Part shown: positions 1 to 64,000 of the stretch, piece after piece | How the letters are laid out: every line of letters starts with the position of its first letter | Numbering within the stretch: the first letter of the stretch is position 1 | Assembly: GCF_044647545.1 (NCBI RefSeq) | Contig: NZ_CP172818.1 | Strand: one strand, 5' to 3' | Origin: Escherichia coli | GTDB taxonomy: Bacteria > Pseudomonadota > Gammaproteobacteria > Enterobacterales > Enterobacteriaceae | Length of the DNA stretch: 64,000 bases | Translations under genes and position numbers: made by a program | The notes under the pieces: model-generated | What the model was told of the DNA's origin: nothing | The model's database searches: none | The model's input: only the letters and a program-made list of their open reading frames with translations

Positions 1-116
1 AGCAATCCGATCACCAGGCCGCCAGCCAGACCGAGGACCGAGATCCACAGGGTCATTTTGGCACCTTCAATCAGAAGCGGAATGGCAGGCCAGATGGCAC
101 TCCAGTCAAACTGCAT
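1..116 (-). CDS. glnP: Glutamine ABC transporter permease GlnP, 5' end only (gene continues beyond window start)
   Basis: Reverse-strand translation from ATG at 116..114 gives [27 protein letters not shown]..., which I recognise as the GlnP N-terminus; lies just downstream of glnH in the glnHPQ operon orientation. Confidence 0.85.
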
Positions 117-254
117 ATGTTGTTCCTGTTACCGTGGTGTAAATAATCAAATTCAGGGTAATTAATGGCCCCGGAGCGGGTTTGCGCCCCTCACCCTAAT
201 CCTCTCCCCAGAGGGGAGAGGGAACTGCCAGTGCGCCTTACAGGCGTAGCGTTA

Positions 255-1016
<762 letters not shown>

Positions 1017-1039
1017 CTATCCACGGGACGATCCCCTGC

Positions 1040-1200
1040 GTGACATTCACATATATGAAAAAATCGTGCCAGTTTTGCAACTCATTGATTTATCGAGATG
1101 CGGTAAAAACGTGATGCACGATTTATAGGGCAATACCCTGAAGATGCACCATTCTGGGGCACCAAACTGGTGCGCTAAAATTGTGCACTCAACACAGTGA
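1040..1200 (-). promoter_or_regulatory. glnH upstream region: sigma54-type promoter (minus-strand TGGCACGattttTTCAT at about 1056-1072) plus NtrC-like TGCACC...GGTGCA half-site repeats at about 1144-1195
   Basis: Motifs read directly from the sequence; glnHPQ is a known NtrC/sigma54-activated operon. Exact site boundaries not verified. Confidence 0.5.
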
Positions 1201-1404
1201 TTATTTAGCGTAAAACCTGATGAAAAAACAATCTTTATGTAACGATTGTGTGATGATGTGGATACAAAAAATTTACTTAATCAGCTGGAGATAGCAGATG
1301 GATGCACTAAATAAGTGCGTTGAGGTGGGCTGCAAAACAAAACGGCCTCCTGTCAGGAAGCCGCTTTTATCGTGTACTAAAGTTCTGCACCATCAGCGAT
1401 GGAT

Positions 1405-2081
<677 letters not shown>

Positions 2082-2206
2082 TTATTTGCTCGCCAGGAAT
2101 TTTCGGAATAAATATGCTTTTGCATAATTCGATATATAAAGACGGTGTAGAGGAAAAGTAGCGAGAAAATCTGCATGGTTATGCATAACCATGCAGAAAT
2201 GTAAAT

Positions 2207-3094
2207 TTAATTTATATCTAATTCTTTTATTTTGCTCTCTTTGCGTACTGTCAGCGTAGAACCCATTGAAGCGGCGATGATAGCGCCGAGCGCCAGCAGC
2301 TGTATGGGTGTCAGTGTTTCTCCGAGGAAAATCATCCCGGAAACGGCAGCCAGCGCAGGTTCCATGCTCATTAGCGTACCAAATGTGCGTGTTGGCAAAC
2401 GGGTGAGGGCAATCATTTCCAGCGAATAAGGCAGAGCGGTCGAGAGAATAGCGACCGCCAGACCCAATGGAATAACCGACCAGTGCCAGAGTGCTTCACC
2501 AGCCTGAAGCGCTCCAATTGGCACGAAAATTAACGCTGCAATCAACGAACCAATTGCCACCGTCGCAGGGCCATGTTCCGCTCCTGCGCGTTGCCCACTT
2601 AAAATGTAAATAGCCCAACAAGCCCCGGCGCCCAGAGCCAGCGCACAGCCGGTTAAATCGACATGGGAAACGTCTTGCCCCAGCGGTAGCAGGAACCACA
2701 GACCAAGAACCGCCAGAACAACCCAGACGAAATCTACCGGGCGACGAGAAGAGAACAGCGCCACCGCCAGTGGTCCGGTGAACTCCAGCGCCACCGCAAT
2801 ACCCAGCGGTACCGTCTGAATAGAAAGATAAAAAAGATAATTCATCCCCCCCAGCGAAACGCCGTAAAACAACAGCGGTAACCGCTGCTCTTTGGCAAAG
2901 CGCAGTCGCCATGGCTTAAAGAACGCGATGAGGATCAGCGTGCCTAATGCCAGACGCAGCGCAGTGACCCCCGGTGCGCCCACCAGAGGAAAAAGTGACT
3001 TAGCTAACGAGGCTCCACTCTGAATAGACGCCATGGCAACGAGCAATATGACTATTGGTAACCAGACCGGCATTTTACGTAATGAACCAGGCAT
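2207..3094 (-). CDS. rhtA: Threonine/homoserine exporter (DMT/EamA family)
   Basis: ORF 2207..3106; the recognised RhtA N-terminus MPGSLRKMPVWLPIV begins at the ATG at 3094; 10-TM EamA-type protein. Confidence 0.9.
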   Translation of the reverse strand: MPGSLRKMPVWLPIVILLVAMASIQSGASLAKSLFPLVGAPGVTALRLALGTLILIAFFKPWRLRFAKEQRLPLLFYGVSLGGMNYLFYLSIQTVPLGIAVALEFTGPLAVALFSSRRPVDFVWVVLAVLGLWFLLPLGQDVSHVDLTGCALALGAGACWAIYILSGQRAGAEHGPATVAIGSLIAALIFVPIGALQAGEALWHWSVIPLGLAVAILSTALPYSLEMIALTRLPTRTFGTLMSMEPALAAVSGMIFLGETLTPIQLLALGAIIAASMGSTLTVRKESKIKELDIN

Positions 3095-3446
3095 CCTTTC
3101 TCCCACAAATATCTAAACCTAAGTAAAGCGTGGAGTGTACTGGATATACCCAATGCTGGTTGAGCATTTGTTGAAAAAATTTTCCCCCGTTTTGACTAAA
3201 ATGCGCCAGGATTGATGGAATCATTAGTCTGGTGATTAGGAATAATCTGGATGAATGACAGGGAAAACATGCGTAATACTTACGCAGTTCTCTGAAAAAG
3301 TGATTTAAATTTAGATGGATAGCGGTGTATGGAAACGTTCTGTTACATGAAATGGCCCGTTAGACATCACAAATCGCGAAGAGTTTCCCATTAATTTTTG
3401 ATATATTTAAAACTTAGGACTTATTTGAATCACATTTGAGGTGGTT

Positions 3447-3962
3447 ATGAAAAAAATTGCATGTCTTTCAGCACTGGCCGCAGTTCTGGCTTTCACCGCA
3501 GGTACTTCCGTAGCTGCGACTTCTACTGTAACTGGCGGTTACGCACAGAGCGACGCTCAGGGCCAAATGAACAAAATGGGCGGTTTCAACCTGAAATACC
3601 GCTATGAAGAAGACAACAGCCCGCTGGGTGTGATCGGTTCTTTCACTTACACCGAGAAAAGCCGTACTGCAAGCTCTGGTGACTACAACAAAAACCAGTA
3701 CTACGGCATCACTGCTGGTCCGGCTTACCGCATTAACGACTGGGCAAGCATCTACGGTGTAGTGGGTGTGGGTTATGGTAAATTCCAGACCACTGAATAC
3801 CCGACCTACAAACACGACACCAGCGACTACGGTTTCTCCTACGGTGCTGGTCTGCAGTTCAACCCGATGGAAAACGTTGCTCTGGACTTCTCTTACGAGC
3901 AGAGCCGTATTCGTAGCGTTGACGTAGGCACCTGGATTGCCGGTGTTGGTTACCGCTTCTAA
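3447..3962 (+). CDS. ompX: Outer membrane protein X
   Basis: 171-aa beta-barrel protein beginning MKKIACLSALAAVLAFTAGTSVA with C-terminal ...GYRF; matches OmpX as I recall it. Confidence 0.95.
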   Translation: MKKIACLSALAAVLAFTAGTSVAATSTVTGGYAQSDAQGQMNKMGGFNLKYRYEEDNSPLGVIGSFTYTEKSRTASSGDYNKNQYYGITAGPAYRINDWASIYGVVGVGYGKFQTTEYPTYKHDTSDYGFSYGAGLQFNPMENVALDFSYEQSRIRSVDVGTWIAGVGYRF

Positions 3963-3975
3963 TCACTTCGGTGAT

Positions 3976-4012
3976 ATAAAAAATCCGCCTCTCGGGGCGG
4001 ATTTTTGTTTTT
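3976..4012. terminator. Rho-independent terminator hairpin between convergent ompX and opgE
   Basis: aaaaaatccgcctctcggggcggatttttgtttt: GC stem flanked by an A-run and a T-run, so it can serve both strands. Confidence 0.7.
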
Positions 4013-5594
4013 AAGGTTTCGGGTCGAAAATATCGGTTCCGAGATGGTTGTAATCTACCTTCTGTAACTGGAAGTTGGTGATGTATATCGGCCCGGCTTT
4101 CTTCTCAGATATAAACGGGTATTTGATGTTAATTTCCTTCGCTTTAATTCCCGTCCACTGGGAGAAAAAACCTAAGAAGTCATTGGCTGAGCGGCGGGCT
4201 TTAATCACCCGATGCGCTTTATCGTCGCTCGAAATGACCATAAAAGGCACCTGGAAATTCTGCTGATATTTATCATCATGGGCAAGGTATTGCACGTCTT
4301 TGCCGCGCTCTTTAAAGGCCAGACCGTGGTCAGAAAAGTAAACCAGCGAGAAGCTGCTGCCGCTGTTGCGTAACTGATCGTACAGCTTACGCAGTAAATC
4401 GTCCGTTTGCGTCATGGTATAGAGATAGCACGACGTTTCTTTCGATTGCACAAAGGTTTCGTATTTGCCTTGTGTCCGGTCGCAGGCCTGCGGATGTGAG
4501 CCCATCAGATGTAAAACAATCAGCTGCGGTTGCGAGTGCTCTTGCGCCAGCACTTGAGCGGTCATATCCAGTAACGCTTCGTCTTTCGTGTTTTTATCTG
4601 CTTCAAAATTACCTTCTTTCAGGAAGTACACTTCATCTGCACGTTTGGCGATGCTGGCGATAGCGGTATCGTATTCGCCGATTTGCCCCTGGTTGGAAAA
4701 CCACCAGGTCTGGAAGCCCGCGCGATTTGCCAGGGTGACAAAGTTATCCTGAAACTGTGGTTTGCCATCGACAACGCGATTGAGCGTTAAGCCAAGCGAT
4801 TTCTGCGTGGAGCCACTGGCGGCAATGTAGTCAGCAAATATCAAACCGTTAACGCTGCTGGCAAACGGGGTATTGTCCCAGTGACCGCCAAAGGCACCGA
4901 GGGCATCGCGACGCGCGCTTTCACCGATCACCACCACATAGGTCTGATACTTCGGCTTAACGGCAGTGACCGTCCAGGTATCTTTCATTCCGGAAAGTTT
5001 TGCCATCCGTTCTTGCTCTTCAATCACCTCGTTATTATTGACGATGACATCCTTAGCAAAACGAAATACCGGATAGCCAGTATCTTTCAGTTTAAATACG
5101 CCGCCCCAGGCCAGGTTTTGCACGGGAGCAACAAAAAATGTCGCCACACTGAATACCAGACACAGGCTGTCGAAGGTATTCCAGCGCGCTTTTTCATTCT
5201 CTTTTTTTCGCCTGATTGCTATTACGCCGAGCGCAAAAATAAATAAGCCGACCAGGTAGCTGTACCACGGAAAAATCGTCAGGATTTCGGTCGACTCTTC
5301 CATATTGGTGGAGTGCAATGCCAGCAATGTATTGAAATTAGGCGCGCCGTAGGCCTGAGCAAAAGGGAAATAACAAGCCGCCACCAGCGAACTGACACCG
5401 ACCAGAACTTTTTGTACGCGAGGCAATGTTCGCCATAGCAAAAGCAAAATAGCCGTAAACGCAGCGGTGTAGAGCAAACTGAAGGGATAACCTAAGCCGA
5501 GGTTAATTAATAGCGACTGTAAAAAGTAGAACGCAGTCCACGGGCTAAATACCCGGCTACGGGTAACAAGCGATTCTTTGAGGGTTAAATTCAT
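4011..5594 (-). CDS. opgE: Phosphoethanolamine transferase (OPG modification), sulfatase-like membrane enzyme
   Basis: 527-aa ORF with N-terminal TM segments and a C-terminal sulfatase/alkaline-phosphatase-like domain; position between ompX and mntR matches opgE (ybiP). Confidence 0.85.
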   Translation of the reverse strand: MNLTLKESLVTRSRVFSPWTAFYFLQSLLINLGLGYPFSLLYTAAFTAILLLLWRTLPRVQKVLVGVSSLVAACYFPFAQAYGAPNFNTLLALHSTNMEESTEILTIFPWYSYLVGLFIFALGVIAIRRKKENEKARWNTFDSLCLVFSVATFFVAPVQNLAWGGVFKLKDTGYPVFRFAKDVIVNNNEVIEEQERMAKLSGMKDTWTVTAVKPKYQTYVVVIGESARRDALGAFGGHWDNTPFASSVNGLIFADYIAASGSTQKSLGLTLNRVVDGKPQFQDNFVTLANRAGFQTWWFSNQGQIGEYDTAIASIAKRADEVYFLKEGNFEADKNTKDEALLDMTAQVLAQEHSQPQLIVLHLMGSHPQACDRTQGKYETFVQSKETSCYLYTMTQTDDLLRKLYDQLRNSGSSFSLVYFSDHGLAFKERGKDVQYLAHDDKYQQNFQVPFMVISSDDKAHRVIKARRSANDFLGFFSQWTGIKAKEINIKYPFISEKKAGPIYITNFQLQKVDYNHLGTDIFDPKP

Positions 5595-5865
5595 ATGCCA
5601 CTATCGTAACAAACGCCATGTGCTTACCCTGGCGTCAAGGGTCAATACCTGCAAGAGTGCGTGGAGAGGGGAAAGGGGTCCGCATCCGCGAGCCGCAATA
5701 TACGCAGGGCTGCAAGAAGATAGAGCGAGCCGCCGTTCAGGTCAACTACTGACGAACAAATCTTTTGCGAAGGGGATTGCAAATCCGACAAAAAGTGGGG
5801 TTTTTCAGACCAAAACGCGTTGTGCCTGCATAAAAGCAGGAGTGAAGCGGCGTACCGCGACGCCG

Positions 5866-5994
5866 CTATTTATCGGAAGGTTTATCTTGCTGCGGTTTGT
5901 TGTTGACCATATCGCACAACATAGAGAGCAGCATTAACCGTACTTTAAAGGGAGAATGACTAAACACGCGCATACACCTCTTGAACTCATTCAT
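5866..5994 (-). CDS. mntS: Small protein MntS (42 aa), manganese homeostasis; within the rybA locus
   Basis: Minus-strand ATG at 5994 translates to MNEFKRCMRVFSHSPFKVRLMLLSMLCDMVNNKPQQDKPSDK with a stop at 5868..5866; below the 60-aa cut-off of the ORF track; sits upstream of and divergent from mntR as in K-12. Confidence 0.8.
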   Translation of the reverse strand: MNEFKRCMRVFSHSPFKVRLMLLSMLCDMVNNKPQQDKPSDK

Positions 5995-6179
5995 AAGACC
6001 TCCTGACTTGCTAATCCCGTCGATCCTTGAGGGATGATTGCATTACATACAGATATAGCACAGGCTATATTATATAGCTATTGCTAAAACGTTAATTTTT
6101 TGTACCTTCGCAACTCTGGTTTACAATGTGCGCACGAAATGAGAACGCTATGTATGCGTCACCATAATGAGGAAGCACA

Positions 6180-6647
6180 ATGAGTCGTCGCGCAGGTACG
6201 CCAACAGCAAAAAAAGTGACGCAGTTAGTGAACGTGGAAGAGCACGTTGAAGGGTTCCGCCAGGTCAGAGAGGCGCATCGGCGCGAGCTTATTGATGATT
6301 ACGTTGAGCTGATTTCTGACTTGATCAGGGAAGTGGGGGAAGCTCGTCAGGTAGACATGGCTGCTCGTTTGGGAGTTTCGCAACCGACGGTGGCTAAAAT
6401 GCTTAAGCGACTGGCAACCATGGGGCTGATTGAAATGATCCCCTGGCGTGGCGTGTTTTTAACGGCAGAAGGAGAGAAGCTGGCGCAGGAAAGCCGCGAG
6501 CGACATCAGATAGTCGAAAATTTCTTGTTGGTGTTGGGCGTCAGTCCGGAAATCGCCCGTCGCGACGCGGAAGGCATGGAGCACCATGTTAGTGAAGAGA
6601 CGCTCGACGCTTTTCGTTTGTTTACCCAGAAACACGGTGCCAAATGA
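6180..6647 (+). CDS. mntR: Mn(II)-responsive transcriptional regulator (DtxR family)
   Basis: 155-aa ORF with a DtxR-type HTH ([17 protein letters not shown]); matches MntR. Confidence 0.95.
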
Positions 6648-7762
6648 GCCTGCCTTTTTTAAGCACGCTGCAAGGCGATCGTTTTTTTCAGTTATTAATT
6701 CTTGTTGGCATCGGATTAAGCTTTTTCGTTCCCTTTGCACCGAAATCCTGGCCTGCTGCTATCGACTGGCACACCATCATCACCTTAAGCGGCCTGATGC
6801 TGCTGACCAAAGGTGTCGAGTTAAGCGGTTATTTTGATGTGCTGGGGCGCAAAATGGTGCGCCGTTTTGCTACGGAGCGTCGGCTGGCGATGTTTATGGT
6901 ACTGGCGGCGGCGCTGCTTTCTACCTTTCTGACCAACGATGTCGCGCTGTTTATAGTTGTTCCGCTGACTATCACGCTAAAAAGACTGTGTGAGATCCCG
7001 GTTAATCGGCTGATTATTTTTGAGGCGCTGGCAGTCAACGCTGGTTCGCTACTGACGCCAATTGGCAACCCGCAAAATATTCTTATCTGGGGACGTTCTG
7101 GTCTTTCGTTTGCCGGATTTATTGCCCAAATGGCACCGCTGGCTGGCGCAATGATGCTGACACTCCTGCTGTTGTGCTGGTGTTGTTTCCCTGGAAAGGC
7201 GCTGCAATACCATACGGGGGCGCAAACGCCGGAGTGGAAACCGCGGCTGGTGTGGAGTTGTCTGGGGCTGTATATCGTTTTTCTGACGGCGCTGGAGTTC
7301 AAACAAGAGCTGTGGGGACTGGTGATTGTGGCGGCCGGCTTTGCGCTGCTGGCACGTTGCGTGGTGCTCAGTGTGGACTGGACGCTGCTGCTGGTGTTTA
7401 TGGCGATGTTTATCGACGTCCATTTACTGACCCAGCTTCCAGCGTTGCAAGGCGTGTTGGGTAACGTGAGTCATTTATCTGAACCCGGGTTATGGTTAAC
7501 GGCAATCGGTTTATCGCAGGTGATCAGTAATGTGCCGAGCACGATTTTGCTGCTCAATTATGTGCCACCGTCTTTATTATTGGCATGGGCGGTAAACGTA
7601 GGTGGCTTTGGTTTATTACCCGGATCGCTGGCAAATTTGATTGCGTTACGGATGGCGAACGATCGCCGTATCTGGTGGCGTTTTCATCTTTATTCGATAC
7701 CGATGCTGTTGTGGGCGGCGCTGGTGGGATACGTTTTATTCGTTATGCTCCCGGCCAACTAG
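6644..7762 (+). CDS. ybiR: Putative transporter (anion permease / ArsB-NhaD-like fold)
   Basis: 372-aa polytopic membrane ORF overlapping the mntR stop (ATGA); gene order matches ybiR. Confidence 0.85.
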
Positions 7763-7774
7763 GGTCTGGCCAAA

Positions 7775-7808
7775 TAAAAAAGGCGGATGATGAGTCCGCC
7801 TCTGTTTT
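7775..7808. terminator. Rho-independent terminator hairpin between convergent ybiR and ldtB
   Basis: aaaaaaggcggatgatgagtccgcctctgtttt: GC stem with flanking A-run and T-run. Confidence 0.7.
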
Positions 7809-7820
7809 ACGTTTTGACGA

Positions 7821-8741
7821 TTAATTCAGACGAACCGGCATCCCAGAACGATTTTTGATCGCTTCATCAAGAACAACCTGGTCAACATCTGGCTGACCGG
7901 TCACTGTCTGCACGCTCTTCGTCAGGGTAATTGGCACAATTTCCTGACCTTCAAACTGGGCTTCGGTGGTAGACAGCGGATTATGGACTTCAATATAACG
8001 GCTGCCGTCTGGCTCGGTGGTCGCTTTTACCGGCTCATCAATAAACTGCACGCGAGTACCGACAGGCACTTTCTCGAACAGGAATTTAATGTCTTCGTTA
8101 CGCAGACGCACACAGCCATGACTTACACGCAGGCCGATACCGAAGTTGGCGTTGGTGCCATGGATAGCGTACAGGCGACCGATGTAGAGTGCATACAGAC
8201 CCATCGGGTTATCCGGACCTGCCGGAACGACAGCCGGAAGCGGTTCGCCCGCAGCGCGGTACTCTGCGTGCATTTTGGCGGTCGGCGTCCAGGTCGGGCC
8301 TGCTTTCTTACGCTCAACTTTGGTGGTCCAGTTGATAGGCGTGTCTTTGCCTAACTGACCAATGCCGATGGGCAGCACGATAACGGTGTTGCTGCCTTTC
8401 GGATAGTAATAGAGACGCATCTCTGCGCTGTTAATGACAATGCCTTCATGAACGGTATCCGGCAGGATCAGCTGCTGCGGAATGTTCAGTACAGTACCGC
8501 CTTTCGGCAGGAAGGTATCCACACCCGGGTTAGCTTCCATCATGTTGGAAAGACCCATCTGGTACTCGGCGGCAAAATACTCCAGCGGCTGAGTGTTACC
8601 TTCAGGAATGGTGATTACCTGATTCTGACCAACCAGGCGACTCCCGTCGGTTGGCAGAGGATAAGTTACCGCAGAGGCGGTACTGCAAAAGCCGACAACA
8701 GCGAAGGCCGCTGCGAATAATGTTTTCAATTTCATATTCAT
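7821..8741 (-). CDS. ldtB: L,D-transpeptidase (YkuD domain; anchors Lpp to peptidoglycan)
   Basis: 306-aa ORF with signal peptide; catalytic region ...SHGCVRL... is visible; matches YbiS/LdtB. Confidence 0.9.
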
Positions 8742-8959
8742 GTTAAGCGAGATTTTGTGCCTGGCAGGCCATTGGGTTGAGAATATTAGAGTATTGGAAG
8801 CGCATTATAAGTTCATTCCAGCTCACAGTGAAATCAGATGTGTACGAAATCACATTTTTTGCCTTTGGGAAGAGTGTAGACCTTAAGCGGGGGACGGGAT
8901 CTTCTTTCAGACTTATGGCATAATACGCGGTTTGTCATATCTCTTTTCAGGATACGCCT

Positions 8960-10552
8960 GTGTTAGTTTCCAGTAACGTCACCATGCAGTTCGGCAGTAA
9001 GCCGTTGTTTGAAAACATTTCCGTCAAGTTTGGCGGCGGCAACCGTTACGGCCTGATTGGCGCGAACGGTAGTGGTAAATCCACCTTTATGAAGATCCTC
9101 GGCGGCGACTTAGAGCCGACGCTGGGTAACGTTTCCCTCGATCCCAACGAGCGCATTGGTAAGCTGCGTCAGGATCAGTTTGCCTTTGAAGAGTTCACTG
9201 TGCTGGATACGGTGATCATGGGGCATAAAGAATTATGGGAAGTGAAGCAGGAGCGCGACCGCATCTATGCTTTGCCGGAAATGAGTGAGGAAGACGGCTA
9301 TAAAGTGGCCGATCTGGAAGTGAAATACGGCGAAATGGACGGTTACTCTGCGGAAGCTCGCGCCGGTGAACTGTTGCTTGGCGTGGGAATTCCAGTGGAA
9401 CAGCACTACGGCCCGATGAGTGAAGTTGCTCCTGGCTGGAAGCTGCGTGTGCTGCTGGCGCAGGCGCTGTTTGCTGATCCGGACATTCTCCTGCTCGACG
9501 AACCGACCAACAACCTCGACATCGACACCATTCGTTGGCTGGAACAGGTGCTGAACGAGCGTGACAGCACCATGATCATCATCTCGCACGACCGTCACTT
9601 CCTTAACATGGTTTGTACCCACATGGCGGATCTGGATTACGGCGAGCTGCGCGTTTATCCGGGCAACTACGATGAGTACATGACGGCGGCGACCCAGGCG
9701 CGTGAACGTCTGCTGGCTGATAACGCCAAGAAGAAGGCGCAGATTGCTGAGCTGCAATCTTTCGTTAGCCGCTTTAGCGCCAACGCCTCGAAATCTCGCC
9801 AGGCAACTTCGCGCGCGCGCCAGATTGATAAAATCAAACTGGAAGAGGTGAAAGCCTCCAGCCGTCAGAACCCGTTCATCCGTTTTGAACAGGATAAGAA
9901 ACTGTTCCGTAACGCGCTGGAAGTGGAAGGTCTGACCAAAGGGTTTGATAACGGTCCGCTGTTTAAAAATCTCAACCTGCTGCTGGAAGTCGGTGAAAAA
10001 CTGGCGGTACTGGGTACCAACGGCGTCGGTAAATCAACGCTGTTGAAAACGCTGGTGGGCGATCTGCAACCGGACAGCGGCACCGTAAAATGGTCTGAAA
10101 ACGCGCGCATTGGTTACTATGCTCAGGACCACGAATATGAGTTTGAAAATGATCTGACCGTGTTCGAATGGATGAGCCAGTGGAAGCAGGAAGGCGATGA
10201 CGAGCAGGCGGTACGCAGCATTCTCGGTCGTTTGCTGTTCAGCCAGGACGACATTAAAAAGCCAGCTAAAGTGCTTTCCGGTGGGGAAAAAGGGCGGATG
10301 CTGTTTGGTAAGTTAATGATGCAGAAGCCGAACATTCTGATCATGGACGAACCGACCAACCACCTGGATATGGAATCTATTGAGTCGCTGAACATGGCGC
10401 TGGAACTGTATCAGGGCACGCTGATCTTTGTTTCACACGACCGTGAGTTCGTAAGCTCCCTGGCGACCCGTATTCTGGAAATCACCCCGGAACGCGTGAT
10501 CGACTTTAGCGGTAATTACGAAGATTATCTGCGTAGTAAAGGGATCGAGTAA
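8960..10552 (+). CDS. ybiT: ABC-F family ATPase (two ABC cassettes, no TM domain)
   Basis: 530-aa ORF with a GTG start and two Walker A motifs ([18 protein letters not shown]) plus signature motifs; matches YbiT. Confidence 0.95.
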
Positions 10553-10559
10553 CTGTTGA

Positions 10560-11202
10560 TCTCGTTTCCCAGATCCAGCAGCTGCTGAGGTTGTCATAAA
10601 ACAGGCCGAAGCTAAACGTCATTGCGGCGGGTGATGGCTAATGGAATGTGTTGTACAGCGGGTCAGTACTCACGGCGTTGTAGCCCATCGCGTCGAGGTT
10701 ACGCATCTCGTAACGTTTACCGTTGCGTTGCAGGTCGCCGGCTTTATCTCCGAGGCCATAAAAGCGTTCATCTTTACGACGGCTCTGATAGTGCGCCACA
10801 CCGTCACCGTGGGCATTCAGCAGATAAGCGCTGGTCGGTCGGTCATTCACTAACGGCAGCCATTTCGTCTTCGTTGTTACTATAGTGCCACTCCAGCCAC
10901 AGCGGCTGGTGAACGGTGGACCAGTGACTCGGTGGCGATAACCACGGCGTTGTTGTGCTGGTTCAGGTTCATGCGGGCAGGCCAGCCGCTGGACATTTTG
11001 CCGGCCGCGCCCTTCCCGATGGCACATCCTGCTGGAGCAATGCTCCAGGTGCGATCCAGCGCCAGCTCGCCTTTGCGTTTTAACAGCACGCGGAACAGAA
11101 TTCCAGCACGTACAGACGCAATACGCCCGCCATCGACCAGCAGTTCAACGTGGTGGGCAGACTGTTTGAGGTCCAGTTTTTCAGCGTTTCGACGTTGCAC
11201 AT
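10560..11202 (-). pseudogene. Remnant of a glycoside hydrolase family 31 gene (alpha-glucosidase/alpha-xylosidase-like): 5' portion only, frameshifted and truncated at the ybiT junction
   Basis: Minus-strand fragments carry GH31 N-terminal-region signatures (...LDLKQSAHHVELLVDGGRIASV...; ...ERFYGLGDKAGDLQRNGKRYEMRNLDAMGY...), spread over at least two frames, and only about 210 codons remain of a family that is normally about 700-800 aa. Confidence 0.55.
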
Positions 11203-11207
11203 CACTC

Positions 11208-12445
11208 TCAGGCGCGTTTTGCGCGACGTTCAGCAATAAAGGTGACCAGGAAGAAAGCGCCAATCAGGTCAAAGAAGCCCATGGCGATAAACAGGGCTTA
11301 AAGCCGATTTTGTCAGCAGTAACCCCGATAATCAGGGAGAAACAGGAAACTTGCTATCGACGCGGCAGAACCGCGCATGCCGTTACAGTGGCCATCTGAC
11401 CTTTGTCGAGGATTCCACTACTAATGCGCTAAGCATGCAGGAGATGATCTGGTCAACCGAAGCCGCCTATGGAAGATAAGGACGATGGCGATATGGGTTA
11501 TCCAGAAAGGCCATCACCGCCAGCGAAACCATCAGGAATGCGCCACTGACCGATCTATGCGCAATGGAGTTCACACTGACTCAGCCCAAACAGGCGGGTG
11601 TAAAGTTTGGTCAGATAGCCGCTGGCAATACTGCCAAGATCAGCGGCGAAGGAACGGCAACCAGGCGAAAGAGTGCGATCTGCTTCAGGTCGATGCCATA
11701 GGCATCTGGACAGGTATAGCGGAACCCAGAAACTCATCACCGCCCACGCCGGTTCTGCCATAAAGGCTGGGATAGTGATACCGTAAAAGCGTTTATTTTT
11801 GCCCACGGTTTTCAGTGCGGTCAGAAAGGGTAACTTGACCGGGGAGCTTCGTTATCCTGGCGGAGCAACCAGCTTGGCTTCGCTGAAGGTCAGGATGCTT
11901 ATCCGGGTTGCGATAAAACCCACCACAGCACCACCCACAGCATCGCCAGGATGCCAGTGGCATAAATGCGCCCTGCCAGCGAATGAAGCGTGGGCAAAAT
12001 AGATAATCGGTGGGGCCAGCATGGCACCGATGGAGTCTACGTCTGCCCAGCGGCGATCGGGCGTTGCGATTTTGGAAACCATTCACCTCATAGTTTTGGG
12101 GTTTGCCGGGGTGGCCGCGGCTTCCGCACCGCCCGATAAAGAAGCGCAACAGCGCCAGATGTACCCAGTTTCCCGCCCCCGCATGCATCAGACAGGCCAG
12201 CGCCCACAGCCCCTGTGCAGATCAGAAGCCCAGTTTGAGGCCAATGACGTCAATGAGCCACCGCATAACGGTTGAAATAGGGTATAGGCGAGTTGGAAAG
12301 CACCTACAATCCAGGAATATTGTTTTGTGCAATCCCCAGGCTGCTTTTCAACTCGGCGTACACCCAGCGAATTACGTGTGATGTAGTTGACAGTAACACC
12401 GAGCAAAAAAAGGACCAGCATCCACCAACGCAGATTTTTGAACAC
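11208..12445 (-). pseudogene. Decayed MFS transporter gene (N-terminus resembles ExuT/DgoT-type anion:cation symporters), multiple frameshifts
   Basis: ORF 12188..12445 begins MFKNLRWWMLVLFLLGVTVNYITRN (MFS N-terminal TM1 pattern); a C-terminal piece ...ALFIAMGFFDLIGAFFLVTFIAERRAKRA ends at a stop at 11210..11208; the body is broken into ORFs under 135 aa in different frames. Confidence 0.5.
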
Positions 12446-12769
12446 CGGCGTGGTTTACTGGCAGTCATATCAATCGATACCCACTGATATGCACTCCACA
12501 GAATGGTATAGGGGGGCGGCAACGTCAGACGGAGTTGTCACACCACTTTTAACCTTTTGATAAATAAAGTCTTTATTGTCTGTTTTTCCATTGTTCTTGT
12601 ACTGGAAGTTGTTGTCACATTTTTACAGTAAGAGACACTAAAAGCGAAAAAGAAAGCGGGTTTTGTGCACGTTTTTCCATGCGGCCCATACATTACTGAA
12701 ATGGATTTAATGCCAGACAGAATGGGCTTTTTTTGCTCATGAAAATTCTGTCATTTCCGAATTAGAGGA

Positions 12770-13800
12770 CATCAGAAATCGGCAAAGAGCTTAAATTGCC
12801 GATATCGCCGCACGTACCGGATTATCGCCGATACGGTTTCGCGGGTGCTGCTGGCAAAGCGAATACCAGTGCACGCGCTCGCGAACAGGCGCTGGCCTGC
12901 GCGTGAGTTGGGCGCGATGGATGGCATGGCAGCAGGTCATGTTGCTGAATACAACTCATCATTTTGCGCCGCAACGCGCGTTTGACCAACGATCTGATAT
13001 CTTTTATTACCTGGTGTGATCCAGCATCAGCAAAGCGTTATCGCCCGCATGAAGTGCGGCTGCGTTACTGCGTGTTAAGGTAGTTCTACAGCTGATCCCT
13101 GGCGTGATCTGGCGGCATGAATGAAGCAGATACGCAGGCGGCGATCCTGCTGGGGATCGACGATCCGCACATCCATGATCTGGCCGCCGATCGCTAAGCC
13201 TTGCGCTGATCGACTGCTGGTGATGAACGAATGCGCCTCCCGACGATTGCGCCGGACCATCGGTTAATCGGCGTGTCTGCCGCCCGCTATCTGTTTGAAA
13301 TGGGTCACCGGGAGGTGATGAACGTTATGTGCCTGCGCTCGGCCACACTATGGAGCAGCGGTTTGCAGGGATCAAAGAATCATGGCGTCAGCATAATCTG
13401 GCCTTTCACCATGACCGTCATTTGCTGAATATCAGCAGTTTTCTCAGCGCTAAAGAAGCGGAAGAAGGTCGGAGCGCGGCCTGATGCCGCCAATGGCAAT
13501 ACGTTGCCGACGGCGTTTCTGGTCGGCGGGGATTTTTATGGCGGCGGGAACGGTAAATGCGCTACATCGTCGTGGTCTGCGCGTACCACAGGATGTCTCG
13601 GTGATGAGTATCGATGGTCTTCAATCTTGCGGCAATCGAGGATGTTCCCGACGGCTGTGACGTGCCACGCGATCAGCTAAGGGTTAAGTGGTGCAAATGT
13701 TGCAACAGCGGCTGATTCGCCGGATGTCTGCGGTGGGCTCGCTGCTGCTGCACGGACGATTAGCGGTGCGGACGCGCGGCGGTTGCCCAGGAAAAGGGAA
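12770..13800 (+). pseudogene. Decayed LacI-family transcriptional regulator gene, multiple frameshifts
   Basis: HTH-like IADIAARTGLSP continues in another frame as DTVSRVLLAK...ARELG; the C-terminal region contains ...GLRVPQDVSVMSIDG..., typical of LacI/GalR effector domains, but split across frames with stops. Confidence 0.5.
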
Positions 13801-13833
13801 CACCGCCGTGGAACGGGAAGGGCTGTACGACAA

Positions 13834-15102
13834 TCATTCCATTCCCAGCGCTCGCTTACCGTGAATGTTGAGGTCGGCAAGCGTAAAGCGTCCTTCCCAG
13901 TTTGTTTCATAGTCCTCGCGCGGGAAGTCGCCCGGCGATGCGCCTTTTTCCAGTGCGGCCTTCACCTTGTGCGCGTAGGCAAGATTTTTCTCGCACATCG
14001 GTGCCGCAGGAATGTACATCACGTTGCCCCAACCCTGTTGATTTTCAACGGGGGCAACGGAATGGATGACGTCGCAGTGCCACCAGACGGAGTCTCCGGC
14101 TTCGAGTTGTGGAATGCTGGTTAATGCCTCAATCAACAGTGGATGCCATTGCTCTGATACCGGCAACACTCTTCCGGGCGCTACGCCGCACAGTTCATCC
14201 TCCGGCACATCATCAAGCAGCGGACGTAACAGCACGTACGCCATGGCTTCAGGAATGGGCACGACGTGCAGCAGTCCCTGACCAGGCAGCATATCAGAGA
14301 GCGCTGTCCAGCCCTGGAATGTCCGAAACACGGAACATTTGGTGGTGTTGTCCACCGTGTACTCTTCAACTTCTGTACGATGTGCCGCATGCCAGGGATC
14401 ATATTGCGCCAGATTGCCATTAAAGACGTTGGCGAAAACGCGCTGATACGCTGGAAGCAGCCAGCGTTCCAGTGCCCCGGAGTCGGTATGCGCTCCGAGA
14501 CCTTTGGAGGCCGTTCCGGGCGGACGGCGGCGGATACGGTCAGGGTAGATGACGCTCACATCCGGGTTAAACCATTGCTTTCCATCACTTTCAAATGTCC
14601 ACAGACGATTGAGAAACGACTGCGCATTCGCCATTTCTTCACTCTGGCGGGCCTGCATTTGCGCCTGCGACCAGTAGATGGGGTAAATCTCGGGACGTGA
14701 AGCGCTGAGCGTCCCGAAGAAATTATCGCCGGGGCCTTTGTAGACCTCATCAAAGCGGTTGCGGTCCAGATAGTCCAGCATCGACTGATCCCAGCCTAGC
14801 GCTTGTTCGCGGGGGAAATGGCCTTTTATCACCGCACAACCGCGACGTTTAATCTGTTCGCGTTGCTCTGCAGTAACATGACCTGCTTTGATATCGGCAT
14901 AAGACAGCACCGGCCAGACTGCATCGCCCTGTGCTTTGAGTGCGTTGATTTCAGCCACTCGCGTGGCAATGTCATCGCTTAGCTGATTAAAGATCTGCTG
15001 GACGTCGCCAAGCTGCGCCCGCAGCGCGTGCTTCATCTGACGGATAGCTGCTTTGTGATCGGCAGGCAATGTGTTGCTGGTAAAAGTAGAAGCCATAACC
15101 AC
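13834..15102 (-). CDS. ybiU: DUF1479 family protein
   Basis: 422-aa intact ORF matching YbiU; the true start may be a few codons inside (MASTFTS...). Confidence 0.9.
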   Translation of the reverse strand: MVMASTFTSNTLPADHKAAIRQMKHALRAQLGDVQQIFNQLSDDIATRVAEINALKAQGDAVWPVLSYADIKAGHVTAEQREQIKRRGCAVIKGHFPREQALGWDQSMLDYLDRNRFDEVYKGPGDNFFGTLSASRPEIYPIYWSQAQMQARQSEEMANAQSFLNRLWTFESDGKQWFNPDVSVIYPDRIRRRPPGTASKGLGAHTDSGALERWLLPAYQRVFANVFNGNLAQYDPWHAAHRTEVEEYTVDNTTKCSVFRTFQGWTALSDMLPGQGLLHVVPIPEAMAYVLLRPLLDDVPEDELCGVAPGRVLPVSEQWHPLLIEALTSIPQLEAGDSVWWHCDVIHSVAPVENQQGWGNVMYIPAAPMCEKNLAYAHKVKAALEKGASPGDFPREDYETNWEGRFTLADLNIHGKRALGME

Positions 15103-15247
15103 CTCGCATTAACTTTCATTCGAAACTATGCTGATTTGCATGTGACAATATAAGTTATAAATAAGTTAATGCAAGTTTAATGATTTGATGTGATGTACAG
15201 GATGTAAAAAGAAGGGAAAACCGGAGCGCATGGCTCCGGTAGAGAGG

Positions 15248-16063
15248 TCAGCTGTTAAAAGGGGATCTGTTATCCAGCACAGCCTGAATCACGTTCAGCG
15301 CGCCTTCATGATTATTATCATCGGTAGCATAACGGGCGATTTGTTTAATGTTTTCCGCAGCATTGCCCATCGCAAAGGAATAACGCGCCATTTTCAGCAT
15401 CTCCGCATCGTTACCGCTGTCGCCAATCGCTACCACATTTTGCGGTGACAGATCCCAGCGTTTCAGTAACCGCGAAATACCGTTTGCTTTATGTAGACCG
15501 GGAATAATCAGGTCGATAAAGCCAAAACCACTGGTGACGGGTTTCATAATGCCATCCAGCGCTATGTGCAGTTTGTCGATCACTAACGGGATTTGTTCAT
15601 CCGGCAGGTTGAGCGAAAACTTGAACAGTACGTCGTCAATCTCCTGATAATCTTTTACAGGTTTCAGGCGATGGTAGTGTTTTGCCATCAGTGCGACGAA
15701 TGCTTCGGGGGCATTTTCGCTGACATATGCACTTTGCAGACCGCAAGCGACAAAATTGAGTTGCTTATCTTTTAGCAACTCGCCAATAACAATCCGCGAT
15801 TCATGTCGGGTCAGTTCGCCGTGGAACAACTGCTTGCCATGTTCGTAAACCAGTGCGCCGTTTTCCGCGACAAAAGAGATCTCATCCTTTAGCTCAGGAA
15901 AGAACGAAATAAGCTGGTAATACTGATTACCGCTGGCGACAACGAACTCAATGCCGCGCTTTTTCAGTTCCTGATATTGCGCCATAAAACGTGGTTGGTT
16001 GTACGTTTTGGCGTCGTTAAGAAAAGTACCGTCCATGTCTGTGACGATAACTTTTACGCTCAT
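15248..16063 (-). CDS. ybiV: HAD-superfamily sugar phosphatase (Cof subfamily)
   Basis: 271-aa ORF with the HAD motif I (VTDMDGTFL); matches YbiV/SupH. Confidence 0.9.
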
Positions 16064-16208
16064 AGGTGTGCTCCTGGCTCGAAAATGAAACCGTAACAGT
16101 GTAATAACAATGTGACGCAGAGCACAAATTATATTTCGAATGAAAGCGAGGCTGAAATTGATGATGTGAATGATTTAGCCCGGCGACGACGACGCCGGGC
16201 TGAGGAGA

Positions 16209-18641
16209 TTACAGCATATGTTCAGTACGGGCGATGATATCGTCCTGAGCGTCTGGAGAGAGCGCGGTGAAGAAGGCGGAATAGCCCGCGACACGCACTA
16301 CCAGATCGCGGTACTGATCCGGATGTTTTTTCGCTTCCAGCAGCGTTTCGCGGGAAACGATGTTGTACTGAATATGCCAGCCTTTATGCACTTCAAAGAA
16401 GGTGCGTAGCAGGATCATCAGTTTCTGCTTGTCAGATTCGTTCTCCAGCGTTGCCGGATTCAGTTTCTGGTTGAGCAACACGCCGCCGAGAATCGCGGCC
16501 GTAGGCAGTTTACCCACCGAGCCAATGACCGCAGTAGGGCCAAGATGATCAGTACCGGAGGCCGGACTAGCTCCTTCTGCCAGCGGGGTATGCGCTTTAC
16601 GTCCGTCCGGCGTTGCCATCGTCTGCGCGCCAAAGGGTACGTTAGCGGAGATAGATGACGTACCCGCGTAATAATTGCCGCCAACCGGACCACGACCATA
16701 GCGCGGGTTATGGTACTGTTTTAGTTCGTCGATATAGGTCTGATAAGCGCGAGCCAGCAGCGTATCGACAGTATCATCGTCGTTGCCGTACTTAGGCGCA
16801 CCGTTAATCAGCCGCTGACGCAGCTGCTCGTGAGTCAGGCCGTCGAAGTCATCCGCCAGTGCGGCAGCCAGCTGTTGCTGACCAATCGCGCCCTGTTCAA
16901 ATACCAGTTTCTTCACTGCCGCCAGGCTGTTGCCGAGGTTAGCAATGCCGACCTGCAGGCCAGAAACCCAGTCATATTTCGCGCCGCCTTGCTTGATACT
17001 TTTCGCTCGCTCAATACAGTCATCCACCAGCGCCGAGCAGAGAATATCGTGTACGTTCTCTTCCAGCATGGTGTCGACGACATATTCGATTTCGATTGAT
17101 TTACGCGTGTAGTAACGGATTTGCGTATCCCATGCGTCCATTACTTCATCGAAGTTGTTGAAGTTACCCGCTGACAACGCTTTTTCTTGTGGCAGGAACA
17201 CTTTGCCGCTGGTGGCATCACGACCGCCTTCCAGCGCCGCCAGCATCACGCGGGCGAAGTTGATAAAGCTCATGCCGGTACAGCGATAGCCCCATTTGCC
17301 ACCGACGGCGGTTTCGATACAACCAATCGCTGCGTAGTCGTAAGCGTCCTGCGGTTCAATACCGAGTTTAATAAATTCCGGGATGACGATTTCATCGTTG
17401 TTGAACGCCGGCATCCCGAAACCACAGCGGATCACCTGAACACAGGCATCGAGGAAATCGTTACTCATACCCGCATGGTAACGCACGCTGAGGTTAGGCT
17501 GAGTCGAACGCAGGCGACCGCAGGATTCGAGGATCGCATAAGAGAGTGGATTTACCGCGTCCATCGGTTGACCATCAACCAGATTTTGCCCGCCAATGGT
17601 GACGTTCTGATACAGCGGACTTCCCGCAGAGGCTTTTGAGTGTGAGCCGGAGCGGATTTTGTTCACTTCCAGCAATTTCAACCAGCAGCTATGCAGCATC
17701 TCGATGGCGTGTTCGCGATCCAGTGTCTGGTTCAGTTCAACGTCACGGCGATAGTATGGATAGAGATACTGGTCCATACGACCAAAAGATACTGAGTGAC
17801 CGTTAGATTCGATCTGCAATATCAACTGGATGAAGTAACACAGTTGCAGCGCCTGCCAGAAAGTCTGCGGCGGTTGGTGGGCGATAAGATCGCAGTTTTC
17901 TGCCATCGCCAGCAGTTCATCGCGACGGCTTTCGCGGGTTTCGGTCGTGGCCATTTCACGCGCCAGGGCAGCGAAACGTTCAATGTGTTCACTGACTGCC
18001 ACCAGCACGATATCAATCGCTTTCAGGAATTGCTCGCCGTGCAGATCTTCCAGTACCGTCAGATTGATGCGCGAGCGACGTTCCGCCACTTTCTCACGCA
18101 GACCATCAAGCCCTTTTTCCAGCAGTAGCGGGAAATTCACCGCCAGGTGCGCATCGCCGGAGGTCATATTGCCCTCCGCTTTAATGATGCCGGTCGCCAG
18201 CAGACCTTTTTGCTCATCGGTAAACATGCCGTAGCAGCGATCCTGTACCGTCTGACCGCGCCACCACGGGCACACTTCATGCAGAACACGTTTGTTCTCC
18301 TCGCTCACCGCAAAACCAGCACCCGGACGATCTGCCAGATCATCAATCTCTTTTTCGATCCACGAGACGGTATATTCCGGGAAGATCGGCGCGGCGCGAA
18401 CCTCGCTTGCCTGGTTGCCGATGATCAACTCATCGTGCTTGATCCAGATGGTGCGATTCGCCAGGTGATGCGCCAGTGCCAGCGCGCGACGTACCGGGAT
18501 CGGCTTATCGAGATGTTGTTGATACATCTCGGTATAGTGCTGCGCGCGCTCGGTACAGACTGGTGGTTTCACAATATGCACCAGCGCATTTTTGTGCGCT
18601 TTAATGCGGTCGCTGAGCGTGTCCAGTTTCAGTGTGGTCAT
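16209..18641 (-). CDS. ybiW: Glycyl radical enzyme, pyruvate formate-lyase-like, substrate unknown
   Basis: 810-aa ORF with a C-terminal glycyl-radical motif (...VVRVAGYSAFF...) and a PFL-like fold; matches YbiW. Confidence 0.9.
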   Translation of the reverse strand: MTTLKLDTLSDRIKAHKNALVHIVKPPVCTERAQHYTEMYQQHLDKPIPVRRALALAHHLANRTIWIKHDELIIGNQASEVRAAPIFPEYTVSWIEKEIDDLADRPGAGFAVSEENKRVLHEVCPWWRGQTVQDRCYGMFTDEQKGLLATGIIKAEGNMTSGDAHLAVNFPLLLEKGLDGLREKVAERRSRINLTVLEDLHGEQFLKAIDIVLVAVSEHIERFAALAREMATTETRESRRDELLAMAENCDLIAHQPPQTFWQALQLCYFIQLILQIESNGHSVSFGRMDQYLYPYYRRDVELNQTLDREHAIEMLHSCWLKLLEVNKIRSGSHSKASAGSPLYQNVTIGGQNLVDGQPMDAVNPLSYAILESCGRLRSTQPNLSVRYHAGMSNDFLDACVQVIRCGFGMPAFNNDEIVIPEFIKLGIEPQDAYDYAAIGCIETAVGGKWGYRCTGMSFINFARVMLAALEGGRDATSGKVFLPQEKALSAGNFNNFDEVMDAWDTQIRYYTRKSIEIEYVVDTMLEENVHDILCSALVDDCIERAKSIKQGGAKYDWVSGLQVGIANLGNSLAAVKKLVFEQGAIGQQQLAAALADDFDGLTHEQLRQRLINGAPKYGNDDDTVDTLLARAYQTYIDELKQYHNPRYGRGPVGGNYYAGTSSISANVPFGAQTMATPDGRKAHTPLAEGASPASGTDHLGPTAVIGSVGKLPTAAILGGVLLNQKLNPATLENESDKQKLMILLRTFFEVHKGWHIQYNIVSRETLLEAKKHPDQYRDLVVRVAGYSAFFTALSPDAQDDIIARTEHML

Positions 18642-18646
18642 GGTTG

Positions 18647-19573
18647 TTATCCTCGTAAGGTCGCGGTTAACCCTTTCTGGCAGGCGTACTGCTGGGCAAA
18701 GTCGAGCAGTTCTGGCGCATCAAGCGGTTTTTCCGGGGCGTCATAGGGCAGATTAAGTAAGTGATATTTGTTGATGCCCAGCGTGTGGTAGGGCAGAAAA
18801 TGAATTTCGCCAACGTGCAGCTCGTCGGCGGCAAAATCGGTAATGGCTTTTACAGAGGTTTCGTCGGCATTAAAGCCCTGAATCAGCGGTACGCGGATAA
18901 TGATTTTTTTGCCCGCTGAGGCGAGTTTTTTCAGGTTATCCAGCACTCTGGCGGCGTTACCGTCGGTCCACTGTTTAAACGGCGCGTCGGCAACGTGTTT
19001 TAAATCGGCAAGAAACAGATCGATATAGGGCAGAGAAGGGGCGATATATTTCCACGGCACATGCAGACAGGTTTCTACCGCAGTATGAATGCCAGCCTCG
19101 TGGCTGGCTTGCAGTAGCGCCATCGCCATTTCCGGCTGCATAAACGGTTCACCGCCAGAAAGCGTTAAGCCGCCGCCGCTGCGATCGTAAAACGGTTTAT
19201 CGCGCAGAACGGTCGCCATGATCTCCTCAACGCTTTTCACTTCACCACACACGGTTAACGCCTGTGTCGGGCAGCAGTCGGTTAGCGCCGTCAGATGCTC
19301 CGGGGTTAACTTTTCCCGATGAATAAGCAAACCATTCAACGCGCGCTCAATCACGTCCGGCGCGGCCTTAGCGCACAGCTCACAGCCTTCCAGGCACAGA
19401 CGTGGGTCATACAGCAGATCCTGCGTGCGGGCGCGGCTTTCCGGGTTCTGACACCAGCGGCAGCCCAGCGAACAGCCTTTAAGAAATACGACCGTGCGGA
19501 TACCGGGGCCATCATGGGTCGAGTAGCGCTGAATATTGAAAATCATAGTTGCCTCTCTGTTTCGTTCAAACAT
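18647..19573 (-). CDS. ybiY: Glycyl radical enzyme activating enzyme (radical SAM)
   Basis: ORF contains the radical SAM CxxxCxxC cluster ([11 protein letters not shown]) and further Cys-rich ferredoxin-like motifs; lies immediately downstream of ybiW; an alternative start at MIFNIQ (19546) is possible. Confidence 0.85.
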
Positions 19574-19676
19574 TAAAATACTTTCGAATGAAAGTTAGAT
19601 TGATGTGCGTCAACTGTTCAGAGAGTTTTCCCGTGATAGTCTACATTCAGACAAAAAGTACATTTTGAGGATGGTT

Positions 19677-20339
19677 ATGGAACTGTATCTGGATACTTCA
19701 GACGTTGTTGCGGTGAAGGCGCTGTCACGTATTTTTCCGCTGGCGGGTGTGACCACTAACCCAAGCATTATCGCCGCGGGTAAAAAACCGCTGGAGGTTG
19801 TGCTTCCGCAACTTCACGAGGCGATGGGCGGTCAGGGGCGTCTGTTTGCCCAGGTAATGGCTACCACTGCCGAAGGGATGGTGAATGACGCGCTTAAGCT
19901 GCGTTCTATTATTGCGGATATCGTGGTGAAAGTTCCGGTGACCGCCGAGGGGCTGGCAGCGATTAAGATGTTAAAAGCGGAAGGGATTCCGACGCTGGGA
20001 ACCGCGGTATATGGCGCAGCACAAGGGCTACTGTCGGCGCTGGCAGGTGCGGAATATGTTGCGCCTTACGTTAATCGTATTGATGCTCAGGGCGGTAGCG
20101 GTATTCAGACTGTGACCGACTTACACCAGTTATTGAAAATGCATGCGCCGCAGGCGAAAGTGTTAGCCGCGAGTTTCAAAACCCCGCGTCAGGCGCTGGA
20201 CTGCTTACTGGCAGGATGTGAATCAATTACTCTGCCACTGGATGTGGCACAACAGATGATTAGCTATCCGGCGGTTGATGCCGCTGTGGCGAAGTTTGAG
20301 CAGGACTGGCAGGGAGCGTTTGGCAGAACGTCGATTTAA
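19677..20339 (+). CDS. fsaA: Fructose-6-phosphate aldolase 1
   Basis: ORF 19605..20339; the recognised FsaA N-terminus [32 protein letters not shown] begins at 19677 (220 aa). Confidence 0.9.
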
Positions 20340-20491
20340 CCGGACGTTCTGCATCCTCATCAATTGCTGATAACGTTGTGGAGTGCACCAAGCTTCCGCG
20401 CCTGAAATTCGCCCGAACTAGGCAGATAAGGTTACGCCGATTGGGTCTGAGAAAATTATCTGCCGCGACTTATCAGGCCTGGGGCTGGCAG

Positions 20492-21241
20492 TTACTGCCC
20501 GCACACCTCACACCCCGGATTACGCATCAGTTTCATTTCGCGAAACTGACAGGTCATCGCATCGTACATCACGATTTTTCCGCTGGCCGGTTTGCCATAA
20601 CCTGCCAGCAGTTTGATCGCTTCCATTGCCTGCAACGAACCAATTACGCCGATTAACGGTGCCATCACGCCTGCTTCTACGCAGGTTAACGCGTTCTCGC
20701 CAAACAAACGGCTAAGGCAGCGATAGCACGGTTCGCCGTCCTGATAAGTGAAGACCGTGATTTGCCCTTCCATACGAATTGCCGCGCCGGAAACCAGCGG
20801 CACCTTCGCGGCAAAACAGCCTGCGTTCAGTTGATTACGTACTGCAACGTTATCCGTACAGTCGAGCACCAGATCGTGTTTTGCAATCATCGCAGCAAGT
20901 TCAGCGTCATCAAGCAGTGCATTGACTGGCGTAATCGCGATATGTGGGTTGATCCGCGTCAGGGCGTCACGGGCGGATTTCACCTTCGGTTGCCCGACCG
21001 TGGCATCGCTGTGCAGCGTCTGGCGTTGCAGATTCGAGAGCGAAACCGTGTCGAAGTCGAGCAGCGTCAGGTTGCCGACACCGGCGCTTGCCAGATACTG
21101 CGAAGCTGCGCAGCCGAGTCCACCGAGGCCGACGATCAGCACACGAGAATCTTTTAGCGCCTCCTGACCGTCAAAATCAAAACCGCGCAGAATGATTTGC
21201 CGGTTGTAGCGCAGCATCTCCTGATCGCTGAGTTCCGCCAT
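20492..21241 (-). CDS. moeB: Molybdopterin-synthase adenylyltransferase
   Basis: 249-aa ThiF/MoeB-type E1-like ORF (GLGGLGCAASQYLASAGVG nucleotide-binding motif, C-terminal CxxC). Confidence 0.95.
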   Translation of the reverse strand: MAELSDQEMLRYNRQIILRGFDFDGQEALKDSRVLIVGLGGLGCAASQYLASAGVGNLTLLDFDTVSLSNLQRQTLHSDATVGQPKVKSARDALTRINPHIAITPVNALLDDAELAAMIAKHDLVLDCTDNVAVRNQLNAGCFAAKVPLVSGAAIRMEGQITVFTYQDGEPCYRCLSRLFGENALTCVEAGVMAPLIGVIGSLQAMEAIKLLAGYGKPASGKIVMYDAMTCQFREMKLMRNPGCEVCGQ

Positions 21242-22476
21242 TACAGGCCTCCGAACAACGCGTTAAACGGTTCTACTTCCACCCATTCGCCCACTTCCAC
21301 ATTGCCGCGATCGCGTTCCAGCACGATAAAGCAGTTGCCGAGGCTAAAGGAGCTAAATATATGTGAACCCTGATGTCCGGTGGTCGTCACTTCCAGTTCG
21401 CCATCGGCGTTGCGTTGCAGCACGCCGCGCTGGAAATCAAGGCGTCCTGGCGATTTCTTCAGAGGCGATGCCGTGCGCACACGCTGGCGCGCGGGCAGGC
21501 CGCTGGCGGTATTGCCGCTTAGTTTTGCCAGCAAAGGCTGTACCAGTTGATAGAAGGTCAGCGTTGCTGAAACCGGGTTGCCCGGCAGGCCGCAGAACCA
21601 GCTATTGCTGAGTTTACCGAACGCGAACGGTTTACCTGGTTTAATCGCCAGCTTCCAGAAGGCGATCTCCCCCAGCTCTTCAAGAATGGTTTTGGTGTAA
21701 TCCGCTTCACCCACTGAAACACCGCCGGAACTGATCACCACATCCGCCTGGCTGTCGGCTTCAATAAATGCGGCGCGCAGGGCATGGGGATCGTCGCGGA
21801 TAATCCCTAAGTTGATTACCTCGCATCCCAACTGTTCTAACATCAGGTGTACGGCGAGACGGTTGGTATCGTAGATTTGGCCGTCGCCCAGCGGCTGGCC
21901 TGGCAACTGGAGTTCATCACCGGTAGAAAACAGCGCTACACGCACTTTACGAATCACCGGAACTTCGGCAATCCCCAGTGAAGCAATTACTGGCAGCTCT
22001 GCGGTAGTCAGGCGAGTCCCCGCCGGGAAAACAACCGCACCTGCAGAGATATCTTCACCGCGACGGCGAATATTTTGCCCGCTACGCACTTCAGCAGTAA
22101 AACGCACGCCATTGTCCGTTTGTTCAGTCTGCTCCTGCATCACCACCGCTTCGCAGCCTTCCGGCACCGGCGCACCGGTCATAATACGAATGCAGGTACC
22201 CGCAGGCCATTCACCATGGTACGGCTGACCGGCAAAGGATTTACCGGCAACGGGCAGCGGTTGCCCGGAGGCAATATCGGCTAAACGCACCGCGTAGCCG
22301 TCCATAGCGGAGTTATCAAACCCCGGGACATCCAGTGGCGAAACGACATCGCTCGCCAGAATACGACCAAAACACTGAACCAGTGGCAGCGTTTCCTGGG
22401 CGGTCAGTGGGGTAACGCGAGAAAGCATCTCATTAAGCGCGGTGTCGAGCGACATCAATCCGGTGGTAAATTCCAT
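21241..22476 (-). CDS. moeA: Molybdopterin molybdenumtransferase
   Basis: 411-aa ORF matching MoeA; its stop overlaps the moeB start (moeAB operon). Confidence 0.95.
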
Positions 22477-22679
22477 GAAAACACTCCTGCGGAGGCAAAA
22501 TCGAATTTGCCTATTATGTCAGAAAAACGCCACAGACTGTATGCCACCTCGGGCGTAGCGTTGGCTCCTGCCTTTACATGCCATATCCATCTTTCTATAT
22601 TCAAAAATTGAATGAGTAATTCATAAAAATTCTGATATTTATAGCAAAAGTGGCGAGCCACCCTTAATGGACGAATACT

Positions 22680-23645
22680 ATGGGCAAAGCAGTCATTGCA
22701 ATTCATGGTGGCGCAGGTGCAATTAGCCGCGCGCAGATGAGTCTGCAACAGGAATTACGCTACATCGAGGCGCTGTCTGCCATTGTTGAAACCGGGCAGA
22801 AAATGCTGGAAGCGGGCGAAAGTGCGCTGAATGTGGTGACGGAAGCGGTGCGTCTGCTGGAAGAGTGTCCACTGTTTAACGCCGGAATTGGCGCTGTCTT
22901 TACGCGTGATGAAACCCATGAACTGGACGCCTGTGTGATGGATGGTAACACCCTGAAAGCCGGTGCGGTGGCGGGCGTTAGTCATCTGCGTAATCCGGTT
23001 CTTGCCGCCCGACTGGTGATGGAGCAAAGCCCGCATGTGATGATGATTGGCGAAGGGGCAGAAAATTTTGCGTTTGCTCATGGCATGGAGCGCGTCTCAC
23101 CGGAGATTTTCTCCACGCCTTTGCGTTATGAACAACTACTGGCAGCGCGCGAGGAAGGGGCAACAGTCCTCGACCATAGCGGTGCGCCACTGGATGAAAA
23201 ACAGAAAATGGGCACCGTGGGGGCCGTGGCGTTGGATTTAGACGGCAATCTGGCGGCAGCCACGTCCACGGGCGGAATGACCAATAAATTACCCGGACGA
23301 GTTGGCGATAGTCCCTTAGTGGGTGCCGGATGCTACGCCAATAACGCCAGTGTGGCAGTTTCTTGTACCGGCACGGGCGAAGTCTTCATCCGCGCGCTGG
23401 CGGCATATGACATCGCCGCGTTAATGGATTACGGCGGATTAAGTCTCGCGGAAGCCTGCGAGCGGGTAGTAATGGAAAAACTCCCTGCGCTTGGCGGTAG
23501 CGGTGGCTTAATCGCTATCGACCATGAAGGGAATGTCGCGCTACCGTTTAACACCGAAGGAATGTATCGCGCCTGGGGCTACGCAGGCGATACGCCAACC
23601 ACCGGTATCTACCGTGAAAAAGGGGACACCGTTGCCACACAGTGA
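22680..23645 (+). CDS. iaaA: Isoaspartyl dipeptidase / L-asparaginase (Ntn hydrolase)
   Basis: 321-aa ORF with the autoproteolytic GTVGAVALD motif; matches IaaA (YbiK). Confidence 0.9.
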
Positions 23646-25503
23646 TGAACTTGATGCCGGTGATGTGCTGGCGGTTGAAAATCTGAATATTGCCTTTATG
23701 CAGGACCAGCAGAAAATAGCTGCGGTCCGCAATCTCTCTTTTAGCCTGCAACGCGGTGAGACGCTGGCAATTGTTGGCGAATCCGGCTCCGGTAAGTCAG
23801 TGACTGCGCTGGCATTGATGCGTCTGTTGGAACAGGCGGGCGGTTTAGTACAGTGCGATAAAATGCTGTTGCGGCGGCGCAGTCGCGAAGTGATTGAACT
23901 TAGCGAGCAGAGCGCTGCACAAATGCGCCATGTGCGCGGTGCGGATATGGCGATGATATTTCAGGAACCGATGACATCGCTGAACCCGGTATTTACTGTG
24001 GGTGAACAGATTGCCGAATCAATTCGTCTGCATCAGAACGCCAGTCGTGAAGAAGCGATGGTCGAGGCGAAGCGGATGCTGGATCAGGTACGCATTCCGG
24101 AGGCACAAACCATTCTTTCACGTTATCCGCATCAACTCTCTGGCGGGATGCGCCAGCGAGTGATGATTGCGATGGCGCTGTCATGCCGCCCGGCGGTGCT
24201 GATTGCCGATGAGCCAACCACCGCGCTGGATGTCACTATTCAGGCGCAGATCCTGCAATTAATCAAAGTATTGCAAAAAGAGATGTCGATGGGCGTTATC
24301 TTTATCACTCACGATATGGGCGTGGTGGCAGAGATTGCCGATCGGGTACTGGTGATGTATCAGGGCGAGGCGGTGGAAACGGGTAGCGTCGAACAGATTT
24401 TTCATGCACCGCAACATCCTTACACCCGTGCGCTGTTAGCTGCTGTTCCGCAACTTGGTGCGATGAAAGGGTTAGATTATCCCCGACGTTTCCCATTGAT
24501 ATCGCTTGAACATCCAGCGAAACAGGAACCACCCATCGAGCAGAAAACGGTGGTGGATGGCGAACCTGTTTTACGGGTGCGTAATCTGGTCACCCGTTTC
24601 CCTTTGCGCAGCGGTTTGTTGAATCGCGTAACGCGGGAAGTGCATGCCGTTGAGAAAGTCAGTTTTGATCTCTGGCCTGGCGAAACGCTATCGCTGGTGG
24701 GCGAGTCTGGCAGCGGTAAATCCACTACCGGGCGGGCGTTGCTGCGCCTGGTCGAATCGCAGGGCGGCGAAATTATCTTTAACGGTCAGCGAATCGATAC
24801 CTTGTCATCCGGTAAACTTCAGGCATTGCGCCGCGATATTCAGTTTATTTTTCAGGACCCTTACGCTTCGCTGGACCCACGTCAGACCATCGGTGATTCG
24901 ATTATCGAACCGCTGCGCGTACACGGTTTATTGCCAGGTAAAGAAGCGGCTGCACGCGTTGCGTGGTTGCTGGAGCGCGTGGGCCTGTTACCGGAACATG
25001 CCTGGCGTTACCCGCATGAGTTTTCCGGCGGTCAGCGCCAGCGCATCTGCATTGCTCGCGCGTTGGCATTGAATCCAAAAGTGATCATTGCCGACGAAGC
25101 CGTCTCGGCGCTGGATGTATCTATTCGCGGGCAGATTATCAACTTGTTGCTCGATCTCCAGCGTGATTTCGGCATTGCGTATCTGTTTATCTCCCACGAT
25201 ATGGCCGTGGTAGAGCGGATTAGTCATCGTGTGGCGGTGATGTATCTCGGACAAATTGTTGAAATTGGTCCACGGCGCGCGGTCTTTGAAAATCCGCAGC
25301 ATCCTTATACGCGTAAATTACTGGCGGCAGTTCCGGTCGCTGAACCGTCCCGACAACGACCGCAGCGTGTACTGCTGTCGGACGATCTTCCCAGCAATAT
25401 TCATCTGCGTGGTGAAGAGGTTGTAGCCGTCTCGTTGCAATGCGTCGGGCCGGGGCATTACGTCGCACAACCACAATCAGAATACGCATTCATGCGTAGA
25501 TAA
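23632..25503 (+). CDS. gsiA: Glutathione ABC importer ATP-binding protein (two fused ABC domains)
   Basis: The track ORF 23524..25503 is over-extended; the recognised GsiA N-terminus (M)PHSDELDAG follows a TTG at 23632, overlapping the iaaA 3' end; two Walker A motifs (GESGSGKS, twice). Confidence 0.9.
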
Positions 25504-25522
25504 CATTCAGGCGGAGAATAAA

Positions 25523-27061
25523 ATGGCAAGAGCTGTACACCGTAGTGGGTTAGTGGCGCTGGGCATTGCGACAGCGTTGATGGCATCTTGTGCATTCGCT
25601 GCCAAAGATGTGGTGGTGGCGGTAGGATCGAACTTCACCACGCTCGATCCATATGACGCGAATGACACGTTATCTCAGGCCGTAGCGAAATCGTTTTACC
25701 AGGGGCTGTTCGGTCTCGATAAAGAGATGAAACTGAAAAACGTGCTGGCGGAGAGTTATACCGTTTCCGATGACGGCCTTACTTACACCGTGAAACTGCG
25801 GGAAGGAATTAAATTCCAGGATGGAACCGACTTCAACGCAGCGGCGGTAAAAGCGAATCTGGACCGGGCCAGCGATCCGGCGAATCATCTTAAACGCTAC
25901 AACCTGTATAAGAATATTGCCAAAACGGAAGCGATCGATCCGACAACGGTAAAGATTACCCTCAAACAGCCGTTCTCAGCGTTTATTAATATTCTTGCCC
26001 ATCCGGCGACCGCGATGATTTCACCGGCAGCGCTGGAAAAATATGGCAAGGAGATTGGTTTTCATCCGGTGGGAACCGGGCCGTATGAACTGGATACCTG
26101 GAATCAGACCGATTTTGTGAAGGTGAAAAAATTCGCGGGTTACTGGCAGCCAGGATTGCCCAAACTGGACAGCATAACCTGGCGTCCGGTGGCGGATAAC
26201 AACACCCGCGCGGCCATGCTGCAAACCGGTGAAGCGCAGTTTGCTTTCCCCATTCCCTACGAGCAGGCCGCACTGCTGGAGAAAAACAAAAATATCGAGT
26301 TGATGGCCAGTCCGTCAATTATGCAGCGTTATATCAGTATGAACGTGACGCAAAAGCCGTTCGATAACCCGAAGGTCCGTGAGGCGCTGAATTACGCCAT
26401 TAACCGCCCGGCGCTGGTGAAAGTGGCCTTCGCGGGTTATGCAACGCCAGCTACTGGTGTGGTACCGCCGAGTATCGCCTACGCGCAAAGTTATAAACCG
26501 TGGCCTTACGATCCGGCGAAAGCGCGCGAATTACTGAAAGAGGCGGGATATCCCAACGGTTTCAGTACCACGCTGTGGTCGTCACATAACCACAGCACTG
26601 CGCAGAAAGTGCTGCAATTTACCCAGCAGCAGTTAGCGCAGGTCGGGATTAAAGCCCAGGTGACTGCGATGGATGCCGGACAGCGGGCGGCAGAAGTTGA
26701 AGGTAAAGGGCAAAAAGAGAGCGGCGTGCGGATGTTCTACACTGGCTGGTCGGCTTCAACCGGCGAAGCAGACTGGGCTCTATCGCCGCTGTTTGCCTCG
26801 CAGAACTGGCCACCGACGCTGTTTAATACCGCGTTTTACAGCAATAAACAGGTGGATGACTTCCTGGCTCAGGCATTGAAAACTAATGATCCGGCGGAAA
26901 AGACCCGTTTATATAAGGCGGCGCAGGATATCATCTGGCAAGAGTCGCCGTGGATCCCGCTGGTGGTAGAAAAACTGGTGTCGGCACACAGTAAAAACCT
27001 GACCGGTTTTTGGATCATGCCAGACACCGGCTTCAGCTTTGAAGACGCGGATTTGCAATAA
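25523..27061 (+). CDS. gsiB: Glutathione ABC importer periplasmic binding protein
   Basis: 512-aa ORF with signal peptide; family 5 solute-binding protein; matches GsiB. Confidence 0.95.
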
Positions 27062-27078
27062 GCAACGCAGGGAGTGGA

Positions 27079-27999
27079 ATGCTTAATTACGTTATCAAAC
27101 GCTTGCTGGGGTTGATTCCGACGCTGTTTATCGTCTCGGTGCTGGTGTTTTTATTTGTCCATATGCTGCCCGGCGATCCGGCGCGATTGATTGCCGGGCC
27201 CGAAGCTGATGCGCAGGTTATAGAACTGGTGCGTCAGCAGCTGGGGTTGGATCAGCCGCTGTATCACCAGTTCTGGCACTATATCAGCAATGCTGTGCAG
27301 GGGGATTTTGGCCTGGCGATGGTGTCGCGTCGTCCGGTTGGCGATGAGATTGCCAGCCGCTTTATGCCAACGCTGTGGCTGACCATAACCAGTATGGTCT
27401 GGGCGGTGATATTTGGTATGGCGGCGGGAATTATCGCCGCCGTCTGGCGTAATCGTTGGCCGGATCGATTGAGTATGACCATTGCGGTGTCGGGGATCTC
27501 GTTTCCGGCATTTGCTCTGGGGATGCTTTTAATTCAGGTATTCTCCGTTGAACTGGGCTGGCTGCCTACCGTGGGAGCAGACAGTTGGCAGCACTACATT
27601 TTACCCACCCTGACGCTCGGCGCGGCAGTGGCAGCCGTGATGGCGCGCTTTACCCGCGCGTCGTTTGTCGACGTTTTAAGCGAAGATTATATGCGTACCG
27701 CGAGGGCGAAAGGGGTGAGCGAAACCTGGGTTGTCCTCAAGCACGGGCTACGCAACGCGATGATCCCGGTAGTGACCATGATGGGCTTACAGTTTGGCTT
27801 TTTGCTCGGTGGTTCCATCGTGGTGGAGAAAGTTTTCAACTGGCCCGGACTTGGACGCTTACTCGTTGACTCCGTAGAAATGCGCGATTACCCGGTGATT
27901 CAGGCGGAAATTCTGCTTTTCTCGCTGGAATTTATTCTTATCAACTTAGTGGTGGATGTGCTTTACGCCGCCATTAACCCGGCTATCAGGTACAAGTAA
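27079..27999 (+). CDS. gsiC: Glutathione ABC importer permease
   Basis: 306-aa DppB-like permease ORF; operon position. Confidence 0.95.
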
Positions 28000-28001
28000 G
28001 G

Positions 28002-28913
28002 ATGCGACTATTTAACTGGCGACGTCAGGCGGTGTTAAACGCCATGCCACTGGTCAAACCTGACCAGGTACGTACACCGTGGCATGAATTCTGGCGACGA
28101 TTTCGCCGTCAGCATATGGCGATGACCGCCGCATTGTTCGTTATTTTATTGATTGTGGTGGCCATTTTTGCACGCTGGATTGCTCCCTATGACGCCGAAA
28201 ATTATTTTGATTATGACAATCTGAATAACGGACCTTCTTTGCAGCACTGGTTTGGCGTCGATTCACTGGGGCGTGACATTTTCAGCCGTGTCCTGGTTGG
28301 TGCGCAAATCTCGCTGGCGGCGGGCGTGTTTGCCGTGTTTATCGGTGCGGCGATCGGGACGTTGCTGGGCTTGCTGGCTGGATATTATGAAGGCTGGTGG
28401 GATCGGCTGATCATGCGCATTTGCGATGTGCTGTTTGCCTTCCCGGGTATTTTACTGGCGATCGCTGTTGTTGCGGTGTTGGGAAGCGGCATTGCTAACG
28501 TGATTATCGCAGTCGCCATTTTTTCCATCCCCGCGTTTGCCCGACTGGTGCGCGGCAACACGCTGGTGTTGAAACAGCAAACCTTTATTGAGTCAGCACG
28601 CAGTATTGGTGCCAGCGATATGACCATTTTATTGCGTCATATCCTGCCTGGGACCGTCTCTTCTATCGTGGTGTTTTTCACCATGCGCATTGGTACCTCG
28701 ATTATCTCTGCCGCCAGCCTGTCATTTCTCGGCCTCGGTGCGCAGCCGCCGACACCAGAGTGGGGAGCAATGCTCAATGAGGCACGAGCGGATATGGTTA
28801 TCGCGCCGCATGTCGCTGTTTTTCCGGCCCTGGCTATTTTTCTGACCGTACTGGCGTTCAATTTGTTGGGCGATGGTTTACGCGATGCGCTGGATCCGAA
28901 AATTAAAGGATAG
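28002..28913 (+). CDS. gsiD: Glutathione ABC importer permease
   Basis: 303-aa DppC-like permease ORF; operon position. Confidence 0.95.
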
Positions 28914-29089
28914 TTACGTTTGAATATTGCTTGAAAGGGTAATCACCTCACAGGAAATTATTGCCCTAAGCAAGTGTTGTAACTTTCTGCTGATTTTGTA
29001 GAATCGGGTAATTTGGTTAAAAAGCCGCAGCAAGGGACTATTTTGCAGCGGCACAGCGTTCAGACAGTTATTTTGTTAAATGTATTAAC

Positions 29090-31438
29090 ATGCTGAGTTT
29101 ATACGAAAAGATAAAGATAAGGCTGATAATTTTATTTTTATTGGCAGCACTGTCATTTATTGGTCTTTTTTTCATCATTAACTATCAACTGGTATCGGAA
29201 CGCGCGGTAAAACGTGCCGATAGCCGCTTTGAACTTATTCAGAAAAACGTTGGCTATTTCTTTAAAGATATTGAACGTTCGGCCCTGACATTAAAGGACT
29301 CACTGTATTTATTAAAAAATACAGAGGAGATTCAACGCGCCGTAATTCTGAAAATGGAAATGATGCCATTTTTAGACTCGGTGGGACTGGTACTTGATGA
29401 TAATAAATATTATCTCTTTTCGCGGAGGGCGAATGATAAAATCGTTGTTTATCATCAGGAACAAGTAAATGGACCGCTTGTCGACGAGTCAGGGCGGGTT
29501 ATTTTTGCCGATTTTAACCCATCGAAACGACCGTGGTCGGTGGCTTCAGATGACTCTAACAACAGCTGGAATCCGGCATACAATTGCTTTGATCGTCCGG
29601 GTAAAAAATGTATCTCTTTTACGCTACACATCAACGGCAAAGATCACGATTTGTTAGCGGTGGATAAAATTCATGTCGATTTAAACTGGCGATATCTGAA
29701 CGAGTATCTTGATCAAATCAGCGCTAATGATGAAGTTCTATTTTTAAAGCAAGGTCATGAGATCATTGCTAAGAATCAACTCGCTCGTGAAAAATTGATT
29801 ATTTATAATAGCGAAGGTAATTATAATATTATTGATTCTGTCGATACGGAATATATTGAAAAAACATCAGCGGTGCCAAACAACGCATTATTCGAAATCT
29901 ATTTTTATTATCCTGGTGGTAATTTATTGAACGCATCAGATAAACTTTTTTATCTGCCGTTTGCTTTCATTATTATCGTATTGCTGGTGGTTTATTTAAT
30001 GACCACTCGAGTTTTCCGTCGGCAATTTTCTGAAATGACCGAACTGGTTAATACGCTGGCGTTTTTGCCTGACTCTACGGATCAAATCGAGGCCCTGAAG
30101 ATTCGTGAAGGCGATGCGAAAGAGATTATCAGTATCAAAAATTCGATCGCGGAAATGAAAGATGCTGAAATTGAACGGGCAAATAAATTGCTCTCGCTGA
30201 TCTCTTACGATCAGGAAAGCGGTTTTATTAAAAATATGGCGATTATTGAGTCCAACAATAATCAGTATCTGGCTGTGGGGATCATCAAACTGTGTGGTCT
30301 GGAAGCTGTGGAAGCGGTGTTTGGTGTTGATGAACGCAATAAAATCGTCAGGAAATTGTGTCAGCGAATTGCCGAGAAATATGCGCAATGCTGCGATATC
30401 GTGACATTTAATGCCGATCTCTATTTACTCCTGTGCCGGGAAAATGTACAGACGTTTACCCGTAAGATAGCGACGGTAAACGATTTTGACAGCAGTTTTG
30501 GCTACCGCAATCTGCGCATCCATAAGTCTGCTATTTGTGAACCTTTGCAGGGGGAAAACGCCTGGAGTTACGCAGAAAAGCTGAAACTGGCGATTTCCAG
30601 TATCCGCAACCATATGTTCTCAGAGTTTATTTTCTGTGATGATGCGAAACTCAACGAAATAGAAGAGAATATCTGGATTGCGCGTAATATTCGCCATGCA
30701 ATGGAAATTGGCGAACTATTCCTCGTCTATCAACCGATCGTTGATATTAACACCCGCGCCATTCTGGGCGCGGAGGCGTTGTGCCGTTGGGTGTCTGCGG
30801 AGCGGGGGATCATTTCACCGCTAAAGTTCATTACCATTGCTGAAGATATCGGGTTTATCAATGAGCTGGGTTATCAGATTATTAAAACCGCGATGGGTGA
30901 ATTCAGACATTTTAGTCAGCGTGCGGTCCTGAAGGACGGTTTCTTACTGCATATTAATGTTTCGCCCTGGCAGTTAAACGAACCACACTTTCATGAGCGT
31001 TTTACCACCATCATGGAAGAAAATGGCCTGAAGGCGAACAGCCTCTGTGTTGAGATCACTGAAACCGTGATTGAGCGAATTAATGAACATTTTTATCTCA
31101 ATATTGAACAACTGCGTAAACAAGGGGTACGGATATCGATTGATGACTTTGGCACCGGTTTGTCAAACCTGAAACGTTTTTATGAAATTAATCCAGATAG
31201 CATAAAAGTGGACTCACAATTTACCGGCGATATTTTCGGTACTGCGGGAAAAATTGTGCGCATTATTTTCGATCTGGCACGCTATAACCGGATCCCGGTG
31301 ATTGCGGAAGGCGTAGAGAGCGAAGACGTTGCGCGCGAATTAATCAAATTAGGATGTGTTCAGGCTCAGGGGTATCTGTACCAGAAACCCATGCCGTTCT
31401 CCGCCTGGGATAAAAGTGGAAAATTAGTAAAAGAGTAG
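29090..31438 (+). CDS. pdeI: Membrane-anchored c-di-GMP phosphodiesterase (EAL domain) with large periplasmic N-terminal region
   Basis: 782-aa ORF with an N-terminal TM segment and a C-terminal EAL domain (…[10 protein letters not shown]…, …[10 protein letters not shown]…); matches YliE/PdeI; locally AT-rich. Confidence 0.9.
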
Positions 31439-31445
31439 TTTACGT

Positions 31446-32774
31446 ATGTCCAGAATCAATAAGTTCGTACTTACAGTCAGTCTGCTGATTTTTATCATGA
31501 TTTCAGCAGTTGCCTGCGGGATCTACACTCAAATGGTAAAGGAACGGGTGTATGGCCTGAAACAGTCCGTTATTGATACTGCTTTTGCGGTGGCAAATAT
31601 TGCTGAATATCGGCGTAGTGTGGCAATTGATCTGATCAACACGCTAAATCCTACGGAGGAACAGCTGTTGGTTGGCTTACGCACAGCTTACGCCGACTCG
31701 CTTTCACCCTCTTATTTGTACGATGTCGGTCCTTATCTGATTTCCAGTGACGAATGTATTCAGGTAAAGGAGTTCGAGAAAAATTATTGTGCAGATATTA
31801 TGCAGGTTGTGAAGTATCGACATGTCAAAAATACAGGGTTTATCTCTTTTGATGGTAAAACCTTCGTCTATTACCTCTATCCGGTAACTCACAATCGTAG
31901 TCTGATATTTTTGCTTGGTCTGGAACGTTTTTCTTTACTGTCAAAATCGCTGGCGATGGATAGCGAGAACCTGATGTTCTCCCTGTTTAAGAACGGTAAA
32001 CCGGTGACCGGTGATGAATATAACGCTAAAAACGCCATCTTCACCGTTTCGGAAGCAATGGAGCACTTCTCCTATTTGCCGACCGGATTGTACGTATTTG
32101 CGTATAAAAAAGACGTTTATTTTCAGGTATGTACATTGATTATTTTCTTTGCCGCATTGGTGGCAGTGATATCGGGTGCCAGTTGCCTCTATCTGGTACG
32201 CAGAGTGATTAATCGTGGTATTGTGGAGAAAGAAGCCATTATTAATAACCATTTTGAACGCGTCCTGGATGGCGGGCTTTTCTTTTCGGCTGCCGATGTC
32301 AAAAAACTCTACAGTATGTATAACTCGGCATTCCTGGACGATCTGACCAAAGCAATGGGCAGAAAATCCTTTGATGAAGATTTAAAAGCCCTGCCGGAAA
32401 AAGGCGGCTATTTGTGCCTGTTTGACGTCGATAAATTCAAAAACATTAACGACACCTTCGGTCATTTGCTGGGCGATGAAGTGTTGATGAAAGTGGTGAA
32501 AATCCTTAAATCACAGATCCCGGTAGATAAAGGTAAAGTCTACCGCTTCGGCGGTGACGAATTTGCGGTGATTTATACTGGCGGCACGCTGGAAGAGTTG
32601 CTATCGATTCTAAAAGAAATCGTTCATTTCCAGGTGGGAAGCATTAATTTAAGTACCAGTATCGGTGTAGCGCATTCAAATGAATGTCCTACCGTCGAAC
32701 GCTTGAAAATGCTGGCGGATGAGCGGCTGTATAAGAGTAAGAAAAACGGCAGGGCACAGATTAGCTGGCAGTAA
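31446..32774 (+). CDS. dgcI: Membrane-anchored diguanylate cyclase (GGDEF domain)
   Basis: 442-aa ORF with a GGDEF active-site motif ([12 protein letters not shown]); matches YliF/DgcI. Confidence 0.9.
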
Positions 32775-32779
32775 TTAGA

Positions 32780-33700
32780 ATATTATACCCCTTAATCAAG
32801 GGTACTAATGAATTGGTAAATCATTTCAAACATTTTACTTTGCAAAAACTTCCGGCCCTTTTATTCCAATGTATTCAAAAAACGCAATGCCGGCCCCTTC
32901 TTTTTTTTTCTTTTCCTCCCCTTTTCTAAAACTTTTTTTTTTAAATTCCCTTTTGTTCCAAAACCGGGTGGATGCCCCGTCCGGCGGGCCTTTTTCTCTT
33001 CTCCCCCCTTTGTTTTTGTTTTGCTTATGGGCCGCACTCTCGGGTTTGTGACTTAAGGGGAAGGACAAACTTCCAAACAACAAACAGACCCACATTTCTT
33101 TCCTTTCTTTTCAATTTAATTTTTTTTTTTTTCTCCCAAAAAAAAAACAAATTCAAAAAAAATCTTTTTTTATTGCTAAAGGCCAGAAATGCATTTGCCA
33201 TTTTTTTGTAGGCCGCCAGTTCATCATCTTCGATTTCTTTGGTTCCTTTACTACTTAGACCACTCTTGGACCAACCATCATAAAAAAACACATGATTTGC
33301 TGATTTAAAAAAAATAATTTTTTTGCCTCCCCCTCTTTCTTTTTGAGGGGGAAATTTTTTTTAAGAACACCCCAACCTAAATCACCCTCCCATATGCCCT
33401 CCATCACTTCTCCAGCGCAAGCCATAAAAATTTTATATTAAAAACCAAGTTTTTTTTGTTTTGCGGAATCTTTCCCTTATACACACCCATACACCCATCT
33501 TTTGTTATTGTTTATATTATAAAAATTATTCTTTTTTAAAAAAAATTGAAAAAAAAAATTTATTTTGGAAAAAAAAAGGAGGGTTGCCCGAAGGTTTTTT
33601 TTTTTTTGATTTATGGGGGGGATTTTTGGGAAGGAAAGGAAAGGGGGGAGGGAAGGAGAGGAAGAAAAAAAAAAAATTAATTTAGATTTCTGCCTTAAGA
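32780..33700. other. Low-complexity, homopolymer-rich non-coding tract between convergent dgcI and rimO; origin unclear (possible assembly artefact or foreign/synthetic insert)
   Basis: Runs of at least 10 T, at least 10 A and 7 G, plus GA-rich and CT-rich blocks (e.g. ggaaggaaaggaaaggggggagggaaggagagg); only short Lys/Phe/Gly-rich ORFs; unlike the surrounding E. coli sequence. Confidence 0.6.
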
Positions 33701-33704
33701 TTAA

Positions 33705-35030
33705 TTAAACCCGGCTACCCCACAAATCGTACTCATCGGCGTGCTCGACTTTCACACGCAGGATATCACCCGGCTTAACGTTGGTTTCACCATTGAGATA
33801 AACCGCGCCGTCGATTTCCGGTGCATCTGCCATGCTGCGACCAATCGCACCTTCTTCGTCCACTTCGTCGATAATCACCAGAATTTCACGGCCCACTTTC
33901 TCTTGCAGGCGCTCGGCGGAAATCTGCTGCTGCAACTGCATGAAACGGTTCCAGCGTTCTTCTTTCACTTCTTCCGGAACCTGGTCAGGCAGGGCATTGG
34001 CGTCTGCACCTTCAACCGGGCTGTATTTAAAGCAGCCAACGCGATCCAGACGTGCTTCTTTCAGGAAGTCGAGTAGCATCTGGAAATCTTCTTCCGTCTC
34101 GCCAGGGAAACCGACAATAAAGGTTGAGCGTAGGGTCAGTTCCGGGCAGATTTCGCGCCACTGTTTGATGCGCGCCAGTTGGCGATCTACAGAACCCGGA
34201 CGCTTCATCAGTTTGAGAATGCGCGGGCTGGCGTGCTGCAACGGAATGTCCAGATACGGCAGGATTTTGCCTTCTGCCATCAGTGGGATGACGTCGTCCA
34301 CATGCGGATAAGGGTAAACGTAGTGCAGACGTGTCCAGATCCCCAGTTTCGATAACTGTTCGCACAGGCTGACCATGCTGGTTTTTACCGGCTCGCCGTT
34401 GTGGAAGCCAGTACGATGTTTAACATCAACGCCATAGGCGGAAGTATCCTGCGAGATCACCAGAATCTCTTTAACGCCCGCATCAACCAGACGTTTCGCT
34501 TCACTTAACACTTCGCCAATAGGACGGCTCACCAGGTCGCCGCGCATAGACGGAATAATGCAGAAGGTGCAGCGGTGATTACAGCCTTCAGAAATTTTCA
34601 GATAGGCATAATGACGCGGCGTCAGTTTCACGCCTTGTTCTGGCACCAGGCTCAGGAATGGGTTGTGTTTCGGTTTTGGCACGTAGTGATGAACGTGCTC
34701 CAGAACCTGCTCATAGCTATGAGGCCCGGTGATTTCCAGCACTTTCGGGTGGACTTCGCGGATCTGATCTTCTTTTGCCCCCAGACAACCGGTCACAATT
34801 ACCTTGCCGTTTTCATTCAACGCTTCACCAATGGCTTCCAGTGATTCTTGTACCGCGCTGTCAATAAAGCCGCAGGTGTTGACGATCACCATGTCCGCAT
34901 CGTCATAGCTCGGTACCACGTCATAACCTTCAGTGCGTAGTTCGGTGAGAATACGCTCTGAATCGACAAGGTTTTTCGGACAGCCAAGGGAAACAAAGCC
35001 GATTTTCGGCTGGGGAGTTACTTTGCTCAT
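33705..35030 (-). CDS. rimO: Ribosomal protein uS12 methylthiotransferase (radical SAM, MiaB family)
   Basis: 441-aa ORF with an N-terminal MTTase Cys triad and a radical SAM CxxxCxxC (CNHRCTFC); matches RimO (YliG). Confidence 0.95.
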
Positions 35031-35242
35031 AGCTTAAAAAATATTCAGTTACAGGAAAGGTCAGGGCAGGGATTCTACAGAGTTCTGGATAAAATTTGTA
35101 TCGCAATCTCATACGCTGGCGGAGGCGAAGGAAATGTAAATTTTGTTAATTCGGCGTGAAGAATTGATCCTGGACAGCATTTTGCTCAAAAAATAGCCAT
35201 ACTATTTAATTGCAACAAGGCTGGAAAGAGGAGGATCGAAGT

Positions 35243-35626
35243 ATGTTCGTTGACAGACAGCGAATCGATCTGCTGAACCGGTTGATCGACGCACGCGTTG
35301 ACCTCGCCGCATACGTGCAACTGAGGAAGGCAAAAGGATACATGTCCGTCAGCGAAAGCAATCATCTACGAGATAACTTTTTTAAACTGAATCGCGAACT
35401 GCACGATAAATCGCTGCGGTTGAATCTTCATCTGGATCAGGAAGAGTGGAGTGCTCTTCATCATGCTGAAGAAGCATTAGCGACAGCCGCAGTATGTTTG
35501 ATGAGTGGGCACCATGATTGCCCGACTGTTATTACCGTCAACGCCGATAAGCTTGAAAATTGTCTGATGAGCTTAACGCTGAGTATCCAGAGCCTGCAGA
35601 AGCACGCCATGCTTGAGAAGGCCTGA
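35243..35626 (+). CDS. bssR: Biofilm regulator BssR
   Basis: ORF 35210..35626; the recognised BssR sequence begins MFVDRQRIDLLNRLIDARVDLAAYVQL at 35243 (127 aa). Confidence 0.9.
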   Translation: MFVDRQRIDLLNRLIDARVDLAAYVQLRKAKGYMSVSESNHLRDNFFKLNRELHDKSLRLNLHLDQEEWSALHHAEEALATAAVCLMSGHHDCPTVITVNADKLENCLMSLTLSIQSLQKHAMLEKA

Positions 35627-35629
35627 AAA

Positions 35630-35672
35630 CTAAGGGGGAGAAAGCGTCTCCCCCTTCATGTTTAAGTTTTTG
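35630..35672 (+). terminator. Rho-independent terminator after bssR
   Basis: aagggggagaaagcgtctcccccttcatgtttaagttttt: G/C stem followed by a T-rich tail. Confidence 0.65.
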
Positions 35673-35736
35673 TAAAAATGAATTTGTTCTCTCCTCCACT
35701 GACTACGCTTTAAGCCAGAGTCAATCCGGAGGCGTT

Positions 35737-36852
35737 ATGCATCGACAATTCTTTTTCCTTGTGCCCCTTATTTGTCTTTCTTCCGCTCTCTGGGCGGCTC
35801 CTGCAACGGTAAATGTCGAAGTACTGCAAGACAAACTCGACCATCCCTGGGCGCTGGCCTTTTTACCCGACAATCACGGTATGTTAATCACTCTGCGCGG
35901 CGGCGAGTTGCGTCACTGGCAAGCAGGAAAAGGATTATCTGCGCCGCTTTCCGGAGTGCCGGACGTTTGGGCGCACGGGCAGGGCGGCCTGCTGGACGTG
36001 GTTTTAGCGCCTGATTTTGCTCAGTCTCGCCGCATCTGGTTAAGTTATTCCGAAGTAGGCGATGATGGCAAAGCCGGAACTGCTGTGGGTTATGGCCGCT
36101 TAAGTGATGATCTCTCAAAAGTGACCGACTTCCGCACCGTCTTTCGTCAGATGCCAAAACTGTCTACCGGCAACCATTTTGGCGGGCGGATGGTATTCGA
36201 CGGTAAAGGTTATCTTTTGATTGCTCTGGGCGAAAACAATCAGCGCCCGACGGCGCAGGATCTGGATAAATTACAGGGCAAACTGGTGCGTCTGACCGAC
36301 CAGGGCGAAATCCCGGATGATAATCCTTTTATAAAGGAATCCGGTGCACGCGCCGAGATCTGGTCTTATGGCATTCGTAATCCACAAGGAATGGCGATGA
36401 ATCCGTGGAGTAAAGCACTATGGCTGAATGAACATGGCCCGCGCGGTGGTGATGAAATTAATATCCCGCAAAAAGGCAAAAACTACGGCTGGCCGCTGGC
36501 AACCTGGGGAATCAACTATTCGGGCTTTAAGATACCGGAAGCGAAAGGGAAGATCGTCGCCGGGACCGAGCAACCTGTTTTTTACTGGAAAGATTCGCCC
36601 GCCGTGAGCGGCATGGCCTTCTATAACAGCGATAAATTCCCCCAGTGGCAGCAAAAATTATTTATTGGCGCGCTGAAAGATAAAGATGTCATTGTGATGA
36701 GCGTCAACGGCGACAAAGTGACAGAAGATGGCCGTATTTTAACGGACAGAGGGCAGCGAATTCGTGATGTTCGCACTGGACCCGACGGTTATTTATACGT
36801 TCTCACCGACGAGTCCAGTGGGGAATTACTTAAAGTTAGCCCACGCAATTAG
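35737..36852 (+). CDS. yliI: Soluble aldose sugar dehydrogenase (PQQ-dependent, beta-propeller)
   Basis: 371-aa ORF with signal peptide; matches YliI. Confidence 0.9.
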
Positions 36853-37475
36853 CTAACGGGAATCATCACCACTTTGCGCACTGCGGGGCGTTCAGTGAGT
36901 TGCTGATACCAGCGTTGCAGATTTGGACGCGGTGTCCAGGTCAGGCCAACATTAAACAAATTGTAGATGAACGGTGCGATAGCGATATCGCCCACACCAA
37001 ACTCGTCGCCGGAGAACCATTTTACTTTTGCCAGTTCCGCATCGAGCAGGGCAAACAGGGCGTCGCACTCTTTACAACTGGCATCAATGGCGGCCTGATC
37101 GCGCTCTTCCGGTGGTGTTCTGACTAATCCCATCAGGATCCCGCGATGGGCATTACTGAGCGTCTGGTTTGCCCAGTCCATCCATTTTTCTGCTTCCGCA
37201 CGACGTGCCGGTGAGTCGATCCACAGGCGTTTTTGCCCGTACTGTGCCGCCAGATAGCGGACAATGGCGTTTGATTCCCAAAGAATGAGATCACTTTCGT
37301 CGTCACGCAACAATGGCACCAGCCCGTTAGGGTTCATCGCCAGAAAATCAGCATCGTGATTTATCCCAAACTCACGGCCCGCGAGAATTTGCTCATAAGG
37401 TAGTTCCAGTTCTTCGAGCGTCAGCAATACTTTTTTTACGTTGGTTGAATTATTCCGACCCCACAGCGTAATCAT
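36849..37475 (-). CDS. gstB: Glutathione S-transferase
   Basis: ORF 36849..37481; the recognised GstB N-terminus [16 protein letters not shown] begins at 37475 (208 aa). Confidence 0.9.
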
Positions 37476-37721
37476 ACTCACCCCTTTTCCGACAGGCAGC
37501 CACAGGCTGAACAGGACTTTGATGGTGAAGTAAAGTTAACTTTTAAGCAACAGCTGGCAAAAAAATGACAACAGAAGCAGCGAAGCGGCAGGATATTGCA
37601 TAAACTTTAAAAACTTTACCAACTTACGGTTTCTTTAAGTTTGTGTGTGCGTTATTAATCACCGAACTTATCATACGGCGATATAACGTATTTTTTTTGA
37701 ATGGATACTCGGGTGGCATTT

Positions 37722-38924
37722 ATGACGCAATACTCCTCTCTCCTTCGTGGTCTTGCAGCGGGTTCTGCATTTTTATTCCTTTTTGCCCCAACGGCATTCG
37801 CGGCCGAACAAACCGTTGAAGCGCCGAGCGTGGATGCGCGTGCATGGATTTTAATGGATTACGCCAGCGGTAAAGTGCTGGCAGAAGGCAATGCGGATGA
37901 GAAACTGGATCCCGCGAGCCTGACTAAAATCATGACCAGCTATGTGGTTGGGCAGGCGCTTAAGGCCGATAAGATTAAACTCACCGATATGGTGACGGTC
38001 GGTAAAGATGCCTGGGCGACGGGAAATCCGGCACTGCGTGGTTCATCGGTAATGTTCCTCAAACCGGGCGATCAGGTTTCGGTGGCAGACTTGAACAAAG
38101 GTGTGATTATCCAGTCCGGTAATGACGCCTGTATTGCGCTGGCCGATTACGTTGCCGGGAGCCAGGAGTCATTTATTGGTTTGATGAATGGTTATGCCAA
38201 AAAACTGGGTCTGACCAACACTACCTTCCAGACGGTGCACGGTCTGGATGCGCCGGGGCAGTTCAGTACCGCGCGCGATATGGCATTGCTGGGTAAAGCA
38301 TTAATCCACGATGTGCCGGAAGAGTATGCCATTCATAAAGAGAAAGAGTTCACCTTCAACAAAATTCGTCAGCCTAACCGTAACCGTCTGCTGTGGAGCA
38401 GCAATCTGAATGTTGATGGCATGAAGACAGGAACCACTGCAGGCGCGGGATATAATCTGGTTGCTTCGGCTACCCAGGGTGATATGCGTTTAATCTCCGT
38501 AGTGCTGGGGGCGAAAACTGACCGTATCCGTTTTAATGAGTCTGAGAAATTATTGACCTGGGGTTTCCGCTTCTTTGAAACCGTGACGCCAATTAAACCT
38601 GATGCCACCTTTGTGACTCAGCGCGTCTGGTTTGGTGATAAGAGCGAAGTGAATCTCGGGGCAGGCGAAGCGGGCTCAGTGACCATACCGCGTGGGCAGC
38701 TGAAAAACCTGAAAGCGAGCTACACGTTAACGGAACCGCAGCTTACCGCACCGCTGAAAAAAGGTCAGGTTGTCGGGACCATTGATTTCCAGCTTAACGG
38801 TAAATCCATTGAGCAGCGTCCGCTGATCGTGATGGAAAATGTGGAAGAGGGCGGATTCTTTGGTCGGATGTGGGATTTCGTGATGATGAAATTCCATCAG
38901 TGGTTCGGCAGCTGGTTCTCTTAA
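37722..38924 (+). CDS. dacC: D-alanyl-D-alanine carboxypeptidase PBP6
   Basis: ORF 37701..38924; the recognised start is [14 protein letters not shown] at 37722; signal peptide and the SxxK active-site motif (SLTKIM) are present. Confidence 0.95.
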
Positions 38925-38970
38925 TTTTGTGATAACCGGATGGCGCGAAACGTCATCCGGTTATACGTCA

Positions 38971-39729
38971 TTAATACATCAACTTAATACGCTGCGTCTG
39001 CGCGTACTTCACATACTCATCTTCCGGGCAACAATCGCTCACTACAATATCAAAGCGTTTCAGGTCACCCATGCGTGCCGGACGCACCTTGCCAAATTTA
39101 CTGTGGTCGACAACCAGCACATGCTTTTGCGCCATCGACATGGCCCAGTGTTTTACCGGCAACTCTTCAAGATTAAAACAGGTAGCGCCCTTACTGACAT
39201 GCACCCCCGCCGCGGAATAAAAAGCGATATCCGGGCAAAAATTATTCAGCGTTTGCTGAAAATCGATGGGTTTGAAAATGGCGTTGCTGGCGTGAAATTC
39301 ACCACCGCAAAGAAACGCGCGGCAATGAGGTTTCTCTTTCAGTGCCAGAAAGGTATTTAGCGAATAACAAACGGCGGTGAAAGGGATTTCATTATCAATC
39401 GCTTCAATAATCCACGGTGTGGTGGTGCCACAGTCAAAAAAGAGGGTCTGATCGGGTTCTACCAGCGTCGCAGCCAGTTTTGCCGCCCGGCGTTTTTCTT
39501 CCACCAGGCGGGATTTTTGATCGCTTAGCAGGTAATGGCTGGCGCTGCGCGGTTCCAGAACAATATAGCCGCCGAGCAAAACGACGGGCGCACTGTGGTT
39601 GTTCAGATCGCGACGAATCGTCATCTCCGAAACCCCAAGCAGGGCGGCGGCGTCTTTAAGATGTAACTTATCGCTGCGTTTTAATTCTTGCAGCAGCTGC
39701 CCGATACGCTCTTCGCGACGTGTTTCCAT
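38971..39729 (-). CDS. deoR: DeoR transcriptional repressor of the deo operon
   Basis: 252-aa ORF with an N-terminal HTH and a DeoR-type C-terminal domain; matches DeoR. Confidence 0.95.
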   Translation of the reverse strand: METRREERIGQLLQELKRSDKLHLKDAAALLGVSEMTIRRDLNNHSAPVVLLGGYIVLEPRSASHYLLSDQKSRLVEEKRRAAKLAATLVEPDQTLFFDCGTTTPWIIEAIDNEIPFTAVCYSLNTFLALKEKPHCRAFLCGGEFHASNAIFKPIDFQQTLNNFCPDIAFYSAAGVHVSKGATCFNLEELPVKHWAMSMAQKHVLVVDHSKFGKVRPARMGDLKRFDIVVSDCCPEDEYVKYAQTQRIKLMY

Positions 39730-39786
39730 AATCCCTCTGAATAGTTATTGAAGCGAGCCGCTCAATACTACACTTTTTAGCAGAGA

Positions 39787-40383
39787 TCAGTCACGCACCC
39801 AGCCTTTGCGGATCGGTAATGCAAAACAGAAGCGATACCACGATTGCAGACGTTGATAGAGTTTATGCCCCATCGCTTGCCAGATAATCTGGGCGCTAAG
39901 GCAGCCAATCATACCTGCCAGCAATCCACCGAGCATATCCAGCGGCCAGTGGACGCCAAGATAAACGCGCGACCAGGCAATGACGACGGCCAGCACCATT
40001 AAAAGTGAGCCGGACCACAGGCGATGCCAGCATAAAAATGCCAGTGCAAAGGTGAAAATCACCGTACCGTGATCGCTCGGGAATGAGTCATCCGCCGCAT
40101 GATGCAGGAAGTTATAGCCGATATTTTCGACAAAGGGTCGGTCGTGCGGAAAAAGATGTCCCATCGTCCAGGACACCAACAGGCTGACCGCCAGCGCGAT
40201 AGCGATTTTTATCACCAGTTGCCGTTGTGCTGTAAGCCCCCACAACCAAAGTACCGCGGCCAGCAGCGGCACCACGGTAATCAAATCTTTAGCAATAAAA
40301 ATCGCCAACGAGATCATCCACGGCGCAGAGTCTGGCGTCGCGTTAATAAGAGAGAATAGAGAGAGATTCAAATTTTCCAGCAT
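39787..40383 (-). CDS. ybjG: Undecaprenyl-pyrophosphate phosphatase (PAP2 family)
   Basis: ORF 39787..40398; the recognised start is MLENLNLSLF at 40383; PAP2 motifs (PSDHG, SRVYLGVHWPLD). Confidence 0.9.
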   Translation of the reverse strand: MLENLNLSLFSLINATPDSAPWMISLAIFIAKDLITVVPLLAAVLWLWGLTAQRQLVIKIAIALAVSLLVSWTMGHLFPHDRPFVENIGYNFLHHAADDSFPSDHGTVIFTFALAFLCWHRLWSGSLLMVLAVVIAWSRVYLGVHWPLDMLGGLLAGMIGCLSAQIIWQAMGHKLYQRLQSWYRFCFALPIRKGWVRD

Positions 40384-40667
40384 AACTTCCCGACGCAAAG
40401 TGATTAAAAGGGAGCCAATACAGGCAAGTCGTTGAGAATAAAGTGCAGGTTAAACTGGGTAAAGCGGCATCGTCTTATTTCCCTCAAGCGGCCTGTTTAC
40501 GGTGGGTGATTGTAACGGGCATAGGTTAAATAAAACTTAAAGAAAGCGTAGCTATACTCGCAATAATGTAAGAATGTGCTTAACCGTGGTTTCAGCTACA
40601 AAATTTGCTTTCTCGTTAGCTGCGCTTTTATTAAACTTTGCGCGATTATTATTGGCGAAGAAATTGC

Positions 40668-41900
40668 ATGCAAAATAAATTAGCTTCCGGTGCCAGGCTT
40701 GGACGTCAGGCGTTACTTTTCCCTCTCTGTCTGGTGCTTTACGAATTTTCAACCTATATCGGCAACGATATGATTCAACCCGGTATGTTGGCGGTGGTGG
40801 AACAATATCAGGCGGGCATTGATTGGGTTCCTACTTCGATGACCGCGTATCTGGCGGGCGGGATGTTTTTACAATGGCTCCTGGGGCCGCTGTCGGATCG
40901 TATTGGCCGCCGTCCGGTGATGCTGGCGGGAGTGGTGTGGTTTATCGTCACCTGTCTGGCAATATTACTGGCGCAAAACATTGAACAATTCACCCTGTTG
41001 CGCTTCTTGCAGGGCATAAGCCTCTGTTTCATTGGCGCTGTGGGATACGCCGCAATTCAGGAATCCTTCGAAGAGGCGGTTTGTATCAAGATCACCGCGC
41101 TGATGGCGAACGTGGCGCTGATTGCTCCGCTACTTGGTCCGCTGGTGGGCGCGGCGTGGATCCATGTGCTGCCCTGGGAGGGGATGTTTGTCTTGTTTGC
41201 CGCATTGGCAGCGATCTCCTTTTTCGGTCTGCAACGAGCCATGCCTGAAACCGCCACGCGTATAGGCGAGAAACTGTCGCTGAAAGAACTCGGTCGTGAC
41301 TATAAGCTGGTGCTGAAGAACGGTCGCTTTGTGGCGGGGGCGCTGGCGCTGGGATTCGTTAGCCTGCCGTTGTTGGCGTGGATCGCCCAGTCGCCGATTA
41401 TCATTATTACCGGTGAGCAGTTGAGCAGCTATGAATATGGCTTGCTGCAAGTGCCTATTTTTGGGGCGTTAATTGCGGGTAACTTGCTGTTAGCGCGTCT
41501 GACCTCGCGCCGCACCGTACGTTCGCTGATTATTATGGGCGGCTGGCCGATTATGATTGGTCTGTTGGTCGCTGCTGCGGCAACGGTTATCTCATCGCAC
41601 GCGTATTTATGGATGACCGCCGGGTTAAGTATTTATGCTTTCGGTATTGGTCTGGCGAATGCGGGACTGGTGCGATTAACCCTGTTTGCCAGCGATATGA
41701 GTAAAGGTACGGTTTCTGCGGCGATGGGGATGCTGCAAATGCTGATCTTTACCGTCGGTATTGAAATCAGCAAACATGCCTGGCTGAACGGGGGCAACGG
41801 ACTGTTTAATCTCTTCAACCTTGTCAACGGCATTTTGTGGCTGTTGCTGATGGTTATCTTTTTAAAAGATAAACAGATGGGAAATTCGCACGAAGGGTAA
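40668..41900 (+). CDS. mdfA: Multidrug efflux MFS transporter MdfA (Cmr)
   Basis: ORF 40638..41900; the recognised start is [20 protein letters not shown] at 40668 (410 aa); 12-TM MFS protein. Confidence 0.95.
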
Positions 41901-41940
41901 AAAAATGCCTGATTGCTTTGTGCGATCAGGCATTCTCAAA

Positions 41941-42225
41941 TTAATGGTGATGGTCGTCAATCTGGTGTTCGATAACCATCCCTTCACCTACGCTGGCAAG
42001 ATGGCGAACATAAGGATGCGGGCGGTAAGCCGGAGCTGGCGCAGGAGCCACATAGACGGTTTGCGGCACAGTCGCGACGCTGACCGCTTGTGGAACACTG
42101 ACTGAATCAGGAACCACAACCACTTTGTATCCACTCGGCACATCGACGGTGACACTTTGCGCCATCGCCACACCAGTAAAGCCCATTAAAAGCGCGCCCA
42201 ACAGTAGACAATTTTTCATAATCAT
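41941..42225 (-). CDS. ybjH: Small secreted protein of unknown function (DUF1471-like)
   Basis: 94-aa ORF with a signal peptide (MIMKNCLLLGALLMGFTGVAMA); position matches ybjH. Confidence 0.8.
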   Translation of the reverse strand: MIMKNCLLLGALLMGFTGVAMAQSVTVDVPSGYKVVVVPDSVSVPQAVSVATVPQTVYVAPAPAPAYRPHPYVRHLASVGEGMVIEHQIDDHHH

Positions 42226-42310
42226 TTCGCCTGAAATAATGCAGCGGGTTAATTTCCGCGAATTATGCAGCCTTCATTCAGGCATTGTGTTGCCGGGCGT
42301 GCTGCCGTTT

Positions 42311-43126
42311 TTATTGGTTAAATGGCGCTTCGTGTTTAAGAACTTTATCGATCACATCCAGTACGCCTTCACGGTTATTGGAGCCTGCCCGGTATTTTGC
42401 TGCTGCGACGACCGCGCTGCCGGCATTTTCCATTGCAAAACTAAAGCCTGCCTGACGCAGCATCTCAATATCGTTACCGCCATCGCCAAAGACCACCACT
42501 TCGCTGTCGTCTATTCCCCATAATTTCTGCAGTTGGCGAAGGCCATTGGCTTTATGTACGCCGGGGATAATCAGATCGATGCTGCCGTTGCCGGTGTGGA
42601 CCGGCACCATAATATCGCCGATGGCCTCATGTAATGCTTTTTGTACTTGTGGAATCAGTTCATCAGAAAGATTCAGGCCAAACTTAAAGAAGATATCTTC
42701 TAAGTTGTCAAAGTTATCGACGTATTCCAGACGGTGATAATACATTTCCGCCACCGTTTTCATGGCATCGTCATATTTTTTGAGGGTATAGGCGCTATTT
42801 TTTCCGCAGGCAATAATTTCCACTTCCGGGCGCGTCAGCAAATGTTCCACGACAGTAGCAAACGCATCTTTCGACAGCTCGCCATTAAAAACATCTTTGC
42901 CTTCGCTCACTACCCAGCCGCCGTTTTCAGCCACAAAGGCAATTTCATTAGCAATTTCAGGGAAGAAAGAGATCAACTGATAATATTGATTCCCGCTGGC
43001 GACCACAAAGCGAATGCCTTGTGCTTTCATTTGCTGATACTGAGCCATAAACCGCTCACGGTTATAGGTTTTTTGATCGCTTAAGAAAGTACCATCCATG
43101 TCTACCGCAATTAATTTAATGCTCAT
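42311..43126 (-). CDS. ybjI: HAD-superfamily phosphatase (Cof subfamily)
   Basis: ORF with the HAD motif I (IAVDMDGTFL); paralogous to ybiV in this window; matches YbjI. Confidence 0.9.
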   Translation of the reverse strand: MSIKLIAVDMDGTFLSDQKTYNRERFMAQYQQMKAQGIRFVVASGNQYYQLISFFPEIANEIAFVAENGGWVVSEGKDVFNGELSKDAFATVVEHLLTRPEVEIIACGKNSAYTLKKYDDAMKTVAEMYYHRLEYVDNFDNLEDIFFKFGLNLSDELIPQVQKALHEAIGDIMVPVHTGNGSIDLIIPGVHKANGLRQLQKLWGIDDSEVVVFGDGGNDIEMLRQAGFSFAMENAGSAVVAAAKYRAGSNNREGVLDVIDKVLKHEAPFNQ

Positions 43127-44334
43127 CAACTATTCTCCATCGCCGTCTGCGTTTTGGTATCGGGTTTGGCGACGGCTTTCGCGACAATAGCCGCGAGAAT
43201 AACCAGCGCCAGTACAACCATCATTGCACTACGTAATCCATAATGTTCGCCGAGATAGCCCAGCAGCGGCGGCCCGACGAGGAAAGCCAGATAACCGGTC
43301 GTAGCTACCACGCTGACGCGGGTTGGTGCATCGGGGCCGGTATCGCTGGCGGCAGAAATGGTCAGAGGGAAGCCCAGCGAGGCACCCAGTCCCCAAAGTA
43401 CAACAGACACCCCAGCGACCCAGGCGCTATCGACAAAAATAATCAGGCCAATACCCAACGCTCCCATTAGTGCACTGGCCCGAACCACGGCAACGCGACT
43501 GTAACGGTCGATGAACCAACCGCCGGTAAAGCGTCCAACAGTCATCCCCAGGGTAAAACCGGCATAAATCAGCGAGCCGGAAGTAGGGCTAAAACCGTGA
43601 CCGTCAACCATTAATAAGGGTAACCAGTCGTTGGCAGAACCTTCGGCAAAGGCCATCGCCAGCACCACAACACCAATCAGCAGCAACTGGATATCCCGAT
43701 AAAAAGGTACGCCTTTTTCACCATGCTGGGTGCCATCGGCAGCATTTTTGCCCGTACCGTCAGGGATTGCCTGAATGGCGATATAAATAGGCGCGATGCC
43801 TACCAGCGCCGCCAATAAAATGTGCACCGTTGCCGGAACGCCAAAGGCCGTCAGTGCCATCCCGACACCAGCGCCTGCCAGCGTGCCCAGGCTATAAAAA
43901 CCGTGCATCATCGGCAAAACCGTCTTATTCATTTCTCGCTCAACGGCAGCACCTTCAACGTTTATCGCCACTTCCGCAGAACCAAAACTTGCCCCAAAGA
44001 CGCCGAGACCAACCGCGAAGAGCAGGGGCGATGTCAGCCAGAGTGCCAGGCTTAGTATCATCATCCCAATCAATGCGCAGGACATCGTCACAAGGATGAC
44101 ATTACGCGTCCCAAAGCGTTTCACTAACCACGCCGAGCAGAGAATACCGCTCATCGAACCGATCGACAGACCAAAGAGAACACCGCCCATTTCAGCGATC
44201 GAGACAGAGAGAATATCGCGGATAGCAGGCGTACGGGTTGCCCAGGACGCCATTAACAGGCCTGGCAAAAAGAAGAACATAAACAGCGCCCAGGTTCGGC
44301 GTTTCAATGCATTACGTGAAGAATTTACGGTCAT
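43126..44334 (-). CDS. ybjJ: Putative MFS transporter
   Basis: Track ORF 43126..44397; the likely true start is [21 protein letters not shown] at 44334; polytopic membrane protein; matches YbjJ. Confidence 0.85.
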
Positions 44335-44417
44335 AGACCACGTCAAAATAAGAAGAGGGAAGACAACATTAGCAAGATTGTGTACATTTGTACACAATTG
44401 TAGAGAGAGGAAATGAC

Positions 44418-44954
44418 ATGCGTCGCGCTAACGATCCGCAACGGCGAGAAAAAATTATCCAGGCCACGCTGGAGGCGGTGAAACTTTATGGAATACATGC
44501 TGTTACACACCGCAAAATTGCTACCCTTGCCGGGGTACCGTTGGGATCGATGACTTACTATTTTTCAGGAATTGATGAGTTGTTGCTGGAGGCGTTCAGC
44601 CGTTTTACTGAGATCATGTCCCGGCAATATCAGGCATTTTTTAGCGATGTTAGTGATGCTCCGGGCGCATGCCAGGCTATCACCGATATGATCTACAGCT
44701 CACAGGTTGCAACGCCGGATAACATGGAGCTGATGTACCAGCTCTACGCGCTGGCTAGCCGAAAACCGCTATTAAAAACGGTAATGCAAAACTGGATGCA
44801 GCGCAGTCAGCAAACGCTCGAACAATGGTTTGAACCCGGAACCGCCCGCGCGCTTGATGCGTTTATTGAGGGGATGACGCTGCATTTTGTCACCGACCGT
44901 AAGCCGCTATCGCGCGAGGAGATTTTGAGGATGGTTGAGAGGGTTGCAGGGTAG
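44418..44954 (+). CDS. rcdA: TetR-family transcriptional regulator RcdA
   Basis: Track ORF 44388..44954; the recognised start is [19 protein letters not shown] at 44418; TetR-type HTH. Confidence 0.9.
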
Positions 44955-44973
44955 TAGATAAATTTCAGGCAAC

Positions 44974-45052
44974 AAAAAACCCACCAACCTTGAACCGAAA
45001 TGGCGGGGTTGATGGGCTCCACAAAATGGGGACATCAAAGAAAAGCAGTGGC
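44974..45052 (-). ncRNA. rybB: RybB small RNA (sigmaE-dependent, Hfq-binding; represses outer membrane protein mRNAs)
   Basis: The reverse complement reads gccactgcttttctttgatgtccccattttgtggagcccatcaaccccgccatttcggttcaaggttggtgggtttttt, matching RybB as I recall it, including the terminator hairpin and U-tail; located between rcdA and ybjL as in K-12. Confidence 0.85.
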
Positions 45053-45128
45053 ACTAATTAAGACTGATGCCCTGCGGAAAAGTTCTGCGGTTGTGCAAAA
45101 AAATTTCATTTTCAGGGCAACTTCAGTT

Positions 45129-46814
45129 TTATCCTAATCCTGGCCATACCATGACGATGATTGTCCCTGCTAGCGTCAGCAGGACGTTGGCGATTGCATA
45201 GGTGCCCGCATAGCCCAGCGCCGGGATGTTACTGCGAGCTGTATCACTGATGATCTCCATTGCCGGCGCGCAGGTGCGTGCGCCCATCATTGCGCCGAAC
45301 AACAGTGCGCGGTTCATTCGCAATACATAAGCACCGAACAAGAAGCAGATAACCACTGGCACCAGACTGACAATCAATCCGGCAATCAACATTTGACCGC
45401 CAATCGCGCCCAGGCCGTTATTAATACCGCTACCGGCGCTCAGACCAACGCCTGCCATAAACACCATCAAGCCGAACTCTTTCACCATGCTTAATGCACC
45501 TTGCGGAATGTAACCGAAGGTCGGGTGGTTAGCACGCATAAAGCCCAGCATAATTCCGGCGAATAACAACCCGGCAGCGTTCCCCATGCCGAAACTGAAT
45601 GTGCTGAACTGGAAGGTGATCATCCCGATCATCAGCCCAATAACAAAGAAGGCGCAGAATGCCAGCAAGTCAGTGACCTGGCTGTGAATCGAGATAAAGC
45701 CGATGCGATCGGCGATGGTTTTTACGCGACGGGCATCGCCGCTGACTTGTAAAACGTCACCTTTGTTAAGCACGACGTTGTCATCAATCGGCATCTCAAT
45801 CTGGCTACGAATGACGCGGTTAAGGAAGCAACCGTGATCGGTCAACTTCAGTTGTGCGAGACGTTTGCCTACAGCGTTATGGTTTTTAACGACCACTTCT
45901 TCAGTGACGATACGCATGTCGAGAAGGTCACGATCGAAAACTTCTTTGCCATTACGGAAACTGGGATCGAGTCGGGCGTGGGCGTCGGGGTAGCCTACCA
46001 ACGCTATTTCATCGCCCATTTGTAGCACGGCATCACCGTCTGGATTTGCCAGAATCCCGTTACGCCGAATACGTTCAATGTAACAGCCAGTTTGTCGATA
46101 AATACCCAGTTCACGCAGATTTTTGCCGTCGGTCCAGGCCACCAGCTCCGGGCCGACGCGGTAGGCGCGGATCACCGGTAAATAAACCTTACGGTTGGCA
46201 TCAGTGTCCAGGCCACGTTCGCGGGCGATTTGCTGGGCGCTGGTCTGTAAGTCCTGATGCTGCAATTTCGGCAAGTAACGCGCACCAACAATCAAACTCA
46301 CCAGACCGATTAAATAGGTTAAGGCATATCCGAGGCTCAGATTATCCAGCGCCAGTGAGAGCTGCCTGCTTTCCATACCGGAATGACGCAGTGTATCGCC
46401 AGCACCGACCAAAACCGGTGTTGACGTCATAGAGCCTGCTAACATACCGGCCGTCAGGCCAATATCCCAGCCAAACAGCTTACCTAACCCTAAGGCGATG
46501 ACCAGCGCACTGCCAACCATCACCAGTGCTAACATTAGGTAATTTTTCCCATCGCGAAAAAAAATGGAAAAAAAGTTCGGTCCGGCTTCGACCCCGACGC
46601 AGAAAATAAACAGCATAAAGCCAAGATTAAGCGCGTCGGTGTTAATGCTGAAATGTTGTTGGCCTAATAACAGCGATACGACTAAAACGCCAATGGAATT
46701 ACCCAGTTGGATCGAACCAAGTCGTAATTTCCCGAGACATAGCCCAAGCGCGAGGACCACAAATAATAACAGAATGTAATTCCCATTTAACAATTCGGCG
46801 ACGTTTATATTCAC
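45129..46814 (-). CDS. ybjL: Putative transporter with duplicated membrane domains and central TrkA-C/RCK-C domains (AAE family)
   Basis: 561-aa intact ORF; matches YbjL. Confidence 0.9.
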
Positions 46815-47083
46815 GGAGGCTAACTTCTTGTTTACTAGTAAGCTGTTGAAAGAAATGGTAATTTACGATAATGTTTTTTACCAGAATTCAGGGCGCAGAT
46901 TCATTCAGCGCACCTAAACGATAGTAAAGTAACAATATATTTTACTAGTGTAATCACATTAGGTATCAACGGCTATATGAATTGCGTTGGCCTATATTAG
47001 CATGGAATGCGAAGCGGCTTTATCTTACTGAACGCCACACTGGCGAAAAATGTGTTCGATAGACGCAGTGTCAGGAGGAACGA

Positions 47084-47461
47084 GTGAAACATAAACAACG
47101 TTGGGCGGGGGCAATCTGCTGTTTTGTCCTCTTCATTGTGGTGTGCCTTTTTCTGGCGACGCACATGAAAGGCGCTTTTCGGGCTGCCGGGCATCCTGAA
47201 ATCGGCTTGCTGTTTTTCATTCTTCCTGGAGCAGTTGCCAGCTTCTTTTCACAGCGTAGAGAAGTCCTGAAACCTCTGTTTGGCGCAATGCTGGCGGCAC
47301 CCTGTTCAATGCTTATTATGCGGCTGTTTTTTTCACCGACGCGCTCATTCTGGCAAGAGCTGGCATGGTTATTAAGTGCGGTGTTCTGGTGTGCGCTGGG
47401 GGCACTGTGTTTCTTATTTATCAGTAGTTTGTTTAAACCACAGCACAGAAAAAATCAATAA
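47084..47461 (+). CDS. ybjM: Inner membrane protein YbjM
   Basis: 125-aa hydrophobic ORF; position matches ybjM. Confidence 0.85.
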   Translation: MKHKQRWAGAICCFVLFIVVCLFLATHMKGAFRAAGHPEIGLLFFILPGAVASFFSQRREVLKPLFGAMLAAPCSMLIMRLFFSPTRSFWQELAWLLSAVFWCALGALCFLFISSLFKPQHRKNQ

Positions 47462-47485
47462 AGCCCTCAACGCGAGGGCTTGTCA
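47461..47485. terminator. Hairpin terminator between convergent ybjM and grxA
   Basis: aagccctcaacgcgagggctt: perfect 8-bp stem with a 5-nt loop, sitting between the two stop codons. Confidence 0.6.
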
Positions 47486-47490
47486 GACGA

Positions 47491-47748
47491 TCAGGCGTCC
47501 AGATTCTCTTTCACCCATGCAGCAAAATCGGTATAGCCGCCGATATGTTGCTGATCGACAAAAATCTGCGGCACGGTTTCTACGGGTTTACCTGCCTTTT
47601 GTTGTAGATCTTCTTTAGTGATCCCTTCCGCACGAATATCTACATACTGATACTGAAAATCATCGCGTTCATTGCTCAATTTCTCAGCCAGATCTTTTGC
47701 ACGCACACAGTAAGGGCAACCCGGACGACCAAAAATAACGGTTTGCAT
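47491..47748 (-). CDS. grxA: Glutaredoxin 1
   Basis: Track ORF 47491..47763; the recognised start is MQTVIFGRPGCPYCVRAK (CPYC active site) at 47748; 85 aa. Confidence 0.95.
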   Translation of the reverse strand: MQTVIFGRPGCPYCVRAKDLAEKLSNERDDFQYQYVDIRAEGITKEDLQQKAGKPVETVPQIFVDQQHIGGYTDFAAWVKENLDA

Positions 47749-47907
47749 TATTTCTCTCCTCATAGATTTATGCCTGTAATGATCACGCTAAAATGTATTC
47801 GCTGAAAGTAGGTTTAACCTGTTGCATTAATTGCTAAAAGCTATAACTGTTAAACACAATACGGTGAAAAGTTTTAGACTGAAGGCTCATTTTGCAGAGG
47901 GAAGCGT

Positions 47908-48195
47908 ATGCGCGCGATCGGTAAATTGCCTAAAAGCGTGTTGATACTGGAATTTATCGGAATGATGTTGCTGGCGGTGGCGCTGCTGTCGGTAAGCGGC
48001 TCCCTGTCGCTGCCTGAGCCATTTTCTCGGCCAGAAGTGCAGATTCTGATGATTTTTCTCGGTGTTTTGCTCATGCTTCCCGCTGCGGTGGTGGTTATTC
48101 TTCAGGTGGCAAAACGTCTTGCCCCACAGCTGATGAACCGCCCAACGCAATATTCACGTTCAGAAAGAGAAAAAGATAATGACGCCAACCATTGA
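47908..48195 (+). CDS. ybjC: Small membrane protein YbjC (co-transcribed with nfsA)
   Basis: 95-aa ORF with two predicted TM segments; overlaps the nfsA start. Confidence 0.85.
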   Translation: MRAIGKLPKSVLILEFIGMMLLAVALLSVSGSLSLPEPFSRPEVQILMIFLGVLLMLPAAVVVILQVAKRLAPQLMNRPTQYSRSEREKDNDANH

Positions 48196-48901
48196 ACTTA
48201 TTTGTGGCCATCGCTCCATTCGCCATTTCACTGATGAACCCATTTCCGAAGCGCAGCGTGAGGCGATTATTAACAGCGCCCGTGCGACGTCCAGTTCCAG
48301 TTTTTTGCAGTGTAGTAGCATTATTCGCATTACCGACAAAGCATTACGTGAAGAACTGGTGACGCTGACCGGCGGGCAAAAACACGTAGCGCAAGCGGCG
48401 GAGTTCTGGGTGTTCTGTGCCGACTTTAACCGCCATTTACAGATCTGTCCGGATGCTCAGCTCGGCCTGGCGGAACAGCTGTTGCTCGGTGTCGTTGATA
48501 CGGCAATGATGGCGCAGAATGCATTAACCGCAGCGGAATCGCTGGGATTGGGCGGGGTATATATCGGCGGCCTGCGCAATAATATTGAAGCGGTGACGGA
48601 GCTGCTGAAATTACCGCGGCATGTTCTGCCGCTGTTTGGGCTGTGCCTTGGCTGGCCTGCGGATAATCCGGATCTTAAGCCGCGTTTACCGGCCTCCATT
48701 TTGGTGCATGAAAACAGCTATCAACCGCTGGATAAAGACGCACTGGCGCAGTATGACGAACAACTGGCGGAATATTACCTCACCCGTGGCAGCAATAATC
48801 GCCGGGATACCTGGAGCGATCATATCCGCCGAACAATCATTAAAGAAAGCCGCCCATTTATTCTGGATTATTTGCACAAACAGGGTTGGGCGACGCGCTA
48901 A
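48179..48901 (+). CDS. nfsA: Oxygen-insensitive NADPH nitroreductase A
   Basis: 240-aa ORF matching NfsA (MTPTIELICGHRSIRHFTDEPISEAQREAII...). Confidence 0.95.
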   Translation: MTPTIELICGHRSIRHFTDEPISEAQREAIINSARATSSSSFLQCSSIIRITDKALREELVTLTGGQKHVAQAAEFWVFCADFNRHLQICPDAQLGLAEQLLLGVVDTAMMAQNALTAAESLGLGGVYIGGLRNNIEAVTELLKLPRHVLPLFGLCLGWPADNPDLKPRLPASILVHENSYQPLDKDALAQYDEQLAEYYLTRGSNNRRDTWSDHIRRTIIKESRPFILDYLHKQGWATR

Positions 48902-48961
48902 AACCGCCACGTCGATGTATGATACGCGGGCTTTTGACCAGGTCTGAAAGAGAGGTGCAGG

Positions 48962-49864
48962 GTGAAAATTGCCATATTGTCCCGGGATGGAACGCTCTAT
49001 TCGTGTAAGCGGCTGCGTGAAGCCGCTATACAGCGTGGTCACCTGGTTGAAATTCTTGATCCGCTTTCTTGCTACATGAACATAAATCCTGCGGCGTCTT
49101 CTATTCACTACAAAGGCCGCAAGTTACCCCATTTTGACGCTGTGATCCCGCGTATTGGTACCGCCATTACCTTTTATGGGACGGCGGCACTGCGCCAGTT
49201 CGAGATGCTGGGGAGCTATCCGCTCAATGAGTCGGTCGCCATTGCCCGGGCGCGTGACAAATTGCGTTCCATGCAACTGCTGGCGCGTCAGGGCATCGAC
49301 CTGCCTGTCACGGGCATTGCGCATTCGCCGGATGATACCAGCGATTTAATCGACATGGTCGGTGGTGCGCCGCTGGTGGTTAAGCTGGTTGAAGGTACGC
49401 AGGGAATTGGTGTCGTGCTGGCGGAGACGCGTCAGGCGGCCGAAAGCGTGATTGACGCTTTCCGCGGTCTGAACGCGCATATTCTGGTGCAGGAATATAT
49501 CAAAGAGGCGCAAGGGTGCGATATCCGCTGTCTGGTTGTTGGCGATGAAGTGGTCGCTGCGATTGAACGGCGGGCGAAAGAGGGCGATTTTCGTTCCAAT
49601 TTGCATCGTGGCGGCGCGGCAAGCGTCGCCAGTATCACACCACAGGAGCGTGAAATCGCGATAAAAGCCGCGCGAACGATGGCGCTGGACGTTGCTGGTG
49701 TAGATATTTTGCGTGCTAATCGCGGGCCATTGGTGATGGAAGTGAATGCGTCGCCGGGGCTGGAAGGAATAGAAAAAACCACCGGTATCGACATCGCGGG
49801 TAAAATGATCCGCTGGATCGAACGCCACGCAACGACGGAATATTGCCTGAAAACGGGTGGTTAG
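48962..49864 (+). CDS. rimK: Ribosomal protein bS6 glutamate ligase (ATP-grasp)
   Basis: 300-aa ORF with a GTG start ([18 protein letters not shown]...); ATP-grasp fold; matches RimK. Confidence 0.95.
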
Positions 49865-49951
49865 TCGCAATCACATTACTGATCATGGTTTTGCCTGCGC
49901 TTTTTGCGTAAGCTGTGCCGGTCTTTTTATCGAAAGAGGTTGTACAAAATT

Positions 49952-50428
49952 ATGACATCGCTGGTCGTTCCTGGTCTGGATACGTTGCGTCAATGGCTCG
50001 ATGACCTGGGGATGAGTTTTTTTGAATGTGATAACTGTCAGGCTCTGCATCTGCCCCATATGCAGAATTTCGACGGTGTCTTTGATGCCAAAATCGATCT
50101 GATCGATAACACGATCCTGTTTTCTGCCATGGCGGAAGTCCGACCTTCAGCCGTATTGCCGCTGGCGGCGGATTTATCTGCCATCAATGCCAGTTCGCTG
50201 ACCGTGAAAGCATTTCTTGATATGCAGGATGATAATCTGCCAAAGCTGGTGGTTTGCCAGTCTTTATCCGTTATGCAGGGCGTAACCTATGAGCAGTTTG
50301 CATGGTTCGTGCGTCAGAGCGAAGAGCAGATTTCGATGGTCATTCTTGAAGCTAATGCCCATCAACTGCTGTTACCGACTGACGATGAAGGGCAAAACAA
50401 CGTTACTGAAAACTATTTCCTCCACTGA
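49952..50428 (+). CDS. ybjN: YbjN (putative sensory transduction regulator family)
   Basis: Track ORF 49904..50428; the recognised start is MTSLVVPGLDTLRQWLDDLG at 49952 (158 aa). Confidence 0.9.
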   Translation: MTSLVVPGLDTLRQWLDDLGMSFFECDNCQALHLPHMQNFDGVFDAKIDLIDNTILFSAMAEVRPSAVLPLAADLSAINASSLTVKAFLDMQDDNLPKLVVCQSLSVMQGVTYEQFAWFVRQSEEQISMVILEANAHQLLLPTDDEGQNNVTENYFLH

Positions 50429-50778
50429 TAACTCCTTTCGAGCACGCAGTCACTGCGGCAGCGACTGCGTGCTGCAAAATTATCTGCTGTTTTTAACCTT
50501 TTCTTAAAGATTGTTTCACTTCTCTTGTGCCGATTTGGCTTTATCACATAGAGCAAATACGCATAAAAATTTGTTAAATACCGTTTTTTAATCCGAGCTA
50601 TAGTCTCAAACCCTGGCTAAAGTTATTCTTGCGATGCTTTTATATAGCGAGCAGTGCTGGCCGGGAGAGAGTTCTCTTTTCTTACACCGCGCCGATAAAA
50701 AATATGCACGTTTATTGCATATCTTTCAGTGTGACAACTTTTGTTCGTTTGTTAACGAACTTTCAGAAGGAAAGAGAT

Positions 50779-51891
50779 ATGACCGCCTTAAATAAAAAAT
50801 GGCTATCGGGTCTGGTTGCGGGTGCTCTGATGGCCGTCTCTGTCGGCACGCTCGCGGCTGAACAAAAAACACTCCACATTTATAACTGGTCTGATTATAT
50901 CGCCCCGGACACGGTGGCCAATTTTGAAAAAGAAACCGGTATTAAAGTCGTCTACGATGTTTTCGACTCTAACGAAGTACTGGAAGGCAAATTAATGGCG
51001 GGTAGCACCGGCTTTGACCTGGTGGTGCCGTCAGCAAGCTTTCTTGAACGCCAGTTGACTGCGGGAGTTTTCCAGCCGCTGGACAAAAGCAAATTGCCGG
51101 AGTGGAAGAATCTCGACCCGGAGCTGCTGAAGCTGGTCGCCAAACACGATCCCGACAATAAATTTGCTATGCCCTATATGTGGGCGACGACCGGGATTGG
51201 CTATAACGTCGATAAAGTCAAAGCGGTGCTGGGCGAAAACGCGCCCGTCGATAGCTGGGACTTGATCCTCAAACCTGAAAATCTGGAAAAACTGAAAAGC
51301 TGCGGCGTCTCTTTCCTTGATGCACCGGAAGAAGTGTTTGCTACCGTGCTGAATTATCTCGGTAAAGATCCCAACAGCACTAAAGCAGATGATTACACCG
51401 GACCGGCAACCGATCTGCTGTTAAAGCTGCGCCCGAACATTCGTTATTTCCATTCATCTCAATACATTAACGACCTGGCAAACGGCGATATCTGCGTCGC
51501 TATTGGCTGGGCGGGCGATGTCTGGCAGGCGTCAAACCGCGCGAAGGAAGCGAAGAATGGCGTTAATGTCTCGTTCTCGATTCCGAAAGAAGGGGCGATG
51601 GCGTTCTTTGATGTCTTCGCCATGCCTGCGGATGCCAAAAATAAAGACGAAGCCTATCAGTTCCTGAATTACCTGCTGCGCCCGGATGTGGTGGCGCATA
51701 TTTCCGACCATGTGTTCTATGCCAACGCGAACAAAGAAGCTACGCCGCTGGTAAGCGCGGAAGTGCGTGATAATCCAGGGATTTATCCTCCGGCGGACGT
51801 TCGTGCGAAGTTGTTCACTCTGAAAGTGCAGGATCCAAAAATAGACCGTGTGCGCACCCGCGCGTGGACCAAAGTGAAGAGCGGAAAATAA
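50779..51891 (+). CDS. potF: Putrescine ABC transporter periplasmic binding protein
   Basis: The track ORF is over-extended from 50629; the recognised start is MTALNKKWLSGLVAGALMAVSVGTLA at 50779 (370 aa). Confidence 0.95.
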   Translation: MTALNKKWLSGLVAGALMAVSVGTLAAEQKTLHIYNWSDYIAPDTVANFEKETGIKVVYDVFDSNEVLEGKLMAGSTGFDLVVPSASFLERQLTAGVFQPLDKSKLPEWKNLDPELLKLVAKHDPDNKFAMPYMWATTGIGYNVDKVKAVLGENAPVDSWDLILKPENLEKLKSCGVSFLDAPEEVFATVLNYLGKDPNSTKADDYTGPATDLLLKLRPNIRYFHSSQYINDLANGDICVAIGWAGDVWQASNRAKEAKNGVNVSFSIPKEGAMAFFDVFAMPADAKNKDEAYQFLNYLLRPDVVAHISDHVFYANANKEATPLVSAEVRDNPGIYPPADVRAKLFTLKVQDPKIDRVRTRAWTKVKSGK

Positions 51892-51985
51892 TCCGCAGTC
51901 GTAGATGCCGGACGGGCGCACCACACCCGCCGGCAATTCGCACCATTATGGTGCGCTTGCACACATTCAATGCCGGAGAGCAGCC

Positions 51986-53119
51986 GTGAATGACGCTATC
52001 CCTCGCCCGCAGGCGAAAACCCGTAAGGCGCTGACGCCGCTATTAGAAATCCGCAACCTCACCAAATCCTACGATGGTCAACATGCGGTGGATGATGTCA
52101 GCCTGACCATCTACAAAGGTGAAATCTTCGCGCTGCTGGGCGCATCCGGCTGTGGCAAGTCCACGCTGCTGCGTATGCTGGCAGGTTTCGAACAACCTTC
52201 TGCCGGACAGATAATGCTTGATGGCGTCGATTTGTCACAGGTGCCGCCTTACCTGCGCCCCATCAATATGATGTTTCAGTCTTATGCGCTGTTTCCGCAT
52301 ATGACCGTGGAACAGAACATCGCTTTTGGCCTGAAACAGGACAAACTACCGAAAGCGGAAATTGCCAGCCGGGTCAATGAGATGCTCGGCCTGGTGCATA
52401 TGCAGGAGTTCGCCAAACGCAAACCGCATCAGCTTTCCGGTGGTCAGCGACAGCGTGTGGCCCTGGCCCGAAGCCTTGCCAAGCGCCCGAAACTATTACT
52501 GCTCGATGAGCCGATGGGCGCGCTGGATAAAAAGCTGCGTGACCGGATGCAGCTTGAAGTGGTGGATATTCTGGAGCGCGTCGGTGTGACCTGCGTGATG
52601 GTTACTCACGATCAGGAAGAGGCGATGACCATGGCGGGGCGTATCGCCATTATGAATCGTGGGAAATTTGTCCAGATTGGCGAACCGGAAGAGATCTATG
52701 AGCATCCGACCACCCGCTATAGCGCTGAATTTATCGGTTCGGTTAATGTCTTTGAAGGTGTACTCAAAGAGCGTCAGGAAGATGGTCTGGTACTTTATTC
52801 GCCGGGACTGGTGCATCCACTGAAAGTCGATGCGGATGCTTCAGTGGTCGATAACGTGCCGGTGCATGTGGCGCTTCGCCCGGAAAAAATCATGCTTTGC
52901 GAGGAACCGCCCGCCAATGGTTGTAACTTCGCGGTGGGGGAGGTGATACACATTGCCTATCTCGGCGATCTTTCGGTGTATCACGTTCGTCTGAAAAGTG
53001 GGCAGATGATCAGCGCCCAGCTACAAAACGCCCATCGTCATCGTAAAGGGTTACCGACCTGGGGCGATGAAGTGCGTTTGTGCTGGGAAGTGGACAGCTG
53101 TGTGGTGCTGACGGTTTAA
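51986..53119 (+). CDS. potG: Putrescine ABC transporter ATP-binding protein
   Basis: The track ORF is over-extended from 51905; GTG at 51986 gives (M)NDAIPRPQAKTRK...; Walker A GASGCGKST; 377 aa. Confidence 0.95.
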   Translation: MNDAIPRPQAKTRKALTPLLEIRNLTKSYDGQHAVDDVSLTIYKGEIFALLGASGCGKSTLLRMLAGFEQPSAGQIMLDGVDLSQVPPYLRPINMMFQSYALFPHMTVEQNIAFGLKQDKLPKAEIASRVNEMLGLVHMQEFAKRKPHQLSGGQRQRVALARSLAKRPKLLLLDEPMGALDKKLRDRMQLEVVDILERVGVTCVMVTHDQEEAMTMAGRIAIMNRGKFVQIGEPEEIYEHPTTRYSAEFIGSVNVFEGVLKERQEDGLVLYSPGLVHPLKVDADASVVDNVPVHVALRPEKIMLCEEPPANGCNFAVGEVIHIAYLGDLSVYHVRLKSGQMISAQLQNAHRHRKGLPTWGDEVRLCWEVDSCVVLTV

Positions 53120-53128
53120 GGAGCAAAA

Positions 53129-54082
53129 ATGAGTACACTTGAACCTGCTGCCCAGTCGAAACCGCCGGGCGGATTTAAGCTGTGGTTGTCGCAGCTGCAA
53201 ATGAAGCATGGGCGCAAACTGGTGATTGCGCTGCCGTATATCTGGCTAATCCTGCTGTTTCTGCTGCCATTTCTGATTGTCTTTAAAATAAGCCTGGCGG
53301 AGATGGCGCGCGCTATTCCACCTTATACCGAACTGATGGAGTGGGCTGACGGGCAACTTTCCATCACTCTTAATCTCGGTAATTTTCTGCAACTGACTGA
53401 CGATCCGCTCTATTTCGATGCTTATCTCCAGTCGTTACAGGTGGCGGCGATTTCGACTATTTGCTGTTTACTGATCGGCTATCCGCTGGCGTGGGCGGTG
53501 GCGCACAGTAAGCCTTCGACCCGTAATATCTTATTGCTACTGGTGATCCTGCCGTCGTGGACCTCGTTTCTGATTCGCGTTTATGCCTGGATGGGAATAT
53601 TAAAAAATAACGGCGTACTGAATAATTTTCTGCTGTGGCTGGGGGTTATCGACCAGCCGCTGACCATTCTGCATACCAATCTGGCCGTTTATATCGGCAT
53701 TGTTTATGCCTACGTGCCGTTTATGGTACTGCCGATTTATACCGCGTTGATTCGTATTGATTATTCGCTGGTGGAAGCGGCACTGGATCTCGGTGCACGA
53801 CCGCTGAAAACGTTCTTTACTGTGATCGTGCCGCTGACCAAAGGCGGGATTATTGCCGGATCGATGCTGGTGTTTATCCCGGCTGTGGGCGAGTTTGTGA
53901 TCCCTGAACTGCTCGGTGGCCCGGACAGCATCATGATCGGGCGCGTGCTGTGGCAGGAGTTCTTTAACAACCGCGACTGGCCGGTGGCCTCAGCGGTAGC
54001 GATCATCATGTTGCTGCTGCTAATTGTGCCGATAATGTGGTTCCACAAGCATCAGCAAAAAAGCGTGGGAGAACACGGATGA
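53129..54082 (+). CDS. potH: Putrescine ABC transporter permease
   Basis: 317-aa permease ORF; operon position. Confidence 0.95.
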   Translation: MSTLEPAAQSKPPGGFKLWLSQLQMKHGRKLVIALPYIWLILLFLLPFLIVFKISLAEMARAIPPYTELMEWADGQLSITLNLGNFLQLTDDPLYFDAYLQSLQVAAISTICCLLIGYPLAWAVAHSKPSTRNILLLLVILPSWTSFLIRVYAWMGILKNNGVLNNFLLWLGVIDQPLTILHTNLAVYIGIVYAYVPFMVLPIYTALIRIDYSLVEAALDLGARPLKTFFTVIVPLTKGGIIAGSMLVFIPAVGEFVIPELLGGPDSIMIGRVLWQEFFNNRDWPVASAVAIIMLLLLIVPIMWFHKHQQKSVGEHG

Positions 54083-54924
54083 ATAATTTACCGGTAGTTC
54101 GTTCGCCCTGGCGGATTGTGATTTTGCTGCTGGGCTTCACCTTTCTCTACGCGCCAATGCTGATGCTGGTGATCTATTCATTCAACAGCTCGAAGCTGGT
54201 GACGGTGTGGGCCGGCTGGTCAACGCGCTGGTATGGCGAATTATTGCGCGATGACGCGATGATGAGTGCGGTTGGTTTAAGCCTGACAATTGCGGCCGGT
54301 GCGGCGACGGCGGCGGCGATCCTCGGGACGATTGCGGCGGTCGTGCTGGTGCGCTTTGGCAGGTTTCGCGGATCAAATGGTTTTGCCTTTATGATCACCG
54401 CGCCGCTGGTGATGCCAGATGTCATCACGGGCTTGTCGCTATTGTTGCTATTCGTCGCGCTTGCTCATGCCATTGGCTGGCCTGCGGACCGCGGTATGCT
54501 CACCATCTGGCTGGCGCATGTCACTTTCTGTACGGCTTATGTGGCGGTCGTTATTTCTTCAAGATTGCGGGAGCTGGACCGTTCCATTGAAGAAGCCGCG
54601 ATGGATCTTGGTGCGACGCCACTGAAAGTGTTTTTCGTCATTACGCTACCGATGATCATGCCCGCGATCATTTCTGGCTGGTTACTGGCTTTTACTTTGT
54701 CGCTTGATGATCTGGTGATCGCCAGCTTTGTTTCCGGGCCGGGAGCCACCACGTTACCGATGCTGGTCTTTTCTAGCGTGCGGATGGGAGTGAATCCGGA
54801 AATCAACGCCCTGGCAACATTGATCCTCGGTGCGGTCGGAATTGTCGGATTTATCGCCTGGTATCTGATGGCGCGCGCAGAAAAACAGCGGATACGCGAT
54901 ATCCAGCGTGCAAGACGTGGCTGA
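54079..54924 (+). CDS. potI: Putrescine ABC transporter permease
   Basis: The recognised start MNNLPVVRSPWRIV at 54079 overlaps the potH stop (ATGA); 281 aa. Confidence 0.95.
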   Translation: MNNLPVVRSPWRIVILLLGFTFLYAPMLMLVIYSFNSSKLVTVWAGWSTRWYGELLRDDAMMSAVGLSLTIAAGAATAAAILGTIAAVVLVRFGRFRGSNGFAFMITAPLVMPDVITGLSLLLLFVALAHAIGWPADRGMLTIWLAHVTFCTAYVAVVISSRLRELDRSIEEAAMDLGATPLKVFFVITLPMIMPAIISGWLLAFTLSLDDLVIASFVSGPGATTLPMLVFSSVRMGVNPEINALATLILGAVGIVGFIAWYLMARAEKQRIRDIQRARRG

Positions 54925-54983
54925 AGACACTAAAATTTGCCAACCTGGCTACATAATGCCGCGCATGTCGCGGCATTGTTTTC

Positions 54984-55472
54984 ATGGAAGACGAAACGTT
55001 GGGATTTTTTAAGAAAACATCTTCATCTCATGCTCGCCTGAATGTGCCTGCGCTGGTGCAGGTAGCGGCGCTCGCCATTATTATGATCCGTGGCCTCGAC
55101 GTGCTGATGATTTTCAATACGCTGGGCGTGCGCGGTATTGGCGAGTTCATTCATCGCAGCGTACAAACCTGGAGTTTAACGCTGGTCTTTTTAAGCAGTC
55201 TGGTGCTGGTTTTCATTGAGATCTGGTGTGCGTTTTCACTGGTGAAAGGGCGTCGCTGGGCGCGCTGGCTGTATCTGTTGACACAAATCACGGCCGCAAG
55301 TTACTTGTGGGCGGCTTCGCTGGGGTATGGTTATCCGGAGCTGTTCAGCATTCCCGGTGAATCAAAACGTGAAATCTTCCATAGCCTGATGCTGCAGAAG
55401 CTGCCGGATATGCTCATCCTGATGCTGCTGTTCGTTCCCTCGACCAGTCGGCGGTTCTTCCAGTTGCAATAA
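54984..55472 (+). CDS. ybjO: Inner membrane protein YbjO (DUF2593)
   Basis: 162-aa ORF with hydrophobic segments; position matches ybjO. Confidence 0.85.
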   Translation: MEDETLGFFKKTSSSHARLNVPALVQVAALAIIMIRGLDVLMIFNTLGVRGIGEFIHRSVQTWSLTLVFLSSLVLVFIEIWCAFSLVKGRRWARWLYLLTQITAASYLWAASLGYGYPELFSIPGESKREIFHSLMLQKLPDMLILMLLFVPSTSRRFFQLQ

Positions 55473-55512
55473 TGTGTATAATCGTCGCCCCTGATGATGT
55501 GAAGGTCAATGT

Positions 55513-56640
55513 ATGCAGTGCGCACTTTACGACGCGGGTCGCTGTCGTTCCTGTCAGTGGATAACGCAGCCGATTCCAGAGCAACTCTCCGCTAAAACCG
55601 CCGATCTTAAAAATCTGCTCGCCGACTTTCCGGTTGAGGAATGGTGCGCGCCGGTGTCAGGCCCGGAACAAGGGTTTCGTAATAAAGCCAAAATGGTGGT
55701 GAGTGGTAGCGTTGAAAAACCACTGCTCGGTATGCTGCATCGAGATGGTACACCGGAAGACCTTTGTGACTGCCCGCTTTATCCAGCCTCATTTGCGCCC
55801 GTTTTTGCGGCGCTAAAACCCTTCATCGCCCGTGCGGGTTTAACACCTTACAACGTGGCGCGTAAACGTGGTGAACTGAAATACATTCTGCTGACTGAAA
55901 GCCAGAGCGATGGCGGCATGATGCTGCGTTTTGTACTGCGTTCTGATACCAAACTGGCGCAACTGCGTAAGGCGCTGCCGTGGTTACAGGAACAATTACC
56001 GCAGCTGAAAGTTATTACCGTCAATATTCAGCCGGTACATATGGCGATTATGGAAGGGGAGACGGAGATCTACCTGACCGAACAACAGGCGCTGGCAGAG
56101 CGTTTTAATGACGTACCGCTGTGGATCCGTCCGCAAAGTTTCTTCCAGACTAATCCGGCGGTCGCCAGCCAGCTTTACGCCACCGCGCGCGACTGGGTAC
56201 GACAGCTGCCGGTTAAACATATGTGGGATCTGTTCTGCGGTGTGGGGGGCTTTGGTTTACACTGCGCGACGCCTGACATGCAGTTAACCGGGATCGAAAT
56301 TGCGCCAGAGGCCATTGCCTGTGCAAAGCAGTCAGCCGCTGAACTGGGCTTAACGCGTTTGCAATTTCAGGCGCTGGACTCCACGCAGTTTGCCACTGCT
56401 CAGGGGGAGGTGCCGGAGCTGGTGCTGGTTAACCCGCCGCGCCGCGGCATTGGTAAACCGCTGTGTGATTATCTCTCAACGATGGCACCGCGTTTTATTA
56501 TCTACTCCAGCTGTAACGCCCAAACCATGGCGAAAGATATCCGCGAACTGCCAGGTTACCGCATCGAACGGGTACAGCTTTTTGATATGTTCCCGCACAC
56601 CGCGCACTATGAAGTGCTGACGCTGCTGGTGAAGCAATAA
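55513..56640 (+). CDS. rlmC: 23S rRNA (uracil747-C5)-methyltransferase
   Basis: 375-aa ORF with an N-terminal Cys cluster ([14 protein letters not shown]...CDCPLY) and a SAM-dependent MTase domain; matches RlmC (RumB). Confidence 0.95.
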
Positions 56641-56664
56641 AAAAGCCGCAGGTGCGGCTTTCTG
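56638..56664. terminator. Hairpin terminator between convergent rlmC and artJ
   Basis: aaaaaagccgcaggtgcggctttct: GC stem flanked by an A-run and a T-run. Confidence 0.65.
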
Positions 56665-56668
56665 AATC

Positions 56669-57400
56669 TTACTGTGGGAACCACTGGTCATTGATTTTCT
56701 GATATGTACCGTCAGCTTTAATTGCTGCCAGCGCATTATTCAGTTTTTCCAGCAGAGCTTTGTTATCCGGACGTACAGCGATACCTAGGCCGGTGCCGAA
56801 GTATTGCGGATCGGTCACTTTTTCAGTCGCAACGCCCAGTTGCGGATTGGTTTTCAGCCATTCGTTTACCACTGCGGTGTCACCAAATACGCCATCAATA
56901 CGGCCATTTTTCAGATCGATAAAGGCATTCTGATAACTGTCATAGGAGACAGTTTTCACTTCCGGGTGCTGATCCTGAATATATTTCTGGTGCGTGGTGC
57001 CGTTTTCCATCCCAATACGTTTGCCTTTCAGATCGGCAAACGTTTTGTAGGTATCTTTTTTGGCAATCACGACGGCTGAGTTTTCGTAGTAGGGCGTGGT
57101 AAACGATACCTGTTTGCTACGCTCCGGCGTGATATCCATTCCGGAGATTACGGCGTCATATTTTCTGAATTTCAGTGACGGGATCAGGCTGTCGAACGCG
57201 TGATTCGTAAAAGTACATTCTGCCTGCATTTGTTTGCACAAGGCTTTTGCCAGATCGATATCAAAGCCGACAATCTCATTATTAGCACCTATAGATTCAA
57301 AGGGTGGATAGGTGGCTGAAACGCCAAAATTGATTTTCTCTGCGGCAGAAGCACCGAAAGTAAAAGAAGCAAGTAAAGCGGCAAGAACTAACTTTTTCAT
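56669..57400 (-). CDS. artJ: Arginine ABC transporter periplasmic binding protein ArtJ
   Basis: The track ORF extends to 57451; the recognised start is MKKLVLAALLASFTFGASA at 57400 (243 aa). Confidence 0.95.
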   Translation of the reverse strand: MKKLVLAALLASFTFGASAAEKINFGVSATYPPFESIGANNEIVGFDIDLAKALCKQMQAECTFTNHAFDSLIPSLKFRKYDAVISGMDITPERSKQVSFTTPYYENSAVVIAKKDTYKTFADLKGKRIGMENGTTHQKYIQDQHPEVKTVSYDSYQNAFIDLKNGRIDGVFGDTAVVNEWLKTNPQLGVATEKVTDPQYFGTGLGIAVRPDNKALLEKLNNALAAIKADGTYQKINDQWFPQ

Positions 57401-57574
57401 GATGGAACTCCCGTCTGTCAATCTTATGATTTTTGGCCGTGTCTGCGGCATGGGATAACAATGCCATCAAGTGAATTTATATGCAATAAATATGATTAAA
57501 TAATTTAAATGAAATAAAAAAAGACGGACAGCTTAGTGAGTTGCCCGTCTTCATTATAAGAATTTATGCACTAT

Positions 57575-57612
57575 GTAGGCCGGATAAGGCGTCCACGCCG
57601 CATCCGGCATCA
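57575..57612. repeat. REP (repetitive extragenic palindromic) element
   Basis: tgtaggccggataaggcgtccacgccgcatccggcatc: the classic E. coli REP palindrome (GCCGGATAAGGCG...CGCCGCATCCGGC) in the artJ-artM intergenic region. Confidence 0.8.
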
Positions 57613-57624
57613 GACGCAGCCAAA

Positions 57625-58293
57625 TTAATTCCTTCGCTCAAACGCCAGTGCTTTACGCTCGATCAGACGCATCATCAGCGTCAGCAGACCGTTAACAATC
57701 AGGTAAATAATCCCTGCCGCACCGAACACCATGACATCGTAGGTGCGTCCGTACAACAACTGGCTGTATCCCATCACTTCCATCAGCGTAATGGTGTAAG
57801 CCAGAGAAGTACTTTTGAACACCAGCACCACTTCGTTGGAATAAGAAGAGAGCGAGCGTTTAAACGCGTACGGCAGCAGGATCGCCAGCGTATCTTTTTT
57901 GCTCATTCCCAGGGCGCTACAGGACTGCCACTGACCTTCCGGGATCGCGCGAATGGCACCGTAAAACAGCTGCGTGGTATACGCTGCACTGTTCAGCGAC
58001 AACGCAATCAGCGCACATAACCACGGTTCTGACAACAGATGCCACAGTGCCGGATACTCCTGCAACGTCGGGAACTGACCCGGTCCGTAATAAATCAGGA
58101 AGATCTGCACCAGCAGCGGCGTACCGGTAAACAGCGTGATATAGCCCCGCACCAGCCACACCAGCACCGGCGTTTTCAGCGTCAGGATGATGGTAAAAAT
58201 CAATGCCAGAATCAGTGCCACAATCAGCGAGGCAACGGTTAGCGTCAGGCTGGTGTGCAGCCCTTTCATCAGTTCGGGTAAATACTCAAACAT
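57625..58293 (-). CDS. artM: Arginine ABC transporter permease
   Basis: 222-aa permease ORF; operon position. Confidence 0.95.
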   Translation of the reverse strand: MFEYLPELMKGLHTSLTLTVASLIVALILALIFTIILTLKTPVLVWLVRGYITLFTGTPLLVQIFLIYYGPGQFPTLQEYPALWHLLSEPWLCALIALSLNSAAYTTQLFYGAIRAIPEGQWQSCSALGMSKKDTLAILLPYAFKRSLSSYSNEVVLVFKSTSLAYTITLMEVMGYSQLLYGRTYDVMVFGAAGIIYLIVNGLLTLMMRLIERKALAFERRN

Positions 58294-59009
58294 TAGCTGG
58301 GCCTCCGCTCAAAACGTGTCGCGCGCAGGTCAATGCGTTTGAGAATGTACTGACTGAGCAGGGTGATCACCAGGTAAATCGCCGCCGCCACAATGTACCA
58401 GGTAAACGGTTCCTGGGTACGGGTAGCGATGCTTTTGGTTTGTAGCATTAAATCATTCACGCTTATCAAACTGACCAGCGCGGTATCTTTCAGCAGCACC
58501 AGCCACTGGTTACCGAGACCAGGCAGCGCATGACGCCACATCTGCGGCATCACCAGACGGAAAAAGATAGCCGATTTCGACAGCCCCAGCGCCTGTCCGG
58601 ATTCCCACTGGCCCACCGGCACCGCTTTCAACGCGCCGCGCAGCGTTTGCGAGGCATAGGCGGCATACAGCAGCGACAGAGCGATGACACCACAAAGGAA
58701 CGGGCTAACGTCGAAGTTCTCAATGTCCATCTGCACCGGGATCTGCACGAACCCAAGATTGATAGTGAAGCCATCCGAAAGCGTCAGCAGCAGCTGCGAG
58801 GAGCCAAAATAGATAAACAGCACCACCAGAATTTCTGGCAGGCCGCGCAGAACCGTCACCAACGCTGAACCTGCCCACGCGACGGGACGCCATTTTGCAG
58901 ACTCCCATACCGCAAAGAACATCGCCAGCGCCAGCCCGACAATCAATGCACAAACGGCAAGGCCGACGGTCATCCCGGCGGCGCTTGCTAAAGGAAAAAA
59001 TTCATTCAT
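58293..59009 (-). CDS. artQ: Arginine ABC transporter permease
   Basis: 238-aa permease ORF; its stop overlaps the artM start. Confidence 0.95.
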
Positions 59010-59015
59010 CAGGAA

Positions 59016-59747
59016 TTACTTCTGGAACCATTTGTTGTAGATGGTTTCGTAAGTGCCATCTTTCTTCACTTTTTCCAGCGCAGTGTTGAGTTTCTGCTGC
59101 AGTTCAGTGTTGCCCTGACGTACCGCGATGCCGAGACCAGTACCGAAGTAATCTTTATCGGTCACTTTATCGCCCACTGCCGCCAGTTTCGGGTTGTCTT
59201 TCAGCCACTCGGTGACCACTGCGGTGTCACCGAATACGCTGTCGATACGACCGTTTTGCAGATCCAGTTTTGCGTTCTGGTAGCTGTCATACGGAACGGT
59301 GGTGATTTCCGGGTGCTTATCCATAATGAACTTCTGGTGTGTCGTCCCGTTCTGAACGCCGACTTTTTTGCCTTTCAGCTGATCAACACTGGTGTATTTA
59401 CCCTGCTGACCCACAAACAGGGCAGAGTTGTCATAGTAAGGGGTGGTAAACAGCACCTGCTTTTCACGTTCTGGGGTGATATCCATCCCGGCCATCACCG
59501 CTTCCACGCGACGGAATTTCAGGCTTGGGATCAGGCTGTCAAATGCCTGGTTGGAGAAAGTGCAGGTTGCATCAATCTCTTTACACAGCGCTTGTGCCAG
59601 GTCGACGTCAAAACCAACGATCTGGTTGTTTGCATCAATCGATTCAAACGGAGGATAGGAGGCTTCGGTAGCAAAACGAATAGTTTCGGCAGCTGTGGCG
59701 GAAAGACTAAAACCTGCAATTAACGCGGCAATCAGAACTTTTTTCAT
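59016..59747 (-). CDS. artI: Arginine-binding periplasmic protein ArtI
   Basis: 243-aa ORF with signal peptide; paralogue of ArtJ. Confidence 0.95.
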   Translation of the reverse strand: MKKVLIAALIAGFSLSATAAETIRFATEASYPPFESIDANNQIVGFDVDLAQALCKEIDATCTFSNQAFDSLIPSLKFRRVEAVMAGMDITPEREKQVLFTTPYYDNSALFVGQQGKYTSVDQLKGKKVGVQNGTTHQKFIMDKHPEITTVPYDSYQNAKLDLQNGRIDSVFGDTAVVTEWLKDNPKLAAVGDKVTDKDYFGTGLGIAVRQGNTELQQKLNTALEKVKKDGTYETIYNKWFQK

Positions 59748-59764
59748 TGTTGTTATCCCGAATA

Positions 59765-60493
59765 TTAGTGAGAGAGATAGTTTTTAAATGCTTCGGTTTG
59801 CGGCTCGGTAAAGCAGCTCGCGTCGCCTTGTTCTACGATATGACCGTTTTCCATATACACCACTCGGCTGGCGGTTTTACGCGCCACTTCAACTTCGTGG
59901 GTGACGATCACCTGGGTAATATTCGTTTCTGCCAACTCACGAATGATGCTGACGATTTGTGCCGTAATTTCCGGGTCCAGTGCGGCGGTCGGTTCATCGA
60001 ACAGCAGTACCTGCGGTTCCATCATCAACGCACGGGCAATAGCAACACGCTGCTGCTGACCACCAGAAAGATGCAGCGGGTAACGATCGCTATAAGGTTT
60101 GAGACGCAGACGTTCCAGCAGTTTTTCTGCACGGGCCAGCGCCTGATCTTTGCTCAACCCCAGTACACGGCAGGGCGCTTCAATCAGGTTTTGCTGCACG
60201 GTCAGATGCGGCCACAGGTTGTATTGCTGAAACACCATGCCAACGTTACGACGCAAATCGCGAATCGCTTTGTCAGAGGGTGTTTTGGTGAAATCGAAAT
60301 GGTTGCCTGCAATGTTGAGCGTACCGGAGCGCGGCATCTCAAGCAGATTGAGTACACGCAGCAGCGAGCTTTTCCCCGCGCCGCTGGGGCCAAGTAACAC
60401 CAGCGTTTCGCCCTGTGGGCAATCCAGCGTGATATCGAACAGCGCCTGATGCGCGCCGTAGAAGCAATTAATGCCGTTTAATTGAATACTCAT
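59765..60493 (-). CDS. artP: Arginine ABC transporter ATP-binding protein
   Basis: The track ORF extends to 60592; the recognised start is [18 protein letters not shown] at 60493 (242 aa); Walker [10 protein letters not shown]. Confidence 0.95.
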
Positions 60494-60710
60494 TGACACT
60501 CGTATACTGGCAGTCTGATAGCTATTGAGGTCGAAGATAGTACCTTTGACAGAATAATTATGCAATATTTCTGCTTTAAAAGTTAAAAGCAAAGCGCATT
60601 ATTCAATAAACATAGCACAAAATAACGGGGGCGGTGGTCGGCGAGCATAAATGTCGGCATTCCTCACGAAATGCCGGACAATTTACGGGGTTTATTGGTT
60701 GATCAAGGCG

Positions 60711-61226
60711 TTAGCGATTCTCGATGGACTGACGGAGCGTACCCGCTGTGGCATGAACGCTACCGCCTAAGTAGCGCACATCGTCGATGACCCAACACTG
60801 GCCTTCCTGAATCATTAACACTTCATCCTGCCAGCCCTGGTCACCCTGTTTGAGATCCACGCGCAATGGAATGTTACGGGCATCACGATTAGGGATAGTC
60901 GATGCACTGGCAACGTGGGCGCTGTCTGGCAAGGTGGTTCGACTGGAGAACGGATCGCTGCTTAACAATTCACGATGACTATTATCGCGGCTGGCATCGC
61001 TAAGTAGGGTTGCCAGTTTGTCACTCAAATAGGGGCGCAGGGCGGTAATGTCATTGCTACGATGTTGAATGCGGTAGTCATAGAATTGTTGAGCCACGCT
61101 GTCAGGGCCACCCTGGACACAGGAACCGGTGCGGGGGCCGTTATCTTTATAAGCTGGCGTGACGGTGGTACAGGCACTCAGCAGCAGTGCACATGGAATA
61201 AGTAGAGATAGTGAACGGTAGCGCAT
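60711..61226 (-). CDS. ybjP: Putative lipoprotein YbjP
   Basis: ORF with a lipoprotein signal peptide and lipobox (LLSACT); the likely start is MRYRSLSLLIPCALLLSAC at 61226. Confidence 0.85.
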   Translation of the reverse strand: MRYRSLSLLIPCALLLSACTTVTPAYKDNGPRTGSCVQGGPDSVAQQFYDYRIQHRSNDITALRPYLSDKLATLLSDASRDNSHRELLSSDPFSSRTTLPDSAHVASASTIPNRDARNIPLRVDLKQGDQGWQDEVLMIQEGQCWVIDDVRYLGGSVHATAGTLRQSIENR

Positions 61227-61305
61227 AATCATTTCCTTATTAGCTTGTTCTGAAAAATGGCGTTATACGATAATAGATGATATCCTTTCAATACCATCTT
61301 AAAAG

Positions 61306-61569
61306 CACAAAACAATACTTTATATTATAATAATAAAAATATATACTAATAATTAAAAAAATTAACATATACAACACATAATAAAAAAAAATAATAATTT
61401 AATATAAAAAAATAATTAAAAATTCTAAAAAACTTTAAATAATTTTAATAACAATCAAAATTATTAAATATTAAATCAAAAAAAAAAATTTTTAAAATAA
61501 AAAAAAAACAAATAAAAAAAATAATAATAAAACTATTAAATTATAAAAAAAAACAAATAATATTAAAAA
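61306..61569. other. Extreme A/T tract with no G on the + strand for about 264 bp, between ybjP and ybjQ; origin unclear
   Basis: Composition read directly: from about 61306 to 61569 the + strand carries no G and only sparse C; A/T-only repeats such as aataat, attaaa and A8-10 runs. Confidence 0.6.
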
Positions 61570-61629
61570 TGGCATATCAGTCCGATAATGCTTTAGAGAT
61601 CGAAGGCTTAACAAACAAGGAGATCGATC

Positions 61630-61953
61630 ATGCAATTTTCTACAACCCCAACTCTGGAAGGCCAGACCATCGTCGAATATTGCGGTGTGGTGACCGGCGA
61701 AGCGATTTTAGGTGCCAATATTTTCCGTGATTTCTTTGCTGGTATCCGCGATATCGTTGGCGGACGCTCCGGGGCTTATGAAAAAGAATTGCGTAAAGCG
61801 CGGGAGATCGCCTTTGAGGAGCTCGGCGATCAGGCCCGGGCGCTGGGGGCCGATGCCGTAGTCGGTATTGATATCGACTATGAAACGGTCGGGCAAAACG
61901 GCAGTATGCTGATGGTTAGCGTCAGCGGTACGGCGGTGAAAACGCGTCGATGA
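61630..61953 (+). CDS. ybjQ: UPF0145 family protein YbjQ
   Basis: 107-aa ORF ([28 protein letters not shown]...); matches YbjQ. Confidence 0.9.
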
Positions 61954-62780
61954 GAAGAGTCTTCTGGCTGGTCGCCGCCGCTCTGTTACTGGCAGGGTGT
62001 GCCGGCGAAAAGGGCATTGTCGAGAAAGAGGGATATCAGCTTGATACCCGACGCCAGGCGCAGGCGGCGTATCCGCGCATTAAAGTGCTGGTGATCCACT
62101 ACACCGCAGATGATTTTGATAGCTCGCTGGCGACACTGACCGATAAGCAGGTCAGCTCGCATTATCTGGTCCCTGCGGTACCACCGCGATACAACGGTAA
62201 ACCGCGCATCTGGCAACTGGTGCCGGAACAGGAACTGGCCTGGCATGCGGGGATTAGCGCCTGGCGCGGGGCAACGCGCCTTAACGACACCTCTATTGGC
62301 ATTGAGCTGGAAAACCGTGGCTGGCAGAAATCAGCCGGAGTGAAATATTTTGCCCCGTTTGAACCGGCACAGATTCAGGCGCTTATTCCACTGGCGAAAG
62401 ATATTATTGCCCGTTATCACATCAAGCCGGAAAACGTAGTGGCACATGCGGATATCGCCCCGCAGCGCAAAGACGATCCGGGGCCATTATTTCCCTGGCA
62501 GCAACTGGCGCAGCAGGGGATTGGTGCCTGGCCGGATGCGCAGCGGGTGAACTTTTACCTTGCCGGGCGCGCGCCGCACACACCGGTAGATACCGCGTCA
62601 TTGCTGGAGCTTTTGGCGCGCTACGGTTATGACGTTAAACCTGATATGACACCGCGCGAGCAGCGGCGCGTGATTATGGCGTTCCAGATGCATTTCCGCC
62701 CGACGTTATACAACGGCGAAGCGGATGCAGAAACTCAGGCGATTGCCGAAGCGTTGCTGGAGAAATACGGGCAGGATTAG
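61950..62780 (+). CDS. amiD: N-acetylmuramoyl-L-alanine amidase AmiD (lipoprotein; amidase_2/PGRP fold)
   Basis: 276-aa ORF with a lipoprotein signal (LLLAGCAG); overlaps the ybjQ stop; matches AmiD (YbjR). Confidence 0.9.
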
Positions 62781-63790
62781 CGCGGCAGTTTTCCGTGGTC
62801 GCGTAGCCAGGCGGCAGTTTTCTCGATACCTTCATCCAGGGTGAGGACTGGTTGATAACCTAACTCTTCCTGCGCACGCGTAATATCTAGCGTAAAGTCA
62901 AAATTCAACTTGGAGACGCCGTAGTGGGTCAGCGGCGGCTCTTTTGCTGACTTGCGGCCTAAACGCTCCATGCTGCGGGCGATCATATCCAGCATCGGGT
63001 AGGGGACGGAACGAATACGACAGTCAATATTCAATTCGTCGATCAGCTTCTGCACGATGCTGCGCAGTGTGCGATGTTCGCCGTTGGTGATGTTGTACAC
63101 ACGCCCGGAAGGTAGCTTATCGCAGGCTTCCTGGCTTGCCAGCCACATGGCGTGCACGGCATTTTCATAGTAGGTCATATCCACCAGCGCACTGCCGCCG
63201 TGCGGTAACAGAATGCTGCCATAGTGGTGCATCATATGCGCCAGACGGGGAATAAAGACTTTATCGTGCGGTCCGAACAGACTTTGTGGGCGCAGAATAG
63301 TAAAGCGCGTTTGTGGATTCGCCTGCGAAAGCATATTGATCACCTCTTCGCTGGCTGCTTTGCTGCGGGCAAACTCGTTGGCGAAGCGGTGAGGGCGAAA
63401 ATCTTCTTTAATATCGCGATGGTGGTGATAATCGAAGTACAGGGAGGGGGAAGAGATATGAATAAAGTTACGCACACCCCAGGCGACAGCCCATTCACCC
63501 AGGCGGCGAGTGGCGCGAACGTTAGCCAGATCGAAAGCCTGTTGTGTCCCCCAGGGCGAGGTAAAGCTGGAGCAGTGCCACAGCGTATCAATGCCCGCGA
63601 GCATCACTTTAGCTTGTGATGAGACCAGCTCGGTCAGATCCGCCGGAACAAACTCTGCGCCCATTTTTTCCAGCAATTTACCCATTGCCTCGTTGCGACC
63701 GGTCGCTCGCACGCTGATGCCTTTCTGGCATAAAAACTCTACCGCGTTTCGACCTAAGCCGCTGGTGGCGCCGGTAACCAGTACCTTCAT
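62777..63790 (-). CDS. ybjS: NAD(P)-dependent epimerase/dehydratase family protein
   Basis: The track ORF extends to 63853; the likely start is [20 protein letters not shown] (Rossmann GxxGxxG) at 63790. Confidence 0.85.
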
Positions 63791-63888
63791 ATCAATCCAC
63801 TGTTGTTGAGAAAATGACGTGCGCATTCTTCCGTGATTTCCCCCATGATGCAATGGGAAACATGAAAGAATAACGCAGGTTTTGTCGA

Positions 63889-64000
63889 TTAATCTGTGCT
63901 TTGTTCTGCCAGTCTGGCGATTTGTTTTGCCATTCCGCGAAAAATAAACAGATGCGCGGGGATCATCAATAACCAGTAAAACAGCCCCGGCATACCGTGC
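63889..64000 (-). CDS. ybjT: 3' end of ybjT-like gene (partial; continues beyond window end)
   Basis: Minus-strand translation of the window end gives ...[36 protein letters not shown] with a stop at 63891..63889; assignment to ybjT is from gene order only. Confidence 0.5.

Follow-up and report, generated by a model that had tools for sequence, protein, structure and literature searches.

Sequence analysis of the AT-rich pdeI–dgcI gene pair of Escherichia coli and of the tract that follows it

The standard catalogue of GGDEF/EAL proteins in Escherichia coli has 29 members, among them the products of pdeI and dgcI. The GGDEF domains of two GGDEF-EAL tandem phosphodiesterases, DosP of E. coli and PdeA (CC3396) of Caulobacter, are non-catalytic, and that of PdeA binds GTP. 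In strain CFT073, the EAL motifs of PdeI (YliE) were tabulated with the same conclusion as is reached here, and DgcI (YliF) was listed with a consensus A-site and a degenerate I-site (PMC3484386). DgcI of Shigella is a strong cyclase, giving the highest c-di-GMP of four diguanylate cyclases in a GG-dependent manner (PMC11327459), and in K-12 the DgcI protein is undetectable and its gene barely transcribed (PMC5635695). Overexpression of PdeI confers resistance to phage N4, which is c-di-GMP-dependent, as does that of other phosphodiesterases (PMC7553319). Pairs of YliE/YliF homologues located by the bcsA2-4 cellulose-synthase clusters, plasmid-borne or transferred, are the subject of a preprint (10.1101/2025.05.09.653004). 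The domain architectures, the low expression, the temperature response and the plasmid-borne paralogues by bcs clusters have all been published, and pdeI–dgcI matters little as a discovery; all the biology described here is already known.

The locus analysed here lies in a 64 kb stretch of E. coli DNA, referred to below as the window, and closely resembles that of K-12, where PdeI is YliE (b0833) and DgcI is YliF (b0834). The genes, their order and their neighbours (gsiD upstream, rimO convergent downstream) are alike, as are the domain architecture and the catalytic motifs, and at the DNA level the locus is 97.6% identical to a K-12-like genome. Unlike in K-12, the alleles are ST648-type. In K-12, dgcI and rimO are separated by no more than 46 bp, which include a terminator hairpin, whereas the ST648-type lineage carries a toxin–antitoxin cassette at this position, which appears corrupted in this window. 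We are confident that the pair is an intact, ordinary and already known pair of E. coli core-genome genes, and this confidence is meant for the best explanation as a whole, comprising the gene pair, its activities, its origin and the corrupted tract. The present analysis directly shows which genes these are, their domain architecture, the integrity of their motifs, and their composition and distribution; the enzyme activities of PdeI and DgcI are taken from the literature and not from this sequence analysis.

Identity and neighbourhood of the gene pair

The genes and intergenic regions are as follows.

28914–29089, no strand assigned: gsiD–pdeI intergenic region, 176 bp, 38.1% GC, presumed promoter region of pdeI
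29090–31438, plus strand: pdeI (yliE), putative inner-membrane sensor and c-di-GMP phosphodiesterase, 782 aa (ORF, Pfam, 100% DNA identity)
31446–32774, plus strand: dgcI (yliF), putative inner-membrane sensor and diguanylate cyclase, 442 aa (ORF, Pfam, DNA identity)
32775–33704, minus strand: probable corrupted copy of a RelE/HTH toxin–antitoxin cassette, both frames destroyed (75.8% identity to the ~998 bp cassette)
33705–35030, minus strand: rimO, core gene convergent with dgcI (ORF and genome comparison)
35243–35626, plus strand: bssR (yliH), biofilm regulator (ORF and genome comparison)

The initial annotation had placed pdeI, directly followed by dgcI, at 29090–32774, and bssR just past rimO. 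Both statements hold: the two ORFs lie exactly at these coordinates, the segment shows 100% DNA identity over 3684 bp to the annotated pdeI and dgcI genes of ST648-type genomes, and bssR follows rimO at the positions given above. Of 5426 complete E. coli genomes, all but one (5425) contain the pair.

The spacer between the pdeI stop codon and dgcI is 7 nt; it measures 9 nt in E. fergusonii, and in two paralogous pairs it is 4 and 2 nt. Because of this tight coupling, we propose that pdeI and dgcI are co-transcribed, probably as one transcription unit. The gsiD–pdeI intergenic region contains a single sigma-70-like match (28977–29004, plus strand); however, a consensus scan of 28700–35300 returned 10 promoter-like sites compared to 12.6 expected from shuffles, and this match is therefore no evidence of function. 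Terminator consensus sites over the same interval were likewise no commoner than in shuffles.

The tract between dgcI and rimO

The dgcI–rimO site is an insertion hotspot, the contents of which differ among K-12, ST648-type strains and E. albertii. A cassette of ~998 bp, as in NZ_CP023815 at positions 164790–165787, occupies it in 1138 of the 5426 complete genomes. The reference copy has two ORFs with Pfam matches, one for a toxin of the RelE family (128 aa) and one for an HTH antitoxin (109 aa). In the window, the site is filled by a low-complexity sequence of 930 bp and 34.1% GC that begins directly 3' of dgcI. The initial annotation had noted an anomalous low-complexity tract at this position; the position (32775–33704) is correct, but the sequence is not a biological low-complexity element. 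Its closest counterpart is the ST648-type type II cassette (RelE, PF06296, and HTH-XRE; WP_000539521 / WP_001280945), which occupies the same dgcI–rimO position and matches the tract with 75.8% full-length identity and perfect local islands. In comparison with this cassette, both ORFs here are broken, and the sequence is smeared into homopolymers and 70 bp shorter. No intact overlapping toxin and antitoxin ORFs were detected in the tract: tblastn returned only fragments, interrupted by stop codons and frameshifts, and 10–22 stops occur in the reverse frames.

The tract is most likely a sequence artefact, that is, a technically corrupted rendering of the RelE/HTH cassette that related strains carry intact, because corruption of a similar kind affects three other places in the window, at 10554–13950, about 20400 and 61248–61565, all of them accessory or repetitive DNA. 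Real biology, in the form of a cassette that decayed or was hypermutated in this strain, has in its favour that toxin–antitoxin cassettes do decay and that the contents of the hotspot vary, but we consider it extremely improbable given the pattern of the differences. The flanks of the tract are 100% identical to those of strains with an intact cassette, yet the 930 bp between them carry 221 substitutions, 70 deletions and no insertions relative to it. Among the substitutions, 181 (82%) copy the adjacent base; homopolymer runs of at least 7 increase from 2 in the reference cassette to 18; and perfect 150-bp islands alternate with zones at 30–55% identity. Outside the tract and the three other spots, the window is 99.99–100% identical. 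We know of no mutational process that would give such a pattern. Readings of the tract and of the three other corrupted spots as biology should be discounted.

Base composition, distribution and origin

The initial annotation had described the module as visibly more AT-rich than its flanks, and computation bears this out. The GC content of the module is 42.1% (pdeI 41.4%, dgcI 43.3%, first 320 codons of pdeI 37.2%), compared to a mean of 51.5% (sd 2.0, minimum 46.5) in the remainder of the 64 kb, taken as 1041 non-overlapping windows of 3685 bp, and the lowest-GC 3685-bp windows of the entire 64 kb lie in the module. The initial annotation had also raised the possibility of silencing by H-NS. 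The H-NS high-affinity motif, which we take to be TCGATAAATT, matched 8 sites in the module with up to 2 mismatches, compared to 6.1 ± 2.4 in shuffles, indicating nothing beyond base composition. A search of the accessible literature for H-NS ChIP or hns-mutant evidence on yliE/yliF/pdeI/dgcI returned none.

E. albertii, E. whittamii and E. fergusonii share the gene order gsiD–pdeI–dgcI–rimO, and all Escherichia genomes examined have the pair at this fixed locus. Among the matches listed, no full-length relatives came from outside Escherichia. A search with the CHASE9 N-terminal region recovered Escherichia proteins only, mostly fragments, and distant GAPES2-GGDEF relatives with 25–26% identity are located on contigs of 1.4–1.5 kb without genomic context.

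The pairs linked to bcsA2-4 show the same order of a CHASE9-EAL gene followed by a GAPES2-GGDEF gene, 2–4 nt apart, with EALCR and GGDEF intact and an AT-rich composition. Their identity to PdeI and DgcI is 30–39% for the EAL protein and 34–43% for the GGDEF protein. They have a GC content of 30–36% and are followed by GT2+PilZ (bcsA-like) and BcsB genes, one of them lying near Rep3 and integrase genes, whereas no synthase gene adjoins the chromosomal pair. The inserts close to rimO in E. whittamii and E. albertii contain no bcs-like genes but unrelated DNA, namely a lacY/lacI/GH42 island and an ORF with HEAT repeats.

An older horizontal acquisition, as put forward in the initial annotation, agrees with these observations in part. 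It is favoured by the low GC content, the confinement to Escherichia among the matches listed, the fixed locus and the more AT-rich paralogues, but it left no mobility signature: there are no tRNA genes in 25000–38000, no direct repeats bracketing the module and no mobility ORFs at the module. Because the distribution is restricted, the Escherichia locus fixed and the paralogues on plasmid-like or transferred DNA more AT-rich, an ancient acquisition of pdeI–dgcI is plausible, the case for it being circumstantial; we infer it from composition and distribution alone. Vertically inherited genes under weak selection, in which low expression and fast evolution allowed a mutational AT bias to accumulate, might also become AT-rich. 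The barely transcribed dgcI and undetectable DgcI of K-12 (PMC5635695) would fit such a history, as would the lack of an integrase, tRNA or flanking repeats and the rapid divergence of PdeI, whose amino acid identity to the E. albertii and E. whittamii proteins is 88–93% compared to 97–99.8% for the neighbouring GsiD and RimO. We nevertheless regard weak selection as unlikely. The GC content is lowered not only at codon position 3 but also at positions 1 and 2, so the amino acid composition itself is of AT type; the GC content of the paralogous pairs, which lie on plasmid-like or transferred DNA, is lower still (30–36%); and the family is seemingly restricted to Escherichia, the matches listed including no vertical counterparts from elsewhere. 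Under an ancient acquisition, the low GC would reflect the AT-rich origin of the whole family of CHASE9-EAL/GAPES2-GGDEF gene pairs, of which this pair would have entered, or arisen in, the Escherichia lineage before the species split, and of which the paralogous copies appear to travel with bcsAB-like cellulose-synthase genes.

Domains and activities of PdeI and DgcI

The domains of the two proteins are as follows.

29192–29539, plus strand: CHASE9 domain of PdeI, aa 35–150 (Pfam PF17153, 210.6 bits)
30182–30649, plus strand: predicted degenerate GGDEF-fold domain of PdeI, ~aa 365–520, with NADLY at aa 441–445 (alignment, AlphaFold model, Foldseek)
30683–31390, plus strand: EAL domain of PdeI, aa 532–767 (Pfam PF00563; EALCR562, N623, EITE655, DDFGTG685, KVD706, EGVE740, QG760)
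31521–32132, plus strand: GAPES2 periplasmic domain of DgcI, aa 26–229 (Pfam PF17156, 466.1 bits)
32328–32756, plus strand: GGDEF domain of DgcI, aa 295–437 (Pfam PF00990; GD343, RFGGDEF367–373, KKNGR432)

Hydropathy analysis of PdeI revealed hydrophobic segments at aa 7–36 and 282–310, which flank a periplasmic sensor region of ~245 residues with CHASE9 as its first part; in DgcI, segments at aa 4–31 and 223–252 flank the GAPES2 domain. Both domains score above the Pfam gathering threshold and lie between the two transmembrane (TM) segments of their protein, giving the architectures TM–CHASE9–TM–GGDEF-like–EAL for PdeI and TM–GAPES2–TM–GGDEF for DgcI. No similarity between the two periplasmic domains, as might go with a shared ligand, was detected by BLASTP.

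In PdeI, PF00563 is matched over the full profile (aa 532–767) with 233.3 bits (cut-off 31.3). All of the catalytic, metal-binding and substrate-binding residues of EAL domains (ExLxR, N, ExxE, the DDFGTG loop 6, KxD, EGVE and QG) are present, as EALCR562, NVSP623, EITE655, DDFGTG685, KVD706, EGVE740 and QGY760, and they align with active EAL structures; judged by its sequence, the EAL domain is catalytically competent. The GGDEF domain of DgcI scores 87.9 bits with PF00990 (cut-off 23.8) and 90.8 bits with TIGR00254 (cut-off 37.4), and its active-site residues are complete (the DxD...K..ND stretch at 327, GD343, RFGGDEF367–373 and KKNGR432). An RxxD I-site five residues upstream of GGDEF is absent, the sole RxxD being at aa 272, outside the domain; such a site is common in GGDEF cyclases but not defining. 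The initial annotation had deduced opposing c-di-GMP activities from the motifs GAEALCRW in PdeI and RFGGDEF in DgcI, and had assigned both proteins N-terminal membrane/periplasmic sensor regions. The sensor regions are as described above, EALCR and GGDEF were found at aa 562 and aa 369, neither motif proved degenerate on checking, and opposing activities agree with most experiments, PMC11651652 dissenting.

PdeI contains a further domain, situated between its membrane part and the EAL domain, that was overlooked in the first reading. An alignment with 44 GGDEF-EAL proteins places NADLY (aa 441–445) at the GGDEF position and shows that both Asp residues of DxD, the guanine-binding Asn and Asp, the Arg preceding GGDEF, and the K..R pair are lost. 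The domain gave no Pfam match at E ≤ 10, no match to a custom GGDEF HMM built from 72 sequences and no phmmer match in the PDB; the NCBIfam full-length models for GepA and DosP are the only sequence profiles that reach into this region. The AlphaFold2 model of PdeI (mean pLDDT 86.8) nevertheless shows a GGDEF fold preceding the EAL domain, and a Foldseek search with predicted residues 311–782 retrieved the tandems of DosP, PA0575, MorA, PA0861 and LapD (E 1e-29 to 1e-20, 427–469 aligned columns). Sequence and model together indicate a GGDEF fold that is catalytically dead and cannot be a canonical cyclase. PdeI thus resembles DosP (PdeO) of E. coli, in which the GGDEF active site is lost and the EAL domain intact. 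It differs from the DosP/PdeA/LapD-type proteins in that its GGDEF domain is too divergent for any sequence profile, and in that its input is a periplasmic sensor region starting with CHASE9 and not a PAS or receiver domain.

With a periplasmic sensor beginning with CHASE9, a cytoplasmic helical linker, a dead GGDEF fold and a competent EAL domain, PdeI most likely hydrolyses c-di-GMP to pGpG, whereas DgcI would synthesize c-di-GMP from GTP through its competent GGDEF domain, with a periplasmic GAPES2 sensor and no RxxD product-inhibition site. As antagonists, the two would make and break c-di-GMP in response to periplasmic cues; under laboratory conditions, they are expressed at very low levels. 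PdeI has, however, recently been termed a synthetase, on the grounds that its level correlates positively with a c-di-GMP reporter and that its overexpression raises c-di-GMP 11-fold by LC-MS/MS, an effect abolished by G412S (PMC11651652). That PdeI is in effect a c-di-GMP producer by way of its divergent GGDEF domain, so that the pair would not be opposing, is improbable in our view: NADLY stands in place of GGDEF, the DxD, Asn, Asp, Arg and K..R residues are all substituted, no GGDEF HMM is matched, the EAL domain is fully intact, and overexpression phenocopies other phosphodiesterases in the N4 assay (PMC7553319). The history of G412S, a residue within the degenerate GGDEF-fold domain, also argues against it. 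As cited in PMC11651652 and PMC12890032, this change originally came to light as a motility suppressor of a pdeH deletion, accompanied by lowered c-di-GMP, and it would therefore activate the phosphodiesterase. Since the GGDEF domain is dead, the EAL domain intact, the N4 phenotype that of a phosphodiesterase and G412S of this origin, the rise in c-di-GMP on PdeI overexpression is more likely indirect. Because G412S is an activating suppressor, we further suggest that PdeI as a phosphodiesterase may be gated by its dead GGDEF domain together with a periplasmic signal.

A bolder reading, which we hold to be rather improbable, is that the chromosomal pair is the orphaned regulatory half of an ancestral, acquired CHASE9-EAL/GAPES2-GGDEF/bcsA-like/bcsB-like synthase cassette and still acts as a local signalling unit, with the dead GGDEF fold of PdeI pairing with or gating DgcI. 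If true, this would explain the PdeI-linked rise in c-di-GMP and its loss with G412S. It has recently been claimed that PdeI acts as a c-di-GMP synthetase and is linked to the formation of persisters. The dead GGDEF domain of PdeI bears on this claim, and its sequence and fold point to a testable indirect mechanism, such as a dependence on dgcI.

Gene content and base composition of the pdeI–dgcI module

The window is Escherichia coli chromosome, and the ORF listing placed the following features in and around the pdeI–dgcI module.

Features of the pdeI–dgcI region (ORF listing, window positions)
25523–28913: gsiB, gsiC, gsiD
29090–31438, plus strand: pdeI (yliE), 782-aa ORF
31446–32774, plus strand: dgcI (yliF), 442-aa ORF
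32775–33704: 930-bp stretch between dgcI and rimO with no credible gene
33705–35030, minus strand: rimO
Beyond rimO, in this order: bssR, yliI, gstB

By megablast, 29090–32774 was detected in 5425 of 5426 complete E. coli genomes, with 100% identity over 3684 bp to a group including IMT16316, ECONIH1 and strain 1428, where the matching genes are annotated pdeI and dgcI; most other E. coli genomes, K-12-like ones included, are 97–98% identical. The gene calls and coordinates of the initial annotation were thus exact. Module coverage is below 80% in ~45 of the 5425 genomes, indicating that the pair is occasionally disrupted or lost, and IS1 splits dgcI in NZ_OW967966.1 (hit H1/H51) and pdeI in NZ_CP047594.1 (hit H70), one genome each. 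A P2-like prophage lies beside rcdA in IMT16316 but is absent at window ~44984, which runs straight into ybjL as strain 1428 does.

The computed GC content of the module is 42.1% (pdeI 41.4%, dgcI 43.3%) compared with 52–54% in the flanking genes, bearing out the AT-richness that had been claimed for it. Values are 37.2% for the first 320 codons of pdeI and 38.1% for the spacer upstream of it; the mean over 1041 non-overlapping 3685-bp windows from the rest of the 64 kb is 51.5% (sd 2.0, minimum 46.5). GC is lowered at codon positions 1, 2 and 3 alike. For the suggested H-NS silencing, no H-NS data on pdeI or dgcI were found in the searchable literature, and an H-NS motif scan of the module gave no enrichment over base composition. 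Two circumstantial points bear on silencing: in K-12, dgcI is transcribed at a very low level and its protein cannot be detected (PMC5635695), and in CFT073 expression of both genes is higher at 37 °C than at 23 °C (PMC12890032).

The tract after dgcI and other corrupted spots

As had been noticed, the module is directly followed by an anomalous low-complexity tract (930 bp). The corresponding spacer in K-12 is only 46 bp with a hairpin (L004, a K-12-like locus, 7186–7231), whereas 1138 of 5426 E. coli genomes, including every genome 100% identical to the window across pdeI–dgcI, carry a ~998-bp cassette encoding a RelE-family toxin (PF06296) and an HTH antitoxin. In E. albertii (L006, 8316–9029) the spacer holds a 237-aa HEAT-repeat ORF. 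The dgcI–rimO spacer (window 32775–33704) is an insertion hotspot. In the neighbouring rimO–bssR spacer, the E. whittamii locus (L007, 9830–14689) contains a ~5 kb island with a LacY-like symporter, a LacI-family regulator and a GH42 beta-galactosidase, as identified by ORF listing and Pfam for L007 alone; in L005, another of the loci compared, an insertion of similar length sits at a similar place, and the island is absent from the window.

The tract aligns to the cassette end to end at 75.8% identity, with 221 substitutions, 70 missing bases and no extra ones. In 181 of the 221 substitutions the new base matches an adjacent one; the tract has 18 homopolymer runs of at least 7 against 2 in the cassette, and same-base steps make up 51% rather than 31%. 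Perfectly matching islands are interspersed with zones of 30–55% identity, both the toxin and antitoxin ORFs are destroyed, and the damage begins at the dgcI stop codon and stops ~16 bp short of the rimO stop. Comparison of the whole window with its close relatives, the ST648-type genomes, revealed similar damage at three further spots, all in accessory or repetitive DNA.

Further corrupted spots (window positions)
10554–13950: LacI/MFS/GH31 island between ybiT and ybiU; relative to IMT16316, 144 substitutions, 96 missing and 37 extra bases, ~1.9 kb absent
~20395–20470: REP/BIME-type palindromic element between fsa and moeB; garbled by ~30 small changes (deletions and substitutions) relative to IMT16316, flanks identical
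61248–61565: almost pure A/T low-complexity garble of 318 bp, where strain 1428 (NZ_CP023366) has ~2.5 kb including a pentapeptide-repeat pseudogene; flanks 99.96–99.99% identical

The remainder of the aligned window is 99.99–100% identical to ST648-type genomes. We know of no biological process that produces localised 24% divergence with homopolymer smearing in an otherwise identical genome, and on these grounds we conclude that the tract and the three spots are most likely a technical artefact of assembly, polishing or other processing. The low-complexity tracts in the window should be read as corrupted sequence, not as biology; this warning is one useful by-product of the analysis.

Distribution and origin

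The DgcI scan covered one genome per species for 100,044 species. Among the matches listed, full-length relatives occur only in E. coli, E. albertii and E. whittamii; the others match the GGDEF domain only, at ≤40% identity, save two tiny fragments 98–99% identical to E. coli DgcI, in a Collinsella MAG (L008, 1198 bp) and a Nocardioides malaquae assembly (L009, 249 bp), which are almost certainly E. coli contamination. The order gsiC-gsiD-pdeI-dgcI-rimO is kept in those three species and in E. fergusonii (PdeI 69%, DgcI 78% identical), and pdeI is also found in E. marmotae. Searches with the PdeI N-terminal region retrieved Escherichia proteins only, and those with the DgcI GAPES2 region yielded just 35 proteins from a set of 1.84 billion cluster representatives. 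PdeI evolves faster (88–93% identity) than GsiD and RimO (97–99.8%).

Two CHASE9-EAL paralogues (39% and 30% identical to PdeI) are each followed after 2–4 nt by a GAPES2-GGDEF gene and next by a GT2+PilZ (bcsA-like) gene, with a bcsB gene also following at the E. fergusonii paralogous locus. The other pair lies on a 29.7-kb E. coli contig, adjoining Rep3 and integrase genes; GC of the paralogous pairs is 30–36%. A preprint from the Römling laboratory (10.1101/2025.05.09.653004) already reports precisely this arrangement of YliE/YliF-like pairs and bcs genes and likewise notes the restriction to Escherichia. The low GC, the apparently Escherichia-limited distribution and the AT-rich paralogues on plasmid-like or transferred DNA make it plausible that the two-gene module was acquired anciently, before the Escherichia species split. 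The older horizontal acquisition proposed initially is to that extent plausible, although a search of the chromosomal module for an integrase, tRNA or flanking repeats found none.

Domain architecture and activities of PdeI and DgcI

Pfam domains of PdeI and DgcI
PdeI aa 35–150: CHASE9
PdeI aa 532–767: EAL (233 bits)
DgcI aa 26–229: GAPES2
DgcI aa 295–437: GGDEF (88 bits)

Strongly hydrophobic segments lie either side of the sensor domain in PdeI (7–36 and 282–310) and DgcI (4–31 and 223–252), which places both proteins in the inner membrane with their sensors in the periplasm. The PdeI EAL domain, alignable full-length with solved active EAL domains, has all residue groups of an active enzyme (EALCR562, N623, EITE655, DDFGTG685, KVD706, EGVE740, QG760). 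DgcI carries [10 protein letters not shown]327, GD343, RFGGDEF and KKNGR432 when aligned with DosC, DgcZ and PleD; an RxxD I-site upstream of GGDEF is absent. The motifs, checked for degeneracy, are thus intact, in agreement with the residue table for CFT073 YliE/YliF (PMC3484386).

The initial annotation overlooked PdeI ~aa 365–520, between TM2 and EAL. This region gave no match with Pfam at E ≤ 10, a custom GGDEF HMM (72 sequences) or phmmer against PDB. In an alignment of PdeI 311–782 to 52 homologues, of which 44 are canonical GGDEF-EAL proteins, G412 lines up with the conserved Gly in GH..GD and NADLY (441–445) occupies the GGDEF position, while the DxD metal ligands, the guanine-binding Asn and Asp, the pre-GGDEF Arg and the K..R pair are replaced. 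An AlphaFold2 model from this alignment was confident (mean pLDDT 86.8), and its best Foldseek matches were the GGDEF-EAL tandems DosP, PA0575, MorA, PA0861 and LapD (427–469 of 472 residues aligned). Together these indicate that PdeI is a GGDEF-fold/EAL tandem whose GGDEF domain cannot cyclise by the canonical mechanism, which agrees with the 'xGGDEF' label in the same preprint.

Co-transcription is favoured by the 7-nt pdeI–dgcI spacer, which has AAGAG ~10 nt ahead of the dgcI ATG, and by spacers just as short in the E. fergusonii orthologue and the two paralogue lineages. DgcI would make c-di-GMP; among four cyclases, its Shigella orthologue produced the highest c-di-GMP, in a GG-dependent manner (PMC11327459). 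PdeI most likely degrades it, since overexpression confers resistance to the c-di-GMP-requiring phage N4, as with five other PDEs (PMC7553319), and G412S is a motility suppressor of a pdeH deletion with reduced c-di-GMP (as cited in PMC11651652 and PMC12890032). The opposing activities originally assigned fit these data and the intact motifs, but not a report that PdeI overexpression raises c-di-GMP 11-fold, an effect lost with G412S, in which PdeI is named a synthetase (PMC11651652). Given the dead GGDEF active site, PdeI is unlikely to be a direct synthetase; the effect is more likely indirect and may run via DgcI. The phenotypes reported are modest: yliE is linked to biofilm colonisation resistance (PMC3646849), yliF to adherence (PMC3484386) and dgcI to complex effects on curli (PMC12713406).

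Overall, the initial observation is confirmed and its interpretation essentially right. The pdeI–dgcI biology in the window is already known and its discovery value low; a useful by-product is the argument for a catalytically dead GGDEF-like domain in PdeI.

Follow-up and report, generated by a model that had tools for sequence, protein, structure and literature searches.

What occupies the 0.93 kb between the convergent genes dgcI and rimO in this stretch of the E. coli chromosome? The window (the whole stretch of DNA that was analysed, 64,000 nucleotides) carries the dgcI ORF at 31446-32774 on the plus strand and the rimO ORF at 33705-35030 on the minus strand, and a tract at 32775-33704 fills the gap between their stop codons. 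The original prediction described this tract as homopolymer-rich, and the ORF ends, run counts and base composition bear the description out. Of the 20 homopolymer runs in the window that reach 8 nt, 13 lie in the tract, as do 22 of the 111 that reach 6 nt. Any given base repeats the preceding one with a probability of 0.51 inside the tract vs 0.27 in the rest of the window, the GC content goes down to 0.27-0.39, and strand skews are strong. The composition is not uniform: positions 33170-33312 are ordinary high-complexity sequence.

We find that the tract is very probably a reference-anchored consensus artefact lying over a known kind of toxin-antitoxin (TA) module, and neither a real feature nor new biology. 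The leading idea of the original prediction, that the tract is no gene but degraded sequence or an assembly artefact, was right. Its account of what lies underneath and of what surrounds the tract needs to be revised, as described below.

A toxin-antitoxin islet beneath the tract

Aligning the dgcI-rimO interval to complete E. coli genomes was a check proposed at the outset, and it yielded a match at the same site. In a BLASTN search of 5426 complete E. coli genomes, the tract aligned over 100% of its length, with 75.8% identity (E=6e-168), to an islet of 996-998 bp that lies between dgcI and rimO in ~1130 of these genomes (~21%). Any match to the tract was found in only 1138 of the 5426, usually at one place in each. 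The central clean block as a sequence repeated elsewhere or present in K-12 was considered and rejected: the matches are mostly single-site, and the alignment of the window to K-12 ends at the islet edges.

The K-12 MG1655 locus has the same convergent flanking genes, and the last ~15 nt before rimO (…ATTAATTAAACCC) are shared. In K-12, however, only a 44-nt spacer with a GC-rich hairpin separates the two genes, and it is this spacer that the 1-kb islet replaces in about a fifth of the complete genomes. The expectation that the gap should be a short terminator region is thus sound for K-12 (44-46 nt spacer) but does not hold for the genomes with the islet. Similarly, the suggestion of contamination, vector, eukaryotic DNA or synthetic filler is contradicted by collinearity with an E. 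coli islet at the same locus, and that of a misassembled contig join by flanks that are normal in order and orientation. The idea of a highly degenerate foreign insert survives in part, in that a genuine accessory islet lies underneath, but its degeneracy appears to be computational and not biological.

Clean copies of the islet, for example those in FDAARGOS_497 and CLSC36 (NZ_CP041300.1, positions 3321436-3322435, on the opposite strand to the window), contain two overlapping genes on the minus strand, a toxin followed by an antitoxin. They overlap by 11 nt on the same strand; in the coordinates of the FDAARGOS_497 locus, the toxin lies at 1887-2273 and the antitoxin at 1568-1897. The toxin, WP_000539521.1, is 128 aa long and annotated as RelE/ParE-family. 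It matches Pfam PF06296 'RelE' over model positions 1-120 of 120 (E=7.9e-33), whereas no NCBIfam model matches it, and phmmer finds no PDB homologue at E<=0.01. The antitoxin, WP_001280945.1, is a helix-turn-helix protein of 109 aa (HTH_3 at 3.4e-9). It is similar, below cut-off, to the MqsA (C-terminal) and NadS families, with scores that beat those of any HigA model, also below cut-off, and it weakly matches V. cholerae HigA-2 (5jaa_A, E=5.7e-4).

The PF06296 family is equated with HigB-2-type toxins, which cleave mRNA in a ribosome-dependent manner and are encoded ahead of their antitoxins (PMC11980606). By family membership, the toxin of the islet would be expected to act by ribosome-dependent mRNA cleavage and to inhibit growth, and its antitoxin to neutralise it. 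The true islet resembles type II TA modules of the HigB2/HigA2 type (V. cholerae HigB-2/HigA-2, PDB 5JAA) in having a PF06296 toxin, an adjacent HTH antitoxin and the toxin-first order of PMC11980606. The underlying element is an ordinary member of this known PF06296/HigB2-type kind of type II TA module, common at the dgcI-rimO site in E. coli. The copy in the window differs from such modules in that both frames are broken, and as written it is not a functional member of the family; the full-length PF06296 domain of the true islet protein is absent from it because of stops and frameshifts. Nevertheless, the tract is not devoid of recognisable gene content, as had been thought. Its 143-nt clean block is identical to the real toxin gene, and tblastn recovers both the toxin (E=2e-32, minus strand) and the antitoxin (E=2e-4).

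The features of the corrupted copy are as follows, with positions in the window and, where given, in the true islet sequence (true).

32775-33704, no strand assigned: whole garbled copy of the 996-bp dgcI-rimO islet, ~930 nt with a net loss of ~70 nt (collinear alignment)
32778-33169, no strand assigned: predicted insertion block 1 relative to the K-12 spacer, true 31-471 (two-piece-gap alignment); 90% identity to 32889 (first ~110-125 nt), then 50%
32785-32809, no strand assigned: damaged hairpin just downstream of dgcI, true GTACCCCTTAATCAAGGGGTAC (alignment, coordinate mapping)
32835-33131, minus strand: remnant of the HTH antitoxin, true WP_001280945.1 (coordinates mapped from FDAARGOS_497; tblastn fragments), frame destroyed
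33121-33490, minus strand: remnant of the RelE-family toxin, true WP_000539521.1 (coordinates mapped from FDAARGOS_497; tblastn), with stops and frameshifts outside the perfect block
33170-33312, minus strand: block of 143 nt identical to the true sequence, middle of the toxin (exact match); its first 30 nt (33170-33199) are the K-12 spacer anchor, true 472-501
33200-33686, no strand assigned: predicted insertion block 2, true 502-1010; perfect to 33312, 76% identity to 33490, 61% up to the right junction

Judging by its sequence, the islet hairpin GTACCCCTTAATCAAGGGGTAC may be a shared terminator.

Relative to the true islet, the tract has 226 substitutions, 75 deleted bases and 5 inserted bases, and G and C are depleted. 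In 221 of the 226 substitutions, the new base can be found no more than 2 nt away in the true sequence, as compared with 162 expected if the wrong base were random. Substitutions copy their neighbours, deletions far outnumber insertions, and G and C are lost; these are the marks of a blurred true sequence, not of a mutational spectrum. The blur is graded along the islet. Identity to the true sequence is 90% at true 26-150, 50% at 151-471, 100% at 472-614, 76% at 615-800 and 61% at 801-1010. Accuracy thus falls from the left end of each predicted insertion, the second of which starts at true 502, inside the perfect block.

Damage elsewhere in the window and in a second assembly

The original prediction also held that the tract was unlike anything else in the window. 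This proved incorrect: an A/T tract at ~61300-61565 is more extreme, and ~10554-13840 and 20387-20460 are corrupted as well. A base-by-base comparison with CLSC36 puts the damage into perspective. The 24.5 kb of the window beside the tract is ~100% identical to CLSC36 and to several other genomes, all of which have an intact islet. Over the whole comparison there are 562 differences, of which 241 fall in the tract, ~310 in three other short regions and ~11 in the remaining ~59 kb. Exactly four segments of the CLSC36 type are absent from K-12 MG1655, and the same four are the corrupted places in the window.

10575-13837: GH31/MFS/LacI island of 5235 bp; 3263 nt remain
20387-20460: element of 99 bp between fsa and moeB; 74 nt remain
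32776-33699: TA islet of 996 bp; garbled
61294-61564: AT-rich ybjP-ybjQ insert of 2548 bp; 271 nt remain, GC 0.077

Low GC was rejected as a sufficient cause of the damage, as the four true segments have GC contents of 0.54, 0.62, 0.42 and 0.33.

The four segments are not damaged in the same manner. The island with GH31, MFS transporter and LacI genes lies between ybiT and ybiU (~10549-13840 in the window) and has lost its first ~1.9 kb. Its remaining 3.3 kb carries 145 substitutions, 96 deleted bases and 37 inserted bases (4.4%, 2.9% and 1.1%, ~8.5% in total), evenly spread, and shows no homopolymer smear and no neighbour-copying (88 of 145 substitutions vs 96.7 expected). The fsa-moeB element, which is GC-rich, is reduced by many small deletions. 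Between ybjP and ybjQ, positions 61248-61565 form a second low-complexity tract of ~318 nt that is nearly pure A/T; the corresponding 2548-bp insert of CLSC36 contains a pentapeptide-repeat pseudogene.

Segments found only in K-12 (152 and 71 bp) behave differently from those found only in CLSC36. They are cleanly missing from the window, one of them with a single 1-nt slip at the junction. In addition, positions 61249-61293 of the window are a piece of the K-12-type ybjP-ybjQ spacer, which CLSC36 lacks. Among the complete genomes searched, none has this K-12-type piece joined to the ybjP allele of the window. Clean deletions, dirty insertions and surviving reference bases are found together, as would be expected of a consensus built in the coordinates of a K-12-like reference.

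A second assembly shows the same damage at the islet. E. coli BS-01 (NZ_CP172816.1, a RefSeq complete genome with a small chromosome of 4.49 Mb) belongs to another lineage and, apart from the islet, follows K-12 collinearly throughout the 72 kb that were examined. Its islet damage profile correlates with that of the window (r=0.86, 50-nt bins), its perfect block starts at the same base (true 472), and the same change from A6-G-A to A8 occurs at the block end. Where both are substituted, the two assemblies agree on the wrong base in 103 of 126 columns of a three-way MAFFT alignment and in 95 of 124 columns of a four-way one, although such alignments of low-complexity sequence can inflate these counts. 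The damage being shared by BS-01 and the window, the process must be deterministic given the true sequence and the reference. BS-01 looks like another K-12-anchored consensus assembly; a literature search on this isolate and its sequencing method returned nothing relevant. PGAP calls a 'RelE/ParE family toxin' on the garbled islet of BS-01, and pdeI and ybiU are pseudogenised in this genome.

Alignment and consensus as the probable source of the pattern

Based on these observations, the following course of events is proposed. The sequenced strain would be of a CLSC36-like lineage, with a real and intact islet of ~996 bp between dgcI and rimO. Its record would not have been freely assembled; instead, noisy long reads would have been piled up in the coordinates of a K-12-like reference without the islet. 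Both the read type (long and error-prone) and the use of a particular consensus software or pipeline are presumed here. Sequence common to the strain and the reference would yield a near-perfect consensus with the strain's own SNPs, and the islet would be represented as insertions. An aligner that set the 44-nt reference spacer on a chance look-alike in the toxin gene would split the islet into two insertions. Within each insertion, the inserted bases would then be stacked into columns starting at its left end, with no mutual alignment, and small indels in the reads would cause a register drift that rises with distance from the left end. The call in each column would be correct for ~110-140 nt and would beyond that give the locally commonest base. 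Such calls would create T, A, G and C runs, lose minority bases and cause net shortening.

The placement of the insertions is a prediction that can be compared with the damage base by base. The true islet with its flanks was aligned to the K-12 locus by a global aligner with the default two-piece gap costs of minimap2 (match 2, mismatch 4, gap 4+2k or 24+k). In the optimum alignment, the islet is not one insertion but two, at true 31-471 (~441 nt) and 502-1010 (~509 nt), plus a 2-nt 'AG' after CAGT. The K-12 spacer anchors inside the toxin gene, K-12 TTATTCGC-AGGCCGGACAAATGATTTTGCC being placed against true TTATTGCTAAAGGCCAGAAATGCATTTGCC. The prediction is matched to the base: true 472 (window 33170) is the first position of the perfect block in both assemblies, the right flank is clean again from true 1011 (window 33690) onwards, and neither assembly has the 'AG' that was predicted to be lost after CAGT.

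How specific this placement is can be seen from controls. None of 25 shuffled spacers put through the same alignment anchors at true 472; they anchor elsewhere or nowhere. The K-12 spacer has ~24 matching positions with a 30-nt stretch in the toxin gene (FDAARGOS_497 locus ~1945-1974). Taken alone, the similarity of spacer to islet lacks statistical significance, as 31 of 500 shuffles score as high, and we therefore do not claim that the K-12 spacer is a deletion relic of the islet. The weight of the likeness lies in where the alignment gets placed. Other gap schemes gave other placements. Simple affine costs with cheap gap extension shredded the K-12 spacer into many anchors and collapsed the consensus, and affine costs of -25 for opening and -1 for extension anchored the spacer elsewhere, at ~true 635-720. 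Among the schemes tried, only the minimap2-style two-piece costs gave the observed split.

The consensus step was simulated as a left-justified, per-column majority vote over 35 reads with 0.5% substitution, 0.8% deletion and 0.4% insertion. The simulated consensus is 0.773 identical to the truth, vs 0.777 for the window. Its 50-nt identity profile, perfect central block included, correlates with that of the window (r=0.84) and with that of BS-01 (r=0.81). Self-transition is 0.58 in the simulation, 0.49 in the window by this measure, 0.52 in BS-01 and 0.31 in the truth. The wrong bases agree as well: the window has the same wrong base as the simulation in 111 of 155 co-substituted columns, and BS-01 in 105 of 132 (72-80%).

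At 2% substitution, 3% deletion and 1.5% insertion (6.5%), the simulated consensus collapsed to 262 nt. Since the naive consensus collapses at higher error, plain majority voting is not the whole story, and the real tool is more elaborate. The 8.5% error of the GH31 remnant also exceeds the ~1.7% per-base rate of the best-fitting simulation. The simple model explains the islet well, but not in detail the GH31 island or the 2.5-kb insert that became ~270 nt of A/T junk.

The window nevertheless resembles known artefacts of reference-guided (mapping-based) consensus in several respects. Shared sequence is accurate and carries the SNPs of the sample, deletions are clean, and insertions are garbled or truncated. 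Unsupported reference bases survive, and insertion edges follow the gap placement of the aligner. Two of the four damaged segments deviate from the simple model of such artefacts. A literature search found no paper on the exact homopolymer-smear signature, only general papers on nanopore assembly and polishing.

Competing readings and what the tract means

A reading that keeps an artefact but dispenses with the reference is a de novo long-read assembly with a locally poor consensus, caused by low coverage, bad reads or failed polishing. The segment at 10554-13840 does resemble a single raw long read, with its 8.5% of errors evenly spread and no smear, and the isolated T6-to-T5 slip at 1831 is typical of long-read consensus. 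What such an assembly leaves unexplained is why the damage falls on all four of the segments that K-12 lacks and on no others, why the block edges fall to the base where the alignment of the K-12 spacer predicts them, why a K-12-type spacer survives at 61249-61293, and why BS-01 has the same boundaries and the same wrong bases. We regard it as improbable. A systematic failure of base calling on islet DNA, due to a local modification or to a structure that disturbs nanopore translocation and reproducible between strains, would account for errors that are deterministic and common to two independent assemblies. Motifs for modification, however, would act genome-wide and not solely in segments that K-12 lacks, and a computational model with no effect at the signal level already suffices to reproduce the wrong bases as well as the profile. 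The islet is clean in over 1100 other genomes, many of them sequenced by nanopore, and such a failure seems even less probable than a poor de novo consensus.

Readings in which the tract is real DNA fare worse still. The islet could have decayed or hypermutated in vivo to low-complexity sequence; the tract does have a real islet as its homologue, and the genes in it could not function as written. This would require a divergence of 22-24% within 0.93 kb vs ~0.02% in the flanking 59 kb, with 98% of substitutions copying a neighbouring base, a 143-nt block left untouched with edges set by a K-12 sequence that the strain does not have, and identical 'mutations' in an unrelated lineage, BS-01. No known mutational process gives such a pattern, and decay in vivo is highly implausible as a source of the tract. 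An as yet unknown, local hypermutation that copies neighbouring bases in vivo, arising independently in the lineages of the window strain and of BS-01, is likewise something to which we give almost no credence. Foreign contamination, a vector, eukaryotic low-complexity DNA, synthetic filler or a chimeric contig join would be suggested by the composition alone, which resembles eukaryotic low-complexity sequence. Origins of this kind are excluded: the tract is homologous and collinear over its full length to the E. coli islet of this very site, the order and strand of the toxin and antitoxin remnants are correct, and the flanks keep their native order. A consensus built on a K-12-like reference thus stays the preferred reading, and the strain almost certainly carries an ordinary and intact HigB2-type TA islet.

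The tract itself has no biological weight, and its practical value is that of a warning. A K-12-like backbone evidently underlies the record of the window and that of at least one 'complete genome' in RefSeq, BS-01. The core of such records looks perfect, but their accessory genome is garbled, truncated or absent, which would distort analyses of gene content, pangenomes, TA and defence systems, and pseudogenes. Reference-anchored 'complete genomes' with garbled accessory regions thus exist in public collections, and the signature seen here could reveal them: a homopolymer smear limited to segments that the reference lacks, accuracy that falls from left to right inside each insertion, and spacers left over from the reference.

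A few small differences outside the damaged segments were also noted. The window reads T5 at position 1831, as against T6 in both CLSC36 and K-12, probably an error in the window. At position 29864, by contrast, the window has A6 and an intact pdeI vs A5 and an annotated frameshift in CLSC36, where the error is probably that of CLSC36. The 5' end of ybjP (60711-61232), which encodes the signal-peptide region, is a divergent allele in common with CLSC36 and ~85% identical to the K-12 type; the ybjP ORF of the window is 173 aa long vs an annotated 171 aa.

Follow-up and report, generated by a model that had tools for sequence, protein, structure and literature searches.

Rho-dependent transcripts can have precise steady-state ends located just past stable, U-poor stem-loops. 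In the cases described by Dar and Sorek (2018), rut sites lie just downstream, and PNPase and RNase II trim the RNA back to the stem. A different group of hairpins, the REPs of Escherichia coli (types y, z1 and z2), measure 30-40 nt, form imperfect palindromes, carry a conserved GTAG on their 5' side and number 584 in K-12; the GTAG and a two-base mismatch in the stem are needed for binding and cleavage by the REP transposase (Ton-Hoang et al. 2012). Here, we report an analysis of the hairpin between the convergent genes dacC and deoR of E. coli, within a stretch of 64,000 nucleotides that we refer to as the window. This hairpin is not new: it has been catalogued before, under the name REP81 and also among bidirectional terminators, as the place where both mRNAs end.

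The genes and the parts of the hairpin are arranged as follows, in window coordinates, to which 843005 is added to obtain the MG1655 coordinate:

37701-38924, + strand: dacC, taken as its longest open reading frame in the window
38922-38924, + strand: stop codon TAA of dacC, from the sequence
38932-38964, transcribed on both strands: the whole hairpin, with a 14-bp stem and a 5-nt loop, from the sequence, the fold and the inverted repeat
38932-38945: 5' arm of the hairpin on the + strand, ATAACCGGATGGCG, from the fold and the inverted repeat
38946-38950: loop of the hairpin, CGAAA, from the fold
38951-38964: 3' arm of the hairpin on the + strand, CGTCATCCGGTTAT, from the fold and the inverted repeat
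38971-38973, - strand: stop codon TAA of deoR, from the sequence
38971-39729, - strand: deoR, an open reading frame convergent with dacC

The longest dacC reading frame (407 codons) starts 21 nt, or 7 codons (37701-37721), upstream of the annotated K-12 start (400 codons); the additional codons probably reflect just an in-frame ATG upstream.

The original prediction placed a hairpin in the 46-bp gap between the two stop codons (38925-38970), and the sequence quoted there is indeed found at that place. The pairing of the 9-bp stem proposed at the time is real, but its length was understated, the stem comprising 14 bp, including one G.U, around the 5-nt loop. Eleven perfect pairs (ATAACCGGATG / CATCCGGTTAT) are followed by the G.U and then by two G-C pairs; on the other strand, the G.U of the + strand stem becomes an A.C mismatch. 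The folding energy, suggested as a check, turned out to be strong, and weak stability was not seen: the 46-nt gap folds at -23.1 kcal/mol as + RNA (dacC sense) and at -19.8 kcal/mol as - RNA (deoR sense), compared with -10.0 (sd 2.6) and -8.3 (sd 2.3), respectively, for shuffled gaps (z = -5.1 and -4.9); in 200 shuffles, no fold as stable was obtained. Inverted repeats of at least 11 nt with copies no more than 40 nt apart number only 17 in the whole 64-kb window, the hairpin among them. In MG1655 the hairpin is identical, the difference being confined to the 5' flank (TCTTCTGAT versus TTTTGTGAT). Among complete E. coli genomes, 5,424 of 5,426 match the region 38600-39300 with 95-100% identity; the hairpin is present in these, and the matched region is annotated as dacC and deoR. 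A scan against 4,227 Rfam families at E<=10 gave no match at the hairpin, and the site was not called in a scan with sigma-70 promoter and terminator consensus patterns.

The hairpin is listed as REP81, at MG1655 881941-881967 between convergent deoR and dacC, in the tables that supplement Harris et al. 2026 (bioRxiv 10.64898/2026.03.23.713779), of which Table 16 re-uses a SEnd-seq list of 306 overlapping bidirectional terminators (its reference 47). The row of that list that covers our locus, entry 58, names the genes ybjG:dacC:deoR, in both log and stationary phase, and gives a transcript overlap at 881931-881972 (42 nt), a fold of -22.5 kcal/mol, a 14-bp stem, a 5-nt loop, and the flanks AUCUUCUG on the 5' side, with 1 A, and ACGUCAUU on the 3' side, with 3 U; the 3' ends in this row are 881972 (+) and 881931 (-). 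The two convergent transcripts, then, have 3' ends that overlap across the hairpin in the gap. We take the list of 306 to be that of Ju, Li and Liu 2019.

A second data set, the TRS analysis of RNAtag-seq (Nat Commun 2023, PMC10687069), contains a 'Primary dacC' terminus at 881968-881976 on the + strand, with a peak at 881973, and, in the sheet 'LB RNAtag-seq', a 'Primary deoR' terminus at 881926-881937 on the - strand, with a peak at 881930. The latter has a signal of 0.58, a longest U run of 2, and adjusted p values of 1, 0.008 and 9e-10 in three libraries, that is, the deoR end is significant in only two of the three. The mapped features are:

38936-38962 (MG1655 881941-881967): REP81, from the tables of Harris et al. 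2026, which use the MG1655 annotation
38967-38968 (MG1655 881972/881973), + strand: 3' end of dacC mRNA at steady state, 3-4 nt past the stem, from SEnd-seq and TRS
38925-38926 (MG1655 881931/881930), - strand: 3' end of ybjG-deoR mRNA at steady state, 6-7 nt past the stem, from SEnd-seq and TRS

Mapping of 3' ends was the other check suggested for the original prediction, and published SEnd-seq and RNAtag-seq ends lie at 881972/881973 (+) and 881931/881930 (-). Two published data sets that are independent of each other agree that, on both strands, a stable, U-poor stem-loop is followed by a precise 3' end at steady state. Because the mapped ends are located at 38967-38968 on the + strand and at 38925-38926 on the - strand, each mRNA crosses the entire gap, and the hairpin is its terminal stem-loop.

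Two additional features of these catalogues concern neighboring sites. Supplementary Data 4 of the TRS study (PMC10687069) includes a published transcription start site at MG1655 882017 (window ~39012, - strand), 41 nt inside the 3' end of deoR and within 150 nt of the deoR 3' terminus; together with the end at 881930, it would delimit an RNA of ~88 nt that ends in the hairpin, a possible 3'-derived small RNA. Between mdfA and ybjH, the inverted repeat AATGCCTGATTGC / GCGATCAGGCATT (window 41904-41934) corresponds to entry 59 (884903-884942) of the bidirectional-terminator list that has our locus as entry 58. Its arms resemble those of z-type REPs, with 10.9 bits (E ~0.7) under our REP covariance model, and it has no REP name in the published table.

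The GC-rich stem-loop of an intrinsic terminator is present between dacC and deoR, and the original prediction noted that no clear U-tract follows, an observation borne out here. There is no U-rich tract after the stem on either strand, and a consensus scan for at least 5 T in 8 nt calls neither; the tails are ACGUCAUU (+) and CACAAAAU (- strand, window sequence), the longest U run is 2, and, in the SEnd-seq-derived row for this site, the 8 nt after the stem contain 3 U on the + RNA and 1 on the - RNA. Intrinsic terminators usually have their 3' end 7-9 nt from the stem. Weak, factor-assisted intrinsic termination would mean that the stable hairpin, perhaps with NusA or NusG, frees part of the polymerases a few nucleotides past the stem although the U-tract is poor. 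The stability of the stem is on a par with that of intrinsic terminator stems, the - strand end lies 6-7 nt after it, and the + tail ACGUCAUU includes its 3 U, all of which would suit such a mechanism; with U runs of at most 2, no call by the terminator scan, a + strand end only 3-4 nt from the stem, nearer than is usual, and read-through that is sensitive to Rho, as described below, we consider it improbable.

Several published data sets point to Rho at this locus. In vitro Rho-binding (rut) peaks on the - strand extend over 881808-881939 without NusG (log10 enrichment 1.57) and over 881796-881939 with NusG (log10 enrichment 1.36) (Harris et al. 2026, 10.64898/2026.03.23.713779). Following deoR transcription, the peaks start 2 bp past REP81; they are antisense to the 3' end of dacC and overlap a bicyclomycin-sensitive transcript, 880712-882009, that the tables of Harris et al. 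2026 attribute to Peters et al. 2012. The same tables hold no + strand Rho-binding peak near REP81. Sequence with C in excess over G, as in rut sites, follows the hairpin in both directions, with published in vitro Rho binding on the - strand only:

38791-38934, - strand: C-rich, G-poor stretch downstream for deoR transcripts, antisense to the 3' end of dacC, coinciding with the rut peaks 881796/881808-881939
38965-39044, + strand: C-rich, G-poor stretch downstream for dacC transcripts, antisense to the 3' end of deoR, a putative rut-like region

The - RNA from 38911 to 38832 contains 29 C and 9 G, which is the 99.7th percentile of all 80-nt windows, and the + RNA 38965-39044 contains 25 C and 11 G (98.7th percentile).

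Adams et al. 2021 (eLife, PMC7815308, Supplementary file 2) compared DirectRNA-seq in the presence and absence of bicyclomycin and report regions of Rho termination on the two strands. The + strand region, antisense to deoR, has its maximum at 882572 (window ~39567; score 7.2, p 2.7e-11), where upstream/downstream reads change from 99/16 to 61/71 with bicyclomycin. The - strand region, antisense to dacC, has its maximum at 881569 (score 9.1, p 4e-17), where reads change from 96/12 to 239/272. Resolution is coarse, the + strand maximum lying ~600 nt downstream and deriving from 800-nt windows. Within that resolution, read-through increases when Rho is inhibited, and coverage across the region becomes roughly flat in the published DirectRNA-seq tables, which argues that the hairpin alone does not stop most polymerases.

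The missing U-tract and the Rho data for the locus together lead us to regard the hairpin as an end-defining, stabilizing stem-loop with Rho acting downstream; it is not a classical intrinsic terminator. The suggestion of a shared terminator or RNA-stability element in the original prediction is supported by the 3' ends that flank the hairpin on both strands in two data sets and by the strong fold, with the refinement that this terminator is not of the classical kind. We favor Rho release followed by trimming because the locus shows the pattern of Dar and Sorek 2018, and think it probable, with some reserve, that the shared stem-loop defines and protects the 3' ends of both dacC (+) and ybjG-deoR (-) mRNAs, with Rho releasing transcripts downstream and exonucleases trimming them back. 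Transcription of each mRNA runs across all 46 bp of the gap, so that the two RNAs overlap by ~42 nt and each end in the same palindrome as a stem-loop. Polymerases that pass the hairpin would enter the antisense strand of the partner gene, which would yield untranslated, C-rich, G-poor RNA; Rho would load on this antisense stretch and release the polymerases within a few hundred nucleotides. The 3'-to-5' exonucleases PNPase and RNase II would then trim the tails to the foot of the stem, where they would be blocked, stabilizing both mRNAs.

This mechanism is supported by the structure, by its conservation through compensatory changes (see below), by the mapped 3' ends, by in vitro Rho binding on the deoR strand and by bicyclomycin sensitivity on both strands. 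We infer the trimming by exonucleases at the dacC-deoR locus, as well as the share of termination that is due to Rho as against pausing or collision at the hairpin. Against Rho release and trimming stand the absence of any dacC or deoR row from the 3' ends curated from Term-seq by Adams et al. 2021 (PMC7815308), the significance of the TRS deoR end in no more than two of three libraries, the lack of a + strand Rho-binding peak near REP81, the coarseness of the + strand bicyclomycin maximum, and the view of the group that catalogued the hairpin, which holds this class of bidirectional terminators to be independent of Rho.

That view corresponds to the main rival explanation, RNA polymerase collision. 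Here, the hairpin would pause polymerases arriving from both sides, resulting in head-on meetings at a fixed point in the gap; trailing polymerases would push the complexes off, Rho would be unneeded, and the mapped ends would be true termination points. In single-molecule work on another terminator of this type, the place of collision was set by the hairpin and the complexes were released when several polymerases collided, with no effect of Rho in that assay. Since the dacC-deoR site belongs to that laboratory's list, the model applies to it by construction: as entry 58 of the 306 listed, the site has the 42-nt overlap, the 14-bp stem and the few flanking A/U of an overlapping bidirectional terminator, and was seen in log and stationary phase. 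However, inhibition of Rho lifts far-downstream coverage on both strands to approximately the upstream level, which argues that most polymerases are not halted by the hairpin and collisions without further help. In vitro, Rho binding to the RNA is seen 2 bp past the hairpin, and the bicyclomycin-sensitive transcript covers the site. Furthermore, dacC and deoR are modestly expressed, so that convergent and trailing polymerases should seldom be present at the same time. On the bicyclomycin and Rho-binding data, collision may contribute but is not favored as the main route, and we consider it rather unlikely as the principal explanation. Release by Rho and subsequent trimming thus remains our preferred reading.

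The identity of the hairpin as a REP is a separate matter. It is annotated as REP81 in curated MG1655 data, and it is an extragenic palindrome of 33 nt in the 46-bp gap, within the 30-40 nt of REPs. There is no GTAG at its foot, where GTAT is found on the - strand and TGAT on the + strand, and the two-base mismatch (AA/GC bubble) is absent from its stem, which contains only the single G.U or A.C. A query of 86 nt (E<=10) found the hairpin at a median of one place per genome across the 5,424 E. coli genomes. For comparison with the family, we searched 214 kb of E. coli sequence and collected 48 canonical REPs, 26 of them distinct; all 48 begin with GTAG, although the harvest pattern itself demanded it. 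A profile HMM of the 26 distinct REPs, which does find degenerate REPs, did not match the hairpin even at E<=1000, and a REP covariance model gave 8.7 bits (E ~2.8) and 8.0 bits (E ~4.3) for the two strands, compared with the 57.2 bits of the canonical REP at 57575-57609 of the window. Orthologues from Citrobacter, which are slightly more REP-like, score at most 6.9 bits. A close likeness of the - strand (GTAT followed by AACCGGATGACG...CGCCATCCGGTT) to the y-type REP consensus was considered and rejected on these HMM and covariance results; what the hairpin shares with REPs is the arm core, CCGGAT...ATCCGG. Thus, the hairpin is a REP by annotation and a poor one by the defining features of the family. 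It may plausibly be a decayed REP.

The RefSeq feature table of MG1655 (NC_000913.3) has no feature in the gap. This table contains no REP repeat_region anywhere, although the sequence clearly contains REPs, such as the one between lspA and fkpB; because it lists no REPs at all, a missing row is uninformative and is not evidence of absence. Elsewhere in the window, the canonical REP at 57575-57609 is y-type, with GTAG and 1 mismatch to the consensus, and a degenerate REP-like hairpin is found at 16734-16770 (12.8 bits, E 0.19).

A single listed record, that of E. coli strain 7CC (NZ_CM137006.1), has two matches to the 86-nt query; there, a copy of IS200C (locus L086, 2540-3290, with tnpA at 2705-3163) is inserted at the 3' foot of the hairpin, between CATCCGGTTA and TTGTGCACAG, that is, between the hairpin and the deoR stop codon (window ~38964). 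The choice of this target may not be due to chance because the IS200/IS605 transposases are related to the REP transposase.

If the palindrome functioned at the level of DNA, as a site of binding or cleavage for TnpA-REP, DNA gyrase or IHF, or as a mobile repeat, its effects on RNA would be incidental. The REP81 annotation, the arms CCGGAT...ATCCGG, which are those of y-type REPs, the true REPs with CTAC in the same gap of Enterobacter, Leclercia and relatives, and the IS200C copy exactly at the hairpin foot in one strain are all compatible with such a role. Conversely, the GTAG and stem mismatch that TnpA-REP needs for binding and cleavage are missing, the hairpin is a single copy that REP profile and covariance models score no better than chance, and compensatory changes in a freely varying primary sequence fit a structural role, not recognition by a protein. 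A DNA-level role is therefore very improbable in our estimation. An operator for DeoR or another regulator was likewise dropped as a candidate: the hairpin does not resemble the DeoR operator palindrome, and the sequence varies freely while the pairing stays.

These compensatory changes became apparent on comparison across Enterobacteriaceae, where dacC and deoR are convergent neighbors in 79 of the 80 loci retrieved. The gaps of Escherichia, Citrobacter and Salmonella contain an alignable hairpin. In an alignment of 28 sequences from these genera, 87% of cells are paired and 7 of the 14 pairs change on both sides; the covariation score was reached by none of 500 column shuffles, and slid registers scored far lower. 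Other genera have a different U-less hairpin at the junction; in Klebsiella, Raoultella and Kosakonia, an unrelated GC hairpin extends up to the deoR stop codon or overlaps it, and Enterobacter, Leclercia and relatives carry the true REPs with CTAC. In Kluyvera and some others, the gap is only 0-17 nt and contains no intergenic hairpin. Most of these short-gap lineages form a hairpin of -24 to -34 kcal/mol (44 nt) located ~35-45 nt inside the 3' coding end of deoR, in the codons for ..IASD..PDDELVALAK.. (L049, L051-L053, L055, L056, L058, L060 and L079, with gaps of 0-9 nt). The homologous segment of E. coli folds at only -8 to -16 kcal/mol. In the short-gap genera, the 3' hairpin thus seems to have shifted into the coding sequence of deoR. 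At the dacC-deoR junction, structure, not sequence, appears to be kept, and the pattern across genera suggests selection for a 3' hairpin at the junction, not for a particular sequence.

A broader evolutionary reading can be offered tentatively, and with doubt outweighing conviction: the hairpin might be a decayed REP that lost GTAG and bubble, features recognized by its transposase, while its structure alone was retained from the ancestor shared by Escherichia, Citrobacter and Salmonella onward, serving as a fixed module at the end of both mRNAs. Lineages without a gap would have needed such a hairpin strongly enough to rebuild it inside the deoR coding sequence. Beyond correct annotation, the locus matters little. 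It is nevertheless a clean, well-documented example of one palindrome that provides the 3' end of two convergent mRNAs and, with Rho release plus trimming and polymerase collision predicting different outcomes here, it could be a convenient test locus.

Compared with the known systems, the dacC-deoR hairpin resembles canonical bidirectional intrinsic terminators in the GC-rich stem-loop common to two convergent genes, but these have A-tract/U-tract flanks, whereas our hairpin lacks both (1 A and 3 U in the 8-nt flanks). With the overlapping bidirectional terminators (Ju, Li and Liu 2019; Wang et al. 2022), it shares the convergent gene pair, the 42-nt overlap centered on the hairpin and the scarcity of flanking A/U; those terminators are said to be Rho-independent and driven by collision, whereas this locus has a Rho-binding site and bicyclomycin sensitivity. 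Like REPs, it is extragenic, situated between convergent genes as are ~60% of REPs, and a GC-rich palindrome of ~33 nt with y-type arms; REPs have been described as terminators and stabilizers in 3' UTRs, partly Rho-dependent, and 78 of them sit in bidirectional terminators. It differs from REPs in having no GTAG at the foot and no two-base mismatch, in being present in a single copy, and in its covariance score (8.7 versus 57.2 bits). In the class of Dar and Sorek 2018 (Peters et al. 2012 as cited there), as at dacC-deoR, a stable, U-less stem-loop is followed by a precise 3' end, with rut-like sequence of C in excess over G downstream and bicyclomycin-sensitive read-through; at dacC-deoR the dependence on exonucleases is putative and, unlike in that class, one palindrome serves both strands.

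Follow-up and report, generated by a model that had tools for sequence, protein, structure and literature searches.

The window analysed here, a 64,000-nucleotide stretch of the Escherichia coli contig NZ_CP172818.1 (assembly GCF_044647545.1), contains ORFs for two E. coli genes that are already known, ybjI and ybiV, and the products of these genes are reciprocal closest paralogues in E. coli. The explanation that best accounts for the data overall, and that we regard as very probable, is that these known genes encode phosphatases acting by the HAD mechanism and that they arose by a duplication within their own lineage before the radiation of the Enterobacteriaceae. As the genes, their family, the crystal structures of YbiV and the in vitro substrates are already in the literature, the significance of the pair itself is low. 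The modest additions made here are the pre-radiation age of the split, the asymmetric divergence of the two copies and the locking of each copy to a different operon partner (YbjJ and YbiW, respectively). These could guide studies of substrate specificity and the search for a physiological substrate of YbiV in the 1,5-anhydroglucitol pathway.

Identity, family and predicted mechanism of YbjI and YbiV

The ybjI gene (bp 42311-43126, minus strand) encodes a Cof-type HAD-IIB phosphatase of 271 aa and was identified as an ORF with a 100% nucleotide match to annotated ybjI. Its start codon in RefSeq is ATG, and the ORF listing runs on to a TTG one codon upstream (bp 43129). The surrounding segment (bp 41800-44500) matches several complete E. 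coli chromosomes at 100% identity and, of 5,426 complete genomes of the species, 5,421 contain the ybjI segment. The second gene, ybiV (supH; bp 15248-16063, minus strand), encodes a paralogous Cof-type HAD-IIB sugar phosphatase, also of 271 aa, and was identified by its ORF, its match to TIGR00099 and its match to the K-12 protein. The RefSeq product names are "5-amino-6-(5-phospho-D-ribitylamino)uracil phosphatase" for ybjI and "sugar-phosphatase YbiV" for the second ORF. The first-pass annotation had assigned both names and both positions from the sequence alone, and the ORFs and the annotated E. coli chromosomes bear it out. It had also placed the paralogues within about 27 kb of each other; the start-to-start distance is 27,063 bp in the window and 26,103 bp in K-12.

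The YbjI protein of the window is 99.3% identical to that of K-12 (b0844, a phosphatase for FMN and for the riboflavin intermediate 5-amino-6-(5-phospho-D-ribitylamino)uracil, or ARPP), from which it differs by two amino acids and nothing else. The K-12 gene has the same RefSeq name and likewise lies between ybjJ and ybjH/mdfA. This identity, the conserved synteny and a 94% bootstrap value for the clade (see below) all identify ybjI as the orthologue of b0844. YbiV is 98.9% identical to K-12 b0822. The sequence departs nowhere from the described YbjI and YbiV proteins, and the genes themselves are already known. Two plus-strand ORFs in the same region (bp 42125-42523 and bp 42734-43084) were rejected as by-products of minus-strand ybjI, as they are annotated in none of the genomes compared.

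In a BLASTP comparison, YbjI and YbiV share 141 of 270 residues (52% identity, 67% positives, E-value: 1e-102, 288 bits) without a single gap, well outside what chance would give. The first-pass annotation had noted a nearly identical N-terminal motif I, where 11 of the first 15 residues match, and had proposed an overall similarity, which this alignment and the assignment of both proteins to one subfamily confirm. Four other E. coli proteins of the same TIGR00099/PF08282 family (Cof, YbhA, YidA and YigL of K-12) resemble the pair in length and in motifs. In contrast, they share only 21-26% identity with YbjI and YbiV (39-70 bits) and are not part of the clade formed by these two. PMC3040653 cites YbiV and YbjI among seven Cof-like phosphatases of E. 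coli that make up a redundant set of paralogues.

Placement in the Cof-type HAD-IIB family is based on full-length matches above the cutoff. Against TIGR00099, for which the curated cutoff is 137 bits, YbjI scores 193.2 bits and YbiV 221.0 bits, with model positions 1-256 of 256 aligned. Against PF08282, the E-values are 6e-55 (YbjI) and 1e-53 (YbiV), with positions 1-255 of 255 covered. All four catalytic motifs that define the HAD superfamily (I, DxDx(T/V); II, a conserved S/T; III, a conserved K; IV, (G/S)DxxxD or similar) were found in both proteins. In YbjI these are motif I (D9-M-D11-G-T13), motif II (S44, in VVASGN), motif III (K192, in HKANG) and motif IV (G214-D215-G-G-N-D219). The motifs of YbiV lie at the same positions, with GDSGND as motif IV. 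The catalytic motif columns are invariant between the two proteins in the alignment, and PF00702 is matched as well.

The best matches of YbjI among PDB sequences are the YbiV/SupH structures 1rlm, 1rlo, 1rlt and 2hf2 (E-value about 1e-87); the YidA structure 1rkq gives an E-value of only 7e-14. YbjI agrees with YbiV in length and in catalytic motifs, and is predicted from the alignment to have the Cof-type C2B-cap architecture as well. The roughly 100 residues between S44/N68 and K192 of YbjI align without gaps to the structure-solved YbiV, and YbjI would accordingly carry a C2B alpha/beta cap between motifs II and III.

HAD phosphatases use an aspartate nucleophile that forms an aspartyl-phosphate, a second aspartate as acid/base and a Mg2+ ion held by motif IV, while the cap picks the substrate. 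As the residues for this chemistry are present in both sequences, the same mechanism is predicted for YbjI and YbiV. Asp9 would act as the nucleophile and form the aspartyl-phosphate, Asp11 would serve as the general acid/base, Ser44 and Lys192 would bind the phosphoryl group, and Asp215 and Asp219 would hold Mg2+. The inserted cap (approximately residues 83-185) is expected to select the substrate.

Neither YbjI nor YbiV reached the cutoff of an NCBIfam equivalog model. The second-best NCBIfam match of both is NF045966 (YcsE_rel_Pase), where YbjI scores 98.0 bits and YbiV 108.9 bits, far under the 220-bit equivalog cutoff. Firmicutes homologues of the YbjI/YbiV family also reach only 101-118 bits against this model. 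Bacillus subtilis YcsE, YwtE and YitU, to which the model relates, are Cof-type HAD-IIB proteins reported to hydrolyze ARPP and FMN (PMC8475336, PMC7062661). Because the NF045966 scores are so far below the cutoff, the YcsE type is a related subfamily and not that of YbjI and YbiV.

Gene neighbourhoods of the two copies

The gene for an MFS transporter, ybjJ (bp 43126-44334, minus strand; PF07690 MFS_1), lies directly upstream of ybjI, and its TGA stop codon shares one base with the ybjI ATG (TGATG). This 1-nt overlap fits, and suggests, co-transcription and translational coupling of ybjJ and ybjI. A scan of bp 41800-44700 found three promoter sites against 3.9 expected, a count that carries no information, and eight terminator-like sites against 3.0 expected, with no terminator-like site convincingly placed between ybjJ and ybjI. 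Divergent from ybjJ-ybjI is rcdA (ybjK; bp 44418-44954, plus strand), a TetR-family regulator gene identified by annotation, by TetR_N and TetR_C_31 and by its conserved position. The small ORF ybjH (bp 41941-42225, minus strand), 85 bp downstream of ybjI, encodes 94 aa with a signal-peptide-like N-terminus and matched no Pfam family. With Rfam at gathering thresholds, the sole match in the whole window was RybB (bp 44971-45049), and no structured RNAs or riboswitches were found around ybjI or ybiV.

While ybjI is associated with an MFS transporter, ybiV is associated with a glycyl radical enzyme cluster. Upstream of ybiV are ybiW (bp 16209-18641, minus strand), encoding the glycyl radical enzyme, and ybiY (bp 18647-19546, minus strand), encoding its activating enzyme. 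The fructose-6-phosphate aldolase gene fsaA (bp 19677-20339, plus strand) is divergent from ybiY; both ybiY and fsaA were assigned from the annotation of L001 (coordinates +95) and from synteny. Downstream of ybiV is ybiU (bp 13834-15096, minus strand), which encodes a DUF1479/Gig2-like protein (PF07350, E-value: 1.8e-154) and was assigned from this match and from synteny. The spacer between ybiW and ybiV is 145 nt in length and contains a GC-rich hairpin that is not followed by a T-tract, and ybiV has a Shine-Dalgarno sequence of its own. All three of ybiV, ybiY and fsaA are under the control of YciT, which binds them (PMC8464067).

To compare these neighbourhoods across species, one genome per species was scanned and, out of 514 relatives, the 80 most similar to YbjI were kept. 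Among these 80 loci, the gene next upstream of ybjI is ybjJ at all 33 loci of the YbjI clade, and loci of sufficient length also show a divergent rcdA upstream, with mdfA, ybjG, deoR and dacC downstream. Within the same set, ybjH was detected in Escherichia and one Citrobacter only. In 26 of the 28 YbiV-clade loci among the best 80 of 514, ybiV is preceded by ybiY-ybiW and followed by ybiU. The other two, from Superficieibacter, are without ybiWY and fsaA, and ybiV is still found between moeB and ybiT.

A comparison of the window with NZ_CP033850.1 gave an observation of a separate kind. From bp 2042 to bp 44984, the core genes are 100% identical save for one substitution (bp 34521), and heavy alteration is confined to three segments, each placed precisely between core genes. 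The first (bp 10554-13840) is a GH31/MFS/LacI island in which about 1.9 kb is missing, the remainder is about 92% identical and all frames are broken. The second is bp 20395-20460. The third (bp 32772-33688) is a RelE/HTH toxin-antitoxin pair that is 83-85% identical, again with broken frames. Together the three segments show 125 transitions versus 192 transversions and 103 small deletions versus 35 insertions, and these versions are absent from all 5,426 complete genomes of E. coli. Beside the perfect identity of the core they look oddly degraded; ybjI and ybiV are untouched by the alterations.

Age and origin of the probable duplication

Trees were constructed by neighbour-joining on Kimura distances, with bootstrap, from 86 sequences. 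They set the YbjI/YbiV family apart from Cof, YbhA, YidA and YigL with 100% bootstrap support. Among the best 80 of 514 relatives, the YbjI proteins of the Enterobacteriaceae form one clade (33 sequences, 94% bootstrap) and the YbiV proteins another (28 sequences, 100% bootstrap, or 98% with Mangrovibacter). The remainder of these 80 includes scattered single branches from Yersinia, Rouxiella, Mixta, Pantoea, Izhakiella and Endozoicomonas and eight Firmicutes sequences from Bacillus, Neobacillus, Listeria, Trichococcus, Enterococcus and Breznakia. Bootstrap values are only 2-18% along the backbone that joins the YbjI and YbiV clades to each other, to the Firmicutes and to the remaining Enterobacterales copies.

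The identity between YbjI and YbiV within a genome is constant, at 45-52% in the 17 species with both genes, and the third codon positions of the two genes in the window are only 38.6% identical, which is saturated. Such values show no sign of gene conversion and speak against any concerted evolution, both of which were rejected, and they make the split an old one. The two clades and their sequence divergence support a split that predates the radiation of the Enterobacteriaceae.

The present arrangement is also old. Among the best 80 of 514 relatives, both genes are found on one contig and co-oriented in 12 species. In ten of these the spacing is 20.0, 22.6, 22.6, 23.1, 23.9, 25.3, 25.8, 26.4, 28.1 and 28.3 kb, and in Kluyvera and Pseudocitrobacter it is 43.7 and 63.7 kb. 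From this conserved, co-oriented spacing across species it follows that the arrangement dates back to the Enterobacteriaceae as a family. It fits an originally local duplication without proving one.

Of the "old local duplication" proposed in the first-pass annotation, the age holds, given the clades and the synteny throughout the Enterobacteriaceae and the state of the third codon positions. The local part is no more than plausible: no tandem intermediate was found at the 80 loci (best 80 of 514), the flanks are not paralogous, the deep branches of the tree have the low bootstrap values given above, and Firmicutes homologues are as close to YbjI (50%) as YbiV is. A local duplicate would be expected to lie adjacent or in one block, to have co-duplicated flanks or to show a tandem stage, and none of these was seen for ybjI and ybiV in the window or at the 80 loci (best 80 of 514). 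In the same window, artJ and artI (64% identical, 1.6 kb apart, in one gene cluster) are by contrast a textbook local pair. Proximity and co-orientation, which are suggestive, constitute the one positive line of evidence that the ybjI/ybiV duplication was local, and a local origin is plausible.

The duplication may instead have been dispersed within the lineage, with one copy inserted beside ybiW or moved there by a later rearrangement, in which case the proximity would be uninformative as to origin. We consider this possible but somewhat doubtful. Several features favour it. First, the genes belong to different operons and have about 20 unrelated core genes between them. Second, an all-against-all BLASTP of the window ORFs found no other paralogous pair joining the two neighbourhoods, and therefore no co-duplicated neighbour. 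Third, at the 80 loci (best 80 of 514) no tandem or near-tandem close copies were found within ±10 kb; the sole nearby copy among them is a Cof-type gene of Trichococcus, 1.9 kb away and only 28-30% identical. Fourth, in Mangrovibacter and Pantoea the YbiV-type copy lies away from ybiW. However, the co-oriented layout at 20-28 kb is found in most Enterobacteriaceae genera sampled, and a given pair would lie this close by chance (27 kb or less on a circle of 4.64 Mb) with a probability of about 1.2%. In K-12, ybhA, a third gene of the Cof type, lies 61 kb past ybiV, a hint that members of the family may be clustered in this region.

A further alternative is xenology, in which the two genes entered separately, at least one of them horizontally from a Firmicutes-like donor, so that there was no duplication in the lineage and the 27-kb spacing is a coincidence. 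This we judge unlikely, even though parts of the data are in line with it. Proteins of Bacillus, Listeria, Trichococcus, Enterococcus and Neobacillus share 50-52% identity with YbjI, level with YbiV, and the deep nodes of the tree are those with the low bootstrap values given above. The G+C contents of the two genes (45.8% and 46.9%) are below that of their neighbours (about 54-55%). The family is patchy within the Enterobacterales, and outside the Enterobacteriaceae the copies occur in unrelated contexts, those of Rouxiella on different contigs.

Other measures argue against separate entries. In four-point quartets (n=22,176), YbjI and YbiV were grouped against the Firmicutes and the MFS-linked copies of Yersiniaceae in 83% of cases, while YbjI was grouped with the Firmicutes in 2%; quartets with copies of the Rouxiella/Yersinia aldovae type or with distant Cof outgroups were split. 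Mean identity is 50% between the YbjI clade and the Firmicutes, 49% between the YbjI and YbiV clades and 45% between the YbiV clade and the Firmicutes, such that YbiV is closer to YbjI than to the Firmicutes proteins. When YbiV was compared with a collection of 5.8 billion proteins, the 120 matches listed ranged from 99% down to 60% identity. All of the named proteins among them, and hence all named relatives of at least 60% identity among the 120 listed, are from Enterobacteriaceae genera, including Salmonella, Citrobacter, Enterobacter, Kluyvera, Kosakonia, Siccibacter, Cronobacter, Franconibacter and Mangrovibacter. In addition, the chance of two independent, co-oriented insertions within 27 kb is about 1%. 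The quartets and the Enterobacteriaceae-only relatives of YbiV thus make a split inside the lineage of the enterobacteria more probable than two acquisitions independent of each other. An identity of 50% to Firmicutes proteins is more than vertical descent across phyla would normally leave, and implies that horizontal transfer took place at some point in the past of the family.

Finally, the reading that the similarity reflects shared HAD catalytic motifs only, in members of distant subfamilies, has next to no probability: the identity is 52% over 270 gapless residues and 40% even through the cap, the scores against the other paralogues are far lower, and the phylogeny, which like the alignment had been proposed as a check at the outset, sets the pair apart from the four other E. 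coli Cof-type proteins at a node with 100% bootstrap.

Divergence of the copies and their reported functions

The divergence between YbjI and YbiV is concentrated in the cap. Identity is 70% over residues 1-82, about 40% in the cap (approximately residues 83-185) and 50% over residues 186-271. Between the two clades, 88 positions are at least 90% conserved with one residue common to both. A further 21 are clade-diagnostic, that is, fixed differently, with at least 90% conservation within each clade; residues 70-71, 109, 115, 118, 123, 129 and 182 are among them. Most Firmicutes sequences agree with YbjI at 11 of these 21 sites and with YbiV at 3. The stem branch leading to YbiV in the neighbour-joining tree is 0.184 (with a further 0.095 below Mangrovibacter) as compared to 0.075 for YbjI. 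Among orthologues the order is reversed: mean identity is 81.5% for YbiV and 73.3% for YbjI in 136 matched species pairs, and the YbiV orthologues are the more similar in 132 of the 136. From these comparisons we infer that YbiV is the derived copy, having undergone an early burst of change mostly in the cap and being now under greater constraint. YbjI would have retained the ancestral character, and the overall pattern would be one of neofunctionalisation.

Under the duplication that we prefer, both copies would descend from one ancestral gene that duplicated in the enterobacterial lineage prior to the radiation of the Enterobacteriaceae. This gene was probably YbjI-like and paired with an MFS transporter of the YbjJ type, and ybjI would since then have been translationally coupled to ybjJ. 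The other copy, ybiV, would have joined the ybiY-ybiW/fsaA (1,5-anhydroglucitol-6-phosphate) cluster, changing quickly at first, mainly in the cap, before becoming the more conserved of the two. Their spacing of about 20-28 kb and their shared orientation would have persisted from the common ancestor of the family onwards.

The reported substrates of the two proteins also differ: those of YbjI are FMN and ARPP, while YbiV is reported as a promiscuous sugar-phosphate phosphatase. YbjI and YigB dephosphorylate both ARPP and FMN, and single deletions of ybjI or yigB do not result in riboflavin auxotrophy (PMC7017516). A passage in PMC8475336, citing Kuznetsova 2006, states that YigB and YbjI prefer FMN. 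According to a statement in PMC12441222 that cites Ma et al., the glycyl radical enzyme YbiW converts 1,5-anhydroglucitol-6-phosphate into 1-deoxyfructose-6-phosphate, and we hypothesize that YbiV serves this 1,5-anhydroglucitol pathway.

A broader and rather speculative proposal, to which we assign a low probability, is that the YbjJ transporter and YbjI form a "dephosphorylate and move across the membrane" module, from which YbiV departed as a copy with a cap respecialised for the ybiW/ybiY/fsaA pathway. In this proposal the pair, with its 1-nt overlap, occurs throughout the Enterobacteriaceae. If it is true, what YbjI does in the cell would be linked to a metabolite that is transported, beyond housekeeping in the riboflavin pathway alone. 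YbiV could then be, for example, a relief valve for a toxic phosphate ester in the 1,5-anhydroglucitol-6-phosphate pathway. A Yersiniaceae lineage (L070, L074 and L064) whose HAD protein is about 48% identical to YbjI carries genes for a ROK-family regulator, an MFS transporter and the HAD protein consecutively, and this transporter is 27% identical to YbjJ over 368 aa (E-value: 4e-19). As the MFS-HAD row is present in this lineage too, the pairing of transporter and phosphatase is recurrent and may be ancestral.

Base composition and surroundings of ybjI and ybiV

Both paralogous Cof-type phosphatase genes have a G+C content clearly below that of their operon partners: ybjI (window 42311-43126, minus strand) is 45.8% G+C versus 54.8% for the MFS transporter gene ybjJ, and ybiV (15248-16063, minus strand) is 46.9% versus 54.4% for the glycyl radical enzyme gene ybiW. 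The whole-window value, 50.6%, is above that of either phosphatase gene. The 145-nt ybiW-ybiV spacer contains a GC-rich hairpin, GCCCGGCG-n-CGCCGGGC (window 16178-16200, minus strand), that lies 8 nt past the ybiW stop codon and is not followed by a T-tract; it might act as an attenuator, stabilise the RNA or represent a REP-like element. In Superficieibacter (related loci L073 and L059), ybiV is present between moeB and ybiT, while ybiW, ybiY, fsaA and ybiU are missing, and YbiV has thus been kept without the glycyl-radical cluster.

Paralogue pairs and transporter-phosphatase pairing

The ybjJ-ybjI transporter-phosphatase pairing is repeated elsewhere among the best 80 of 514 relatives. In loci from Rouxiella, Yersinia nurmii and an Enterobacterales MAG (L074, 7612-10819; L070, 7606-10825; L064, 2028-5232), a ROK-family regulator gene and then a YbjJ-like MFS transporter gene (27% identity, E-value: 4e-19) precede a divergent YbjI/YbiV-family gene. 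In two Trichococcus loci, a second Cof-type gene (28-30% identical; L062, 7318-8121; L069, about 7318-8103) is found 1.9 kb upstream of the family member, on the opposite strand. Within the window, the genes for the artJ and artI-like periplasmic binding proteins (56669-57451 and 59016-59747) are a true local paralogue pair: they are 1.6 kb apart in one cluster and their products are 64% identical. A glnH-like ORF at 255-1001 shows 30-34% identity to each.

Degraded segments and the rcdA region

Compared with E. coli NZ_CP033850.1, the window is 100% identical outside three heavily degraded accessory segments: a GH31/MFS/LacI island (10554-13840), the fsa-moeB spacer (20395-20460) and a RelE/HTH toxin-antitoxin pair (32772-33688). 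Core genes form the exact boundaries of all three, which retain approximately 83-93% identity to the reference and have disrupted reading frames throughout. Across these segments the transition/transversion ratio is 0.65 and small indels comprise 103 deletions and 35 insertions; approximately 1.9 kb is also absent from the window at 10548/10554. Not one of the 5,426 complete E. coli genomes carries the window's versions. The pattern looks unlike natural divergence; the segments may represent artificial or simulated decay.

In NZ_CP033850.1 a P2-like prophage, absent from the window, sits after the TetR-family regulator gene rcdA. No Rfam family other than RybB was detected in the window at gathering thresholds; the RybB sRNA itself (RF00110, 104 bits) is encoded directly downstream of rcdA at 44971-45049 on the minus strand.

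Follow-up and report, generated by a model that had tools for sequence, protein, structure and literature searches.

The 79 nucleotides at positions 44974-45052 on the minus strand of the window, the 64 kb stretch of DNA that was analysed, are the rybB gene of Escherichia coli, a reading to which we give a probability of about 98%. RybB is already known; it is a textbook small RNA (sRNA) gene and its occurrence here is an ordinary one. The identification had originally been made from the sequence, with a covariance-model search set beforehand as its test, and this search supports it. A scan of the window against Rfam 15 with cmscan gave a match to the RybB family RF00110 at 44971-45049 on the minus strand, with 104.1 bits (the gathering score being 40 bits) and E 2.5e-20, which spans model positions 1-79 of 79 and is not truncated. 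RybB is the sole Rfam family above gathering in the whole 64 kb window, and a permissive scan up to E 0.5 returned nothing further near the rybB site. The match is offset by 3 nt from 44974-45052 because the Rfam model begins at nucleotide 4 of the RNA and extends 3 nt beyond the U-run.

The interval 44974-45052 coincides exactly with the ncRNA rybB of K-12 MG1655 (b4417, 887979-888057, 79 nt), so that the boundaries first proposed for the gene were exact. Read from the window, its minus strand is GCCACUGCUUUUCUUUGAUGUCCCCAUUUUGUGGAGCCCAUCAACCCCGCCAUUUCGGUUCAAGGUUGGUGGGUUUUUU. Identity to K-12 rybB amounts to 78/79 in a base-for-base alignment and, apart from the phage attachment core considered below, the flanks are identical, the promoter included. 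The location in the gap between rcdA and ybjL, the strand, the length, the terminator hairpin and the U-tail had all been described correctly, as judged from the sequence, its predicted fold and the K-12 annotation. The parts of the gene and its flanking genes are as follows.

44974..45052, minus strand: rybB gene, 79-nt RybB sRNA, with its first base G at 45052 and the final U of the U6 tail at 44974 (Rfam and K-12 alignment)
45037..45052, minus strand: 5′ target-pairing (‘seed’) region, RybB nt 1-16, GCCACUGCUUUUCUUU, identical to K-12
44978..45018, minus strand: Rho-independent terminator hairpin, RybB nt 35-75, with a 12-bp stem and a 17-nt loop that holds a small inner 3-bp helix
44974..44979, minus strand: 3′ U6 tail, read from the sequence
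45059..45086, minus strand: sigmaE-type promoter, with -35 aGAACTTTT (45078-45086) and -10 GTCTTA (45059-45064)
44418..44954, plus strand: rcdA (ybjK), convergent downstream neighbour (annotation transfer from SMS-3-5 and K-12)
45129..46814, minus strand: ybjL, upstream neighbour on the same strand as rybB (annotation transfer from SMS-3-5 and K-12)

The gene is nearly universal in the species: of 5426 complete E. coli genomes, 5418 contain the 79-nt sequence. It is nonetheless absent from the track of open reading frames, as the original prediction had pointed out, and its remark that such a non-coding feature is easy to miss agrees with the state of public annotation. In a sample of 12 RefSeq E. 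coli genomes, taken across the match ranking, nothing is annotated beneath the rybB match in any of the 12. The window is chromosomal DNA of E. coli. Over 901 nt around rybB the sequence is 100% identical to SMS-3-5, to ST648-type strains and to others, and the whole window shares about 98.5% identity with SMS-3-5, with a few rearranged stretches.

Comparative evidence comes from orthologues collected by scanning for exact matches to 23 nt of the RybB 5′ region, with each species represented by a single genome. The scan yielded at least 120 loci, and the matches listed include Escherichia, Salmonella, Citrobacter, Enterobacter, Klebsiella-group genera, Serratia, Yersinia, Xenorhabdus, Proteus and Providencia. 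From these matches 112 distinct loci were aligned, the window and K-12 among them. The surroundings of the gene are asymmetric in this sample. On the upstream side, where the ybjL stop codon lies 76 nt before the first RybB base, a ybjL homologue on the same strand is the direct neighbour at 84 of the 102 other Enterobacterales loci with enough flanking sequence, among the matches listed. On the downstream side, where the rcdA stop codon lies 19 nt from the RybB 3′ end, the neighbour is variable, and rcdA occupies this position at just 16 of 104 loci among the matches listed.

Upstream of the gene, the motif GAACTT-N16-TCTTA at 45059-45085 is followed by 6 nt and then by the first RybB base at 45052. 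Compared with the published sigmaE consensus, which has GGAACTTTT at -35 and GTCAAA at -10 (PMC1804206), the rybB promoter agrees at 8 of 9 positions in the -35 element and at just 4 of 6 in the -10 element; its sequence in the window is identical to that of K-12. Across the 112 aligned loci, GAACTTT and AGTC..A are either invariant or conserved at 90% or more, in contrast to the freely varying spacer. The number of such motifs was also considered as evidence and was rejected: the degenerate pattern GAACTT-N15-17-TCNNA has two matches in the window against 1.34 expected, which is uninformative. Since the loose pattern is not enriched by count, the promoter call rests on position and conservation, and it is the motif together with its conservation that here points to a probable dependence of rybB on sigmaE. 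The second loose match (GAACTT-N17-TCTGA, 59328-59355, plus strand) is at chance level by count.

The target-pairing region at the 5′ end is mostly unpaired in the predicted fold. Its conservation has to be read with the search in mind, since the 23 nt of the search pattern are invariant by construction and are uninformative on this point. The T, G and C just before the pattern were not forced by the search, and they are likewise invariant in the 112 aligned loci. A 4-bp helix, CCAC/GUGG, was also predicted and is unsupported, as 27 of the 112 aligned loci break one of its pairs without a compensating change.

The 45-nt 3′ part of RybB, which contains the terminator hairpin, has a minimum-energy fold of -20.5 kcal/mol (z -4.17), and 0 of 200 shuffled sequences fold as well. 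In the 112 aligned loci, pairing is kept at 99% in the 12-bp terminator helix, in which 7 of the 12 pairs have changed on both sides, and the stem occurs in mutually compensated versions: CCCAUCAACC/GGUUGAUGGG, CCCGAUAGUC/GACUAUCGGG, CCCGUUAGUC/GACUAGCGGG and CCAGAGCGUC/GACGCUCGGG. Taken jointly, the three helices tested score 0.223 for covariation, whereas shuffles give 0.105 and none of 500 attains the observed value; shifting the pairing partner by 1 to 3 columns lowers pairing of the whole tested structure to 20-48%. A simple terminator scan missed this hairpin. Its 17-nt loop exceeds the 8-nt loop limit of the tool, which is why the hairpin went unflagged, so this result is no evidence against a terminator. 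The U-run that follows is conserved in nearly all of the 112 aligned loci. In class I sRNAs the 3′ U-tail contacts the proximal face of Hfq, and the U6 tail of the window gene would by analogy provide this contact.

A hairpin followed by a U-run could also be nothing else than the terminator of ybjL, located in its 3′ untranslated region, with no independent RNA gene at the site. The arrangement of the locus is compatible with this: ybjL lies on the same strand and ends 76 nt upstream, the simple scan detected no other terminator-like site between its stop codon and the hairpin, and ybjL is the conserved upstream neighbour at the 84 of 102 loci mentioned above. Such a terminator would require the hairpin and tail alone, yet a sigmaE-type promoter conserved across genera stands just upstream, the entire 79 nt fit the RybB covariance model, and an independent sigmaE-dependent transcript has been published (PMC1804206). 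As a complete account of the site this explanation is therefore very improbable. The RybB hairpin may well, in addition, terminate read-through from ybjL.

The same comparative data bear on whether the region encodes a small protein, a proposal for which three overlapping reading frames in the six-frame list provide the starting point.

44807-45022, minus strand: mechanical ORF of 71 aa, GTG start (six-frame list)
44907-45038, minus strand: mechanical ORF of 43 aa, TTG start (six-frame list)
45000-45137, plus strand: mechanical ORF of 45 aa, ATG start (six-frame list)

None of the three has an annotation in K-12, in SMS-3-5 or in the genomes sampled, and both minus-strand frames run antisense through rcdA. 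Moreover, variation across the 112 loci takes the form of 1- and 2-nt indels in the loop and of compensatory, RNA-type changes in the stem, a pattern that is not codon-like. The probability of a coding function is accordingly close to nil, and a structured RNA, namely RybB, is the reading retained.

The single difference between the RybB of the window and that of K-12 is a G in place of A at nucleotide 69 (window position 44984), which converts the U41-A69 pair of the terminator stem into U41-G69. The window allele is 100% identical in 738 of 5420 matching complete E. coli records, and 4681 records carry one mismatch. The alignment sets the window beside 111 loci from K-12 and from species representing the rest of the Enterobacterales; none of the 112 loci except the window, among the matches listed, combines G at nucleotide 69 with a CAUCAACC-type stem. 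The substitution weakens the 3′ hairpin by about 0.6 kcal/mol relative to K-12. No functional change is expected from it, because at this cost the terminator pair is kept as a U-G wobble.

A larger lesion of the same stem was seen in the complete genome of E. coli AR_0017 (NZ_CP024886.1, 2924-3089), in which a 9-nt deletion, GAGCCCATC, removes the 5′ arm of the RybB terminator stem; either rybB is naturally mutated in this strain or the assembly is at fault. The possibility of plasmid-borne RybB was pursued through 16 plasmid-labelled records, NZ_CP019246.1 being one of the plasmid-labelled records that contain rybB, and was rejected. The five top-ranked records measure 0.7-4.9 Mb and are evidently chromosome-sized, and pCombat13F7-1 (45 kb), the sole small record inspected, has potF-rimK-ybjL beside genes of a P2-like prophage and is therefore a piece of chromosome under the wrong label.

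The 3′ ends of tRNA and sRNA genes are common targets of phages, and the 3′ end of rybB is one of them.

44958..44984, no strand assigned: 27-bp attachment core of P2-like (Felsduovirus) prophages, GTGGGTTTTTTGTTGCCTGAAATTTAT on the RybB strand, duplicated in IR53017

The core is made up of RybB nt 69-79, the last 11 nt of the RNA, and of 16 nt downstream. In E. coli IR53017 the 27-bp core stands at both ends of a P2-like prophage of about 34 kb, which separates rcdA from rybB and includes integrase, CI, replication genes, capsid, tail, gpD and ogr; an example prophage is that of NZ_CP064103.1, at about 650-35050. In the window the attachment site is empty. In 1129 of 5422 complete E. coli genomes, about a fifth, the 901-nt query does not align as one contiguous stretch, and all six split genomes that were sampled break at 44958/44959. 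In the scan of other species, ogr homologues lie just downstream of rybB at 7 loci of other species among the matches listed, including Serratia, Shimwellia, Lelliottia and an Enterobacter MAG, and in Klebsiella phage 4LV2017 the annotated attR lies over the RybB sequence. That the rybB 3′ end is a P2-like attachment site is already published, as hotspot #29, where Felsduovirus prophages are the only occupants; among more than 1,300 strains, 109 have one inserted into rybB (PMC10121019).

The relationship between phage and host alleles was followed over the 201 nt in which the window was compared with K-12. All five differences (44962, 44966, 44969, 44970 and 44984) fall inside the 27-bp core, over which the window is identical to the phage-borne core while the K-12 allele differs from it at the five positions. 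The G at nucleotide 69 was therefore considered as a scar of phage integration, a candidate that was rejected on two grounds. In lysogen L6-21 the host A69 is retained at the rybB-side junction, so the G allele is unnecessary for integration; in addition, other genera commonly have GTTGCC after the U-tail, among the aligned loci of the matches listed. The allele is thus read as an ordinary host polymorphism at the attachment site. A further idea, for which we see only a slim chance, is that the RybB 3′ end might serve as a polymorphic attachment site whose alleles set susceptibility to Felsduovirus lysogeny, with a small side effect on termination or Hfq binding.

These observations also allow one to ask whether the 3′ part of the interval is only an attachment site or the relic of a P2-like prophage, the resemblance to RybB being secondary. 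The identity of 44958-44984 with the core that flanks the IR53017 prophage, and the confinement of all five K-12 differences within 201 nt to this core, speak for such an explanation. The core nevertheless covers just the last 11 nt of the RNA, whereas its remaining 68 nt and the promoter match K-12 exactly and are conserved irrespective of whether a species carries prophages, and no phage genes flank the site in the window. As the sole explanation it is refuted by the full-length match to the covariance model, and its probability is negligible. The attachment site is an added use of the RybB 3′ end and not an alternative identity for rybB. Other sRNA and tRNA 3′ ends that serve as prophage sites, for example the tmRNA locus, likewise have the 3′ end of an RNA gene duplicated in the phage core, and therefore integration regenerates the gene. 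In the window the site is unoccupied, and attachment is here a property of the locus at the level of the species.

Several observations concern other parts of the window. The gap between ybiT and ybiU (10554-13830) contains a truncated, indel-riddled relic of an islet encoding a GH31 glycosidase, an MFS transporter and a LacI regulator. Of 5426 genomes, 576 carry this islet intact. Aligned with it over 3.6 kb, the relic is 92.4% identical and shows 85 gap openings; it has lost most of the GH31 gene, and its ORFs are no longer than 155 aa. The version found in the window has no match above 92% in any complete genome searched, and it is either a decayed pseudogene islet or the result of poor local sequence quality. 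At 57578-57615 (plus strand) the Rfam family naRNA4 matches below threshold (37 bits, with gathering at 59.5, and E 0.006), and this is probably a REP element in the art gene region. Two segments are without alignment to SMS-3-5: 32951-33169, inside an HTH-antitoxin/RelE-ParE toxin pair adjoining dgcI, and 61248-61565, in the ybjP-ybjQ gap, where other strains have a pentapeptide-repeat pseudogene or IS1.

RybB curtails the synthesis of outer-membrane proteins under envelope stress, and for this gene both sigmaE dependence and Hfq binding have been established by experiment in E. coli and Salmonella (PMC1804206, PMC4102768, PMC4911921). In Salmonella, rybB is strictly sigmaE-dependent, and its induction quickly lowers the ompA, ompC, ompD, ompF, ompN, ompS, ompW and fadL mRNAs; Northern blots and promoter fusions revealed an independent, strictly sigmaE-dependent RybB transcript (PMC1804206). 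In E. coli, RybB and MicA are bound by Hfq and jointly target 31 messages, and among sigmaE promoters theirs rank second and third in strength (PMC4102768). Through its 3′ oligo-U, RybB engages the proximal face of Hfq; annealing of RybB to ompD mRNA is accelerated more than 250-fold by Hfq, and RybB-16, a 5′ fragment of 16 nt, suffices for this annealing (PMC4911921).

Established work on this gene describes the following mechanism. Unfolded outer-membrane proteins activate sigmaE, upon which the rybB promoter fires and the 79-nt RNA is produced. Hfq binds it through the 3′ U-tail and hairpin, and the unpaired 5′ end, some 16 nt long and built around a core heptamer, pairs with many omp mRNAs, including ompC, ompW, ompA, ompF, fadL and others. 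Pairing blocks translation and accelerates mRNA decay, which lowers the load of new porins and exerts negative feedback on sigmaE. There are strong grounds to infer that the same mechanism operates in the source strain, since its promoter is unaltered and it retains 78 of the 79 nt. Among omp genes the window contains ompX alone, and no validated RybB target is located there; ompX mRNA has been used as a RybB-independent control (PMC1804206).

With the RybB of K-12, the gene of the window shares the locus, strand, 79-nt length, 5′ end, promoter, terminator architecture and U6 tail. MicA and MicL, the other sigmaE-dependent sRNAs of E. coli that bind Hfq, follow the same logic, with a sigmaE promoter, Hfq dependence and repression of mRNAs for abundant envelope proteins (PMC4102768). 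They differ from RybB in locus and in sequence, and neither has an Rfam match at the rybB site. MicL is embedded in the cutC 3′ region; RybB, unlike MicL, is a free-standing intergenic gene.

As an occurrence of a known gene, rybB poses no new biological question here. It is worth listing for completeness of annotation only, as pipelines restricted to ORFs overlook RybB, which is among the strongest members of the sigmaE envelope-stress regulon. The use of its 3′ end as a phage attachment site helps to interpret strain-to-strain differences at the locus.

Follow-up and report, generated by a model that had tools for sequence, protein, structure and literature searches.

The artPIQM-artJ arginine transport locus of an Escherichia coli chromosome, its two paralogous binding proteins and a strain-variable REP element between artM and artJ

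The art cluster of E. coli K-12 (artPIQM-artJ, b0864-b0860), known as the "third arginine transport system", is a long-described arginine-uptake cluster, and both the genes and their regulation have been covered in the literature (PMC6640053). There, artPIQM and artJ are separate transcription units, both regulated by ArgR; artJ is repressed by ArgR, and the promoter PartP is regulated by ArgR and Lrp (PMC6640053). The same work provides the basis for arginine binding by ArtJ, a high-affinity binder with a Kd of 0.4 uM, and for the dependence of uptake on ArtQMP (PMC6640053). A second system of the same polar amino acid transporter family, argT-hisJQMP, in which LAO and HisJ operate on HisQMP2, likewise has two paralogous family-3 binding proteins per translocator. 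The two clusters differ in layout: both binding-protein genes of the his cluster lie upstream of the permease genes, whereas those of the art cluster lie on either side of them, with the ATPase gene first. A further point of comparison is the REP family of E. coli (types y, z1 and z2), whose members are defined by a GTAG tetranucleotide directly 5' of a palindrome with a 20-50 nt stem carrying two conserved mismatches, the bulge, and of which group 2 is recognized and cleaved by TnpA-REP, the biochemical criterion for that class (PMC8266576).

The DNA that we analysed, a stretch of 64,000 nucleotides from an E. coli chromosome (hereafter the window), almost certainly carries this same locus, that is, an ATP-driven, binding-protein-dependent arginine importer. 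The genes artP, artI, artQ, artM and artJ follow each other in that order on its minus strand, and genes, order, strands and the rlmC and ybjP flanks, a conserved chromosomal context, are those of K-12 (Table 1). Gene identities can be read directly. Several E. coli chromosomes annotated artP/artI/artQ/artM/artJ match the stretch at 100% identity, and all five products exceed the curated cut-off of their own NCBIfam equivalog model (5/5), so the gene names proposed in a first-pass annotation hold. ArtJ scores 534.5 bits against the ArtJ_Ecoli equivalog (cut-off 510), covering model positions 1-243 of 243, and ArtI scores 536.7 bits against ArtI_Ecoli (cut-off 522); against the ArtJ model, ArtI reaches only 395 bits, below the cut-off of 510. 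Of 5,426 E. coli genomes, 5,424 contain the art stretch; the five-gene order recurs in E. albertii as well as in the divergent lineages E69 and SCPM-O-B-8794. Over the 1.2-kb artJ region, the window shares about 95% identity with K-12-like strains. The arrangement had been put forward as already known, and it is (PMC6640053). Among the evidence that we gathered, nothing contradicts the identification of the art locus; its weak points are functional only, namely the ligand of ArtI and the role of the REP.

Two details of the genes may be added. The artQ stop codon and the artM start codon overlap by one base, and the 243 residues of ArtJ are counted from the MKKLVL start, the open frame extending another 17 codons upstream. 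Two of the seven loci from a scan of public genomes, in Doudnabacteria and Competibacteraceae assemblies, were set aside as chance 21-mer matches that lack art genes.

Table 1. Features of the art cluster and its spacers, in positions of the window.
Feature	Coordinates	Strand	Description
Hairpin terminator common to convergent artJ and rlmC	56640-56663	minus	Strong T-run on the artJ strand
artJ	56669-57400	minus	243 aa, periplasmic arginine-binding protein with its own control region; Pfam SBP_bac_3; annotated artJ in identical genomes
ARG-box-like ArgR operator, artJ control region	57470-57508		Best box 57470-57487; weaker box 57491-57508, 3 bp away
Predicted intrinsic terminator of the artPIQM transcript	57516-57551	minus	Hairpin then 7-U run; arms 57521-57533 and 57539-57551
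Single REP, y-type	57575-57612	plus	GTAG at 57575-57578; 13-bp arms, 2-mismatch bulge
artM	57625-58293	minus	Permease subunit, 222 aa; NCBIfam ArtM equivalog 423.4 bits (cut-off 248); Pfam BPD_transp_1
artQ	58293-59009	minus	Permease subunit, 238 aa; NCBIfam ArtQ equivalog 467.5 bits (cut-off 277)
artI	59016-59747	minus	Second periplasmic binding protein, 243 aa, ArtJ paralogue, inside the operon
artP	59765-60493	minus	ATP-binding subunit, 242 aa; NCBIfam ArtP equivalog 502.7 bits (cut-off 369); Pfam ABC_tran
artP control region	60549-60586	minus	ARG-box-like site 60549-60566 overlapping a promoter-like site (-35 TTAACT, -10 CATAAT)

In this cluster, artJ cannot simply be counted as the operon's last gene, as a REP, an intrinsic terminator and a control region bearing an ARG box part it from artM. 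In transcription order, the spacer would present the REP hairpin, the terminator that ends artPIQM, and then the operator and promoter region of artJ. The terminator was missed by a consensus scan because its stem is interrupted, and was recovered by folding: the RNA folds at -16.4 kcal/mol (z -4.84), none of 200 shuffles is as stable, and UUUUUUU follows. The hairpin is kept in all Escherichia loci aligned; its terminating role is probable, as judged from these features or taken from the literature. Just beyond it, the stronger of the two ARG boxes is the best match to the 18-bp consensus in the whole 64-kb window, with 1 mismatch, and the second, judged by eye, has 4. The artJ ARG box does not vary among E. 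albertii, E. whittamii and the other Escherichia loci, and the terminator and ARG-box region are the same in K-12 as in the window. Upstream of artP, the ARG-box-like site matches the consensus with 2 mismatches, and the promoter scan there agrees at 9 of 12 positions. At the other end of the cluster, the hairpin between artJ and rlmC has a 10-pair stem with 5 G-C pairs followed by TTTTT in the terminator scan, and folds at -14.3 kcal/mol on the minus strand (z -5.6) and at -12.5 kcal/mol on the plus strand.

We also confirm that the two binding proteins, whose genes had been described as duplicated and as flanking the permease genes, are paralogues placed on either side of artQM, with artI upstream and artJ downstream. 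Aligned by BLASTP, the two proteins, both of 243 aa, share 155 of 241 positions (64% identity, 80% positives, no gaps, E 2e-124), and both peptide motifs quoted for them are found verbatim. The nucleotide identity of artI and artJ is 67.8%, and only 46% at third codon positions, which marks the duplication as old. A recent duplication or gene conversion is ruled out by the same third-position value together with the longest identical run, which is 17 nt. The identity of ArtI and ArtJ is likewise about 64% in the loci of E. albertii, E69 and SCPM-O-B-8794. For comparison, HisJ and ArgT are 70% identical (PMC6640053), and ArtJ and ArtI share 37-39% identity with ArgT and HisJ.

In the likely transport model, the permease subunits ArtQ and ArtM and the ATPase ArtP would form the membrane translocator, and ArtI and ArtJ, as products of the old duplication, are thought to bring substrate to it. 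The sharing of one translocator by the two proteins, like the assignment of their ligands, is deduced or drawn from the literature. ArtJ would be the high-affinity, arginine-specific binder, supplied from its own arginine-repressed unit downstream of artM. ArtI is encoded within the operon, and its ligand is given as arginine/ornithine or as unknown, depending on the source. The earlier description of both as arginine-binding proteins stands for ArtJ on the strength of the literature; for ArtI the label rests on annotation, the biochemistry is unsettled and sources disagree. The curated K-12 record names ArtI a "putative ABC transporter periplasmic binding protein", and reviews present it as an arginine/ornithine binder (PMC6640053 among them). 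This inconsistency among public sources is a minor new point of our analysis.

An alternative is that ArtI does not bind arginine at all: as a paralogue, it would have moved to another ligand, perhaps one yet to be identified, and the phrase "duplicated arginine-binding proteins" would then be overstated. We consider this unlikely. The word "putative" in the curated annotation would fit it, and Wissenbach et al. are said to have found in 1995 that purified ArtI bound no common amino acids. Aligned on what we take to be the ligand-contacting residues of LAO (lysine/arginine/ornithine-binding protein), ArtI and ArtJ differ at three positions of the side-chain pocket, those of Asp11 (Glu in ArtI, Ser in ArtJ), Ser69 (Ala, Ser) and Leu117 (Gln, Glu). 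STM4351, an arginine-specific Salmonella protein, has the ArtJ residue at the Asp11 and Leu117 positions but the ArtI residue, Ala, at that of Ser69. However, ArtI keeps the residues that grip the alpha-amino and alpha-carboxylate groups and sandwich the side chain (those aligned with Tyr14, Phe52, Arg77, Thr120/121 and Asp161). STM4351 (PDB 2y7i), moreover, is the closest solved structure to ArtI and ArtJ alike (E 2e-81 and 1e-93, with almost the whole mature protein aligned), although it is a separate protein from a separate locus; neither ArtJ nor ArtI of E. coli has a solved structure in the PDB copy that we searched. Arginine and ornithine are the ligands that reviews give for ArtI, and artI is ArgR-repressed according to the review literature.

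The spacer from the artM stop codon to the artJ start codon carries a REP element, as had been claimed. Its plus-strand letters are GTAGGCCGGATAAGGCGTCCACGCCGCATCCGGCATCA, and a consensus search finds the REP pattern GCCGGATGCGGCG-N4-CGCCTTATCCGGCCTAC without a mismatch in the reverse complement, whereas 100 shuffles of the window give no match. This exact match is not independent evidence, since the pattern was written after the sequence had been read; the copy number and the similarity to Rfam naRNA4 are independent. The inverted arms (57579-57592 and 57595-57608), GCCGGATAAGGCG and CGCCGCATCCGGC, form 11 pairs, with A.C and A.G mismatches at positions 8-9. On the art mRNA, the element reads as an inverted copy, 16 nt past the artM stop codon. 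A 45-nt query around it hits at least 40 places per genome by blastn in 5,425 of 5,426 E. coli genomes, and the element is therefore a real dispersed repeat. Megablast places the same query about once per genome, as it needs a 28-nt exact word, which leaves blastn as the valid test of copy number. The Rfam match to naRNA4 (57578-57615; 37 bits against a gathering score of 59.5, E 4e-4) reflects REP similarity only; no match in the Rfam scan attains its gathering score, and those to CRISPR-DR53 (E 0.095) and AbsR25 (E 0.65) were treated as chance.

Consistent with the known family, group 2 of which comprises the TnpA-REP targets, the element has the GTAG tag, a bulged, imperfectly palindromic stem, an extragenic position and a high copy number. 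It is most likely a passive member of this genome-wide family, dispersed by transposase. We found no second canonical REP elsewhere in the 64-kb window; matches to the REP tail at 16734 and 20469, with 2 mismatches each, have non-palindromic surroundings and were put down to chance. A BIME, which takes at least two REPs in alternating orientation, is likewise rejected for the window, the spacer of which holds one REP only.

In this respect, the window departs from K-12 and most E. coli, which have a paired REP and inverted REP (a BIME) at the same site. The artM-artJ spacer is 224 nt long with one REP in the window and 290 nt long in K-12, where there is an extra, inverted z-type REP. We observe directly that REP content here varies by strain, which is new but minor. 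Of 59 sampled chromosomes, 20 have a single REP, as the window does (about a third of E. coli), and 39 have two, as in K-12 (~60% of E. coli); a three-REP spacer, such as that of 14EC033, occurs in 41 of 5,426 genomes. The alleles of K-12 and 14EC033 are BIMEs by the above definition. In E. albertii, the spacer has another pair (y, followed by z), and the copy seen in the window is absent. A second difference, equally new but minor, lies in the artJ-rlmC spacer, which is 28 nt in the window and lacks the REP pair of K-12; the K-12 spacer is 198 nt, and its terminator hairpin is duplicated around a 170-bp insert that holds the pair.

Given that strains carry one, two or three REPs, a strict need for any one arrangement is argued against. 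It seems about as likely as not that the REP has no function here and leaves art expression unaffected, being a remnant of REP/BIME turnover through TnpA-REP activity or recombination between copies. The variable number and the substitution of another pair in E. albertii agree with this, as do the flanks of the window REP: its left flank is that of the first y copy and its right flank that of the second y copy in the three-REP allele, the pattern that recombination between two direct copies would leave. However, in none of the Escherichia alleles examined is the interval from the artM stop codon to the terminator free of REPs, and mRNAs that contain REPs are structured substrates, the decay of which needs RNase R and PNPase (PMC12320835).

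The opposite reading, possible if doubtful, is that the REP affects the gene upstream of it, either by stabilizing the 3' end of artPIQM or by hindering terminating ribosomes, with less ArtM as the outcome. The stable hairpin that it would form in the 3' untranslated region of the artPIQM mRNA may slow decay by 3' exonucleases; any effect on this mRNA is reasoned or taken from published work. The element is part of the transcribed 3' end, ahead of the terminator, and its hairpin appears when the full spacer RNA is folded to minimum energy. REPs close to stop codons reportedly hinder terminating ribosomes and lower output, as Liang, Rudd and Deutscher are said to have described in 2015, with a reported threshold of ~15 nt from the stop codon. 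In the window, 16 nt separate the artM stop codon from the REP stem, and in the two-REP allele of K-12 the first REP stands ~38 nt away, so the alleles differ in spacing. Yet 16 nt is borderline against that threshold, and in a 58-nt fragment an alternative hairpin with the 16-nt upstream stretch competes against the REP stem. It is more improbable still that the one-, two- and three-REP alleles are non-neutral, with hairpin distance (16 nt against ~38 nt in K-12) and hairpin number setting lineage-specific levels of ArtQMP or of read-through into artJ; we regard this as very unlikely.

Our findings matter little beyond correct annotation, given that this is a textbook amino-acid importer and that the REP family has been known for decades. 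The public label of ArtI as an arginine-binding protein nevertheless outruns the curated K-12 record. If the REP alleles were indeed non-neutral, arginine uptake capacity would vary between E. coli lineages. The natural series of one, two and three REPs, together with the outgroup arrangement, suggests how the series arose and offers a convenient test bed for the effects of REP number and position on the upstream gene.

The window carries the five art genes on its minus strand, between ybjP and an rlmC gene that converges on artJ, and these neighbours are the same as in K-12. Several E. coli chromosomes match the 4.3 kb around the locus at 100% identity, and 5,424 of the 5,426 complete genomes of the species contain a match, annotated as artP, artI, artQ, artM and artJ. 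All five products score above the curated cut-off of their own NCBIfam equivalog models and carry the expected Pfam domains (SBP_bac_3, BPD_transp_1 and ABC_tran). FDAARGOS_497 is likewise 100% identical over the locus, its match ending at about 61247, just beyond ybjP; an annotated pentapeptide-repeat pseudogene lies ~650 bp past ybjP in that strain, in place of the window's ybjQ and amiD-like ORFs, and there may have been an insertion or replacement in either strain.

Coordinates of the art genes and associated elements in the window
Feature	Position	Strand
artP	59765-60493	minus
artI	59016-59747	minus
artQ	58293-59009	minus
artM	57625-58293	minus
artJ	56669-57400	minus
artM-artJ spacer	57401-57624	
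REP GTAG tag	57575-57578	plus
Predicted artPIQM terminator hairpin	57521-57551	
ARG box before artJ	57470-57487	
artJ-rlmC junction	56641-56668	
Predicted artJ/rlmC terminator hairpin	56640-56663	
Hairpin-forming stretch between ybjP and artP	60645-60681	

The first-pass annotation described ArtJ and ArtI as duplicated arginine-binding proteins. The duplication is borne out by a gap-free pairwise alignment, in which the two 243-residue proteins are 64% identical (E 2e-124), and the motifs cited for them occur verbatim. The two are cleanly distinguishable, since each scores below the cut-off of the other's NCBIfam model. Their genes are 67.8% identical, with 46% identity at third codon positions and a longest identical run of 17 nt; the duplication is thus old, with no recent homogenization. 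In E. albertii and the divergent lineages E69 and SCPM-O-B-8794, the five genes stand in the same order and ArtI/ArtJ identity is likewise ~64%, which places the duplication before the split of E. albertii from E. coli. Compared with five other Escherichia loci from a genome scan (L008-L013; E. albertii, E. whittamii, Escherichia sp. E1V33, E69 and SCPM-O-B-8794), ArtJ of the window is 96.7% identical, and ArtI, ArtQ, ArtM and ArtP are 98-100% identical. O157:H7 has a separate ArtJ protein accession, with ~93% DNA identity across the artJ region.

The nearest solved structure for both paralogs is the arginine-specific Salmonella STM4351; a search of our PDB copy found no structure of E. coli ArtI or ArtJ. 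We took the ligand-contacting positions of the lysine/arginine/ornithine-binding protein (LAO) to be Asp11, Tyr14, Phe52, Ser69, Arg77, Leu117, Thr120/121 and Asp161. In an alignment with E. coli ArgT and HisJ, both proteins keep those aligned with Tyr14, Phe52, Arg77, Thr120/121 and Asp161, and ArtJ and ArtI differ at Asp11 (Ser versus Glu), Ser69 (Ser versus Ala) and Leu117 (Glu versus Gln). Sources conflict on ArtI: the curated K-12 record calls it a “putative ABC transporter periplasmic binding protein,” and the original 1995 study reportedly found no ligand for the purified protein, whereas reviews list it as an arginine/ornithine binder (PMC6640053; PMC8050422). “Arginine-binding” is a firm label for ArtJ but a provisional one for ArtI.

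Along the art mRNA, the artM-artJ spacer (224 nt, 41% G+C) holds a REP, a predicted artPIQM terminator and the artJ control region, in that order. The terminator hairpin is followed by U7 (fold −16.4 kcal/mol, z −4.8) and is kept across Escherichia. The control region contains the best ARG-box match of the entire window, with one mismatch, invariant across every Escherichia locus aligned; a second ARG-box-like site upstream of artP overlaps a promoter-like site. Both agree with the published picture of artPIQM and artJ as two ArgR-regulated transcription units (PMC6640053), and that literature bears out the earlier remark that the arrangement is known. Downstream of artJ, one hairpin is the predicted terminator for both convergent genes. 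Between ybjP and artP, the hairpin-forming stretch CCGGCATTTCGTGAGGAATGCCG resembles a CRISPR repeat model of Rfam, with a score below threshold (E 0.095); a ybjP terminator or a chance match is more likely than a CRISPR repeat.

The REP begins 16 nt past the artM stop codon TAA. On the plus strand, GTAG is followed by arms GCCGGATAAGGCG and CGCCGCATCCGGC, separated by a 4-nt loop and forming 11 pairs with two adjacent mismatches. The same features, a GTAG tag and a bulge of two mismatches in the stem, are listed for E. coli REPs (PMC8266576). The first-pass annotation had placed a REP here, and the y-type consensus matches with no mismatches (0 of 100 shuffles match). Because this consensus was set down with the sequence already seen, we give more weight to copy number (at least 40 REP-like sites per genome in 5,425 of 5,426 E. 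coli genomes) and to Rfam, which matches the element to naRNA4, a family of REP origin, though only below threshold. In a short RNA fragment (57570-57627, minus strand), the 16 nt after the artM stop can pair with the 5′ arm of the REP (GGCUGCGUCUG with CGGAUGCGGC), competing with the REP hairpin; when the whole spacer is folded, the REP hairpin prevails.

REP content varies among strains on both sides of artJ, which is unsurprising given that REP/BIME polymorphism is a known source of E. coli intergenic variation. Unlike the single-REP spacer of the window, that of K-12 is 290 nt long, with an additional z-type REP in opposite orientation upstream of the y copy. In a systematic sample of 59 chromosomes, with one representative per size class checked by sequence, the single-REP allele is present in about 20 and the two-REP allele in 39; an independent count finds two or more REPs in 3,259 of 5,426 genomes (60%). 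A three-REP allele (y, z, y; 328 nt, L015:225-552) occurs in 41 of the 5,426. The two-REP form is also present in E. whittamii, Escherichia sp. E1V33 and two divergent “E. coli” species representatives, and the E. albertii spacer has y then z without the downstream y. The spacers compared include L015 and L008 (~7490-7786). On the left, the REP of the window is flanked like the first y copy in the three-REP allele; on the right, like the second. This suggests that recombination or slippage, acting between two y copies in direct orientation, gave rise to the single-REP allele, although other histories are possible.

The artJ-rlmC junction is also polymorphic. The window has an “empty” 28-nt form, as against 198 nt in K-12 (L001:2147-2344), where a 170-bp insert with a z2-type REP, a y-type REP and an IHF-site-like linker lies between duplicate copies of the terminator hairpin. 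Other strains have a 174-nt junction (L003:302-475), with a 146-bp version of the insert lacking the first hairpin copy, and in O157:H7 and some others an island with PTS IIC/IIB and sulfatase genes lies between rlmC and artJ (L005 and L006:976-2457 were also compared).

In the most likely mechanism, the translocator consists of ArtQ, ArtM and two ArtP subunits, and is supplied by ArtJ and presumably also by ArtI; a translocator common to both is given as a supposition in the literature (PMC6640053). Placing artJ behind its own operator would let arginine repress the high-affinity binder far more strongly than the operon (PMC6640053; PMC8050422). The REP would form a stable hairpin within the 3′ untranslated end of artPIQM, and since decay of REP-containing mRNAs requires RNase R and PNPase (PMC12320835), modest protection of that end is plausible; with the stem so close to the stop codon, termination of artM translation could conceivably be affected as well, but this is speculative. 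The first-pass observation is thus confirmed and its interpretation supported, with the caveat on the ArtI ligand. The feature itself is already known and ordinary; what our analysis adds to it is the variation in REP content among strains.
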